Part shown: positions 1 to 64,000 of the stretch, piece after piece | How the letters are laid out: every line of letters begins with the position of its first letter | Numbering within the stretch: the first letter of the stretch is position 1 | Origin: Nemertoderma westbladi | Taxonomy: Eukaryota > Animalia > Xenacoelomorpha | Assembly (NCBI GenBank): GCA_032718475.1 | Contig: JAUCBJ010001928.1 | Location: forward strand, 7,266 to 71,265 | DNA length: 64,000 nt | Reading direction: 5' to 3' | Notes under the pieces: model-generated | What the model saw: the letters and a program-made list of their open reading frames with translations, nothing else | Databases searched by the model: none | What the model was told of the DNA's origin: nothing | Translations under genes and position numbers: made by a program

Positions 1-459
1 ATGGCGATATCTCAGACCATTAATATAAGCAAAGCTCTTATTATTAATTACATCACGATTGAGAGTTGTCACAAATTGAATACTGTAGTGATATCAATAT
101 AATTAGACCCAAAGACTTGTCACTATACGTTTCCCCTAAAGGGAAACACAATCACCAGACTTGAGTCCTTACATAATTAATTAGTCAGTCAGTTACTTGT
201 TATACTGTGTTGTCACGCCCTCCCGGTATCGTATCTCAGTCAAATACAATAGATATCAAATGCCGTATCGAAACAAATAAGTTATATAGCAAATCAATAC
301 ATGGGAAGGAAACAAAGGGGAACTAATCGATACAGTGAGCGGCCCTCGGTGACAGGTACACTTGTAATTAAAAGCCCACAGTGCATGGAATCTCTGCGTA
401 GTTGCAAAAGAGTCAAATTGAAATGATATGAAATTGAGATTGAAAGAACATATTTTACT

Positions 460-800
460 AAAAGCGCTAACAGATAGTCTTAGCGGGAGACAATCTGGGT
501 CGCATTTCTTGGTTGAAGTACCGGTAATTCAAGCTTATCTAAAAGAAACATAATTTTTATTCCACTGAATGGGCATGCAACACATTTGTTGCAGCCGTTT
601 GATGTTGCTGTTTTCTGTGGAGTAAAACGTGAATGGAAAGTCATCATGAGTGTTGGAGAAAAGAGGTAAGCTATTCTAAAGTATTCCAAAGAATCAGTTT
701 CCAGGTATGTTAGCATGATTATGGATGAAGCTTACATAAAAAAAAACCCTGCATACAGGAATTCGTGCTTCCGGCATTTATCCTCCAAACCCAAATAAGG
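460..800 (+). pseudogene. Degraded pogo/Tigger-like (DDE_1) transposase remnant
   Basis: Manual translation gives IVLAGDNLG, IPLNGHATHLLQPFDVAVF, SIPKNQFPGMLA*LW and GIRASGIYP, in the order expected for pogo-type DDD transposases; interrupted by stops and frameshifts. Boundaries approximate. Confidence 0.65.
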
Positions 801-1215
801 TTTTGAAGCGACTACCCCGTGAGATACCAAATGCAGAGACGCAAAACTCAGTACTCAACATCGCTACTATAAAAGTGTTGAAATCGTCGTTGAATACAGA
901 GCAGTGCAGTGGGCTGACAGCAGCAGCTGGTTCCACCAACTCTCACTAACAAGTTAGTGCCACTAACCGCTTAGGGTGGTGTTAGTGGCACTAAGATAAG
1001 TGGCACTTAATTTAACTGTCCCACCACGACCACTAACACTAACCCTATGCTTAGTGGCACTTACTGCCTCCCTAAAAGCCGCACTAAGCTTATTTTATTT
1101 CAAACAAAGCTGTTTCCTGGGTGATTTATCATAATCATTAAAAATACATATTAATATGCAACATCAACTTTTGTATTTTTGCAAAAGTTTTTACCAATGA
1201 CCTTATTTACACTTT

Positions 1216-2323
1216 TTGCAGGCAGGAGTTCAAAAGGGTCGCTCATGCTACGAACATATACTGGCAATACGTTTGTTGATAGACTATGTGAGGGCTAAGA
1301 AAGTGAAATTATTTATATTATACGTGGATTTCTCCAAAGCATACGACAGGGTATCAAGAGTAATCCTTATAAGTAAACTTATATCACTCGGATGCGGGTT
1401 AAATATGATAAACGCAATTCGCGCGGTATATAGGCATACATACCTACAGCTAAATCACACCGATATAAATGTAAGCACAGGCGTCCGCCAGGGATATCCA
1501 TCCAGTTTATTCCTGTTTACATTATATATAGATGCATTAAAATTACATTGTTTAATAACTTGTGTAGTAGTAACGATTATTTATCTACTATCCATGCCTT
1601 ACTTTTTATGGATGACACCGCTATTTTTGCCTCTACCCGTCAACGTTGTTTGCAAAAGCTACAAATTTTGTGCGATTTCTGTAAAGCACATACTATGATT
1701 ATTAATGTAGATAAAACAAAGTTTATGGTGATAAACGGTAGCCACGCAGACAGAGAACCTTTATGTGCTGAAGGCAATGTGATAAAAAATACAGATACTT
1801 ATGTGTAACTCGGGGCTATATTTACGCAGGATGGCAAATTGTCATCATGTTTGCAATACCATGCAAAAGAATGCGAGAAACATGTACGAAAATTCTCAAT
1901 TTTCTGTGCCGTTAACAGTGCCATTTCAGTTAAAACTGAAAGTGTTTAATTGTGCAATACTGGCTTCCATTTTGTATTCATCTGATACGTGGCTTTCCAC
2001 TGTAGGTAGGAAACCAATACGTAATATGTATATACGTTTGGTCAAAATCTTATTAAATGTACGAAATACAACGCCAAACTTACTATGTTTAGTGGAGTTG
2101 GGTTTAGCTGATGTTGACGCGGTAATCGATAACGCTATTAGAAAGTCGTTTCTTAAACAGATGTCAATTTGGGACGCTTCAGATCCATTGAGGCATATTT
2201 ATGACATGTGTAGAACCGAAAACACGCTCTATTATAGATTTTTGGATGGGCTTGTGAATAATCATAGGGATATAGTTAATAATAGTCGTGTAAAGGTTAA
2301 AAATAATGTACTGGAAATGGCCA

Positions 2324-2354
<31 letters not shown>

Positions 2355-3145
2355 GATATTAACACCCCGAGCGGGGTAACAGGTTATGTTTTATTTAATT
2401 AACTATTAGTATTATACAGTGTACTTTAAAATACGAAATTAAAATAATTTAAAATATAATAGGTAAAAATAATACTAAAAGGGAATAATCCGAAGACAGA
2501 ACTAGAGGCTTCCTAGAAGGGATAGGTGAGGGCAACTCGCACATCTAATCGCATGGAGCCGGTTGGAAGCAGGACCCCCGCAGTAGATACAGGTGCAGGC
2601 ATCCCCAAGTTCGTGAAATGGGGTTTTATTTCGGCATATTTTCCAATATGAAATGGCCACAATTAAAAGTAAGTTTAAAATATACACAGAGTTAAATCCC
2701 CAGTTAACTGTGCATGCAATTTACGGTAAAAGCTCATGTTACATTCCCGATTATAAACGAGTAAATGTGTCTCGTTTTAGATTGAGCTCACATCGTCTCC
2801 GCATTGAGATGGGCCGTTGGTCGCGAACCCCCCGCGAACAGCGTCTTTGCTCATGCGGCAACGACTTGCAAACTGAATTACACGTTTTACAAGATTGCCC
2901 TCGAACGGCCAATGTAAGAAACAAATACGTAGGAAGTAAATTTGATACTTTTGTAGAATTTTTTAATAACGGCGTAGATGAAATTTGCAACATAGTAACA
3001 TAAATATGTAATATTTTTCAGTGAATGGTTTATTTATTATTATTATTAGTAATATTTATTAGTGCAATAGGTGCGATCGAAATTTGATTTTACGGTGCTC
3101 ATTTTATACTGTACCTAAGATGACTAATAAAATTGACTTACAATT
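1216..3145 (+). mobile_element. 5'-truncated, frameshifted non-LTR retrotransposon (RT plus C-terminal CCHC; possibly RTE-X-like)
   Basis: VDFSKAYDRV, GVRQG, LLFMDD and INVDKTKFM motifs, then RFRLSSHRLRIEMGRW...CSCG...ELHVLQDCP, spread over ORFs 1216, 1548, 1801 and 2653; AATAAA near 3126. Confidence 0.85.
2326..2649 (-). mobile_element. Short poly(A)-tailed retroelement 3' end inserted antisense into the LINE
   Basis: Poly-T run at about 2326-2355. 15-bp TSD GAAATGGCCACAATT at 2314 and 2650. Minus-strand ORF end CIYCGGPASNRLHAIRC is CCHC-like. Confidence 0.8.
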
Positions 3146-4332
3146 GAAGACCCAGAACAATAAAATTAATGAATTCTAATTTTTGGTATTTAAGTATTAT
3201 TATTATGGGAAACATAGTATTACCCTGATAATTAGTTGAATGAAGTTACAATTAATATTGTGCGAATTATACGTATTTAAGTAGATCAAATTTATTTGTA
3301 TTAATTATTTAATATTATTAATTATATGAACCACGTTTAGATACTGTACTACTGTAAAGGTAACTCATAAATTGGACTGATTTCCTTGCCGTGATAATTT
3401 AATTATTTTGTTCGGTATTACGTATTAGCTATATTTACCTAATATTGTATAAATTGTGAATAACCATATCAGTCAATAAATATATATATATATTCATTTG
3501 GTATTTGTTATTTATATTAGTGTCGGCACTTATTTTTCTATTATCATTTGCGTAATAATAGTAGAATATTTAGTTGATGGAATCATTAGCCGTGATTTAT
3601 AATTACTACGATTATCAATACGAAGTATATTTTTAAGATATGCCGAAGGTCAATTTTATCGGTAGCCATTAATTTACTTTATGTTGTCTTACAATTATTG
3701 AACCATGTTATTTTAAATTTATTGAAAATACTCAGTGGAATTTCTATTATTATAATTAATTTTGTAATTTAAACTCGTGTCAAATTTCATTATCTTGAGT
3801 AATATGTAACTCCAATGACCTTATTTTCAACAATGTTATTGCTTATCTACAACAGGATGAGCTCAGGGTCATTTGTGTGGGCCGCAAGGATGGGAAACAT
3901 AGATACAAGCGGCTGAACAACCATAGTCGTCAAGGTAAGTCAGGTTAGGGTATCATTACGAGTAAATAGGAGAGGAGAAAGTAATAGCTGTGTTGCCGGA
4001 AAACCAGTCTATAACAGCGGCACTGACCATGACAAATGACAAGGATACTGTCGCGGAACTTCCAAAGACTAAGTCAATAAGAAGTGGCAGGCGATCTAGA
4101 GTTGCAGAAAAAAGCCTGGAAGAGCTCCATTTCGTTGTCTTGGAGAGTGAGAAGGAGAAGCTGCCCATAGAAGGCCTTGGGCGATGCAAAATAGTTTCGC
4201 TGTCACTTTTGTGAATATGTTAAATTGACAATGGAATTTAATTAATTAAACGAAACCAAAAAACACTTATAAATATGAGAGCACATGAATAAGTTTATTG
4301 ATCGTACGGAATATTCATAATATTAATAATAT

Positions 4333-4845
4333 TTACAAAATAATATAAAATACTGCTTGGATATTGAGCGATTTGTGGCCTCTGCGGTCCATAAATGCAA
4401 AACACTTTGCTTTTCCGACTGGTACCACAACATGGGTACAGTCCAATGCACCCACTATACCATGAATTCCTGTCAATCCCATAAAGCTCTCCTGTGTCCT
4501 ACACTTTTGTTCCCCTTCTGGGAACGATATGAATTTGTCAATGTTTGCAACTATATTTGGGATTACCCAGATTGCTCGACAGGCGCTGGACTTGGCCACA
4601 CCGAAACAATAACCGGTGGTAATGGGCAGTTCTTAGAAGAAGCGAAGCAAGACAACCAACCCATCTCTAAATTCTTCTAGGAGATACCTGACAGATTCCT
4701 TGTCAAACCTGTAACGTTGATAAAATTCAACATCATGGTAGACCTGGAAAGTGTTAAATCTGTCCAAAATCCGCCGTTTTGGCATTTCGTATTGTTGTCG
4801 ACGAGATTCATATAATATCAACTGACGAGCCGTCATCCGAATCAT
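4333..4845 (-). pseudogene. Harbinger (HARBI1-like) transposase N-terminal fragment
   Basis: EFYQRYRFDKESV...LLRFF*...FGVAKSSACRAI...ISFP...IVGALDCTHV...RRGHKSLNIQA; in-frame stop at 4633-4635; C-terminal part not found. Confidence 0.8.
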
Positions 4846-5053
4846 ATATAAATGGATTTCCTTTATTGTTTTTTTGTGTTAATATGGGGGTGAAATAATA
4901 GACACCGAAAATAAAAAAAAACAATGTAGTAAAGTGTATAAAGTAAAATGTATACATGTACAGTAATGTAAAGTGGAAATAATGTGTATGTAAAGTGGTG
5001 TACAGTACATACAGTATGATAGGGTTCAATCAAAACAAATGAAATATATTTGT

Positions 5054-5308
5054 AACTAGCAGGCAATACCCAAGGCATGTTACCCGATATTTCCCGCTAC
5101 CGGCATAGGCCTACTGGCGTACTGGTACCGGTATAGGCCTACTGACGTACCGGTACCGAATGTGAATTAAACTTTTCGAAAAGTGGCCTATAACGACCGC
5201 TGGTTAAAGTTATACACACATGCCAAGTTCCAGCGCAATCCCTCTGCCCGTTTTGGAGGAGTTCGAACACAGAGAGAGAGACAGAATTTGATTTTTATAG
5301 GTATAGAT
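5054..5308 (+). mobile_element. Possible Helentron-associated (HINE/DINE-like) non-autonomous element
   Basis: AACTAGC start, CATGCCAAGTT...GGAGGAGTT motif, (AG)n tract and ...TATAGAT end resemble this element class. Confidence 0.35.
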
Positions 5309-5579
5309 CAATCGCAAGTAAAAATATCCGACCAACAAAAGTAAATTCAGCAGTTAATGTAGCTTTTAGGGATATCTAGAGGTCCCTAAGCAAATCGCAC
5401 TAACGTGTTAGTGGCGCTTACAGTTAGTGAGCTTGGTGGAACAGGCGAAGTCATAAGGGTGGCTCAGGTTAGTGGCACTAAGCAGTTAGCACTAACACTA
5501 AGCGGTTAGTGAGAGTTGGTGGAACCGGCTGCAGGACAGAGCTTAACTTCACTGCTAAGGAAATGATTGCTTATTTGAT

Positions 5580-5700
5580 CTGGAATGCAATGCTATTTTG
5601 TTTATATGTATGTGTACGTGTGGGTGTTTTGCTGGTTTGAACTGGAATGCAATGCTATTTTGTTTATATGTATGTGTACGTGTGGGTGTTTTGCTGGTTT
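5580..5700. repeat. Tandem duplication, about 62 bp x2
   Basis: CTGGAATGCAATGCTATTTTG...GCTGGTTT occurs at 5580 and 5642. Confidence 0.9.
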
Positions 5701-5967
5701 TGGGTGTAGTTAGTTGGATTAACATGTGTCCTGCACGTTAGGTCAGGTCAGGTATTCTAGGTCATTGATCAAGAAAACTTGCCACCTCCATGCAGCATAA
5801 AGGAGGTGCCATGGTTCGACAACATTTGTGTCTACTGTTGACGGTGACACAGGACCATTTGAAGTGTTATGGGGCGTCCTCCAGGGAGACACACTTGCAC
5901 CATTCTTGTTCATAATTGTTGTTGACTATGTTCTACGCATGTCCTTAGATCATCATAATGATGATGG

Positions 5968-7227
5968 TGTACGCGCTTTTGAAGACCTTTAGCAGTTTAA
6001 CCTGCCAAAATTTATATGTCTTTTGGTTTATAAATGTACTTTAGAAGATGACAAATATTTAATACCAATAAACACAACATTAGCAGAAGCCAGCCTAGTG
6101 CGCGTCCATTCACCCGCTGGATATTCCCGGGAGACTGGATTCTGAGGGCTTAGATTATTATTGCAGTGAAGCTTACTGTATTGTATTATTCGATTGATCG
6201 TTAATAATTAATTTCTGACTAATATTATTTACTTTCGGGAAATATTAACAGTTCCTTTAGGACGTGGCGCTCTATCTAAGTAAACAGAGATATGACTTAT
6301 ACTAATCACAACGGTAAGTCGGTAAGGCTTAAGATTCACGTATGAGGCGCATTCTTTAGGAAATGCTTAGTTATCAATCACAATCATGCACACTACCGGT
6401 AACACACAATACTGCTCACTAATTTGCCGACCGTCAATGAATTTTATCATATATAAAGAAAACAGCAACGGACCAATGTAGTGCTTATCAAATAGCATTA
6501 AATTCACTACAAACCACAACAATATAAGTCGCAATCGCTATATATAACCCGTCTCTCTAACCTGTAGTGTATCAAGAAAATTGGGAAATTTGGGTTCTTT
6601 ATATATGTTCTCCAAATAATATTCAACCAAAACACAACAGTAAATAGCAGTATAATAATGTATGTTGAACCGATAATGTAAGACTGAAGTGAGATAAGAT
6701 ATGTGAATTGTTAAGATAACAGTTATACGCTCTATAATTTAAGCCTACTAATGTTTCTTCTAAAAGTATGAAACGAATTGACTCTAGAGCCGTTGTTCCT
6801 GGCCTAGACAGCAATAACAACAAAGTATCAAGAAAAAACAGTAAGACTGAACACTCTCCTTATGATCGACCGAAAAGCTACACGTCGACAGGAAAAATCG
6901 CTCTGATTGGCTCAAGCCAAACAAAGAACCATGCGTCCAATGGCTGTTTCCATGTCAGCAACCAGCTGTTAGATGTCGTAATATGAATCATCACGGCTAA
7001 GCTATGAAAGGTATTTGTCGCATTGCAGGTTTTTTGCCTTACCATGTCCGCTAAAACACGTATATAGCAGAATGACTTTTATGTCCGTTAAAACACCTGT
7101 AAAGGTACCTTGCGGGCGAGGGGAATATATATACAGTTAGAGGACCCCTTTTAGAGTATTCCAGCGCCTTGGGGGAAACTGGATTGCGAAGCAAAAGGGC
7201 CAGTTATATCCCACAGAAGCTTTTACA
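5968..7227 (-). repeat. 3' LTR
   Basis: Direct repeat of 23722-24981 (offset 17754); one substitution seen by eye (7170 T vs 24924 G). Confidence 0.97.
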
Positions 7228-7235
7228 CCGCTCCC
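7228..7235 (-). other. Polypurine tract
   Basis: GGGAGCGG immediately precedes the 3' LTR on the minus strand. Confidence 0.65.
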
Positions 7236-7305
7236 AGAAAATGGGATTTGAGTCTATAAAATATACAAAATCACAGTTTCTAATATACGTAAATACTCTA
7301 AACAG

Positions 7306-8307
7306 TTAGTCTTTCTTGCGCGGACGGCGTTTACGCAGTTTTTTAAAGCTAGCAAGAGTCCTTTTCTCTTTGGGGCGAGCCACTTTACAAGGAGGGCTAT
7401 AACTCCTGGGTGAAGGGTGCAATATGATTGCATCAGAGGGTGTAGGATTATGGTCGGTGTATCCGCCAGTCGAAGTACCGGGTTGATTGACATCAACGTC
7501 AGGTGAGAGGGGTCTAACGGCTTTGAGAGCTCGTTTCAAGACAGCCGCTCTTACGGGTCCTTTACGAGTGGTCTGAACGAGGGCCGTGGGTGGACCATAG
7601 GCAGTTAGAAACTTCCGGGGTTTAATGGTCCTTTCCAACTCGCGTTCGTGGGCTCGGTATTCGTAAGGCCTTCGATGTACTTCCTGCAACTCGGGGTGTG
7701 AGTTAACAAACAAGTCTCCATAGTCCGGATCCTGACGGATATAATTGATTAAGTTATAGGAATGAAGGTCGCTAGGATTAACACTCCTGAGAAATTTGCG
7801 TACGAATTTAGTTGAAATACATTCTCCGACGCGCTTCAGTAGCTCGTAACTCGATATGCGTGATTTCTGTTCAACAGAAGCGAATAGATAAGGATGGAAC
7901 GCATAAACTCCTTCGTAAGCGCGTCCGGGATAATAACGATGGCGCGAATCACAATGTAAATCAGCGTTCGCTTCCCAAGCTCTGATGTAACGTAGTGTGA
8001 TCATTTCATCTACGCTTTCCAAATCGTGATTAAAAGGGCAATCGAAACTGGCGTGTCCCTTTAGTTGACAATGGTGACATTGAGTCATAAATTGAGGGCA
8101 AACCGCAAAAACGTGCAAATTATTAAATCTGCAATACGCGCAATAAATTTCCATCGCCGGTTGTTCGTGGAAATAGGAATAGCGGATGTTTGTGTCCATG
8201 GGCGTAACATGGTCTCTCGATGCGCATAACCGACAACGTTGCCGAGAAACATAGTTGGCATGGCGATAATCGTACGCAGTGAGACACTGTGGGCGCCTTG
8301 ATACCAT
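7306..8307 (-). CDS. Cargo ORF C: tandem CCHC zinc-knuckle protein with basic C-terminus
   Basis: CRLCASRDH; CAYCRFNNLHVFAVCP; CHHCQLKGHASFDCP (C-x2-C-x4-H-x4-C); ends PSPRSYSPP...KKLRKRRPRKKD. Confidence 0.7.
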   Translation of the reverse strand: MVSRRPQCLTAYDYRHANYVSRQRCRLCASRDHVTPMDTNIRYSYFHEQPAMEIYCAYCRFNNLHVFAVCPQFMTQCHHCQLKGHASFDCPFNHDLESVDEMITLRYIRAWEANADLHCDSRHRYYPGRAYEGVYAFHPYLFASVEQKSRISSYELLKRVGECISTKFVRKFLRSVNPSDLHSYNLINYIRQDPDYGDLFVNSHPELQEVHRRPYEYRAHERELERTIKPRKFLTAYGPPTALVQTTRKGPVRAAVLKRALKAVRPLSPDVDVNQPGTSTGGYTDHNPTPSDAIILHPSPRSYSPPCKVARPKEKRTLASFKKLRKRRPRKKD

Positions 8308-10013
8308 TCTATGATGTAATCGTTATCACTGTTCCGGGGCGCGATAGGCTGAATCTCTTCAGATTCTAGACATATTGGTTCGTCTTCCAAGTGCATAGCT
8401 GAAGTGGGCGCGTCTGTCTCTTCAGGTGGACCTATTGTCTGAATTTCCACGACAGAATAACCTGTGGGGATTCGAGGTCTTTGTATAACTGAGGAGTGCA
8501 AGTTCGATATACAAATCTCTTGGAAAATGGCGAATCCAGCGCTATCCAACTTCTCTGCAGCTGAGTTTCTTAGGCTGAGTTTGGTCAAAGCGCGGTCTTT
8601 AAATTGGCTATCCACGTTGCGAAACGGGGTTAAAAATCGCCGGAAACATTCGAAACGGATGAATTTATTATGTTCATCTAGCTTAGCGAGTTTGGTCCCA
8701 AGTATTAATGGATGGGTGCGTATAGTACGACTGCACACATCGGCTAGCCAACCGGCAAGTGCGGTGTTTTCAAAGATCGTGTATATAGCTAAGGAGGGAC
8801 GGAGTGGAACACTCATGAAGCTATACACGGCGCCAGGTGCGGTCAATGGTCCATCAAAGTATAATCGAGAATAATGGTCTCCGTATACCTGTTGATAGTT
8901 AATGGGATTTCCGACTTTGAAATTCCATCCGTATTCCTGAAAGGCAAGATGTCCGATGGAAGTTCGTTGCACCTTGGTAATGTTGCTAGACGTATTAGCA
9001 TACATGGTGCGGAAGAAACCTCGACCTTCTGCCCAGGGAGCAATCAGCTGAGTATCAACGAAAGGGTATGGAATGTCCTCCATATTCCGAAAGTCGTTTT
9101 GGAGATCTCCATAAACAGCTGAGCCGATTTTAAGGATTCTTTCGTTGAACAACATCTCGAGTACGGGCTGGGGTAACATCGATCCATCGATGCCCATGGC
9201 CGGTTTGCGTTCGGTGTCAATGACGTAACGCTGCGCGAGTTCGAATTGTCCATGTCGGAGATTCTTTTGTGTTTCGGTGAGAGTTTCAAAAGAATAATCA
9301 ATCAACTCGGAACACGCTCGAGTAAACACGTGGGTAGAACCAGCTAATCCGCGGATGTGGATCATGTGCGTAGTTCCTAGCTCTCCGACCGGAACGCTAC
9401 CTTCATTATCGTAGGTGACAACTCCATACATCTCAATAACATTAAGAGTTTCATTCCACTCCTTGGTGGCATTCTCTAGGGTCATCCCTACTGGATGCCA
9501 CAAGGTGGCGCATTGGTTAGCGTCAGGGAGATCACTATACTTCATATGCCGAGTGGTATACGTCTCCACATTTCCATATCTTTGTATTTTCTCTTCTTCA
9601 AATAATACATCTAGATTCCAATGGACTAATCGAGTTTTAATAAATCCATCGAGGTTATAAGGAGGTTCTATATCTTTCTCGATTCGAGAAATGTTATATG
9701 GTTTTCTAAATGAGTTTACCTTTACTAACTGATCCAGATGTTTCTGCAATTGTTCGAGTTCGACAATGTCTAGAGGATTTATTAGTGGTAGAAACTTTAA
9801 ATCATGTGTCGGGTCTTCTGGTTTTACCATATAATATTGAGTCAGATTAACGTAATAAGGGTGGTCTTTAATCCCGTAAAACGAGTTCTGTAAAGGTCTA
9901 GCGCGTATGTTGACATCGTGTACCATACGACGGACAAGATCCGCTCGATTGTCCGGAGGTTCAACGAGTATACCGCCAACACGAGCGGCCTCGATCGGCG
10001 GACGCTGTAACAT
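8085..10013 (-). CDS. Cargo ORF B: DEDDy-family 3'-5' exonuclease-like protein
   Basis: ExoI-like VVTYDNEG; LPQPVLEMLFNERILKIGSAVYGD (ExoII-like); FVDTQLIA; SIGHLAFQEYG; PLRPSLAIYTIFE (ExoIII-like YxxxE). This is the motif order of WRN/EXD/mut-7/RNase D exonucleases. Confidence 0.7.
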   Translation of the reverse strand: MLQRPPIEAARVGGILVEPPDNRADLVRRMVHDVNIRARPLQNSFYGIKDHPYYVNLTQYYMVKPEDPTHDLKFLPLINPLDIVELEQLQKHLDQLVKVNSFRKPYNISRIEKDIEPPYNLDGFIKTRLVHWNLDVLFEEEKIQRYGNVETYTTRHMKYSDLPDANQCATLWHPVGMTLENATKEWNETLNVIEMYGVVTYDNEGSVPVGELGTTHMIHIRGLAGSTHVFTRACSELIDYSFETLTETQKNLRHGQFELAQRYVIDTERKPAMGIDGSMLPQPVLEMLFNERILKIGSAVYGDLQNDFRNMEDIPYPFVDTQLIAPWAEGRGFFRTMYANTSSNITKVQRTSIGHLAFQEYGWNFKVGNPINYQQVYGDHYSRLYFDGPLTAPGAVYSFMSVPLRPSLAIYTIFENTALAGWLADVCSRTIRTHPLILGTKLAKLDEHNKFIRFECFRRFLTPFRNVDSQFKDRALTKLSLRNSAAEKLDSAGFAIFQEICISNLHSSVIQRPRIPTGYSVVEIQTIGPPEETDAPTSAMHLEDEPICLESEEIQPIAPRNSDNDYIIEWYQGAHSVSLRTIIAMPTMFLGNVVGYAHRETMLRPWTQTSAIPISTNNRRWKFIARIADLIICTFLRFALNL

Positions 10014-11521
10014 AGGGGCGTCAGCGATAAGGTTTTTCGATCCTGTACTGATATCAACTGTGGAATCATAGAGGGATGACGAACGGTTTTAGAGTAGAGG
10101 TCCGTCATGAGGATTTGAGCTTCAGGTTGGGCTAAAGCGGCTTCTTCTCTTTCTTCCAGTTTCGTGTGTTTCTCTTCGATTAGATTTTCTTCCGCTTGTC
10201 TCTGTAAGCGTTCATCTAAAAATTCTTGTAGAGAATACGTGCGTCCAAGCTCGATGTCTTTCTCGAGGTTTTGGATTTCTCTATCGAACTGTGGCAAGGC
10301 TAACTCCTTCACCGATTGGACTTGTTGTTGTAATTTACGTTTCTCTAAACAATCTTGTGTTCCCTTTCCGATTTTCTGTCGAATGGCGTCTAAAGCGTTT
10401 CTTATAACACTCTCCTCGACTTCCGTGGCGGGTTGTATCGGGTTTAATCCTGGACGATTGTAAGGATCAAAGGGCGATATTAGCTGCCCGCATCCCAATC
10501 CGGCTAAGTAGGATGGGCGGATGTCTAACGAACCCACTACCGGAGCACCAACGATTAGTTGTTCGGGTAACACTAAGTCTTTGAACAGGGAATATAGTTC
10601 GGGAGGATCAGTGATACTGCTAGGATCAAGAGTTTGAGGTCTCACTAGGGAATGAGGAGGCCTGACCGAGTATTCCGGAACTCTGATCATGGGTTTATTC
10701 AGTGATCGTTTAAGACGAGCGATCGTGGGTGGTACGTCGAACAGGTTTCGCTCGAAACTCCCGTAAGTATAACGCGTAAAACTATGTTTAGCGCAACGTC
10801 TCCGCGGATGTTTATGTCTTTCAATTTGTTGGTTGGGTCTAGGGCATTCGTCACAATAATACCAAAGACGCACGTCCTGTAGAGGAAAAGCGGGTGATCG
10901 TTCTCCAGTTTTGCAGTATTCTTCCATTTGTTCAAAACTATCCGGGATAACAGGTAGTGGACGATCGGCGGTAAGATACATCATAGTGAAATAGAGCCGT
11001 TTGAGTTCGACTACAGGGTCGTGATGGATACCTTGAGGATATCGAGTCTCTAAGTTCTGCTGACTAGCGACGTTGAGATAGGTTTCTCTCAAAAACTCTA
11101 AGTATTCGTTGAAGTCGATGCATTTATCCGGTTCTTCAACGTTTTCTCTTTCCAGTCTATTACGAATAGAATTTTCGTGATCTATTCTCGGTTTATCGTT
11201 ACGACTCCGCTGGGTATGATATTTAAATAGAACCATTTCCCTTTCTGTATCTACATCGTCTGTATCATGTAAATCGATAGGATGGCCGGTCGTTAGGAAG
11301 TCCATATACGTACCATTACGATTCGTATAGTGAGTGGTGAATTTTCGATAGTCCAATTCACGCGCAAGTTGCTCTTGGGACATCGGCGGTTCGATATAAC
11401 GACCATCGTCCTCCGTAATGGTTGGATCGGCTTCACCGCGTATTAAGCTATCCACAAATGCTTGTAAAGGTAGAGTATATCGCTCCCTAATACCAAGATC
11501 ATCTTCTATCAACTCCGTCAT
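9842..11521 (-). CDS. Cargo ORF A: unknown protein with Cys/His cluster and predicted coiled coil
   Basis: 559-aa ATG-initiated ORF; YCDECPRPNQQIERHKHPRRRCAKH; E/K/Q/L-rich helical segment in the C-terminal third. Confidence 0.65.
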   Translation of the reverse strand: MTELIEDDLGIRERYTLPLQAFVDSLIRGEADPTITEDDGRYIEPPMSQEQLARELDYRKFTTHYTNRNGTYMDFLTTGHPIDLHDTDDVDTEREMVLFKYHTQRSRNDKPRIDHENSIRNRLERENVEEPDKCIDFNEYLEFLRETYLNVASQQNLETRYPQGIHHDPVVELKRLYFTMMYLTADRPLPVIPDSFEQMEEYCKTGERSPAFPLQDVRLWYYCDECPRPNQQIERHKHPRRRCAKHSFTRYTYGSFERNLFDVPPTIARLKRSLNKPMIRVPEYSVRPPHSLVRPQTLDPSSITDPPELYSLFKDLVLPEQLIVGAPVVGSLDIRPSYLAGLGCGQLISPFDPYNRPGLNPIQPATEVEESVIRNALDAIRQKIGKGTQDCLEKRKLQQQVQSVKELALPQFDREIQNLEKDIELGRTYSLQEFLDERLQRQAEENLIEEKHTKLEEREEAALAQPEAQILMTDLYSKTVRHPSMIPQLISVQDRKTLSLTPLCYSVRRSRPLVLAVYSLNLRTIERILSVVWYTMSTYALDLYRTRFTGLKTTLITLI

Positions 11522-12344
11522 ATTTGCTATCTGAGTTTATTAATATCAAATAAGTTTGTATTTAGGCGAGCGGGCGTCGCTGCCTACTTCTCTTTGCCCC
11601 CGGACAGTGGGATTCTCAGCGCCGATGTACCGTCGTCGCGGTGTTTACGCCAACATGTAGCAACAGCACGACAACGATAACCGGCACAAGTCACTCCACT
11701 GTCCGTCCCAAAGGCTTGGATCCACTAAGGTTCTTTCTATAGGAGAGTTGGGCTATTTTTACAATTGCGACTAGCTACTGTAAACATACTTTAGCAGTAA
11801 CATTCACCTATAAACGCACAAATTCCACACAACTGTCAACAACTGCACACACACAGGCCATTTGTCCGTTAGTCAGTGCCTTCCAGAATGTCACTTTATT
11901 ACTGTGTATCCTTGGATACTAACAGTGTGCTATGTATTCTCTATGCTATGCAATGGGACAAGCTTTCTATTGTTCTTTTAACTTGCTTCTAATTCTAGCG
12001 TGGGTGTTGCTATGGTGACATTATGGAAAGCTAGCGGTAGAATTAGGGTAATTCTCATGCATATAGATCTGGGATGCTATTTAATAATAATTCTTTAATT
12101 GTCAATATCCTCTTTATGCATGATTTTATTAATTTTATCGGCTATTGACTATATGTTGGAGATTCTCGCACTCTAATACACTCAATAGGATGAATCTCCG
12201 CTCCCATGATCTATTAATTAATGGAATTTTGGGAATGTTATAAATTGTACAAAATGACAATTTATGAAATTCATTTAAAAATATGAATTTAAATTTATTC
12301 CCGTGAATTTTATTATTTGATGTTAAAATTGACACAATTTGATT

Positions 12345-12602
12345 CCAGAGCAGGTCTGGGGACATAGGATCCTTAATTCCATGAAATTTGTCTTTTAAGA
12401 GTATCGGGAAGTGCTACGATATCTTAATCGACTAGAATTGTTAACGGATCTGAATTTTACAGGTTTTAATAAATATTAAATTAATATTTAAGATGGGCAC
12501 CGATTTATTCCAGAACTTGTCTGGGGACGTTAACCATTGATTCTAGAATTTGTCTTTCAAGTATATCGGTGGGTGCCGCGATATCTTAATCGACTAGAAT
12601 TA
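12345..12602. repeat. Imperfect ~95-bp direct repeat x2 in the pol-cargo spacer
   Basis: GTCTGGGGAC...AATTTGTCTTT...CGATATCTTAATCGACTAGAATT occurs twice, about 165 bp apart. Confidence 0.8.
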
Positions 12603-13148
12603 CAGATGGTCAAAAGGTTTAACAGATTTATTTGCGTTTTACGCTACTGTTAGAGGGACATCACGCTACTATATGTATTATTTAATCTAAGGTAGAAGAG
12701 CAATATCGCACGAAGCAATGTCAGTGTGAAGAGGCAAGTCGTTTCCAAGGTCTACCCAGAGCTTGGTTTAGCCGAGACACGAGGATCTGAACTTTGCATT
12801 CCTAATACTCTGCCTACCAATAATACTTGAATATAGTAGTGGCTTTATTGTACTTTAAGAAGTACGGACATTTCATCTTACTGTAGTCACGTCTTTATAA
12901 TATGATACGGACAGTAAGGATAAAGAAAAAAAAATTATTTCTCGCCGTCGCACTAAATATATATTATAAGTAATTACGTACGTAATAAACACTAATATAT
13001 TGCACTAATCTACTAAATAATACTAAAATAACATTCTATTAAATAAAATTGAATAAAAACGATTATAATAAAGTACATAATAAAGTTCGCATATAAAAAT
13101 ATAATAAAATAGATAAAATAATATAGTCATACACCCACTCCAGACGTA

Positions 13149-16100
13149 TCACGTTAGGGAGTCCCTAGATGTTTGAGGAATTAGGGAGGTAGTCGTAGGA
13201 AGAGTGTCTTGCCTTCCGTAGTTTCCAGAGAGTTCTCTGTCTCTTTCCAGTAAACATAAACGACCAACTGGGCGATTGAGTTGTTGCGTCTCAAAGATGA
13301 TGCCTGGCTTCTTGAAGTTACGCCGCATGACGATGAGTTCTACCGAGCGTACTAAACCATCATCTGAGATGTGTGTCTCGATGATACGACCTGTCTGCCA
13401 CCGTTTACGTGGGGGGTCTGGATCTACAATAAGCACCATATCTCCGGCGCTGACGTTTTCTTGCTGCGCAAACCACTTAGTTCGAAGTTGTAGCGTGGGC
13501 AGATAATGTTTCTCAAAATGGTCAGCGAAACGACGGGATAGCAACTGCATAAGTTGCCAAGTTCGACGGCAGTATTCATCTCCGTCGGCAATCTCCGATC
13601 GTGGGAGCATGGCTACAGGTTTCTTCAGTAGGAAGTGCGCGGGTGTTAGCGCTTCCAGGGAATCGGGACTCGATGAGACTGGCATAAGCGGTCTCTCGTT
13701 GAGATAGGCAGCGATTTCCTCCATTAACGTCCGCAAAAGTTCGTCGGTGAGATACGCGCGGCATGGCACTATAAAGTGAAATGCGGTTTTGACACTTCGA
13801 ATTAATCTCTCCCAACTTCCTCCCCACCAAGGGGCGTCGGCAGCGTTGAAGGTCCAGCTAGACGCTGTTATCCTTAGATGGTCGTCTACCTGTCTTTGGT
13901 TCCAGTCCTTCACGTAAGCCTGTATCTCGTTGTTGGCACCTATGAAGTTCGTTCCTTTATCCGATCTCATGGTATTACTCGTCCCGAAGCGAGCGATCTG
14001 TCGTCGTAAACTTAAGACGAAGCTGTTAGTAGATAGATCGTTCACCATATCGAGATGGATGGCTCTACAAGTCATGCACACGAAGATGACACACCATCTC
14101 TTGACTATAGTCCTTGCACGATATACTTCAATAGGGCCAAATAAATCTACACCAGTATTAGTAAAAGGTGGTTCATAGAAGCTTACTCGTTCCCTAGGTA
14201 ATTCTGCCTCTCGCTGTGTTAAAGGCCTACTGAATGCTTTCCTACAGGGTATGCAGTTCCTAAGAACTTGGTTCAGAGCTCTACGGGGTTTATCAAAATA
14301 ATAGCGAGTTCGAATTTCGCTAAGAATTCGTTCTCTACCAGCATGATAAAGTTTACCGTGAACGTCTACAATCATCTTGATTTGTACTTCAAGATTTCTA
14401 ATAAGTATGGGGAATTTGGTGTCAAAGGATAAGGGCGCGTTGGTGAGTCTTCCTCCAACACGTATTAACCCATCTATCATTGTGCTCGAGAATCGATCCC
14501 TTAAGCGCATCTGTGGATTTCTCAACAACAGGAAGTACTTTTCGGAATCCTCATAGCATTGCAGGAGTCTCAGTATCTGCTTATTTGTTTCTTCATACTC
14601 CTGGTGACTAATTTTCTCCTTTAGAAAACAATCAGATATCTTATATTTGGGTAAATTCTTAATAACATGAACTTGTGCAGATGTCAATGGAGCGTGATCA
14701 CTAGTGGTCTTCGTCCTGGAGTAGTGATGATGAAAACATCGTCTTAAATATGTGACGGCTTTACAGAGCCGATTCCAGGAACTGTAATGATGCATTGCTC
14801 TCTGCAGCATGGGTGAGATTCCTTGCGAGACGTCTGGTATTCCAGATTTCCAATCTCTATCTCTAATTTCCACAACAGACTTATTTGTGTTGAGGGATTG
14901 TGGATCCGAAACATCATTCCCGGAAGTATGTAATACAGATAGATCGATAGTCGGTTTAAATAACTTCGATTTACTCGCCCGGGTTTTAGGTTTGACTGTC
15001 TCCGCTCCCTTGGCTTGTCTAATCTCTGCCGTAGTAAGGTGAGGAGGCCATTCATCCTCTTCCTTGCTCAGGAAGTCGGGTCCATCCAACCAATCTGGAG
15101 TATCTATCAGTTCCTATGGAGTTGCTCCCCTGGAGGCGATATCGGCTGGATTAATCGTACCAGGGCAATGTCTCCATTGATCTATCTTTGTGCGACTAAG
15201 AATAATAGCTACTCGGTTAGTAACAAAAACGCTAAACTGACAGACTTCATTGGTTAGATACTCTAACACGAGTAAAGCGTCGGTCCAATAAACCGTTTTC
15301 TCCAGTGGATAGTCGATTTATTCCGTTACGTTCCGGCCGATGGCTGTAGCGTATAAAGCCGCCTTTAACTCCGCTCGAGGAACCTTTAACTTGTTGTTAA
15401 TCAATGCCTTAGAGGTAACCAAGGCGACCTTGATTCCATCCGGAGTTTCGACTCGCAGATATGCTACTATACCTATTCCCATGTCGCTGGCGTCTCCAAA
15501 CACATGGAGTTGATAGGAATACGTAGGAAGAACATGGCCAAAATATGCACGGGAAATTATAAAGTTCTCGATGGCAGGTAGAGAATCTTCCCATTTCATC
15601 CATTTCTTTAACAATTCCCCTTTAAGCGGATCGTCCCATGAGTGGTTTTCAAGCCACATTTGTTGTACTAAACTCCGAGCAATCAATATAACTGGGCTAA
15701 TAAATCCCAATGGGTCGAAATAAGTGCTCAGGATACTTAAACAAATCCGTTTGGTCCGAACTGGATTATCTCGCTGTTTTAACTGAAAAAACAGGATGTC
15801 TCTTTCAGTGTCCCACTTCAAGCCTAGCGTCTTGGTTTCAGGAAGATCGTCCTTTATTAAGTCTAGGTCTTTCGCTCCGCGATCTTCTACCGGTATGGCT
15901 TCCAGAAACTCACGGGAGTTGCTAGTGAATTTCGTCAGTCGAAATCCACCTCTTTTCAAACACTCTACCATTCCTTTCGCGACAGCTATGGCTTCTTCTA
16001 CTGATGGAAGGGACCTTAAATTGTCGTCCATGTATATATTGCGTTTTATGTTGTCTATCACTTCTTTGGAGAAGGAGTCTCGGTTGTCATTCGCAGTGGT

Positions 16101-19100
16101 TCGCACCACGGAGCAGGCGTTGGAAGATCCCAAAAGATATGATCCCAAAAGCCTGGATGGTCATCCAGTACTCTACCGGTTTCTGGTTGAGGTCTCCTTC
16201 AGGCCACCACAGAAATCTCAGGCTATCTCTATCTCTATCCAGCGCCTTGACTTGTAAGAACATTCCTTCTATATCAGAGGCGAACGCGATGGAATATTGT
16301 CTTAATCTTAATAGTATTCCCAACAAAGATTGGAGTAAGTTGGGTCCTGGTAACAACTCGGAATTGAGGGATTGACCCATATATAGAGCAGAGCCATCAA
16401 ATACGACTCGTACTTCATGGGGTTTACTGGGTTTGGGAACGTAATGATGTGTTAAATAATACGTTCTCTCAGTCACTGGTGTTCCTTCCGGTACTCGCTC
16501 CGCGTATCCCTTTGTTATAAATTTCTTCAGCTGAATTTGGTACATTTCTTTCGCTGAAGCATTAGCTGTAAGGCGTCGATATAATTGAGCGATTCTTTTC
16601 TCTGCCAAGGGTCTGTTATTTATAAATCTAGGTTCTCGTTTTCGAAATGGTAGGCCGATTTCATACCTACCTTGGTCCTTTAAAAAACGTGTAGTTGTTT
16701 CCTGGATTTGCTTGGCTCTTTCTTCTTCTATCGATAGAGCCTTATCATATGAATTGGGCTCTACCAGTTCCTGAGTAAAGAATCGTACAGCTAGTTCGTC
16801 CCGAGTTCTAGCGTTGTAGCGCTCTATCTCATCGTTTAGTTCGTCATTGTAAGCGATGGGTTCCGATGGGTGAATCAGTTGACATAGGTTCACCTGACTT
16901 TTCCAAGTTTGGTTTTCTGTAAGTAGGTCGGTTGTGTTCTCTTCATCGAAGAGTTGGTAGATGTCGTCATTATCTGAGGAGTATGGTGTTCCCTCAGTTA
17001 GTTCGTCCACCTCACTGCTCTCCACTTCCCAATCGTGTACTTGGTATGTTTGTTCTTGTGGCATTCTCTCTTCGAGAGTCCTGCGGGAAGGGCCAGTAAT
17101 GTACCAACCTACTCTAGTTCTTACCGCATAGGTTTGCAGTGGCTGCGGTTGAGCAGGCCGTTTCTCTAATGTTTCGAGCGCCTCATGCGCGTTCTGGCCG
17201 ATGAGTATTTGCACTCCAGGATAATCTGTCTGGAATCGAGGTATCTTAAGATGTTGGATGCTCTCATCCTCGTCCCAATTATAAAGGTCTGCTTGAGTAG
17301 TAGCGAAGTTCTTTATAGCCACCATTTTTACCGACCTTATACCTTGTGCTCCTAACTTATCCTGGGGGGTGGACAACACACCTACATAGTAATCTGCCGT
17401 TAAGGTAGATTTCCAAACCTGCATAATTCCTGACATATTCAATTTAGTCCGGAATTTGGGTTGTCCAGCAAAGATATCTTCGGCTAATTCTTGATCGATG
17501 AATGTTCCTGTGCTGCCGGAGTCAAGGAGGGCGTTCACTATGTAACTTTTGTTAAGACCGTGAACTCTTACCTGCACTACAGGAAATTCTCTGATTCCTA
17601 CGTTGGAAGTTGGAGCTTTCCAAGATGGTTGTTTGGCAAAAGTAGTTGGGGGAAACTCATTGTTGGTGTCCTTTTCATAAGTAAGTGCTCGATACACTGC
17701 GGTATTGATTAGATAACAGGATTCGTTGGCGTCGGAGAATTCGTCAGTATAGAATCCTTCCATCTCAGACTCCTGATCAGTGTCATTTACATCACTGAAT
17801 TGGACATGTAGTTCGGGCTCACTTACCTGACTCTGTTTGTCTCGTTCGAACTCACTGTGTAACATGATGTGATGTTTCGCGCCACACTTTGCACACTTTA
17901 TATCGGAGTAACAGGTTCGCCGTTGGTGTCCTGGTCTGAGGCAATTATAGCATAACCGCTTGTCCCACACAACTGCACGTCTGTCTACAAGGGATTTCTT
18001 TAGAAATTCAGCACACGCACTCAAACGGTGGGTCCCGTCACACAGCGCACAGTTAGGTTTTATGTTACTCACTTTACCTTGGGTAACTTGATGCACTCTC
18101 GTTTTTTCTTCGGGTTTTCTTCGGTGCATTCTGTTAGGAGACTGAGGGGGGGTCTTGGCAACCTGTTCTCTCCTATCGTTGTTTCGAGCCTTATATTTAC
18201 TTACCTCTTTTGGGGTTTTGTCAACGTAGTAAGATCGGTCAGTGTCTTTCCCGCTGTCTTCTTCTTGAGAAACTTGGCTTTCGCCGTCGTCAGTGTAACA
18301 CACCGGTGTTATTCTTCTCCTAGAAGCGGGTTTCTCACTTACCTTATTTTCCGATGTTTTCTCTCTGGACTGCTTGATGAGTTGTAGTTTTACCTCACCA
18401 TCCAAGAAGGACATGAGATCAGCCATGGTAGGACTTCGTCGTTGTTGTTCATTCATGTACAACACTTTCTTGTCCCAGCGTGTACATACTCCACCCTTTG
18501 GTAAAGTAGAGACTACGGCTCCAATAACCATTGAACTCTGATATTCATGAGACTTACCTAACCAGTCCAATTGTCTACAGATCTCTTGAATCTCATCGGA
18601 AAACTCTATAATCCCGCTACTAAGGAAGTGTCGGGGGGCTACTAATTTTGCATACAAATACTTAGCTATGTTATCCTTGTTACCATACCTGATGTTTAAT
18701 GTATCCCATACTTGTCTTAATCCTTCTGGATGTCCAATAAACTTTAACGCCATTAACTTGGGAGGTCCTTCCAAGCACTTGATGAGGAACCTAAGTTTCT
18801 CTCCGTTAGATAGTACAGAGTTCTGTATGCTGTCTTTGTAATATTCGTTGAAAGGTAACCATTTCATCTCATCTCCATTGAATTTGACGATCTCTCCCAC
18901 TTTGACCGCTTGGCGGGCTGCTGTTCCAGCCATCTGCCGCGTAAAGCTTTCTTGGGCCATCGTGTTATTTAATATCGAATTATCGGTATATAAATTTCTC
19001 GGATCAGTATCAGGTCTATAGGGAATATCATTAATAACAGGTCTATAATCACCCTTAATAGGGTTTGCTATAGGAGTTTCTACTTCACTAGCAGTATAGA

Positions 19101-21207
19101 TGCGTGTAGTCTCCACACCTTGCACATGTAATACTTCAGACCTAACAGGTTGACACAATGTTACAGGGGGTATTGGTATTCCCTTTTGGATATTCACTAA
19201 TTTGTCGCGTTCTAGCGCGATACTTTGCTGCACTTCTTGCAATTCGGCCCTACTTTCCCTTACTGTTCCCTTAAGCTGGTGGACAGTCTCCTGCATCTGT
19301 CCGAGCAGGAGATTCATCCCCCGCCGTCCCTCCTCTACCCACTCGACCGCCGAAGCGGGAGTCGCCAACATAGTAGCGGGCTGACGCGGGACGACGGGAG
19401 ACAAATCTTTGATTTCTCTCTCAGCTTCCAGGACAGGGATATTCTCATGGACTGTTCTACCGGGTACAGGCAGTGTAGTACTGTGTAAAGGGAATTTAGA
19501 GTGAAGCTCTGGAAGTACAGGGGTCTCTAACACAGAAGTGACTTTGGGAACGACAGGCCTAATTATTTCAGGCTCATCAACTATTGTAGGGAGTCTTTTG
19601 ACCTGAACAGTTTGGTCTATGGGTTCCGTACTACCTAAGTCTGTGCTAGCTAGCTGTCTTTTAACAGCTGGGGGCAAATCAGGCAATTTGTGACGGTGAG
19701 ATGTTTTTCTACGCCTGCTTAGACGAGATCTATTTCCTCCGCCTTCAGGATCGGTGGTTTCGCTTTCCTCCGATGATGTGTATCCCTGGCGTTTGGGAGT
19801 AGATCGTCTCATCATCTGCATTTGCCTAGCAGTTAACTGTTTATTTATGTTGTCTTGCGTCTCTTGCAGATTTTCCAACTCCAGTTGGGTAGTCTGCTCA
19901 GACGCTCTCCGTTCTGCTTCTGCCACTGCCCTTTCCGCCTTTGCTTCTGCCGCCGCTGCCTTTCTTTCTGCTTCTACTTCTACCGCCACTGCTTTTCTTT
20001 CTGCTTCTGCTTCTGCCGTAGCCGCCGCCTTTTGTTCCTCTATCCGTCTTTTCTTTACCTTTTCTTCTTGGACTCTAGCGAGGCGGAGTTTTTCATCAAA
20101 TTCTGCTTGGTTAGCAGCTAACATTTCAGCATCGATTGAATCTAACACACGCTGGGTTCCTTCACTATTGGGGGAAAGTCCAGACAGCCGTCTCCTCAAT
20201 TCTTCGTCTCCTAGGAATCGCTGATAGTCGGACAGATAAATGTCTATGGCGTCTCTCGTTCGTGGTTTCTCTGAGGTCTCTTCGCCTTCCACTTGAGAAA
20301 GGGTGGCATCGGTTGGTTCTTCATAAGTTAGTCTCTCAGACAGCTGGGATTTCCACTGGTCTGTTTCTTGTACTTGGAGACCTACCCGCTGGAACCAAGT
20401 TTTGACAGCAACCTGCAGTGACGTGTCCTGTCTTCTTTTGGAAGTTTCCTCAAAAGCTGATAGGATTAGTCGAATGCGTAGGGTTCTTTCGCGTACTTGA
20501 TATAGCAGTTCTTCCTGCTCTTGAGGTCCTTGGGGTTGTCGAAACAGTTGTTCTTCTAATTTCTCTAAGGAGCCGAAGAATCCCTGCACATATCCTGCTG
20601 CCGACCTCTTCCAAACAGCTGGATCCATCGTATCTTTAGCCACTCCCATCCTGTGTATATCTTCCCAAGTAGCCTCGGACAGATCTAACGGGAGTCCGGG
20701 TCCGGGAAAGTTCCATTGTGACTCGACAATAGACATCAATTCTTCCCTGGCGTATCCCGCATAATTATCCTGGGTCACTCGCTTATTTCTCGCCCAATCT
20801 GCTTGATGTTCCTCCACCGCAATCAATATAGTTGTTAGCTCTGCGGCAGGAAGGGTGAGAAGGGGGTCCGAGTAGGCTTTAGCCGTCATCTGCAATCCGC
20901 GTTCGGGGGTCAGTTCGACAGTATCCGAACTACTGGAGCTATCTGATCGCTGGGAACAAGTTTCTTGACTAGGCTGTTGCTGCTGTGGGACAGCTGCTTC
21001 CTGGTTCCGTTTGACTTGGGCCCGAGTGCCGATGATAGACCTACGGTGTTGGATTAGCTTAGGGTCTGATACTACTACTGGAGGGATGACCTTTCTTTCA
21101 GTAGGAGGTGAGCTGAACTCCTTTCTTAATCGCTCCACACTCCTATCTGTGTCACAGATGGTTGTATCGATTAGACTGTCTGACATGTTTTGCTGAGTGT
21201 CAGACAT
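13149..21207 (-). pseudogene. BEL/Pao gag-pol polyprotein, disrupted (1 frameshift, 2 in-frame stops)
   Basis: Three Gag knuckles (CALCDGTHRLSAC, CYNCLRPGHQRRTC, CAKCGAKHHIMLH); protease LLDSGS; RT RVVFDGS/PGPNL/DIEGMFLQV/YMDD; RNase H HVFGDAS/PRAELKAA; integrase HGKLYHAG..CIPC, GVDLFGP, SDKGTNF, GGSWERLI. Frameshift near 16130; TAA at 15318-15320 and TAG near 15115. Confidence 0.95.
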
Positions 21208-22529
21208 GTTTAGCTATACAGTTGAATGCTTACTGCTATAGTTACAGTTAAAGCAAGTCTAGTAATTCAGTATGACCGTTGGCCTAGTACCGGTAATTTA
21301 TTACAGTATTAGAATACCGGTATGCGCTTATAATATATATATAAGTATTGTAAACTAGGTTTGTCACAGAGTACCGGTATATAATTTTAGCACAAATATA
21401 TATAAATATATAATAGGCCTATCGTGAATACCGGTATACAGCTTACACTTATAGTATATATAAGTATAATTATGAACTAGAATTAATTACAGAGTACCGG
21501 TATGATTTCAGCTCAAATTTATAGAAATAAATATAATAAGCCTATGGTAAATACCGGTATGTCAATTATTTTATAATAATTGAATTTCTGAATATTTTAG
21601 GGTTACTTGGTTACTTTAACTTACTTTGTTACCGTTATTTAAGCAGTAGTCCAACTGATTTTGAGACCTAGTTGTTGTATGGCAGGCCTACTATTTATAA
21701 ATCGTTTGTGTTGATTTATAATAGATATATACCCGTTTAAAAGGGTTTTTTCAATATTTGAAATAAATGTTATTATTTCTGGGGGGTCACTACACAGAAG
21801 CTGTGCGCTCTCAGTGAAGTGCTATTTATGGGACACTAAAACAGATAATTCTAATTTACCTAAGTTACTTAATACTACAAATTACTTACGATACGGGTGA
21901 GATTAATTCTCTAATTAAACACAACAAAATATTACGTACGAATTTTTTAGGGTAATTTTACAGGAAGTCTACAAACCAGTCTAACAAAGGGTTAGAATTC
22001 TGGTTATTATAACGGACAGGGTATTACGGTATTTGAAAATAATAAGTAGTAGTAAATATATTGCACTGTCCAGATAGGAAAATACCACCGCCTGACGACC
22101 TATAGCCGTAGCGCTATAGGTACTACGTTATGTATCACGGAGTGTTCCTACCTAGAAGTTAATTACCGCGGACTACCAGATCCAGCGTGCCTATTAACCA
22201 CTTTACAACACAAATATACTGCCTACACACTAATTACCTCGGAAAGCACTGTACACTAAACCCTAAATTAGGTACAAGTACTGGTACAACAAATAATCAG
22301 TAGTTAAATATACTTGAACAGTTAAAAGAACCACGGCATCTGCTGGAGTGACCAGAGCACAAAGTCACCAGTCTTGTCCTACGCCAAGCAGCCCGTGTAG
22401 TACCGGGGTTAATTTAACTATAACGGTATGTATAACAAACACAATTACTGTAGGAATAAACTTGGGGACATGAATGTTGCGAATAATCGCATAAACTCTG
22501 AATAATAAATATTACGCTACCCGTACAGA

Positions 22530-23350
22530 ATACTCAAACAAAATACAGACCAAATGCTGGCAGACTACCACCAAGCCTAAATAAACTACTGTATGTGCAG
22601 ATTCCAAAACGGTTAGTTAGTATGCGTTCTAACACGGTAGTACGACTTATTCTTTAAGAGGGGATTGACCTTACAGCTATGGCTGCCCCAACTTACTAAC
22701 TGGCACTTTATCAGACAAACTCTACACAAGCAGCAATCTCTTCAGACCTAATAATAGCTAGACAACAATCCAGCCTACAAAATATCTGAGTAATAACTAT
22801 TACGGTACCTGAACACACACAAACAAACACAAGCCAAAACGCTGGCAGAATACTGTCAAGCCTAAATAAACTACAGTATGTGCAGATTCCAAAATTGTTA
22901 GTTAGTATGCGTTCTAACACGGTAGTACGACTTATTCTTTAAGAGGGGATTGACCTTACAGCTATGGCTGCCCCAACTTACTAACTGGCACTTTATCAGA
23001 CAAACTCTACACAAGCAGCAATCTCTTCAGACCTAATAATAGCTAGACAACAATCCAGCCTACAAAATATCTGAGTAATAACTATTACGGTACCTGAACA
23101 CACACAAACAAACACAAGCCAAAACGCTGGCAGAATACTGTCAAGCCTAAATAAACTACAGTATGTGCAGATTCCAAAATTGTTAGTTAGTATGCGTTCT
23201 AACACGGTAGTACGACTTATTCTTTAAGAGGGGATTGACCTTACAGCTATGGCTGCCCCAACTTACTAACTGGCACTCTATCGGACAAACTCTACACACG
23301 CCGTAATCTCTCCAAACCCAACAACAATCCGACAACAGTCCGGCCTACAA
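22530..23350. repeat. 285-bp tandem repeat, about 3 copies, in the element's 5' leader
   Basis: GTTAGTTAGTATGCGTTCTAACACGG occurs at about 22612, 22897 and 23182; identical small ORFs at 22711 and 22996. Confidence 0.92.
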
Positions 23351-23528
23351 TTATCTGAACAATCTGAGCAGACTTACACGTCTTCAGCTCAATATTAACT
23401 TACTAGGAAATAAAACTGACAGAAATAGACCTAAGTAAAATCCCAATAAAAACCAGGCGTCCCCGATTTAATATCGAGACCTACCGGTATACAATAATCA
23501 AATCGAATAATACTAATGTACTTATACT

Positions 23529-23660
23529 GGAAGTACCGGTTAGGACAGTTGGGCCTACGGACCTACAGAAGTACCGGTTCTGGCAGTTGGACCTACGGAC
23601 CTACAGCAGTACCGGTTCTGGCAGTTGGGCCTACTGACCTACAGAAGTACCGGTTCAGGT
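23529..23660. repeat. About 38-bp tandem repeat, 3-4 copies
   Basis: AGTACCGGTTCTGGCAGTTGGRCCTACGGACCTACAG units. Confidence 0.85.
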
Positions 23661-23721
23661 TTACCGGTTGACCGGTACTTTCAACTTTATTGCTTACTGC
23701 AATAAAGTCAATGACTGTTAT

Positions 23722-24981
23722 TGTACGCGCTTTTGAAGACCTTTAGCAGTTTAACCTGCCAAAATTTATATGTCTTTTGGTTTATAAATGTACTTTAGAA
23801 GATGACAAATATTTAATACCAATAAACACAACATTAGCAGAAGCCAGCCTAGTGCGCGTCCATTCACCCGCTGGATATTCCCGGGAGACTGGATTCTGAG
23901 GGCTTAGATTATTATTGCAGTGAAGCTTACTGTATTGTATTATTCGATTGATCGTTAATAATTAATTTCTGACTAATATTATTTACTTTCGGGAAATATT
24001 AACAGTTCCTTTAGGACGTGGCGCTCTATCTAAGTAAACAGAGATATGACTTATACTAATCACAACGGTAAGTCGGTAAGGCTTAAGATTCACGTATGAG
24101 GCGCATTCTTTAGGAAATGCTTAGTTATCAATCACAATCATGCACACTACCGGTAACACACAATACTGCTCACTAATTTGCCGACCGTCAATGAATTTTA
24201 TCATATATAAAGAAAACAGCAACGGACCAATGTAGTGCTTATCAAATAGCATTAAATTCACTACAAACCACAACAATATAAGTCGCAATCGCTATATATA
24301 ACCCGTCTCTCTAACCTGTAGTGTATCAAGAAAATTGGGAAATTTGGGTTCTTTATATATGTTCTCCAAATAATATTCAACCAAAACACAACAGTAAATA
24401 GCAGTATAATAATGTATGTTGAACCGATAATGTAAGACTGAAGTGAGATAAGATATGTGAATTGTTAAGATAACAGTTATACGCTCTATAATTTAAGCCT
24501 ACTAATGTTTCTTCTAAAAGTATGAAACGAATTGACTCTAGAGCCGTTGTTCCTGGCCTAGACAGCAATAACAACAAAGTATCAAGAAAAAACAGTAAGA
24601 CTGAACACTCTCCTTATGATCGACCGAAAAGCTACACGTCGACAGGAAAAATCGCTCTGATTGGCTCAAGCCAAACAAAGAACCATGCGTCCAATGGCTG
24701 TTTCCATGTCAGCAACCAGCTGTTAGATGTCGTAATATGAATCATCACGGCTAAGCTATGAAAGGTATTTGTCGCATTGCAGGTTTTTTGCCTTACCATG
24801 TCCGCTAAAACACGTATATAGCAGAATGACTTTTATGTCCGTTAAAACACCTGTAAAGGTACCTTGCGGGCGAGGGGAATATATATACAGTTAGAGGACC
24901 CCTTTTAGAGTATTCCAGCGCCTGGGGGGAAACTGGATTGCGAAGCAAAAGGGCCAGTTATATCCCACAGAAGCTTTTACA
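23722..24981 (-). repeat. 5' LTR
   Basis: Direct repeat of 5968-7227; lies upstream of gag on the minus strand. Confidence 0.97.
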
Positions 24982-26549
24982 GATGGGGTGATGATAACTC
25001 CACCTACTGGCTCCAGAAGTCGAGGAAATCCTGCCAAGTACCTAACTGATCTAGACTTTGCTGATGACTTAGGAGTACTCTCAGAATCACTAGAGGGAGC
25101 CCAACGGCTCCTCAGCTCATTAGAACATGCTGCTTCTAGTGTTGGTCTTTTTATTAACTCCAGAAAGACCAAAATTTTGACAGTTAACTTTGAAAGTCCT
25201 CAGCAAGTCTCTGATCGGATGAGCATAAGCTCAAAAGATGGTATGCTTGAGCACGTGGATGACTTCTGTTACCTGGGATCATGGATCCGGAAGTCAGGTG
25301 AGGACCTTCGAATACGTAAGGGAAAGGCATGGGCAGCCTTGAATAGGCTTTCCAGGATTTGGAAGTCACCGAGAATTAATCGGAAACTTAAGGTCCAGTT
25401 ATTTAGAGCAGCAGTAGTTCCAGTACTCCTCTATGGGAGTCCATGCTGGGCTCTAACTGCTGTGGACACCAAATCTCTGGATGGCACATTCACAAGAATG
25501 CTACGCCGGGTTCATTGTGTCAAGTTCAATGCACACATCTCCAACCAGACACTATATAACATTGGAGGTGTCTCATTGGTTCCCCCAAGCTTGACACTAG
25601 AACAAAATCGCCTCCGCTTTTCAGGACATTGCTTTCGCCGTGAGGACCAGCCAGTGCATAATCTTGTACTTTGGCAGCCTCATGGAGTGAATAAGCATGG
25701 TGGACAGCCCATGACTTTCTTGAGACGCATCTTAAAGGACATTGGCCTTGAAGATGCGGATGATCTAGCAAATGTCATGGGTGATAGGGAGTTGTGGCGG
25801 TGCAATTTTGTCGATAAGCCGGCACAGCATTCTTAAAAATGCAGCTGCAATGCAGCATGCCGATCCTAGTAGTAGTAGTAGTAGTCCTGCACGTGTCCAC
25901 GTGTTAGTGTAGCAGTAGCTGATGCGCCAAATCCCAGCGAAACACATGAAAATGTAACCAATGTGATAATTTTACTTACAGTATTTAAATAGGGTTGCAC
26001 TTCATGTCCCTGCTTAAATAAAATTATGACTACTTACGGTTGAACAGATATGAACATGTTGTTTCTCTGTTTCCAATTAATTTTACTTGCTTGATATTGG
26101 TCTGCCAAAAATATATTTCGTTCAACCCAAGATTATATAGTTAATATTCTGTATGACATTGGTAGATAGTGGATTTATCTAAGTTGATCTGTGGTATGTC
26201 AATATGAATATGTTATTAGTGCAGTTGTTAAATAACAAATGTTAGCAACTAAGAAAACACTTATTTGTTTGTAAAGTAACATGCTATTCCTGGACTGGAA
26301 AGTATGTGCATTAAACAACCACAAACATAAAGAGCATTCATTATATTACAGTACAACAAGCAAAGGTCAAATAGTTAGGCATTCCCCTAGATTTACAGGA
26401 AATCTCAACATTATCTAAAGTTTAACAATTAATAAGTTTTTCTTTTATGTTTATTTAGTTTAAAGGAAACACAAGCTTTATAGCATTAAATCCATAGAAA
26501 ATAATAAGCAATTCTTGTCAAGTAGTAGAGTTTACATTTATGTTCCAAC

Positions 26550-27968
26550 ATGGTTATCGATGAAAATAATGTCAACAACCCTGGTTTAATCATCAACGAA
26601 GTAAATACGGATAATCAGTTTTCGGTTTCACAGGATGACCAAAGTTTCAGCAATTTTTCTGAGGGATCTAGAGGAAGTGCGCTCCTGTCTCTATCAATGA
26701 GTCATGTCTATATATCACCTGATGTTGATGGTAGAAAGATATCCGTGATGGATGCTATATTCAACACAACAAGTGTTTGTCAAGGTATGTTTATGATCAG
26801 CCTACCATACTGCCTTTATTTGGGAGGCTATGTGGGTTTATCAGTGATCCTGTTTGGTACAGTTATATCAGGCTACACTGCCAGTCTGTTAGGTTCATGT
26901 TTATATGACATTCGCCCTGATGGCTCTCGACTTCGGACAAGAAATACTTATGAAGACATCGCTTTAGCTGCATGGAATAACAAATTCAACCTGTATATAA
27001 TTCGTATTGCCCAATTTATTGATGGGTTCATGGCATGTGTCCTGTACCTTGTACTCAGTGGTAGCCTATTAAACAAGGCATTTCCTTGGCTGACCCAACA
27101 GGCTGGGCTTGGTATACACACATGGACACTGATATCGGCATTCCCAGTATTGTTTTGTGTTTTTCTTCAAAGTTACAAGGTTGTAGCCAAGGTGAGCTTC
27201 TGGTGTGCTCTCACAAGTTTCTTTGTTAACGCACTCATTCTAGGTTATTGCTTCTCTCAGGCTTCAAACTGGAAGTTTAGCGTTATTACTCCTTATGGCG
27301 AATCCTATGAATCCTTATCTGTTGCTATCGGTCTCATTATTCTTAGCTATGCTGGTCACATTATCTTTCCACCTATGGAGGGATCAATGGCAAAGCCTGA
27401 AAAATATAATACAGCGTTGTTTTGGGCCTATGGAAGTGCAGGAGTTGTAAAGGCCTTCTTTGCATTAATATGTTTCATTACTTTCGCAGAAAACACAGAT
27501 GAAGTCATTTCTAACAATTTCCATATTCAATGGCTCAGAATTAGTGCAGATGTGGCACTGGCTATGAAATCGCTCTTGTCATATCCATTGATGTATCTCG
27601 CAGGAGTGAGTATGTTGGAAACTTGGGTCTTACCAAATAGAAATTCTAATGTTTCAACTACAAAATATTGCAGTCTCAAGAAGTCAGAGCTAGCAGTGAG
27701 AATTTTGTATCTAATAGCTGGTCTATTAATTGCATTGTTTTTGCCATATTTTGCTATCTTATCTGGTCTGGTGGGAAATATAACTGGAATGCTGATTTCG
27801 TTTATATTTCCATCATTGTTTAATCTGAAACTCAACTGGGTCAAACTCCGTTTGTGGCAGAGAATAGTAGACAGTTTGATTGTAATAGTTGGGAGCGTAA
27901 CTGGAGGTTTCGGTGTATACTTTTCTGCCTATGCTCTAGGAAAAGCTGTAGCTAAAGACTTACTTTAA
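26550..27968 (+). CDS. SLC32/VIAAT (vesicular inhibitory amino acid transporter)-like Aa_trans protein, single exon
   Basis: 472-aa intact multi-pass membrane ORF; KISVMDAIFNTTSVCQGMFMISLPY..GGY, SYTASLLGSCLYD..G.R.R.RNTY, FPPMEGSM and KSLLSYPL match the VGAT motif pattern. Confidence 0.88.
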   Translation: MVIDENNVNNPGLIINEVNTDNQFSVSQDDQSFSNFSEGSRGSALLSLSMSHVYISPDVDGRKISVMDAIFNTTSVCQGMFMISLPYCLYLGGYVGLSVILFGTVISGYTASLLGSCLYDIRPDGSRLRTRNTYEDIALAAWNNKFNLYIIRIAQFIDGFMACVLYLVLSGSLLNKAFPWLTQQAGLGIHTWTLISAFPVLFCVFLQSYKVVAKVSFWCALTSFFVNALILGYCFSQASNWKFSVITPYGESYESLSVAIGLIILSYAGHIIFPPMEGSMAKPEKYNTALFWAYGSAGVVKAFFALICFITFAENTDEVISNNFHIQWLRISADVALAMKSLLSYPLMYLAGVSMLETWVLPNRNSNVSTTKYCSLKKSELAVRILYLIAGLLIALFLPYFAILSGLVGNITGMLISFIFPSLFNLKLNWVKLRLWQRIVDSLIVIVGSVTGGFGVYFSAYALGKAVAKDLL

Positions 27969-29159
27969 ATCTGATCGAGATTGAATCTAAATTTTTTTGG
28001 TATTTATATGTCGTTGTTATCTATTAAATTAATTCTATTAATTTGTTAATTCTACTATTTTAATTTTAGATCAAAAGTCAAATGTTTACTATTTTACCAT
28101 CAATAGTGTGCATAGGGATTATGGATTAATGTATGACAACTACCAATAAATCGAAAGATTATAATGCTTGTATCTGTTTTGAAGTACTTATTATTTCAAT
28201 ATTTCAAAGTGTCACTACTGTACTCATTCTGCTATGCAGAAAATACTGCAATTATTGGAGACAGGCCCATAGGGGGACAGGTTACTAGAAGAGTTAAGCA
28301 TGCATTTCACCATATACTGTATGCTGTATACTATATACTGTATGTTTAACATGTTTGATGTCTTATCACTTTGATAGCAACTAAACTAGAACGCAGCATT
28401 AATTCCGTTTTGATTGATGCGGTACTATTGGTACAGCAATCTTTCCATGTTCATTCATATTTTATTTTAAAACAAATAAATTGCACACCATACTCTATAT
28501 TCAATTTAATATTTAGATATTTTCGGTTTTCACCTTAATGAACATGAGTACATGAAGAAATTATTAAAAATGTGGATCTCATTCCCACTGTATGAGCTCG
28601 TTCGACCTAGTCATACTAGCAAAGCCCACCACTGCACTGCAACCTGTTCATTTACCGCAATCAGTAATAATAGAGTTTGCGGTATTTAGGTAATAACAAT
28701 TGTAGTAGTTTAATTTTGTTGATGGATAACTATCTTGTATATGTGGTGATAGATTTCGTATTTTTTAGTTATTTATCCATTCTTAATCAGTATAATATTT
28801 GGTGATTGATTTAGTATTTTTTTGGTTATTTATCCAATCTTTGGTGAATTTTTCAGAATTTTTGCTGATAATATATGATTTTATGGTCGAGTCATTTTGA
28901 GTAAATTAAGTAATTTTGGTCATCGAAATTATGAATCAGTATCCAAAATGCTATCCATCTACTAAAATATTTGTATTGTATCGAAATATAGTATCTGAAT
29001 TAAGTTTAATGAGATACTTATTTATGGTACAAAACAAATATTTTGGTGATTGATTCATAACATTGGTAATGAAAACCTTCACCTAAACCTTCATCTTTAA
29101 TCATCATCAAATAAAAAAATGCTTCCACCCGCCAGAACTGAGGATTGAACCAGATTGGT

Positions 29160-29545
29160 CTATCTATCTATTTATAATCGACCTACTGCATTGAAGCTGC
29201 ACATTGAGATGCTGGCTTAAAATAATATTTTACCATCACCATGGAATCCACAATTGCAAGTCCAATGCAGTGTGCATTAAGAATTATATGCCGGCTTATC
29301 AACCAAATTGCACCGTCGCAACTCCTTATCCACCATGGCTTTCGCGAGATTATCCGCATCTTCAAGGCCAGTTGTGTTCCTTTTATCCATCCTTTTACTT
29401 CCAGATTGGTACACAACAAGCATGCCACAATGAATTTTGAGTCTCGCGCCATAAACTGTAGTGCCATTATTTGCGTATATTTTATATTTAATTCAGATGG
29501 TCCAGTTCTGTACAATATCAAACTAGATACAGAAATGGCATATTG
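29160..29545 (-). mobile_element. Diverged RTE-like LINE 3' remnant
   Basis: Resembles the end of the RTE at 25550-25860 (GAAGATGCGGATAATCT, GGAGTTG..ACGGTGCAATTT). A related 3' end with a (CTA)n tail lies at about 60676-60780. Confidence 0.55.
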
Positions 29546-30112
29546 ATCAGTCATTCTGTGTATCAAAATATAAGTAAGCACATCATCACATAACTACAAT
29601 TCTGGCAAAGGGGGCTTATCTGTACATTGATTTCAAATCTGATGATAGTTTTGAGGTTTGATTGCTTCTGTCTGTCTGTTTGTCCATCAATGAGTCTGTC
29701 AAAATATATGAACTATGGGGTTTTTTTTCTGGTTGTTAATTTAAAATCTGATGTCAGTTTTGACGTACAATGGTATCCTTGTATTGTCCGTAAAGATATT
29801 TCTGTTAAAATATAAGAATGCCAAACACCAAAATGAAATTCTCAGTATGGGGGCTTTTCTGGTCGTTGACCGACTGTTCGTGCATGTCAGCCAAAATATA
29901 AGAAAGCACATCACCTATCTAAAATTCGCACGTGTTTTCATGGTCAGTATTTGGTTTTCAAAGCAGTGTTAGGCTATACTGTACTATCGACTATTGGTTC
30001 GGATATCGAGATCTACTATATCTATGCATACTCTATTAAAATATATTCCACCGATGAAAAACATTAAATTTGCAATATTTCATGTATTAATTCATATACC
30101 TATGCAAATTAA

Positions 30113-31107
30113 GTGTAAACGTTATGCCCATGCCCAAACCCAAAACCCATACTAATGCCCAAAACCATGCACAAAACCCATACCCAAAACCCATGCCCAA
30201 AACCCATGCCCAAAACCCATGCACGAAACCCATGCCCAAAACCCATGCCTAAGTTTCAGTTAATGAATACTGAATGTGGTAGATACGTCGCCACATCCGA
30301 ATTTTACCGATTTGCGAGATGTTGAATCCTCTAACAACAACCCATAATCGGTCGAAGGAGTGTCCCACTCTTCCCACAAAGTATCACTAACAAGCGTAAA
30401 TATTTTTATCCCGCCTGTTGGCTGAGGCTCTGGTCTTTGTCTCGATCTAGCAATTCCTTTTGGGGCTGTTCAGTTCATAGAGTCTTCTCTTAATCTCTGC
30501 ATCTATACCGATAGGCCAAATTAAGTAATTGTATATGATTCAGACAATCATATGCAATTACTTAATTTAAGGTATCCGATTCTATTTAGAATCGTATCAT
30601 AATATGTCAATCAGAATCATATTAGAGTACTCATTAGCCAATACTCTACAGTAATTTAGCTTAATATAATATCTACGCATTAACAGCAATAGAGTAGGTC
30701 TATTAAAGGCAACCGAATATTGCTGGGAAGCTAAATTGGCTTATAACAGCGTAAGCTACCGTACTAACAGTATCAGTGTGTAGTACAGTTTAAAAGTATT
30801 TTTAGATTATTTATTTTTCACTAATAAAAAATTAATAAAACACTATACCATAACAGTACAGCAGTACAAAATACTTGGCTTTCTAGGCCTCCAGTTATTT
30901 GATAGCCATAAACTTCGGCTATAAGCTACCTTGGGTATGACTTTGGGTATGGCTTTTTGGTTTTGCTTTTGAGCATGGGTTTTGGGCGTGTGTTTTGGCA
31001 TGGGTTTTGGGCATGGGTTTTGTGTTTGAGCATGGGTATTGGTTTTGGGCATGGGTTTTGCGCATGGGTTTGTGCATGGGTTTTGGGCATTGGAATAACG
31101 TTTACAC
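30113..31107. mobile_element. Foldback/MITE-like element with inverted arrays of a 13-bp unit
   Basis: GTGTAAACGTTAT plus (CCCATGCCCAAAA)n at 30113-30250; reverse-complement array plus ATAACGTTTACAC at 30930-31107. Confidence 0.75.
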
Positions 31108-31499
31108 CCATGAAAATTCTCTAATAAACATTTTTCGCATTTTATTTTTAAATTTTTTATTTTCAATTTTTTTTTTAAAATCCGATTACAAAAAACCATA
31201 GACAATGAATGACAATAAATTAATTTAAGAATGTTTTTTTTCCTGTTGTCTTTGGATACAAGCAAAAACTCAATTTATTAATATTTTGGTGTTGTTTCGC
31301 TGTTTCCACCTTATAAAGCAAATTCTTTATTTATCTCAAAATGTGAAATTTTGCCTAATTTTCAAAAAATGTACATTATTTATCTTATATGTTGACTAAA
31401 GTTTGCATTAAGTGCTTTATTATCAACTTTTTTAAATCGAACACCTAACTATTAAATGATATACTTTTAATAGATTTGTACCAAGTGGTGCTTTATACA

Positions 31500-31632
31500 C
31501 ACACAATTCCACCAAAATTCATCTTAAAATGGTTTGCTTATAATTGGTGTTCAACAAGTAGTAGTTTAACAATTCCAACAAAATTCATCTCAAAATGGTT
31601 TGCTTATAATTGGTGTTCAACAAGTAGTAGTT
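31500..31632. repeat. Tandem duplication, about 66 bp x2
   Basis: ACAATTCCA.CAAAATTCATCT.AAAATGG...GTAGTAGTTT repeated. Confidence 0.85.
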
Positions 31633-32797
31633 TATAATCTATGATGGTGTGTGAGTTTCTTTTTATTTAACCAAGACCAGTATGATTAGGAATGCTTATA
31701 GTGAGAATGATTACTTTAAAGTGATCTCAATTTTATTACTCATGGATGACATTTAAGCTACAGGCAGCAGTTGCATTGCCTTATTTGACTATTGTGAAGC
31801 ATTGGAATGCCAATAAATTAAAATGATTATTTCATTATGATTAATGGGGATTTCTTTCAAGATTATGTGATGTCAACTTGCTTAGGTATTAATATAAATT
31901 TTTGTACGCACTATGTTTATCTGGGTTCAATCTTCACAGGGAATGCGGGCAACTAAAATCAGTATTAAATTGTGGGACCGAAAATTGAGGAATGAGCAAA
32001 CAAATCTGCAATATTTTGTGGAAGAATACAACATCGAATTTTGTATTCAGAGGTGAATATTTACTAATGATTCCCAAGCTTTACTTTACAGTATAAAATC
32101 ATAGGTTTTCAGATAGCAGAGCAGTTTTACTGAAGTATTTAAATAGTATGGTGCGATGTTTGATACTATCTGTGCATTGAGCATGAGCAGGCACAAACGG
32201 CAATTAACACCCACATACACCCCTACACACCTACTTTTATAAAACGGCCATAGTATAATTGTAACAGTTCGCTGATGGCTCGCAGTTTTGACTCGCCCCA
32301 CATGTTTCTTATTGGGATTGGTATAGCCCCACTGCCACTATCATATTGATTGCTGCATGCAATGAGGAAGTCATTCTTAACAAGATTCTCAAGAATTAGC
32401 ATTTGGAGATGGAAATTCCATTCCATGTGGATTTTGATATGTGAAAAACACAGCCTCAGGATTTAAATTTATTCAGAGTTGACATAACTGTTCATTCTTG
32501 AATAATGACAAGACATGATGAATTGACAAAGTGCAACAACATATTATGACATTGCACAACATATTGAAAAAAAGGATTAAATTGCAAGTATATTTACACG
32601 AATCATAACCCATACATTCCAGAAAAAATTAAAATAATTGTAGTACTAGTTTAAAGATGAACTGGGATGCTGTGTCAGTACTTCATCCAACATCCTGCTT
32701 TAATGTTCACTAACTATTTCTTTATGAGTTAAATATAGTGTGAGCCAAGCTTCCCTACACATCTGATTTGATTTATGCTCTAAGAATAACATAATAT

Positions 32798-33903
32798 TTA
32801 ACCCTATTTGACCCAGGAGGGGGGGGGGGGGGGGGATTTTAGAAATTCATATGTATCTTTGAGTCAGATTTGTTGGGAAAGCAGAGATTTTGTGACTTTT
32901 CATAAAATTTAATGGTTTATCCAACAGAGCAAATGCCATTACTTATACGGCTATGTTAGTTTTCGTCTGTGGTCCCTCTCTGGGACGCATGTCCAGTATT
33001 TTTGTGTTAAAATTTTCAAAAGTTTTTCAGGCTCACTAAAATTAATTTCGCTGCTCACGATTGTGACACTGAAATATATCGTACCTTGTCGATTTGGGCA
33101 TTTTTGGATACGTGTCAATGTGCGGCGCATGAAAAATAGAAATAGCATAAATTTGATAATCAAAAATGACATTGGGGGTTTTCCACGATGCTGATCACGA
33201 ATATGACACTCGAAAATATCGTATTATCTAACCAAATTCGATTTATGCCGTTTGAAATTTTATGCTACTTGTATTTTTCATCCCACCAGACAAGCACCAA
33301 AAACGATAGTTGCATTACCACATGATTTTGCATGGAATGATTTTGTATCATTTTTGTTGTATCATGATCATCGACCTTGAAAACCCGTATACCTTCAGAA
33401 TTACAAAATCAAAGGCAAAATTTAAAGTTTGTAATTTTGCTACTTGTACTTTTCATTCTGGGGCTCCAGAACGGCACCGAAAATGATGTTTGCATTACCA
33501 GGAATATTTTCAACTAGTTTCATCGTGATCAGCGACCTCGGAAACCCATATTCCTTCAGAATTATCAAACCAATAAGAAGACTTTTTAGTTTAACATTTT
33601 TTACTTGTACTTTTCATACTGGGGGACCGAAATAGCACCAAGAATGATGGTTGCATTGCCAGGAAATACTCTATTGTGATCAGCGACCTAATATCGGGAT
33701 CGAACATTTAAAATGACCTGCCCAGCCCAGGGCCAATTACGTAGTGAAAATAACCCGGGCCAGATCAAGGCCATTGTGACGGGACTGGTAGAGTTGACAG
33801 TTTCAGTCCCGACCGGTGAAGGTTGTACGCGTCGTCGCGTTTGCAAGCTGCTGGCTTGTTGCTGGATATGTGAGGCCAAAGGCCGTTGAAAATAAAGGGT
33901 TAA
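32798..33903. mobile_element. Possible non-autonomous piggyBac-like element with internal ~165-bp repeats
   Basis: TTAA-CCCT at 32798 and AGGG-TTAA ending at 33903, but the TIR match is short. Three internal repeats CTTGTA.TTTTCAT...GCACC...TTGCATT at about 33268, 33443 and 33604. Confidence 0.35.
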
Positions 33904-35399
33904 ATTCTCAGTGTTGATAATCACAGCAGTTAATAGTAGCACAGTCTGAATGTCATAATATCCGATGCACAATAACAGTAACAACGATATAGTAATGATC
34001 TAATAACGACGACGGTCAAAACTATAGTTGTCAAAACTATAGTATAAAACTATAGTTTGATAGATATAGATATACTGTATGATCACATAAAGGTAGATAT
34101 TTTAATATCATGCGCGGTCGGCCAGAATTATTATTTGATGTAGATTAGACGAGACATATGCTTTTATATGAAGATGATCATGTGGACCTGCTTGAGTGGG
34201 AAGCTATGAATGGTGGCGATGGATGTAAAAGTGAAGCAAGTAGTAATGCGGGCATCGAAATAATGTTTGATGTTGTTGATAACATTGAGGTCAATAATGT
34301 CTGCAATTTCAAGATTGTTGAGCCAGAGATATCATCAGATGACAACTCAGTGGATGATGTTGTTGAAAGGTATATCCCACATATTAAGAAACAGAAAGCC
34401 TCATCATATCCAGATTATGTTCCATCACCTGAATAAAGTGTCAACTAGATCAAGGTGTGAGTGGTGGTTGTGGGTGGGTTCAAGTGGTGGTGCTGGGGAG
34501 GGTGCAGTGCGACTGGTGGTGGTGGTGATTTGTGGTGGCACATTGCAACCTTCGAACCTTCTTATTTATGATACTGCCTCTGGGGTTTATTACATATCCT
34601 CGACTGGTGCAATCATTCGACAGCAGGTTCTCTGAACGAAAACCGGAGGTCTAGTGGGAAGGGAGGTAGATATTCTACTAGAGGAGCACACAGGAATCGG
34701 ATCAGGGACTTCCGATATTATCATTCCCTATGATGGAAGTCTCCTTACAAGTAAAGTGTTCCTTTTTCACTTTTCTACTTCACTTTTCATAGAAGTGTTC
34801 ACTTATGAGTGTTCCAACATTCATATCGGAATAGTAAATTAAATACATGGGTAGGTAGCAATTTATGATATTATTTATGACCAGCTGATCAAGGGGGTGA
34901 GCAGGCCTTGTATTATGATGGCCTTGGCCAGATAGGCTTAAGTAATTTTATTATTAAAGAAGCATGAGAGCTATTATTTTCATTATAAATAATTTCCAAC
35001 ATCAGCTGCTTTTATTACCTATCATCGAACTAACAATTATTGCTTACATTGGGTGGTTATGTAATTCACTAATTTCCATGCAGAGATTATTGTATTAGGG
35101 TTAATATGGAGTTTAATAGGGAAATAACTGAATAATTAAAAATTTACAAATGTTCCCAATGTACAGTACGCAAAAAGAAGAATTTTCATGATATTCGAGC
35201 ATGTCAGTGATTAATATATATATAATATAATATAATCTCTATTAAAACCTGAAGTAGATTAGAGGTTAGATTAAAAAAACCTTGAAATTCGAGTAATATT
35301 ACCCATATTGACGTTTGGATGATAGTTCTGTGCATTTACAAGTCATGTGATTTTATAAGTTGAAATTGTTTTATTAATCTTTATCTTTAATTAAGCAAA

Positions 35400-38300
35400 T
35401 CATCCCTGACCATCTACCTCCATTTCATACCCTTTTATAAGATTGTAAGTGATTATTCTGAATAACATTATCCAAGCTTCTTCCACTGCAGTTGACCAAA
35501 CGCTTGACAAACTTGGTTTGATTGTGTCGAAAAACTGCCTTCCAAATACCTGCATAGGAACCATACGTTTACTGAATTAATAATACTAGATATATATATT
35601 ATTTCATTTTTGATTATTTTTCTCAATATAGGGTACATAAACTATTCTTAGTTATATGTATATGCAGGTATACATATTAATGGTTAACTTGCAGTGTTCA
35701 AAGGACTTACTTGTATTGTAAGTTCTATTATAATAATTCACGAAATGAATCGGAGTTGAGCTGTTAATGCAAATGCAATTAATTATATTATAATATATAT
35801 AATTTTGTACAAAAACAGAGAAAATGAGGAAGCATGTCGCCGGTCATTGAACCATTGGTTTGTACGTTTCGGTCAATCATGCCTCGTTATGGGATATGCA
35901 ACTTAAGACTGCTTGTTCAGTAGAAGTGGATTAAATAGGAAAGCACCGATATTCAGGGGAGAGTCGCTGAACTGGTTTGCGCTACTGGCGAGGAATGACT
36001 CACATATAGCGCTGGTTCAACCACCCAGTGGCAGGCTTCCTCATTTCTGAAAAAAAATTATATTATAATATAATAATTCATAGCTGTTTGCGATCTCAAG
36101 TTTTAAGACTATACACTAATATTATGAATTTCAAATTTTATAAAGAAATATTTTTCCTCCTTCCCTGCCCTAAATAACCATGGAGATTACACATTGTTTC
36201 ATAAACATTGTATTGGCCAATACAATGCTGTAATGTCCTAGTTGAGTAATGTTACAATTTTGGAATAAAATATTAAACCTCCACTAATATTGTAAGTATC
36301 ATCTTCTTAAGGAAGCTGTACGGCTCGCATCCAATAAGTATTCAAATTAGGTTGGGTGGATTGTGCCCCCCCCCCCCCCCCCCCCCACCACTCCATCCTT
36401 AAATAAAGTGTGACATACCTACCCCTTTCGAAATTTCTGAATCCGCCACTGATGTGTAGTGATGTACCTCAGTCATTTGCGGTTACGTCAACCAGAAATT
36501 CCCACATTTCGCACATTTGGGGAAATGATAAACAAATATAAAATTCCTTTTAACCATGGGTTTAAGAATATGATTCTTATAAACTCCATACCAATAGCAT
36601 ACCGCACTCGCCTGAAGTTAGAGTACAAGGGCCCAAAGTTACTAAATGCCTATGTGACAATTTCCTCTGAAACTCCAGCTAGACGAGCTTATCAACTTTT
36701 CATTTAAAAAAAGTCCAAATTGATGTTTGAGCCGTTGACAAATGGTCTGGAAAATTTTCAATAAATATTTCAATAGAAAATTGTAATCATTGGTGGAAAA
36801 TTGCGAAAAATAGCTCCCATGATATTCGATTATGGAACTTTCCATATCATTTGTTACATCGAAGAATCCCGACAGACAGTTTTCTAGCTAGGATTAACAC
36901 TTCATTCCGGGTTATGTTCTTTCTGTAGAACTTCAGAGGAAACATACACACATCTGTTTTGGGATTGCATGCATACACAAAACATACAAAAATTTTATAA
37001 CAAGTCTGCGATCATGGGGCTGCGGGAAACCACAGTTTTTCAGAAAAATCATAGGAAAAATCCTAGGTTTTAGTGGCAAGGTTCCAAAGCTGGTAAATGT
37101 AATTTTATTGATATCTAAATACTATATTTATTGTGAAAAATTTAGAGAAATGCTAAATCGTCTTCCTTCTGGTGTAAACTAATTCATCGTTATGCTGGAG
37201 TCACACTGTGACATCTTTATTAAGACGTGGGGGGCGGCTATATATGATTTTATGCATCGAGTCTAGCTAGCTCCTTTGGGTCATTTTTACTCGATTGACT
37301 AAATAGTCTGTTTTCCTTGGTGGTAACAGCTTATATCAACGGCGCTATTTATATCTATAATATCATTGTTCTTTTTTGTCGGTTATTTTATACTAAATAT
37401 ATTAATGATGTATGTTAGACCCTAGATATGTGGTAGGTCAGCTTTTCAGTTTTATTCTTAAATAAGGTAAGTTAACAGTGTTGAGTGATTATATATGTAG
37501 TATATCATTATAGTAGAGTAGAAATTAGCTACAGTAAGTAAAGAGACTCTCTCGGGGTGAAAGAATTTGTTATTTTAAATAACAAGTAGGTTTAAAATAG
37601 ACCATATAATGTTATATGTTTTTTTGTGTTAGATTGTGCATTTTAGCAAATGTGCAAATTTTGACGAAATCCGTATTTAGTGGAGGAAGTTAATAAAATT
37701 AAAAATAAAAAATAATGACCCTCTCACTAAAAATGTTGCAAACAAAATCAATCCTGAGTTCATTTCAATTCACGACATTTCAGAATAATTATAATACCTG
37801 AGCATGTTATCAAAGTATTTTGAAAAAATGAAATAGAAAATTAATAAAAATTTAAGAATAGTATTAAAAGTAAATAATGATTAATTAGAAGAAACCCTCT
37901 TTATTATTATTATTATTATATAGTTGTAATTTATCCTAATCTGTACTCCAATTCGCATTTCAGTCTACACTCACATCCCACGAGGTACTTAATTATATTG
38001 TATCTTTTAATTTTATGAGTGACGACATCACATGGAGTTTCAAAGCGGTGTATTCCTAAATCTTGCATGGTCTCAGCACTGAGTTCCTTTTGAACTGCTG
38101 GTCTTAGATTATTCTTTGCTCCCGGTTGAATTCCATTGTTTGTGTTGCTCCCGGTTGAATTCCATTGTTGGTGCTGAGACTATGAAATTTTGAAATTTTC
38201 ATTCCGAACTGCAGTAGTCAGAGGCATAGAATATGATACCACTATTACCAATAAGTCACTGCATATGCATAACCTACTGGTAATTCCAAAACAATGTGTT

Positions 38301-38773
38301 AGATTCACTGGTAAGGTAGAATGGTAAGATGTATGACAACTCAGAACAATATCCTATATGTGGTGGACCTTGGGCACCAACAGAATATTCATACCAATGG
38401 GTTATATTTCTCCATATGGGCACCAACAGAATATTCTTGCCAGTTGGTTATATCTCTATAAGTGCAGAAAGATCCAATTTCCAAAGTATTTATATGATTT
38501 TAATTTAACTTAAATTTTAAATTTGAATTTATTTTTACTTGAAATGAGTCACCAACCTCTATTAAGTATGGGTTTGCCTTGTACTTTACATGTTTCTTGC
38601 CAATTTCGACAATGGATATACATGTCGGTCCATCATCCTCCAGTCTGGCAATGACTCTGGTTAAAAACCCCATAATCCTCATACCATGTTGTTTCAGTTG
38701 CGTTTCTAATTCGGCAGGATTAGCACCAGCATGAATAAATATTTTTTTGCACTCTGGGTGGTCTTCCAACAAC
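35400..38773 (-). CDS. Globin X-like unit B: exons 38557-38773 and 35400-35549 (first exon not found)
   Basis: LLEDHPECKKIF (CD1 Phe), LKQHGMRIM (E7 His), IGKKHVKY (F8 His) spliced to VFGRQF...VEEAWIMLF...*. Canonical AG/GT sites with intron phases matching B12.2 and G7.0. Confidence 0.85.
36460..37715 (+). mobile_element. Degraded L1/Tx1-like LINE 3' end in globin B intron
   Basis: LCSFCRTSEETYTHLFWDC (zf-RVT-like) near 36912-36968; A-rich tail near 37692-37715. Confidence 0.65.
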
Positions 38774-38834
38774 CTGTGGGTTTTATAAAGACTATTATTA
38801 GCTGGAATGTGTATGGAGAACTATATATGGTAGG

Positions 38835-39905
38835 CTTATATATATTTGTAAGCATAAATAAAATAATAAATAAATAAAATATTATTTTAAATAAACCTAG
38901 ATCGACCTCAGAAAAAAATTCATATATCACTTTATCACTAGCTTTCGATATAATATGTATATATTTTTCAAGTGTTGAGAACCAACTATTTATAAATCAA
39001 ATAAATTAAATTAAAAATTAAATTAATTAATTAAAATTAATTAAAAATTTAATTTAATTATTAAATTTATAAATAGTTGGTTTTCAACACTTGAAAAAGA
39101 TAAACATATTATATCGAAAGCTAGTGATAAAGTGATATAAGAATTTTTTTCTGAGGTCGATCTAGGTTTATTTATTATTTTATTTTTTTTATTTTATTAA
39201 ATAAAAATATACTATTTTTTATTTATTTAATTTATAAATAGTTGGTTTTCAACACTTGAAAAAGATATACATATTATATCGAAAAAGATATACATATTAT
39301 ATCGAAAGCTAGTGATAAAGTGACATATGAATTTTTTTCTGAGGTCGATCTAGGTTTATTTATTATTTTATTTTTTTTATTTTATTAAATAAAAATATAC
39401 TATTTTTTATTTATTTAATTTATAAATAGTTGGTTTTCAACACTTGAAAAAGATATACATATTATATCGAAAGCTAGTGATAAAGTGATATATGAATTTT
39501 TTTCTGAGGTCGATCTAGGTTTATTTATTATTTTATTTTTTTTATTTTATTAAATAAAAATATACTATTTTTTATTTATTTAATTTATAAATAGTTGGTT
39601 CTCAACACTTGAAAAATATAGACATATTATATCGAAAGCTAGTGATAAAGTGACATATGAATTTTTTTCTGAGGTCGATCTAGGTTTATTTATTATTTTA
39701 TTTTTTTTATTTTATTAAATAAAAATATACTATTTTTTATTTATTTAATTTATAAATAGTTGGTTTTCAACACTTGAAAAAGATATACATATTATATCGA
39801 AAGCTAGTGATAAAGTGATATATGAATTTTTTTCTGAGGTCGATCTAGGTTTATTTAAAATAATATTTTATTTATTTATTATTTTATGTGTACAAATATA
39901 TATAC
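38835..39905. repeat. Palindrome with one arm expanded to about five ~180-bp tandem copies
   Basis: CCTAGATCGACCTCAG...GTGTTGAGAACCAACTATTTATAAAT occurs once forward (38870-39000), then as reverse complement about 5 times (39065-39890). Confidence 0.9.
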
Positions 39906-41683
39906 ACTAAACCGGATCCCTTATCCCACGCCAGTTTCTTATATATTGAAGAAATATATATTCCTACAATAACTGATAGGCTTTTATATATATATATATA
40001 TATAGGACTTAACACCAATATGGAAGTACGATTGCACAATCCTGGTAATATGATTGTGGGAACCTTCTCCAGTTAGATAAATCGACTATTACAGCATTGT
40101 TATCCTGTCTTTCATACTATATGTTTAATCTTTAATCCAGGCAAATGGAGCACCCATGAAAACAAGTATATATATAATAGTCACCCAACAGAAAACGGCA
40201 CAAAATACCAAGAAACAGTTGATCAAGATTATTCTGGTAAATTTATTTCATTATTATGAAGGTTATTTGTACGTTTTATATCCAAAAATAATTAACGAAG
40301 GAAGGAGTCACTATGCATCACAAGGTTTGGCATGGCAACACATTTATAAAAGTCTACAGATATCCCAACATTAACTAAAGCAATATCAATGTTGTGTCAC
40401 AAATTCAACAATATGGCATAAAAGTTAAGTTTAAAGAATCACAAATGTAACAGTTATATTTTGTAGTTATAGCCAGCCATATATACATATTTATAAATGC
40501 CTTGAAGGTTTAGATAAATATGTAAACCAAGAAAGAGTACTTTGGGTGGCCCTGTAGTAATCAATAACTGGCATTGTACTATAGCCTGTTTTTATATGCC
40601 TATAAAGAAATAACTAAATTAAAACAAAAATAATGTCTACTGTCAACTTTAGATATTAGATTTTCCATTACATTATCCCCAAATAAACTAATATATAGAG
40701 AGAGAGATGTTAAACTAAGAGCTTTGGTCTCAAATGGTTATGAGTCTTTGAGGAAATATAATTAATGAATGTACCTTCACCAGGTTCAATAAGCGTTCAA
40801 TTTAAAATCAGGATCTTTCTAGTGTACTTTACATATCATTCACAGATAAATGAGCAAAAAAACACCAGAAGAAAACCACCACAAGTAATTATATATTATT
40901 AGGTTATTGTTACTAAAACGTTTGTTTGTAAGTTAATAATAATCCAATTATAGGGTTGTGACTATTATTTACCTATTATATTGTTTTTAATGAATTAGTT
41001 AAATCCCTATACTTGTCACGAAGCCATATATCGTGCAAAGAGGACAAAAGCAGCAAAAAAGGATAAAAAGATAGCAGGATTAAACACTATCAATATAACT
41101 ATAATAAAATAATAGGAAATATCTATCTGTTTACATATTTGATATACAAGCAGCAGCTAGTGGTGACATTCATGCGATGTTCGATACCTAGATGGGGCAG
41201 CACTGTTTGGGTGCAGTACTTTAAATGTTGCAGCCTAGCTAAACCCTGGCTTTCATCCTTGACTGGTTGATAAATGGGGGAACCAAGATAACTTCGGTTA
41301 ACAAGAGCAAAAGATTATCCCATTCATATTTGATATAAAAGAGAACAAAATATCAAATTACACCTCTTTCAGAGTGTTATCTTCAAAATCTTTCAAAACT
41401 GAAAAATTCACAAAATTACAAATAAGTTTATTATTATAAGCTTATATGATTTAATAGATTGTATTTATTCATAGAATGTTGTTTGTAATTTAAATAAATT
41501 CCACATATATTAATAAGTATTAAGTACACCCCATAAATCATATGTTTTATGCTATTCATATGGGATGAAATACATTGGGATGTATGACAAATACGCATTA
41601 CATACACTGACTAAATATACAATACCTATATTATATAATTATATAATATATATAATAATACATTGTGAATATAATTATTATCT

Positions 41684-42937
41684 CACGGTGGGGCTGAACC
41701 AACAACATTTTATAAAATAAAAATGCCACCCAAACTAACTGATTTCATTTTTTGGTATACTTCAACACCCTGATTCCGACCCTGATATTTTCAAAATATT
41801 TTGCTGGTATCTTTTTCTTAAAATTACAAAATAAATTAGTAATACTATTTATAATAATGCTATATATATTATAAAAAATGCCCAGACCAAATTATATCAT
41901 TTTATCGAGAATTTCAATCAACCTGATTTCGAAACTGTTAATTTTATATTTCGTTTAGAGTTTCTTTCTAGAGATTTTTAGATCTTTAGAGATTCTTTTA
42001 GAGTAATTAAATAAATTAAATATTAAATGATATTAATATTATATTAGCAAACTGGCTAATATATTCAATTGTAGTGAAGTCCACTTACCCTACTGCTATT
42101 GTATTGATATTAGTATCATTCGAACCGCAATGGTCGATTTAGTGGGGGGTAGACACCATCAAAACAATGGTCGAGTTATTGCTTCTCGAGATATCGGTCA
42201 AAATGTGAGCGCGATTCACATAAATGAGCACATAACTTCAGCAATTTAACATCAATATATCACCATATCACTAAAAATATCAATTTTTTTATACTAATAT
42301 TGTTTTGATGGAGTCTACAACTATTAATTCGACCATTGCGGTTCAAATAAGCATATTCCCTAAGTCTGTTATTTATGTCGAAGTCTGATTTTTAGTGATA
42401 TGGTGATATATTGCATTAACTTGCTTACCTTAGTGTAAGTTAAGTCAGGGCTCACATTTTGACCGATATCTCGAGAAGTAATAACTCTACCGTTGTTTTG
42501 ATAATGTCAACACCCACTAAATTGACCATTGCGGTTCGAATGATGCTAATATCAGTGCAATAGGAGTAAGAGAAGTTGATATTCACTACAATTTAATATT
42601 AGGCAGTTCTGCTATATAATATTAATATATTTAATATTATTTTAGAATATTATTACTCTAAAAGACACCGACGAAATAATATAAAATTAACAGATTCGGA
42701 ACCAGGCTGATTAAAAGTCTCGAAAAATGATATAATTTGGTCTGGGCATTTTTTATAATATATATAGCATTATTATAAATAGTATTACTAATTTATTTAG
42801 TAATTTTAAGAAAAAGGCAGCGGCAAAAGATTTTGAAAATATCATTTTTAGAATCAGGGCGTTGAAGTGCCCCAAGGAATGAAATCAGTTTGGCCGGGCA
42901 TTTTTCTTTTATAAAAAGTTGGTTCAGCCCCATCATG
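41684..42937. mobile_element. Long palindromic MITE, CAC-terminal (Chapaev/CMC-like)
   Basis: Left end CACGGTGGGGCTGAACC and right end GGTTCAGCCCCATCATG; ATCT flanks both sides (4-bp TSD); imperfect inverted symmetry across most of the length. Confidence 0.7.
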
Positions 42938-43058
42938 ATCTGAGCAAATTGATAACTCTGTAATTTGGCATAGATGATATCTGCCAATAATGTTTCTAAG
43001 ATTGTATATAATAATGGTTTAAATATATGTTTTAATTCTTTAACATTGATCATCATCC

Positions 43059-46000
43059 TTAACCATTTAGCTCAATCTTGTAGCCCTTTATTAGATTGAA
43101 AGTGATCACTCGGAACAATATTTTCCAAGCTTCTTCAACTGCAGGAGACCAAACTTGGGATAAACTTGGTTTGATGGAGTGAAGAAACTGCTTTCCAAAC
43201 ATCTGCGTCATAACAATAATATATAATACAATACTTAATTTAAATAATATTTTAGTAATAATATCAGACTTTAATTATTAATAAATGATAGTTGTAATAT
43301 ATATTTCAATAACAATAGTTATCATTGTCAAGTAATGCTATGTATGATCAGTAATTATCGATTGCAGTGATATAGGCAATTTATGACACCATGATATCAT
43401 ACTGGTTGCTAATTAAATAATGTATTACATATGGTCTGGAGTTGATATGGGTGGGGGTGGGGGTGATGGGGGGGGGGGGGGGGGGGGGTATATAATTGTA
43501 ATGATTTTGGTGGGGCAATTATGCATGATACGAGTTTCGGTGATAAATTAATATAGGTCTGATTATCTATGTTCAACTCCAGATGGTTTGCTATCTCCAT
43601 TCTTTAAGCCATTGATTATTTTTATGTCCATTCTTTTGACTTTTTTGTCAGTCTTTTTTTAGGAATTGTGCATAATGAATAACTTTTGAGGTCCGTAAAT
43701 GACTTTTTATGTATACATTTCTTCAAACTATCAGACTGCTGATTTCTGGACTGTCAGAGGCTCTTACAGTTTGCCGTGGCACCTTTAAACATTATAGATT
43801 ATATTTAAAAAAATTATATAAAAAAATATTCAAAGATAACATAGCCTACAATAAAAAATTAAAAAAAATTTACAAATAAGATAGTTTTTTTTATTTTTTG
43901 TTCTAGAACAAAAAAATATTTGTTTTAGAACAACATTTTTATAAAAAACATAATTAGAATTACGTACAATTACATTTTGTTAAGTTTTGTCATTCGTGTA
44001 GCTAATGTTTTAATTGTTTGTTACTAAACTGGGAACACTTCCTACAAGTGTTCTAAAAAAAACTAGCTATACAAAGATAGCCTAACATACAATAAAAAAT
44101 TTAAAAAATTTACAAATTAGTTAGTTTTTATTTTATTTTTTGTTCTAGAACAAAAAATATTTGCTCTTGAACAAAATTATTATAAAAAACAAAACTAAAA
44201 TTTATAGTTATGTTATTATGTTAAAATGAATGATTAAAAGAGTCATTATATTATATCAAAAAATTGCTATAATGGCACGCCAAAGTGTAAGTAAGAGTCC
44301 CCTGTCGGACTGTCAGACAGTTGATTTTGACATGCCTGTGCCAAAACATTCAAAATTTGTTGATTTCTGGACTATCGGACAGTTAATTTCACTCTGCATG
44401 TTCAATTTAAAATTTGTTGATTTCTTGACAGTTTACTTTACAATACTTGTGGCAAAACAGTCACAATTTGATGATTTATAGACTATGAGATAGATTTCCA
44501 TATGCGTTTATGGTAAAAAAAACTCTAAATTTAATAATTTCTGGATGTTGTCGATAATAGATGACTAGCAAAACAGTCACTTTATAGCCAAAAACAATTA
44601 CCAATTAATGGAAAGGAACAGATTAGAGAGGGCGGCTATTCGAACCAAAACAATAAAAGATCACCTTTCTAATGAGGGAAAGGATCAGGTAACATAGGCG
44701 GCCTTTTCTAACCAAAACAATAAGAGATAAGATCGGTAAAACAATAAGAGCGGTAACAGACTGGCATTTCTAAGCCAAAACAATAAACAATATTATTACA
44801 AATTAAGGGAAATGAGCAGGTTACAGAGGCGGGCTTTTCTAACCAAAACAATTAACGATTACTTTTACAAAATGAGTGAAAGGATCAGGTTTCAGAGGCA
44901 GGCTTTTTTAAACAAAACAATAAACGGTCACTTTACCAAATGAGGGAAAGTAGCAGGTTACGGAGGCGGGATTTTCTAACCAAAACAATAAATGATTACT
45001 TTTACCCATTAAGGGAGAGGAGCGGAGCTGGTTACAGAAAATGGCTTTTCTAACCAAAACATGACATTATAATATAATGTCTGTTTATTAATTATTTTAA
45101 TTTGCAGTAAAATGTACTGAAGTTGTCAACAGTTGTACGAAATTATAGTGTTTTTTCTCATGTTAATGTTAAACTCAGGTTTTCTCTACCAGTCTGCCAG
45201 TTGATAGTCTGACAGTCTGGATGTCATAATATTTATAGGTAAAAAAAGAACAATAAAATAGGTAAAAAAAAATGGTTTGAAAAAATAGGTAAAATGATGA
45301 TAAAAATAGGTAAAATGATTAAAAAGAATAGGTACCGAAAAATAACTCCCATAAAATAATAAGCTCACATCAGGCAAGTAAAAAATTTATGGGGCATACC
45401 ACAAATTGATTCTGTGATATTAAATCGCCCTTGTTGACTAAAAATAGTTGTCACAGTTTTTGTTACATCCACACTGTAGTCTATGATTGTGGTGGGGGTC
45501 AGAGACAACAGAGCCTTATATGGGATGTTAGATAGGGTGGAGTTCTGACGATGGAGGCTGTGTTGTCAATTATTGATGAGGTGATTAAGAGTGAATCGAG
45601 CAAGCCTAATTGGTGGTGAGGAACGAGTGAGGATAACATGTAATAATTAACTTCTTATTCAATTATAATTATTTTTTGTATGCCAGCCACACAAACTGCT
45701 CAAATATTTGTCGAAATTATATTGAATCTTATTTATTTTTTCGATGATTTGTATTATTATTAGATTTTGAGTAATGCATCAGGGGGATAACGCCTTTACC
45801 AATAGGCCTCATCTCAGATCATCAAGTTCTCACGCTGCAGGGCTGGCTGACTCTTTAGGCTTCGGGCCAGCTATACTTCAGTTATGCAGTTGAATGAAAA
45901 AGTCAATTTATAGTAGATTACAAATAGAGAATAAAAGTATTTGATATATTTACTACATATAAATATTGATAATCAAAGGAACATATGCAACTACTACTAC

Positions 46001-49000
46001 TTCATATATCACTGTATGTCAATTTTGTCAGCAGAGGGCAAAAATCATCGGAATAAACCTTCTGTAAAACCGACATAGCTACAGACACAAACACACTTTA
46101 ATGAAAGAGCATTAACAGTTTTGGATTTTCAAATTCACTCCCATTCAACCCATTCGACCCCTCATATTATTACTACCCATTTTCAATTCAAAGTGATTGG
46201 CATCACCAGTATTTCTTCACGGGCTTTGCTAATAACCAGTGCTACTATGAGGGTCTTGACATTTAATATTAAAGTTATATTATATTTGTTTTGTGGAAAA
46301 GTAATGCCAGTGGTATCAGTAATATCTAATTGATAAGAAAGCTTAAGACGGCTTAAGGATAGTGAGGACATTCATAACACAAGAGTTAGTCCTAGAAGAG
46401 GTAGCCAATAGCAACAAACAAAGCTTTAGTAATTGAAGACTCCACAACTAAGAGAACAAACAGGGGATAAGTGTCAAGTTGACGAATATACATCTTGCTT
46501 CAATATAAATTATACCATAAAATATATAATATATTATATAAAATAATAAAAACAAGAGTTATTCATGAGAGTAAGAAAAGTTGTCGAACTATTATTATAC
46601 CAAATTTCGTAGCATACAATAATAATAAGAGGTAATATAAATGAAAGGAAATCTGTGGAAACTTTGGAGCAGTCCATTAACTTCCACAAAGTGGATGTAA
46701 ACTAACCAACCATGCTGCCATATAACGACACAATTTCTCCATTGATGGTTTCCACCATAAAATATGTACTGACAAGTCTTTCCATGTAGCATCGGAATCA
46801 TTTCTCAGTCGACTCTTGGTGTGCTGCTACACTGTATCTGATCGACTACCCCTCCAACTGAAGCTCTCTTAGGTCATGGGCTGAGGATTGATACCCCACC
46901 CCTTCTAACCAACCCAGTTGCAAAGCAACACTATTCAAATCATCTTGATCTGGTTCATCTTATTCATTTTACTTAACTGTTTATTTTACAATGCTACTGA
47001 AACTCTGAGTCTTCACAGATATAACACTGTTGAACAGAGATGGACAGAGGCCGGGCTCGGTCTGGGCTCCTTAATTCTAATTTTTCTAAACATTACAGCA
47101 TAAAATAAAATTCTAACTTTTCGATAAATTTACTCCAAAATTGTAACATTACTCAATGCCGTTAGTATTAACAGCGAGTTGTTATTTAGCACTTTACAAC
47201 TTTAGAGGACATTACATACAGTATTGTATTGGCCTGTACAATTAGTATTGTATTGGTGTATTATTATTATGTAATGTCCCATTAGTGTGACTTTACAACA
47301 CGCCGTCAATGGTTACCGCATAAACAATAGTTTGTATTTATTATTAATTGCCTGACAGCCTGATAGGCCTACTGTATTACTTACCGGTAGGCGGTAGCTA
47401 TTAATGACCAGTAGCTATAAACTATTGACATGGCTCTAAACACCACCATAAATATAAGCTAAATTTTTTATAAACATAATTTATGTCATTTTTACATTTA
47501 TTTTATACAGCAACTAAATTAATTTCTGCAATTTTTCTATCACTTATAATATATATACAATCTTTCCATAATGTTACAATTTTGGAATAAAACTACATAC
47601 ATACTTGTTGCAAAGTACTTTACAGTGTTCTGATCCTCGTGGCTTTATTTTCACTCAATCACTATGTTCGTTCGTGTAATAAAGCACTCACATCATCACA
47701 CTGTAAAGTGCTACTTTACACACAAGTATGTAGATATTTATTACATACACTGATTCCAAATACTATATCGGTTTGTCATCATGAGCCACTGTTCTGGTTG
47801 TTGGTGCATTAGATAACTCGATATATACAATACACAAGTTGCATAGAGGTCCTTCCATAATATATTGTTTGTTGTTTAAAATGAAATAATTTGATTACGG
47901 TGTAAGTAACTGTAGTGTGATTACAGGTTTGATTTCAACAGCAGAAACTGATATAATAATAAGCTGCTGATGGCTTAGCTAACATTACAGGTACAGGAAT
48001 TCACTTTGTTGGTAGTATTGTTGTTTTGCATTACTATACACTATACAGTGCATATACTGTAGTAGGCCTACTTGATGTATTGGCATATTAGCAACCACAG
48101 CCGCAGTAGGTGGAGTCGTTTAGTTCTAGTACCTAATATTTAATAAAAGTGTGATGCTTTGGGTTTTAGTTGTGTAAGGTGGTAAGCATATGTAATAGAA
48201 ATGTAACTGATAACTGATAATAATTTTAATTTTCCTCATCTATAACAATTAAATTATTGCACTTGAAATATATTGACATGATATGACAAAGATAAATAAT
48301 TAAGAACTGTCTGTCGTAATTTTGAATAATTAAGTAATTTTGAATAATATATAATATTCTGAGGACTGTAATACACACCCCACATAAACGGATGAATGAC
48401 AGGCAGTTAGGACCGGTACCAGTATACAGTACAGCGGAGTACAATTTGAATACTGAAATTACGAAGTACGGTTACTGCTTGTACCGGTAGCAGTTGACCG
48501 CCGACCGGTGGGTTGTTATATAGTGCAGTTGATTTATTAATATTATACTTCATTACTTTGATAATAAATAATGCTTATTACATCTCCGAAATAGCAGCCG
48601 TGCTACAGCCGGGTTGGGGGGAGAAGGCCCTCATTACACTACACATATGTATGTATCTTGTACCTTATAGGCTCTAAGTAATATGTATGAGTCTGAGCAG
48701 AATATATAGCAAAGGTACAAATAAAAAGTTAAACAAAGACGCTAATAAATCATGAAACAACCCTAGGTACAGGAAAATTTAATAAAGATATGAAATTTAA
48801 TTTTGTGATAAAAAAAGTATAACAAAAGTTTTCATGTTTTTGTGTTTTGTTAACTGGATATATGGCCTCCCAAGTCCGGCCCGGCCCATGATGGGCTGGC
48901 CCGACCTGTGTCCATCTCTGGTTGGCCATTTGCTTCTAATTATAAGAGCTCTGCTGTTAACTGATATTTATCATGTCAGCAGTAATAAGTTCAACACAAT

Positions 49001-49566
49001 TTTCTCATGTTTCAGCTTATGTATACACAGATGTCCGTCCTTTAATCAACAAAAAAATTATGTCCATAACGCTAACTATTCCTGAATAGAAGGGTAATTC
49101 CCAATTTAACCCTGCTGGAGTGACCCCCTTAATTAAATAAGAGCCACTCTCATGGCTTAATTAGACTAAAACAAATATGAAGTTTATTTATATTCGATTA
49201 TTTCTTGATTATCATTGTTTTGTCTTGCAACCTACAACAAATATTGTGGAGTTACCTTAATCATGCTACAAACCTGTTATATCTTTTATACATCTCTACA
49301 TCATTATGCCACCCTGTTCCCAACCTTAATGTGTTGCTTTTTAACCAACCTCAATTAAGTATGGTTTTGCCTTGTACCCAACATGTTTTTTGCCAAGGTC
49401 CACTATGGTTTGTCGTGTTGGCCCATCATCCTCGAGCCTAGCAATAACTCTGGTTAATAATCCCATAATTCTCATACCATGTTGTTTCAATTCCTTCTCA
49501 GCATCGACAGCATCATCATCAGTATGCACAAATATCTCTTTGCACTCGGGGTGGTCTTCAAACAAC
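43059..49566 (-). CDS. Globin X-like unit A: exons 49350-49566 and 43059-43202 (first exon not found)
   Basis: LFEDHPECKEIF...LKQHGMRIMGLLTRVIARLE...LGKKHVGY spliced to MFGKQF...VEEAWKILF...NG*. The 217-bp middle exon is the same length as in unit B. Confidence 0.85.
43790..45060. repeat. Composite repeat: ~240-bp duplication, short AAATTTGTTGATTTCT repeats, ~62-bp tandem array
   Basis: AAAGATA.C.TA.C.TACAATAAAAAATT at about 43832 and 44072; AACCAAAACAATAA...GAGGGAAAG...GGTTACAGAGGCGG about 8 times at 44585-45060. Confidence 0.75.
47598..47732. mobile_element. Small palindromic MITE-like element
   Basis: TACATACTTG..ACTTTACAGTGT...GCTTTATT pairs with AATAAAGC...ACACTGTAAAGT..CAAGTATGTA. Confidence 0.6.
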
Positions 49567-50050
49567 CTGTGGGTTTTATACGAATATAAGCTGAAACTAT
49601 ATTATGGAATTAATATATTGCTAAATCACTTGTGGAGCAATCTAGGACAGTTGCTCAAAAAGAAAATGGTTTTAGCTTAATTTCAGAGATTTTTTAAGGG
49701 GTAATTGGCTGGTGTTGTGGTGTTAACTTTCATACTCACTGACCTGACCCTATTACCCAAAAACAGGATAATATTTATATCTGCACTTTCAATATTATAA
49801 CAAACCGGCCAATAGTATATATGGGGGTAGGCATATTTTCATTCAAGGCTCACCGTTAGAATTAAAGATGGACAACATGTTTGTTTATTTCAGCAGTTGC
49901 CTTGGTTATGTACATATGCAGTGAAACAAACCCACAGTATGTATATGTATAATCCCTGCAATATACAGTAGGCCTATTCAAAACAGTAGGTTAAACACAC
50001 TGCGACAATGGTAATCTAAACAGTTGTTTAGAAGGCTGTTAGTTACCGCG

Positions 50051-50492
50051 ACTACTACTACTACTACTAGGATTGGCATCTGCATTGCATTGCAGCTGCA
50101 TTTTTAAGAATGCTGTGCCGGCCTGTTGACAAAATTTCGCCGCCACAGCTCCCTATCACCCATGACATTTGCTAGATCATCCGCATCTTCATGACCAGTG
50201 TCCTTTAAGATGCATCTCAAGAAAGTCATGGGCTGTCCACCATGCTTATTCACTCCATGAGGCTGCCAAAGTACAAGATTATGCACTGGCTGGTCCTCAC
50301 GGCGAAAGCAATGTCCTGCAAAGCGAAGGCGGCTTTGTTCTAGTATCAAGCTTGGGGGAACCAATGAGACACCTCCAATGTTATGTAGTGTCTGGTTGGA
50401 GATGTGTGCATTGTACTTGACACAATGAACCCGGCGTGCAGCATTCTTGTGAATGTGCCATCCAGGGATTGGGTGTCCTCAGCAGTTAGAGC
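50051..50492 (-). mobile_element. Second, 5'-truncated copy of the same RTE family
   Basis: Highly similar to 25450-25885 (LRFAGHCFRREDQPVHNLVLWQP...PAQHS*); (TAG)n tail. Confidence 0.92.
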
Positions 50493-50859
50493 AACTACAG
50501 TAGTCTGTATATCGAAGTGACATATCTGGATATAGTTGATAGGTGCTAAAATGCATAACGGGCAACAATCAGCAACAACGGGCAATAATAAAAGTACAAC
50601 AATGAGCAAAGTAAAACAATGAGCAACAACGTGTAACAATGAGCAAAATGAGTAACAACGAGTAACACAGTGTGTTACAACGAGCAACAATGGGAACAAT
50701 GATTATACTCAGCCTGACAACAATAAGTAACATAGTAACTGTAATACAGTAACAAGTAATACACCAGACTGCAATATGTACTGTAAATTACACCAACTGG
50801 ATACATTAATTTTGCAGTATAATGTACAGTATCCCATTAATCCAGAATATACACCATGT

Positions 50860-53410
50860 CCTGGCCGTGAATATAGTGTCGTTATTTAGGAACATATTGA
50901 ATGTGAGGTTGTCGAATAACATATAGGAAAGATGGTAATTTTTCGGACCTCATCTGTACGTAAACGTAAACACCATAGAATAATATTGATAATGATTCCC
51001 TATGTAAAACCATGACAATAAATTAGCTGTAACGCGACAATTAGCCGTAGCGCGACTTTTAGAGTAGCCGTACCGCGAATTTGATAGTCGCGTTATGGCT
51101 CCTCTCCCAAAAAATTAGTCGTAACGCGACAGTAGCCGTAACGCGACGACACCTATTGAATAGGCCTCCTGTATATTGCAGGGATTTTACAGTGGGTTTC
51201 ACTGGATAACCATAACCAAGGCAACTGCTGAAATAAACAAATATGCTGTCTATCTTTAATTCTCAAGGTGAGCTTTGAAATTTCAAGTTTCATCTTGACT
51301 AAGTATTGCTTTGAGGTAACTCACTTGACTTAAACTCAAGAAAATCTTAGTCGAGGTAAATCTTGAAGTTGATTTCAAGGTCAATCTCAAGATTTTTTGA
51401 GTTAACCGGTCCAGATAAGTGGGATCGGCGTAACAAGCATTTTAATGACAATCCAAATTTGTCATATATGGCATACAAACACCAACATAGGACATAGAAG
51501 TACCACCAGTAGTAATTTAATATGAATGCGTCGTTTGGATGAAGACTAGAAGATTTTATGAAGAGATACTGGTACTTCATATCAAATCACAAGTTTTTAC
51601 AGTATGTAAGTAAACTGAAAGCATGTGAAATTAAGTCAACCACTTCTATGTTTATCCAGTCTGCCACTTCCAAGTTTGGTGCGGTGGATCTCAAGCAAAT
51701 TGGGTGATTTTGACACAGCGAATGTTTTAATTGTTCAGAATTGTCCGAAGTCAGAAGAAGTACGTTTTATCAGAACTATTTAAGGTCATTTTTGTCAGGT
51801 TAAGAATTGCCTGGGCCAAAATATGAAAATATATAGAATTCGGTTCACAGAACTATATATAATAAATATCCAATCATAAATTAATCATAATTTCAGTTAG
51901 TAATGATGTTAGTTAAAAATCATAATATTGGATAGGTAATTAAAAAAACGTTTTATATAGGCCTACAATTTATTGCAATTTCAAACTCATGAGAATATAA
52001 TCATAATAATCATATTAATAATCATAATTATGTATCTAGCTACATTTAATTATGATTGCAATTTAATAGTAATTGCATATTACTTCCTTAAAAATAATTA
52101 CCTAATAATGGAGATAATGTTAATATATTAATTTGTACCTATATTTAATTATTATTACAATTTCAACCACTAGTGGTGCTACATGAGCTAAGTTAAACAA
52201 GCACATTAATATTATTATTATTATAACTAAATAGTTCAACAACAACAATATAAACAAGACTGGTATATCACAGTGTATGGGTCTCTCACAGGGAAGCACA
52301 GATTACAGCAGCAGTAAGTTGCTAGATTTAAGCTACAGGAGTGCAGAGAAGTGCTGGGCGTTACGGCTAATGCTGCGTTACGGCTAATTCTTCGGGAGAG
52401 TTGTGGTAACGCAACTTTCAAAGTCGCGGTACGGCTAATCTATTGTCTTGGTTTTGCCAGATAGGGGGGTAAACTGGACGCAATAAAAATTCATCCCTCT
52501 CCAGGGGAAATTGGACGCAAATAACAGTTGATTACTCTCAAAAATAAAACTGTAACCTGTTCTATTGTGTTTAGTTTATTGTTTTGGTTAAAATATAGTG
52601 CCACTGTAACCTGCTCCTTTCCCTAAATTGAGAATTTAACATTGAGGCGGGATATTAATTCGCCAAGGCGGGTTTTGCGTCGAGTTTCCCCCCTGTCTCT
52701 CGGTTTTACATAGGGAATCATTATCAATATTATTCTATAGTGTATACGTACAGAAGATCTCAAAAAAAAAATGTAATAATGTTTTACAGCATGAGAGTAT
52801 CCGGGGGGGGGGGGGGGGGGGGGTGTTACCATCTTTCCTATGTTCTTCGACAACCTAACATCCTTAGATACAGTCTCAAGCACAGGTACAGATTACGTTC
52901 AGATATGAATTTACTTTCATTTTGTCATTCCCCAGCTGCTTCGTGGTGATCCCGACTGGCATGTTGGTGTAGTGAACCACCTTTTCGTGGCCGAACCATT
53001 TTCTATCCAACACGTAATTTGTGCAATATTTCGGCAATATACTGATATACTCATGTATTCCGGTATACCTACGGTACTGTGGTACTCAATACTTATACAG
53101 CAATAATTATACAGTAATTAGAAAATTAAGTTTTATTATTACAATCCCCCCCCCCCCCCTCTGGATACTCCCAGGTTGTAAAACATTATTACATTACATT
53201 TTTCGGACCTCATCTGTACGTAAACGCCATAGAATAACATTGATAATGATTCCCTATGTAAGACCAAGACAATAGATTAGCCGTAACGCGACAAGTAGCC
53301 ATAAATTTTAGAGTAGCCGTACCTCGACTTTCAAAGTCGCGTTACGGCTACTCTGAAAATTAGCCATAACGCGACTTTCTGTAGAGCGACAGTAGCCGTA
53401 CCGCCACTGT
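50860..53410. repeat. Cluster of a repeat family with TAGCCGTAACGCGAC subunits in both orientations
   Basis: Copies at about 50860-51150 (+), 52340-52460 (-), 52700-52860 (-) and 53150-53410 (+). Confidence 0.75.
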
Positions 53411-54470
53411 GTGCCGTGCTGGGGTTTTGACAGTGAAATTCGACCGCGACCATTATTGTATAGAGCCTCGCTCAATGCTGCTTATTGTGCTGTACAATGT
53501 ACATGCCATGCACCCTGTGTAACATTAGGTATGCATAACATTCAGTGATCGAGTCTCCTTTACAATTTGTTACATAATTTAATAAATGTTATTTATTGTT
53601 ACTTAAATTAATTTGATCTAAATGTTTCTGTACCTTTATTGTTTGTACTGTTAGTGAATTAAATTGTTGTTTTCTGCAATTCTTTATCCATGTGTTTTCC
53701 AATTTTATCCAATTCTTTATCGAAGATGTTCTTTCTTCTACTATATATGCAAGTATAAGCATATTGCAGTTTTTTCCAACACAAAAAAAGCTCAGAGGTT
53801 ATGCGATTTTGTGAATTATACAATATTCTTTGGCAGTTGTATCCACTAGAAGATTATCAGCATCACAGCCATTCCAAGCAAAAGTGAACATTTTGGTGAA
53901 AAATAAAAGTACTTAGAAATGCTTTTTTTTGTTTTGGTTGCAAACATATTGTGCTTCATAAAACTGTTTTCAAATGTTCCATAACCCTCGCCAATTTTTT
54001 ACAGTGTCGGCAATATGAGACAAAAAAATTTCGGAAATTCAATATTTTTGGCATAATTGCAAAAAACCAAAGTGGCATGATCTTTACCAAACTGACAATG
54101 CCATATATTTTTCAGAATCTTATATCTATGTAGTAAATAACCATGTTGGTTAAATAATGTACAACTAATAAATATTTTTCTAATAGCATTGTAATGAGTG
54201 GATGGAAAATATATCATGACCGTTGCGCTAACGAGCAATCCAATATTATTGGATATCCAATATTATATATGGATAGGTACTCTGCAGTACTGCTACCGCT
54301 GCTAATTATAAGTACAGCAATGCCTGACTGCTGATAGGCCTATCAACTATGGTCTGTGCTGGGCTGAAGCCTCATTAATTTTCCAAACTTCCACCAAGTT
54401 ACATGCTGGCTGGTCTGCCCTTGAAACGAATACCAACATGATGAATAATTTGTAACCCAATCCAACTACA

Positions 54471-55724
54471 ATGACGAAATCCGGTCGACATAAACGGAGG
54501 CAGTCTTCATCATCGGGAACTTATTCAGGTAACAACAACATTGGCTTTACATTGCATGACGAACTGGATAAACAAAGTTCTAGACTAGATGGATTTGAGG
54601 AAAGCTTCGAAGGCCTTCAATCTAAATTGTCTGGAATTATAATCTCTGAAATTAACAAACATACCGGTAAAGAGCGGACTTATTCACCTTCGAGTGGATC
54701 CGATAAAAACACCTTCGACCACTCCAATAACAGAGCAGGCCCAATTACAACTAGGCCTAAAAGGACCGATAATGATGCTGTTTTCGTTTGTGACGCTATT
54801 TCCTCTAATGACAGTGGGTCTGATGAATCTACTGGAACCGCTCAACCATTTCTTGGCTTCTCCGATTCCGACAAGGACGCCCTAATTGTTGCAATACAAG
54901 AAAATGTCAACTTCGAATTAGAAGCTATGAAGGGAACACTTGAGGATATCCGACGAGAGTTTAACAGGTTACGTGATTCTTCTATCACGCAATTGGATGA
55001 CATTGAGCAGTACTCGCGTCGAAATTGTATCCTTATACACGGAGTTCCTCAGACAACAGAAGAATCTTCTGAAGATAAAACCTTTGAAGTTGTTAAATCG
55101 TTCCTGAAGGACAATCTTCTGCTTGACATTGGAGAACACGAGTTTGATCGGTGTCATCGTCTGGGGCGTCGTGACATTGTGGCTGGGTCTGGTAACGCTA
55201 GTAACGCTGAGAAGTATGGTACTAAAGCCAATATTAAACACGCGCCGATCATAGTAAAGTTTGTCCGCTATAGAGTACGAGCGAAAGTTTTCTCTCAAGC
55301 CCACCGCCTCCGGAATACTGGTTTCTATGTCACCGAATCATTGACATCATTCCGATCGGGGCTACTTCGAGATGTTCGCACTAAGGGGATTGGTTGGTCC
55401 CGTGATGGACGGATTTTCGCTATGGGAACCGCAAATCGACCTGTTCTTATCACTGCTAGAAGTGATGTGTCATTGGTTAAGGAATTCACGGAAGAAGATC
55501 GAAAAGTTCGTCGACAACTCCTGAATGCCAATAGCAAACAAAAGTCTACGAAACCTTCCGTTGGTCCTACTGTTGAGATGAAAGATAAACCAAATCCTGC
55601 TCCAGGCCCAGCTGCACATCGAGCTACACCGAAAACCAATCCTATAACCAATCCTATAAAAATCCCTAATATTGGGAAAGCAAACTTATCTCCCAAAGTC
55701 ATTGGAAAGAAATCCGTCAAATAA
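54471..55724 (+). CDS. LINE ORF1 (coiled coil plus RRM-like, CR1/L2-type)
   Basis: LDDIEQYSRRNCILIHGVP, DRCHRLG, PIIVKF and YVTESLT motifs. Confidence 0.88.
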   Translation: MTKSGRHKRRQSSSSGTYSGNNNIGFTLHDELDKQSSRLDGFEESFEGLQSKLSGIIISEINKHTGKERTYSPSSGSDKNTFDHSNNRAGPITTRPKRTDNDAVFVCDAISSNDSGSDESTGTAQPFLGFSDSDKDALIVAIQENVNFELEAMKGTLEDIRREFNRLRDSSITQLDDIEQYSRRNCILIHGVPQTTEESSEDKTFEVVKSFLKDNLLLDIGEHEFDRCHRLGRRDIVAGSGNASNAEKYGTKANIKHAPIIVKFVRYRVRAKVFSQAHRLRNTGFYVTESLTSFRSGLLRDVRTKGIGWSRDGRIFAMGTANRPVLITARSDVSLVKEFTEEDRKVRRQLLNANSKQKSTKPSVGPTVEMKDKPNPAPGPAAHRATPKTNPITNPIKIPNIGKANLSPKVIGKKSVK

Positions 55725-56744
55725 GGTTACAATATTTCACAATAAAACAAACAAGGTTAATTTAATTTATTTGCCCACAACGCCAGTGTGAATAATACTA
55801 ACAAATAAATAGATTTGTTATATTTTATATGCCATATATGTACTCAATTATTTTAATCATATTATTCAGCATGTAAATAAATAAATAAATTTGTACTATT
55901 TAGCATGTAAGTAAATAAATATGTACTTATCATTTTATCAATCAAACTAACAAGGCCGTTAAAATCTAATAGATTATTTTATTACTATCAACAAAATACT
56001 ATGTATGATAATAATTATACAAACAAACTATTTACGTATCATATAATCGTAATAATGCTTGCAAAATTATCGCACAATTATAGCTCCACCCCTTGGCTTA
56101 ATCTAATAAGGCATTTTTGTTTGTATATTACAATATGTTATTTAACAAAAGAACATTATAATACACTTGTACAAAACACAGGAGTATTGTAATATATTAT
56201 TTGTGTAAGGCCCCTTTAATAGTAATTCAAGTATATTACCCACAAAGCTCAAATTAGTTTAAAACATGGCCCGGCATGGACCGTAATAATCAGGCATATC
56301 TCGTTATACAGACTAACTTTACTTGAACCTTGATCTTTATTTGTATCTCGTATTATTTTTTTTTGTGTGTGCTTGTCTAGATAGGTTGTTTAGTGATTAT
56401 TTTGTAGTATATTGTAACTTTAGGTTTTTAGCGGTATTGTATAGGTAATAAGGGAGCAACTGGGAGGGTACTTTAGTACTTTGCTATTGCTTTTAGTACT
56501 TTTGTTTTGCTTTTTGTTTTTGTTGTTTGGACTTTGACTCATTCAAACTGTTCTTTATAGGTATCTGTAGTTTACTTTCTTATTTAGTTAGTCTCAGTAG
56601 GAAGGCCTAATTATATTGCATGACTTCCTATATTCAGTAGTGTAGATAAAAATCACACCTAAATTTTTCTAGTTGTAGTTGTTCCTCCTCTATACATTTT
56701 TTAGAGGGGATTTGCTTTCATCTTTAAACTGGTACCAACTTCAA

Positions 56745-59700
56745 ATGCTCGAGAAATGCCAAAAATGTACTAAAAATATAAATTCTAACAATAAGAAAGT
56801 ATTACACTGTTGGATATGTAACGCAAAATATCACGTTAAGTGTTTTTCCTTAATAAAAAAAGATATTGATTTTTTTCTTTCGAATTCACGATGGATCTGT
56901 ACAAATTGTATTGTTAATATTTTTCCCTTTCAAAACATTGAAGACGATTCAGAATATTTATTATCAATTAATGACTATCGTCTACCATCCATTATAAATA
57001 GAGATCTATTAAATTCTAGTATAGCGAACTTTTTCACCACAGATGAAAGAGATGGAAATGGAGTAGATGGACAGCTGGACCCAGACACTAATTTTTATCA
57101 TAATATTAAATGCGACTACCATTCTGATTTTTCACTTCTTAATAATTCTTCTAAATTTTCCTTTATGCACACCAATATTCGTAGTCTCAACAAGAATTTA
57201 GATAATCTCGCATACATGCTACAATGCATATCTGAGCCCCCACGAATTATTGGCATAACTGAAACTTGGCAAAATAATCTCAATCATGATTCCTTTGCCT
57301 TAAAAAACTACGACTTTGAATATGATTATAGAAAAAATCAAAATGGTGGTGGAACTGGTATATATATTCATAATTCGCTTAATTATATTAAGCGAAATGA
57401 TCTCAATATATTCAATTCAGGCCTGTTTGAATCTACATTTATAGAATGGCAACGAGGGTCTAATAAAAATATTATATTTGGTTGCATTTATCGCCCGCCT
57501 AACTCAGATTTGGAGGAATTTCTCAAATTACTCAGTTCAACCTTAACAAAAATCAACAATGAAGGTAAAATTTGTTATCTTATGGGTGATTTCAACATAA
57601 ATATACTGCATATAAACACATCACCAATAGCGCATACATTTTTTGAAACCATATCATCTCACTGTTTTTTGCCCGTAATAAATAAGCCTACGCGAATAAC
57701 AGACACGACCTCAACCGCAATAGACAACATTCTAACAAATGATTATTCAACTATTTGCGAATCAGGTATAATTATAGCAGATATATCTGACCACCTTCCT
57801 ATTTTTGCAATCTGTGATATTGCGCATAATTCCGTACCACCACCACCAAATTTCTACACTAAAAGGGACACCTCCGATTCTAATATAAATAAATTTTTGA
57901 ACGCTCTTGGCAATAAATCAAAACATAATGAATGGGAAACAATCCTGAATGAAACCGATGCAACTGAAGCGTACAACAAGTTTATATCAGAATACCAAAA
58001 TTTATTTGTGCTAAACTTTCCATTTAAACAATTTAAATTAATAAACATTGAAAAACCATGGATAACAAATTCTATTTATGCTTGTATCAAAAGGAAACAA
58101 AAATTATTTTCCTCATTCATAAAAACTAAAACGGAAGAAACAAAGACATCTTACACGAAATATAAAAATTTACTAACAACTTTAATCCGAAACTCAAAAA
58201 AACGTCATTTTTCACATCTCTTTGAAAAATTTAAATATAATATTAGTCAAACCTGGAATACTATAAAAGTACTTACTAATAGGAACAAGTCGTCTAGCTA
58301 TCCATCTACTTTCCTAGTCAGGTCAAAATTGGAGGAAGATGAATATTGTATTTCAAATGCATTTAATAACCACTATGTATCTGTCGGAGAAAAACTTGCA
58401 AGTAAAATTCCAACTACAGATAGACCCGTGGCCACATTCCTGAAAAACCCAACCCTAAATTCAATGTTTTTGGATACCATTTCTGAAAATGATTTACTGA
58501 AATGTGCAATGTCTTTGAATAATAAAAAGTCAATCGGGCTTGATGGCGTTGATCCAGTATTAGCACGGTCAGCACTTCCAAAAATTGCAACTCCCTTAAC
58601 GCACATAATTAATTTATCTTTACTCACAGGTGTTGTGCCAGACCAATTAAAATGCGCTAAAGTTGTACCAGTATTTAAAAGGGGTAATAAAAATATAATA
58701 ACAAACTATCGTCCAATTAGCGTACTACCATATTTCTCAAAAATCCTTGAAAAAATTGTAAGCATACAACTCCTCGAATTTATTAAAAGAGAAAAAATAT
58801 TAACCTCAAAACAGTTTGGCTTCCAAACTAAAAAATCAACTGAAACTGCGCTTTCATCTCTGTTACATGACCTTTTGACTGAAAACGAGAATAATAATAT
58901 CACTGTGGGTCTGTTCCTGGACCTCTCTAAGGCGTTTGATACTGTCAACCATAAAATATTAATTCAAAAACTCGAACACTACGGTATTCGTGGGACGCCT
59001 TTGGATTGGTTCAGGAGCTACCTAACAGATCGTCGGCAAAAAGTGCTATTTAAATCGACCCTATCAAATTCTAGTACAATAACTTGTGGCGTTCCACAAG
59101 GGTCTATTCTTGGACCGGTACTATTTCTGATTTATATTAATGATATTACAGAATGTTCATCCATTCTAAATTTTGTTCTTTTTGCCGATGACACGAATAT
59201 TTTCCACTCAGGATCTGACTTAAATATACTCATAGATCAACTTAACAGCGAATTACTTAATATATATAAATGGCTTGCAACAAATAAACTATCCCTAAAT
59301 TTAGATAAAACTAAGTTTATAATATTTTCTACTAAACAATACAGCTGGGCAAACAAACACATTTTGATTAACGGAAACTTAATCGAAAAAGTAAATGAAA
59401 TGAAATTTCTTGGAATTATTATAAGTAGTGATTTAAAATGGAACAAGCATATTCAATACATACGACTAAAAATAGCTAAAAATGTGGGAATTCTTGGTAA
59501 ACTTAAACATTTCATCCCGTACAAAATTCGCCTGACATTATACCACACACTGATCCGCCCATATCTCACATTCGCACTTACGGTATGGGGCAATGGTGCC
59601 AGTTCAAATAGTACAGCTACAAATTCATTACTTATTTTACAAAAAAGGGCAATTCGCTACATACACTTAAAACATTCACAATACCATACAGAGGAACTCA

Positions 59701-60035
59701 TGAAAACCCAGAACGAATTAACACTATCTAATATATATAAATATCAATGTTTACTTTTCATGTACAAATCTATTAATGGAAAACTAGATCTTCCAGAAAA
59801 TTTAAAATCTATTTTAATAGTAAATCGACAGTTTCACAATTACAACACTCGTACAATGTACAATATTCATCTTCCTCTATATCGCAAATCATTAACTCAA
59901 ACTGCAGTAACTTACCAAGGCCCACTATACTGGAATGACCTTCTCCCTGAAATACGCAGATCTCCTACATTAAATCAATTCAAAAATAATCTCAAAAAAG
60001 AATTACTGACTTCCCAACACAAGGTAAACAAATAA
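56745..60035 (+). CDS. CR1-type LINE ORF2: PHD finger, APE endonuclease and reverse transcriptase, intact
   Basis: CQKC...CWIC...YHVKC...WICTNC; NIRSL, ITETW, IYRPP, GDFN, IDN, SDH; NYRPIS, LDLSKAFD, GVPQGS, FADD. First ATG at 56745. Confidence 0.93.
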   Translation: MLEKCQKCTKNINSNNKKVLHCWICNAKYHVKCFSLIKKDIDFFLSNSRWICTNCIVNIFPFQNIEDDSEYLLSINDYRLPSIINRDLLNSSIANFFTTDERDGNGVDGQLDPDTNFYHNIKCDYHSDFSLLNNSSKFSFMHTNIRSLNKNLDNLAYMLQCISEPPRIIGITETWQNNLNHDSFALKNYDFEYDYRKNQNGGGTGIYIHNSLNYIKRNDLNIFNSGLFESTFIEWQRGSNKNIIFGCIYRPPNSDLEEFLKLLSSTLTKINNEGKICYLMGDFNINILHINTSPIAHTFFETISSHCFLPVINKPTRITDTTSTAIDNILTNDYSTICESGIIIADISDHLPIFAICDIAHNSVPPPPNFYTKRDTSDSNINKFLNALGNKSKHNEWETILNETDATEAYNKFISEYQNLFVLNFPFKQFKLINIEKPWITNSIYACIKRKQKLFSSFIKTKTEETKTSYTKYKNLLTTLIRNSKKRHFSHLFEKFKYNISQTWNTIKVLTNRNKSSSYPSTFLVRSKLEEDEYCISNAFNNHYVSVGEKLASKIPTTDRPVATFLKNPTLNSMFLDTISENDLLKCAMSLNNKKSIGLDGVDPVLARSALPKIATPLTHIINLSLLTGVVPDQLKCAKVVPVFKRGNKNIITNYRPISVLPYFSKILEKIVSIQLLEFIKREKILTSKQFGFQTKKSTETALSSLLHDLLTENENNNITVGLFLDLSKAFDTVNHKILIQKLEHYGIRGTPLDWFRSYLTDRRQKVLFKSTLSNSSTITCGVPQGSILGPVLFLIYINDITECSSILNFVLFADDTNIFHSGSDLNILIDQLNSELLNIYKWLATNKLSLNLDKTKFIIFSTKQYSWANKHILINGNLIEKVNEMKFLGIIISSDLKWNKHIQYIRLKIAKNVGILGKLKHFIPYKIRLTLYHTLIRPYLTFALTVWGNGASSNSTATNSLLILQKRAIRYIHLKHSQYHTEELMKTQNELTLSNIYKYQCLLFMYKSINGKLDLPENLKSILIVNRQFHNYNTRTMYNIHLPLYRKSLTQTAVTYQGPLYWNDLLPEIRRSPTLNQFKNNLKKELLTSQHKVNK

Positions 60036-63000
60036 AATACAGTATCTACTGTACATAAGCATAGATATTGTTCAATAAGGAATAAACAAAGACTGCCGAA
60101 CAGTGTAATACCAAAATACCAATGAGACATAACTTTATTATTTTATAAGCTTTTTAAGTGCCAAATAAGCTTGCTTCCGGCACCTTAACTAGCACGTTGG
60201 TACCAGGGGGGGGGGGGGGGGGGGGGGGGGTGTAGTTTTCTTTTTTTTTTATATTAATTGCATGTTATAATTATTCACTAAACATTATACAACGAATATT
60301 AAAGGCTTGGGCGGGCCGCTAAACCGTGCCTTATTATACATATACATTATACATATCCCCAAATCCCCCCGGCCATGATGGTTATAATAATTTATATATA
60401 TATCGTTAGGTGGTTTGTGTCAAATGTTTGAATCATATAGTTGAACTTGACTATTTGTTCCAGTTATACTGTAGTAATCAGTGTAACGGTCGTGACATTA
60501 ACATGTGTGAATATTATTAGCATGTATATTTCAAGGACCGAAAAATCTTATTTTTTACTCTCCCTTTTAGATTTGTAATATGATTCCACACAAAGTGATA
60601 ATTGTAATATTGGGCATACAAAGTTTTCTACTTAACTTATAATGTGCAATTCACTTTATGGCCATAACGGTTGTGACTACTAACTACTACTATAATCGGC
60701 CCGCTGCATTGAAACTGCACATTGAGATACTATGCCAGCTTAACAAAATATTTTGTCATCAAATTTAATTCAACTTCCTGCTGTTGAAGCCACACTTCAT
60801 TATATCGTACTCTTGCTTTTCCACCGATGTCGTCGATGGAGTTCGTCGTGGGAGCCAGGGAGGCACGCCATACTCCTTCCCAATTTTCTTTCCGTTTCCA
60901 CCTTTCCGTTTCTTTCCATTTCTCACCGTTTATATCGAGGCTCTTTCTGCTGTAAGTAACTGGGGGGCTGGGTTGCCTTGCAGGTGAATAATATGTTGTG
61001 TGAATATGGAGAATATATTTGTACAGATAGAATCTTTACCATCATATTTTATCTATTGCTACAGTGGGGAGAATCATTCCTTTGCATTGACTAGCCAACA
61101 ATTATTCATAATTCTCCGGAACTCCAGCTTGGAAAATAATAGCATATAAGAAAATAATAGAACAACATAAATTGAAAATTGGTAATAGAAGGGTTTCAGA
61201 ATTGATTTTAGGCGCTGCATAAGACTATAGGAGCAAAATGTAAGCATATCTTGGAGCAAAAACATACAGGCAGTGGCGAGGCAGATGGTCCTATATGAGG
61301 AGTCATTTTTTCAATTTTGTTAAGAGTTTCGTCCAACAATTTTAAAATTGGATTTAAAATTATTAAAATATTTACTGCCAATTTTAAAATGACCCTGACA
61401 AGACACCTGACTATTTTTACAGTTTGTTTTATGCAAAGTATAAATATTTCCTTCCAGCAGTTTCTAAATATAATATATTTTATTTATTCTTAGGTGAGTC
61501 CATAACAGGTTTAGTCCGGGGACCAATCCATCCATTTATCGAATATAGAAGACCATACAGTAAATTTATTGACATTACTATTTTTGAAATATGTAGTGAT
61601 TCCATCTGAAATAAGCTTTTCTGTGCAACTGCACTCAGGTACAGTATCAACAACTGCTATATCGTGTCAATTTCATAGTGAATCAAAGTATCCAAATGAA
61701 TAATTCACCATCAACTTATAATCCAACCAAACCGATGCCCCTCTATTGCTTTGCAATGTTCACCTTGTTCACTAATATCACAGCAACTTTGTTTCCAATC
61801 CTGCTTTCATCTGATTGTTGCCCTATTTAATTGACTTGCCCCGGTAGCAGATGTAAGGAGAAGCTGATCTGATGGTAGTGGTCTTCATTTAGTGGTAACT
61901 ATAATAAATAAATACATGAAATATATTATATATAAATATAGTATATACAAAATTTCATTAATTGAGATTTGTAGAACATTTTTTTTTTTTTTTGGGGGGG
62001 GGGGGGTGGGTGGGAGGCCATTTACTTGAATATAAAGACGCTATATATATTCAAGGACATTTTGTATGCAAATTGCAAATGTGTTTTACTTAGTTTCCAC
62101 ATTTTTTCCATGATAAATCCACTATTATTGCATCAAATTACCGGTACTGTAAATGTTCCCAAAATAAAAGTTTCTCACCTGTCAAGAAGTTCTCCCAAGT
62201 CTTATCTTCTAAGATCCCCATGGCCCCATAGAGGTTTCTCCTACATTCACTTTATATTTCAGTGCATTGTTAATTAGGTTTGGATACAACGTTGTCCTTT
62301 CATCGTCGAAAACCCAATATTCTGCAACATTATTCCGGTTTGCTCTACATCTACACATTATGATATGATTGCTGATCATACAATTATTCAAATATGACAA
62401 CACAAAACATATTTATGTTGTATGTTTTATATTTGGTCAGTGGGTATTAATTATTGAGCAGAGTAGAGTATAATATATAAACTATATAATATGCAAAGAT
62501 AGACCTATAGATAAAGATATTATATTCAAACATTTCAATTTATCAATTAGGGTTATATATTATTTAATTTTAATTTACATAAATACAGAAACGAAATAAA
62601 CATCACTGTTTTTGTAAGATGTTGGGAAACAAATGCACCACTGAAAATCGGCTAACTAATTATGTAGTTGTCAAGTATATGGCCCATTCCATAAAACCGT
62701 ACTCCATATCCTCCACTACGACTTGGTGTATGGGCTTGAGAATGTTGGCGATAATGATAATAACAGCTGGGCATTTCTCATGGCATTCATCACCTTTGGA
62801 CTTATTTTACGTATTTTGTTGATAGTTTCTCTAACCATAAGAATATCGTTAATATAATTCTTAAAGGCGAGGTGCAGGTCATGCATGAAGAAGCATCTGG
62901 CATTGGGCCATCTGTTGGTCGAGAGACCGTTCTAACAATATTGAGTGCATTACCGCGAGGGACAAGGTGTAACTTAGGTAAGAGCGACCAAGCCCCAATA

Positions 63001-64000
63001 ATTTATTTTTCAATACTGACAATTCTATTAGCATGGTAGCTTCCAGTGAATGCCATGCATTACAAAGCATCAATCACCTTTACCAACAGGAAGTAATGAA
63101 ATGAGCTATACGACTTATATAACTGTCTACTGTCCTATTCTAGGACAGGACTATTATTCGATAAAAAAAAAGTAAGTGGAAAACACAGCTTTTTTCACTC
63201 ATTTTCAATTTAGCGAAATTAAACTATTCGTCCGTAAACTATCTGTATGTGTATGTAAGCCTTCCACCAGGTCCGCTACAGCTAACAGTCATTCTGTAGG
63301 ATCTGAGGATGAGACAGGTCTACCCACTATCACTAATTTCATTATTCAGATTGTACTGTTGTACTGTACAGTACTAGGCAAAACCGTCTTACCATGTACA
63401 AGTACCAGTACCGGTACTGTAGAGATGGAGGATTGTGAGCTAGCTATACATACAGTTAACTAAAATTAGTTAAGAAATGATTTAACACTGGTTAAGAAAA
63501 ATGGTGAAAAAAGGTTAATTTACTCAATTTTTAAATATTAGTAAGAAAAAGAGCCCTTTTCAAATAAAACATGTCTCACAAAACCACTCAACACAGTTAT
63601 CAAAATGAAATAGGTTTATTTGATAATAAAATAATTTATGTTGCCTTAGTGGGGTGTAGCCGGATATGTGGTGTTGCTTGCCTGAGTTGTTGTAGAAGGA
63701 AGATGAATGGCCTTGAGACTTTAATCACTAAAATCACTCTTACTTGTTGTGCTATAGTAATAAGATCCGTTTTAGACAAGTACTAATGTAGTGAATGGAT
63801 ATCACATGATGCATGGTAAATGTGAACTCGCAGGATTGGCTGTAAGGAAGGAGGATATCTGGTTAATATTAAAATAGCTAAACCTGATCAGGAACATTGA
63901 TCCAGACGTCTACTAATATGCCAAGGTGCCTAACTAAGTATGGCATAGATGTATAGGACAAACTAAAACCCTTTGGTTTGTTCTTTAGTGAATCCATTTG

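What the first reader, a model, noticed from the sequence alone, without database searches (positions are those of the whole stretch)
7306..11521. BEL/Pao retrotransposon carrying an exonuclease + zinc-knuckle cargo in place of env
Seen: inside the LTR boundaries and co-oriented with pol lies 4.2 kb of coding sequence with no obvious signal peptide or transmembrane helix, so it is not env-like. ORF B shows DEDDy exonuclease motifs in the right order, ORF C has tandem CCHC knuckles and a basic NLS-like tail, and ORF A has a Cys/His cluster and a coiled coil. Known: DEDDy proteins of the mut-7/EXD1/Nibbler type act in small-RNA/piRNA pathways, and DEDDy cargo has been reported in bdelloid rotifer retroelements; I know of no such case in BEL/Pao. 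Inference: this may be an element-encoded RNA-binding nuclease module that trims or antagonises silencing RNAs, or processes primers/cDNA ends.
Basis: partly seen in the sequence, partly recalled or inferred. Interest (0 to 1): 0.92.

Follow-up and report, generated by a model that had tools for sequence, protein, structure and literature searches.

The report
BEL/Pao retrotransposon with RNase-D-like cargo
A recently inserted but broken 19-kb jumping gene of the BEL/Pao type carries, where an envelope gene could sit, coding sequence related to RNase D plus zinc knuckles, likely once a single RNA-trimming enzyme that would clip the ends of the host's silencing RNAs.

Summary
Observation largely confirmed. 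The three overlapping ORFs (11521-7306, minus strand) lie inside a 19,014-bp BEL/Pao element whose 1,260-bp LTRs differ at one base. It has a 5-bp target duplication and splits an RTE-type LINE. No transmembrane window was found. ORF B holds an RNase D-type DEDDy domain: several profile tests agree and controls are clean. Three catalytic residues (D, E, D) align; the fourth is Glu. The fold could not be tested, because both AlphaFold models were unusable. Its only detected relative (P0001, unnamed contig, 29% identity) has exonuclease, acidic linker, CCHC knuckles and basic tail in one chain. So B and C are likely one gene split by a frame change, built like trypanosome TbRND. This copy's pol is dead (one frameshift, two stops). 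No sister copy, reads or genomic context were obtained, so family-wide linkage, selection and function are untested. DEDDy cargo is published for rotifer LTR elements. Nine answered literature searches found no BEL/Pao case and no knuckle-fused retroelement case. Verdict: new variant of a known kind. An anti-silencing RNA-trimming role is my best guess (about 0.4).

The parts
23722..24981 (-). 5' LTR, 1260 bp, begins TG, ends CA
   Evidence: BLASTN 99.92% to the 3' LTR, 1 mismatch, no gaps
5968..7227 (-). 3' LTR, 1260 bp
24982..24986 (-). Target-site duplication CCATC (5' side)
5963..5967 (-). Target-site duplication CCATC (3' side)
   Evidence: the two flanks read as consecutive parts of an RTE-type reverse transcriptase
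21208..23721 (-). 2.5-kb 5' leader with 285-bp and 38-bp tandem repeats; no TGG-type primer-binding site next to the LTR (first TGG 266 bases in)
16087..21207 (-). gag-protease-start of RT: DUF1759, three Cys/His knuckles (18051, 17952, 17895), LLDSGS protease motif (17529); frame breaks within RT near 16160-16130
15318..16160 (-). Rest of RT (YMDD at 16034) and Pao RNase H/Peptidase_A17; ends at a premature stop
   Evidence: Pfam PF05380 E 2.6e-33
13149..15113 (-). Integrase (H2C2 zinc finger, core, DUF5641), preceded by a second premature stop
11522..13148 (-). 1.6-kb AT-rich non-coding spacer with a 162-bp two-copy repeat and three acceptor-like pyrimidine-AG sites; no LTR or TIR pair around the cargo
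9842..11521 (-). Cargo ORF A, no family found; CxxC-x16-CxxH at 10855; charged stretch near 10330-10150; coding signal passes to frame B at about 10078-10024
8085..10088 (-). Cargo ORF B: about 180 unexplained residues, RNase D-type DEDDy domain (about 9545-8710), helical stretch, acidic linker (about 8470-8320)
9402..9410 (-). Exo I motif D-N-E (D227, E229)
   Evidence: falls in the invariant D and E columns of 71 natural DEDDy domains
9105..9107 (-). Exo II Asp (D328)
   Evidence: inside the statistically significant block
8769..8783 (-). Exo III variant Y-T-I-F-E (Y436, E440): Glu where DEDDy enzymes have Asp
   Evidence: aligned to YIYCE of P0001, which aligns to the invariant Y and D columns
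7306..8322 (-). Cargo ORF C: incomplete knuckle at 8235, complete CCHC knuckles at 8142 and 8079, unexplained middle, basic tail (7400-7309)
7228..7235 (-). Short purine-rich tract GGGAGCGG before the 3' LTR (PPT-like)
   Evidence: sequence

Best explanation
A 19-kb BEL/Pao element carries after pol an RNase D-related exonuclease domain and CCHC zinc knuckles, likely once one element-owned protein whose knuckles would grip single-stranded RNA and feed its 3' end to the nuclease, most likely to trim or destroy the host's small silencing RNAs. SHOWN: the element's bounds, its insertion as one block, the RNase D relationship, three aligned catalytic residues, the knuckles, and the same order of parts in one chain in P0001. 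INFERRED: that B and C (and perhaps A) were one reading frame, split in this copy by the same decay that killed pol (identity of the module about 0.8); that the site is active despite Glu at the fourth position; that it works like TbRND. GUESSED: the substrate. The basic tail, shared with P0001, would take the protein to the nucleus or add RNA affinity. This copy is inactive and was either copied by an intact relative or decayed soon after insertion.
For: RNase D link: TIGR01388 rnd best of 18,950 NCBIfam models, E 0.0037. A B+P0001 profile over 301 whole bacterial genomes matched 15; all 8 of those 15 that were also in the PF01612 search fall inside PF01612 hits. A profile of 29 RNase D-type domains chosen without my query ranks ORF B first of 1087 sequences, E 6.7e-5. 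hhalign 91-93%, E 3e-7 to 9e-7, against 0.1% reversed and at most 0.8% in 29 shuffles. ESM Atlas names PF01612 clusters for B (0.90) and a PF01612 + zf-CCHC euglenozoan cluster for P0001 (0.86, a lead only). One chain: P0001 has exonuclease (29% to B; 0 of 500 shuffles reach the score), acidic linker, three knuckles and basic tail. D, E, D, Y and the unusual E are all kept across that distance. In TbRND the CCHC domain is needed for RNA binding and efficient trimming of guide-RNA tails (PMC7797062, passages). Element-owned: no second LTR or TIR pair round the cargo; cargo codon use correlates with pol 0.56 and gag 0.53, against 0.35 for the host transporter gene, 0.42 for LINE ORF1 and 0.17 for LINE ORF2.
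Against: No evidence at all on substrate. One copy only; no relative with DNA context was found (7 scans of viral contigs with element or P0001 queries and 1 answered scan of metagenome contigs were blank), so P0001 is not shown to be in a retrotransposon. The significant match covers mainly the Exo II block (48 columns); Pfam PF01612 does not hit ORF B and no PDB sequence does. ESM recognition for B (2223) is under the 2300 mark. The fourth residue is Glu, and a direct MAFFT alignment did not put B's Exo III in the catalytic column; in TbRND the D230A change nearly abolishes cleavage. The C-to-P0001 likeness is confined to the knuckles (post-knuckle part not significant, 478 of 500 shuffles as good), which any CCHC protein could give. 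ORF A has no likeness to P0001 (152 of 200 shuffles as good). B and C have their own ATGs (10013, 9926, 8307). CpG o/e of the cargo (1.2-1.3) is above gag-pol (0.8-1.0).
Confidence: 0.4

Rival explanations
1. Replication helper: the same active nuclease trims the element's own primer or RNA/cDNA 3' ends inside the particle, for example shortening a host RNA to fit an unusual primer-binding site.
For: No TGG-type primer-binding site follows the 5' LTR, whereas Belpaoviridae are described with an 18-nt tRNA-Arg/Gly site (PMC8742986, whole text). 3'-end processing is the role first proposed for rotifer DEDDy ORFs (PMC5408684) and for Dada DNA transposons (PMC3706591; passages). The P0001 knuckles resemble retroviral nucleocapsid.
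Against: No primer was identified: no tRNA gene in the window, no self-priming match longer than 10 nt. Rotifer families without the ORF transpose too (PMC5408684). A basic, NLS-like tail fits packaging less well (inference).
Confidence: 0.22
2. Catalytically weak or dead RNA adaptor: the fold is kept to bind the element's RNA (export, transport, packaging), as EXD1 and Maelstrom keep a dead DEDD fold.
For: The fourth metal ligand is Glu in both B and P0001. EXD1 and Maelstrom are described as inactive RNA-binding DEDD derivatives (PMC5408684, passage). EXD1-like cluster second for P0001 at 0.77 (lead only).
Against: The other three acids and the Tyr are kept at 29% identity, and the change keeps a carboxylate; rotifer ORFs with DEED are held to be possibly active (PMC5408684).
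Confidence: 0.2
3. Three separate overlapping accessory genes, or a programmed frameshift, instead of one decayed gene.
For: No stop in 4.2 kb while pol has two; overlaps of 247 and 238 bases; ATG at 8307 in good context; acceptor-like sites in the spacer.
Against: No XXXYYYZ slippery heptamer in register at either junction. P0001 has the exonuclease and knuckles in one chain. pol has a frame break of the same kind. The overlap tails of A and B score as non-coding or match nothing.
Confidence: 0.1
4. Passenger: a captured host or other-element gene, or a nested insertion, with no role for this element.
For: Single copy seen; higher CpG o/e than gag-pol; 1.6-kb spacer; ESM look-alikes for B are giant-virus proteins; copy number did not clearly track the ORF in rotifers (PMC5408684).
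Against: Intron-free, long open frames in the ORF3 position right up to the PPT; no separate termini; LTR identity leaves little time for a nested insertion; no close host-gene relative among 1.84 billion proteins.
Confidence: 0.08

Closest known systems
DEDDy ORF3 of bdelloid rotifer LTR retrotransposons Juno and Vesta, shared with Athena/Terminon elements (PMC5408684, passages and supplement; PMC6431247, passages)
   Same: RNase D-like DEDDy exonuclease in the ORF3/env position, no transmembrane segment, one catalytic D changed to E, function unknown
   Different: Here the carrier is BEL/Pao; the changed residue is the fourth (DEDE; rotifer DEED); tandem CCHC knuckles follow; the cargo is 4.2 kb with a large unexplained N-terminal part.
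Trypanosome TbRND, RNase D with CCHC zinc-finger domain (PMC7797062, passages)
   Same: RNase D-type exonuclease followed by tandem CCHC fingers; ESM Atlas gives a euglenozoan PF01612 + zf-CCHC cluster as nearest to P0001
   Different: TbRND is a cellular mitochondrial enzyme with four fingers, a 28-residue linker and intact DEDD. Here the linker is about 150-250 residues and the fourth acid is Glu. No direct sequence match to its PDB chains appeared. It is a working model, not a shown ortholog.
Belpaoviridae / BEL-Pao LTR retrotransposons (PMC8742986, whole text; PMC3118150, passages and supplement 9)
   Same: LTRs, three-knuckle Gag, PR-RT-RH-IN order, Pao RNase H and DUF5641, PPT
   Different: 19.0 kb against 4.2-10 kb in the ICTV profile (median 7.4, maximum 22.8 kb in de la Chaux and Wagner); third region is a nuclease module, not env-like; no TGG primer site
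Dada DNA transposons with a DEDDy domain (PMC3706591, passages)
   Same: Transposon-encoded DEDDy exonuclease
   Different: DNA transposon; domain sits inside the transposase, all four residues kept

Membership tests
BEL/Pao (Belpaoviridae) | Two LTRs, TG...CA, with target-site duplication | tested here: met
   1260-bp LTRs, 5-bp CCATC duplication; at the top of the 0.2-1.2 kb range in PMC8742986
BEL/Pao (Belpaoviridae) | Gag and Pol with PR-RT-RH-IN order and BEL/Pao-specific domains | tested here: met
   DUF1759 E 6e-12, Peptidase_A17 E 3e-33, DUF5641 E 1e-19, three Gag knuckles, YMDD
BEL/Pao (Belpaoviridae) | 18-nt tRNA-Arg/Gly primer-binding site | tested here: inconclusive
   No TGG next to the LTR; host tRNAs not available to test internal pairing
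BEL/Pao (Belpaoviridae) | Placement in the RT tree / named clade | not tested
   No reference RT set was fetched
BEL/Pao (Belpaoviridae) | Autonomous, intact pol | tested here: not met
   One frameshift and two stops: a defective copy of the family; this does not bear on family membership
DEDDy / RNase D exonucleases (PF01612) | Sequence or profile homology | tested here: met
   below the curated cut-offs of TIGR01388 and PF01612
DEDDy / RNase D exonucleases (PF01612) | Exo I DxE and Exo II D | tested here: met
   D227, E229, D328 in invariant columns
DEDDy / RNase D exonucleases (PF01612) | Exo III YxxxD | tested here: not met
   YxxxE in B and P0001; placement of B's motif goes through P0001. 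Filed as a variant of the family, not as a canonical member
DEDDy / RNase D exonucleases (PF01612) | RNase H-like fold | tested here: inconclusive
   Models at pLDDT 29 and 31; fold searches uninformative
DEDDy / RNase D exonucleases (PF01612) | Metal-dependent 3'-5' exonuclease activity | not testable with these tools
   needs an assay
TbRND-type RNase D with CCHC domain | Exonuclease and tandem CCHC fingers in one chain | tested here: inconclusive
   Met in P0001; in the window the two parts lie in different frames
TbRND-type RNase D with CCHC domain | Orthology to trypanosomatid RND | tested here: inconclusive
   No PDB sequence hit; only an ESM feature lead at 0.86
Rotifer DEDDy ORF3 pool (Juno, Vesta, Athena) | Groups with these ORFs in a tree | not testable with these tools
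   Sequences not in the paper's text supplement (primers only)
env-like ORF3 | Signal peptide and transmembrane anchor | tested here: not met
   No hydropathy window above 1.6 in A, B, C; control 52

The most novel reading that the evidence does not exclude
A lineage of BEL/Pao elements encodes its own TbRND-like tail-trimming ribonuclease, a DEDE variant with CCHC knuckles, that strips or destroys the 3' ends of piRNAs/siRNAs or removes restrictive U-tails from the element's RNA: an enzymatic counter-defence gene of an animal retrotransposon, sitting in the env slot.
Probability: 0.25. Interest if true: 0.85.

Novelty: new variant of a known kind. Interest (0 to 1): 0.56.

Why it matters
Animal retrotransposons are held down by small RNAs, and element-encoded counter-measures are hardly known (own knowledge; one search listed 7 papers, none by title or abstract on such an enzyme). 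RNase D-like cargo was reported in rotifer LTR elements, with no activity shown. A case in BEL/Pao, a separate family, says that this enzyme class was captured again, which argues that it helps the element. The knuckle fusion gives a testable model, since TbRND's mechanism is solved and P0001 offers a natural intact protein to assay. Weighing against: this copy is dead, it is one copy, and the role is a guess.

Tried and rejected
No whole genome is held and the sequencing-run search gave no answer, so copies, expression and whether the breaks are real or assembly errors were not checked. Word-based protein search: nothing for B, only itself for P0001, only P0001 for the two-sequence profile among longer proteins; proteins under 356 aa were never searched. 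Exact look-up: none of 6 window proteins is in the collection. Locus scans blank: viral contigs with B, P0001, integrase, C, RT/RH, the profile and A and with E. coli RNase D; metagenome contigs with the profile; the RT/RH scan there did not complete. Phage tblastn: only E 4-10. PDB sequence search: nothing for B, A or the profile; AIR2 at E 3.2 for C. AlphaFold with 1 and 2 sequences failed; Foldseek and VIA on the second model were meaningless. PHROGs, Rfam, ARAGORN: nothing usable. Profiles of short stand-alone PF01612 proteins (0.5%) and PolA domains (9.5%) matched poorly. The first RNase D set held loci chosen by my own profile; it was redone without them (29 of 41 rows kept). Rejected: env-like cargo; canonical slippery sites; self-priming; a separately bounded nested element; the coiled coil as more than composition. 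Literature: 9 answered searches showed no BEL/Pao exonuclease cargo; one search looked for the TbRND model. The older C. elegans Cer papers, which I recall describing extra ORFs in BEL elements, were not readable, and Repbase/GyDB entries were not searchable, so an earlier description cannot be excluded.


Full report
THE ELEMENT. The finding lies in a minus-strand LTR retrotransposon of 19,014 bp (24981-5968). Its LTRs are 1,260 bp, TG...CA, and differ at one base. A 5-bp duplication CCATC flanks it, and the two flanks translate as consecutive parts of an RTE-type reverse transcriptase, so the ends are secure. Pfam gives DUF1759, Peptidase_A17, an integrase zinc finger and DUF5641; three Gag knuckles, LLDSGS and YMDD are present. 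This is BEL/Pao anatomy (PMC8742986, whole text). It is long for the family: 4.2-10 kb in the ICTV profile; median 7.4 and maximum 22.8 kb in PMC3118150 (supplement 9). No TGG-type primer site follows the 5' LTR. The host is an unidentified eukaryote, an animal by the element types; no genome is held.

THIS COPY IS DEAD. pol has a frame break in RT near 16160-16130 and premature stops at 15320 and 15116. At the point estimate of LTR age only 0.19 nonsense changes are expected (P of 2 or more = 0.015); at the upper 95% bound 1.04 (P = 0.28). So the copy was probably made from an already defective parent, but decay after insertion or assembly error is not excluded. No reads could be laid.

THE CARGO. 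After 1.6 kb of AT-rich spacer come ORF A (ATG 11521), B and C, each overlapping the next by about 240 bases in the -1 frame, ending 78 bp before the 3' LTR. Chance is excluded (0 of 1000 simulations reach 338 aa). No transmembrane window occurs. No second LTR or TIR pair bounds the cargo. Its codon use is nearer to pol (0.56) and gag (0.53) than to the other genes in the window (0.17-0.42), but its CpG ratio is higher than that of gag-pol. A codon model trained partly on these ORFs puts the A-to-B switch at about 10078-10024 and cannot place the B-to-C switch (8276-8096); the knuckle motifs require frame C from 8235 on. No slippery heptamer is in register at either junction.

ORF B IS RNASE D-RELATED. 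Pfam and PDB sequence searches of B are blank. A search of 1.84 billion representatives found one relative, P0001 (E 3e-6), an unnamed singleton, 29% identical over the domain (0 of 500 shuffles). The trimmed domain's best NCBIfam hits are two RNase D models (E 0.0037, 0.028; far below cut-off). The two-sequence profile matched 15 of 301 bacterial genomes at E up to 0.01, always in frames of 385-460 aa; the 8 that were also in the PF01612 search all fall inside PF01612 hits. A profile of 29 RNase D-type domains chosen without my query ranks B first among 1087 sequences (E 6.7e-5; P0001 second, 0.053). hhalign gives 91.5% (48 columns, Exo II block) and, with P0001 as master, 93.2% over 156 columns; reversed and 29 shuffled controls stay under 1%. 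PolA and short stand-alone sets match poorly (9.5%, 0.5%). The ESM Atlas points to PF01612 for both proteins, with weak recognition for B. D227, E229 and D328 fall in the invariant columns of 71 reference domains. The fourth residue is the weak point: P0001's YIYCE aligns with the invariant YxxxD, B's YTIFE aligns with P0001's, but MAFFT did not place B's motif there directly. Both have Glu. The fold is untested (pLDDT 29 and 31).

B AND C ARE LIKELY ONE GENE. P0001 runs exonuclease, acidic linker, three CCHC knuckles, basic tail. The window has the same order across B and C: acidic stretch at the end of B's coding part (net -11), one incomplete and two complete knuckles, basic tail. The knuckle region scores above all 500 shuffles, but any CCHC protein might, and the part after the knuckles, the linker and ORF A show no likeness. 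ORF A (CxxC-x16-CxxH) has no match in Pfam, NCBIfam, PHROGs, PDB or viral contigs; it was not run through the large protein searches, and whether it belongs to the same chain is open. Its coiled coil is no better than composition.

MECHANISM. The nearest working model is trypanosome TbRND: an RNase D domain with C-terminal CCHC fingers, a pairing its authors call very unusual; the fingers bind the RNA tail and are needed for efficient trimming, and D230A leaves only trace activity (PMC7797062, passages). I infer the same logic here: knuckles hold single-stranded RNA and the DEDE site removes nucleotides from the 3' end. Conservation of D, E, D, Y and E at 29% identity argues for a kept metal site. 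The substrate is a guess. I put trimming or destruction of silencing small RNAs first (0.4), primer or end processing next (0.22, helped by the odd primer site), a dead RNA adaptor at 0.2, separate genes or programmed frameshift at 0.1, passenger at 0.08.

WHAT IS KNOWN. DEDDy ORF3s were described in rotifer Juno and Vesta LTR elements and Athena/Terminons, with DEDD changed to DEED, no activity shown, and both end-processing and silencing roles discussed (PMC5408684, passages and primer supplement; PMC6431247 and PMC5718144, passages). Dada DNA transposons carry a DEDDy domain (PMC3706591, passages). For BEL/Pao the papers I saw mention only env-like third genes (PMC8742986 whole; PMC3118150, PMC13524379, PMC2774666, PMC11662393, passages). 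Searches turned up no BEL/Pao exonuclease; the library lacks most subscription papers, including the older Cer papers, and I did not search the 7,861 element sequences of PMC3118150's supplement. Earlier scan notes (unchecked) report RRP6-like cargo in Gypsy elements elsewhere, which lowers the surprise but suggests repeated capture.

VERDICT. A real feature and a new variant of a known kind: RNase D-type cargo in a further retrotransposon family, with a TbRND-like knuckle module and a DEDE site. It rests on one defective copy and one relative without context; function is untested. Interest 0.56; 0.85 if the counter-silencing reading holds (probability about 0.25).

Noticed in passing
window 23721-23450: No TGG-type primer-binding site after the 5' LTR; the leader starts ATAACAGTC, with a 10-bp hairpin (23708/23693) and 38-bp repeats. 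The primer is unknown.
   Followed up: partly
window 21207-18900: Gag has about 775 residues before DUF1759, with an Ala/Glu-rich helical repeat (4 of 100 shuffles score as well) and no Pfam match above cut-off.
   Followed up: no
window 22497-23386: Three tandem 285-bp copies in the element's 5' leader (78-95% alike).
   Followed up: no
window about 5800-5967 and 24982-25836; 50050-50492: RTE-type LINE reverse transcriptase split by the element; a second, 94% identical piece lies inverted at 50050-50492.
   Followed up: partly
window 54456-55724 and 56679-60035: Apparently intact LINE (CR1/L2-like by my reading): ORF1 of 422 aa and ORF2 with PHD-like finger, endonuclease and RT.
   Followed up: no
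window 26529-27968: Intron-free amino-acid transporter gene (PF01490, E 1e-62), VIAAT-like by recall, 1.5 kb from the 5' LTR.
   Followed up: no
window 1201-3003: Frameshifted LINE-type RT fragments.
   Followed up: no
window 38841-39904 and 30113-31107: AT-rich 165-bp repeats in direct and inverted order; two 13-bp tandem arrays facing each other about 700 bp apart.
   Followed up: no
P0001: Unnamed 648-aa singleton with intact exonuclease (DxE, D, YxxxE), three complete CCHC knuckles and a basic tail; its contig is 9,449 bp and was not readable.
   Followed up: partly
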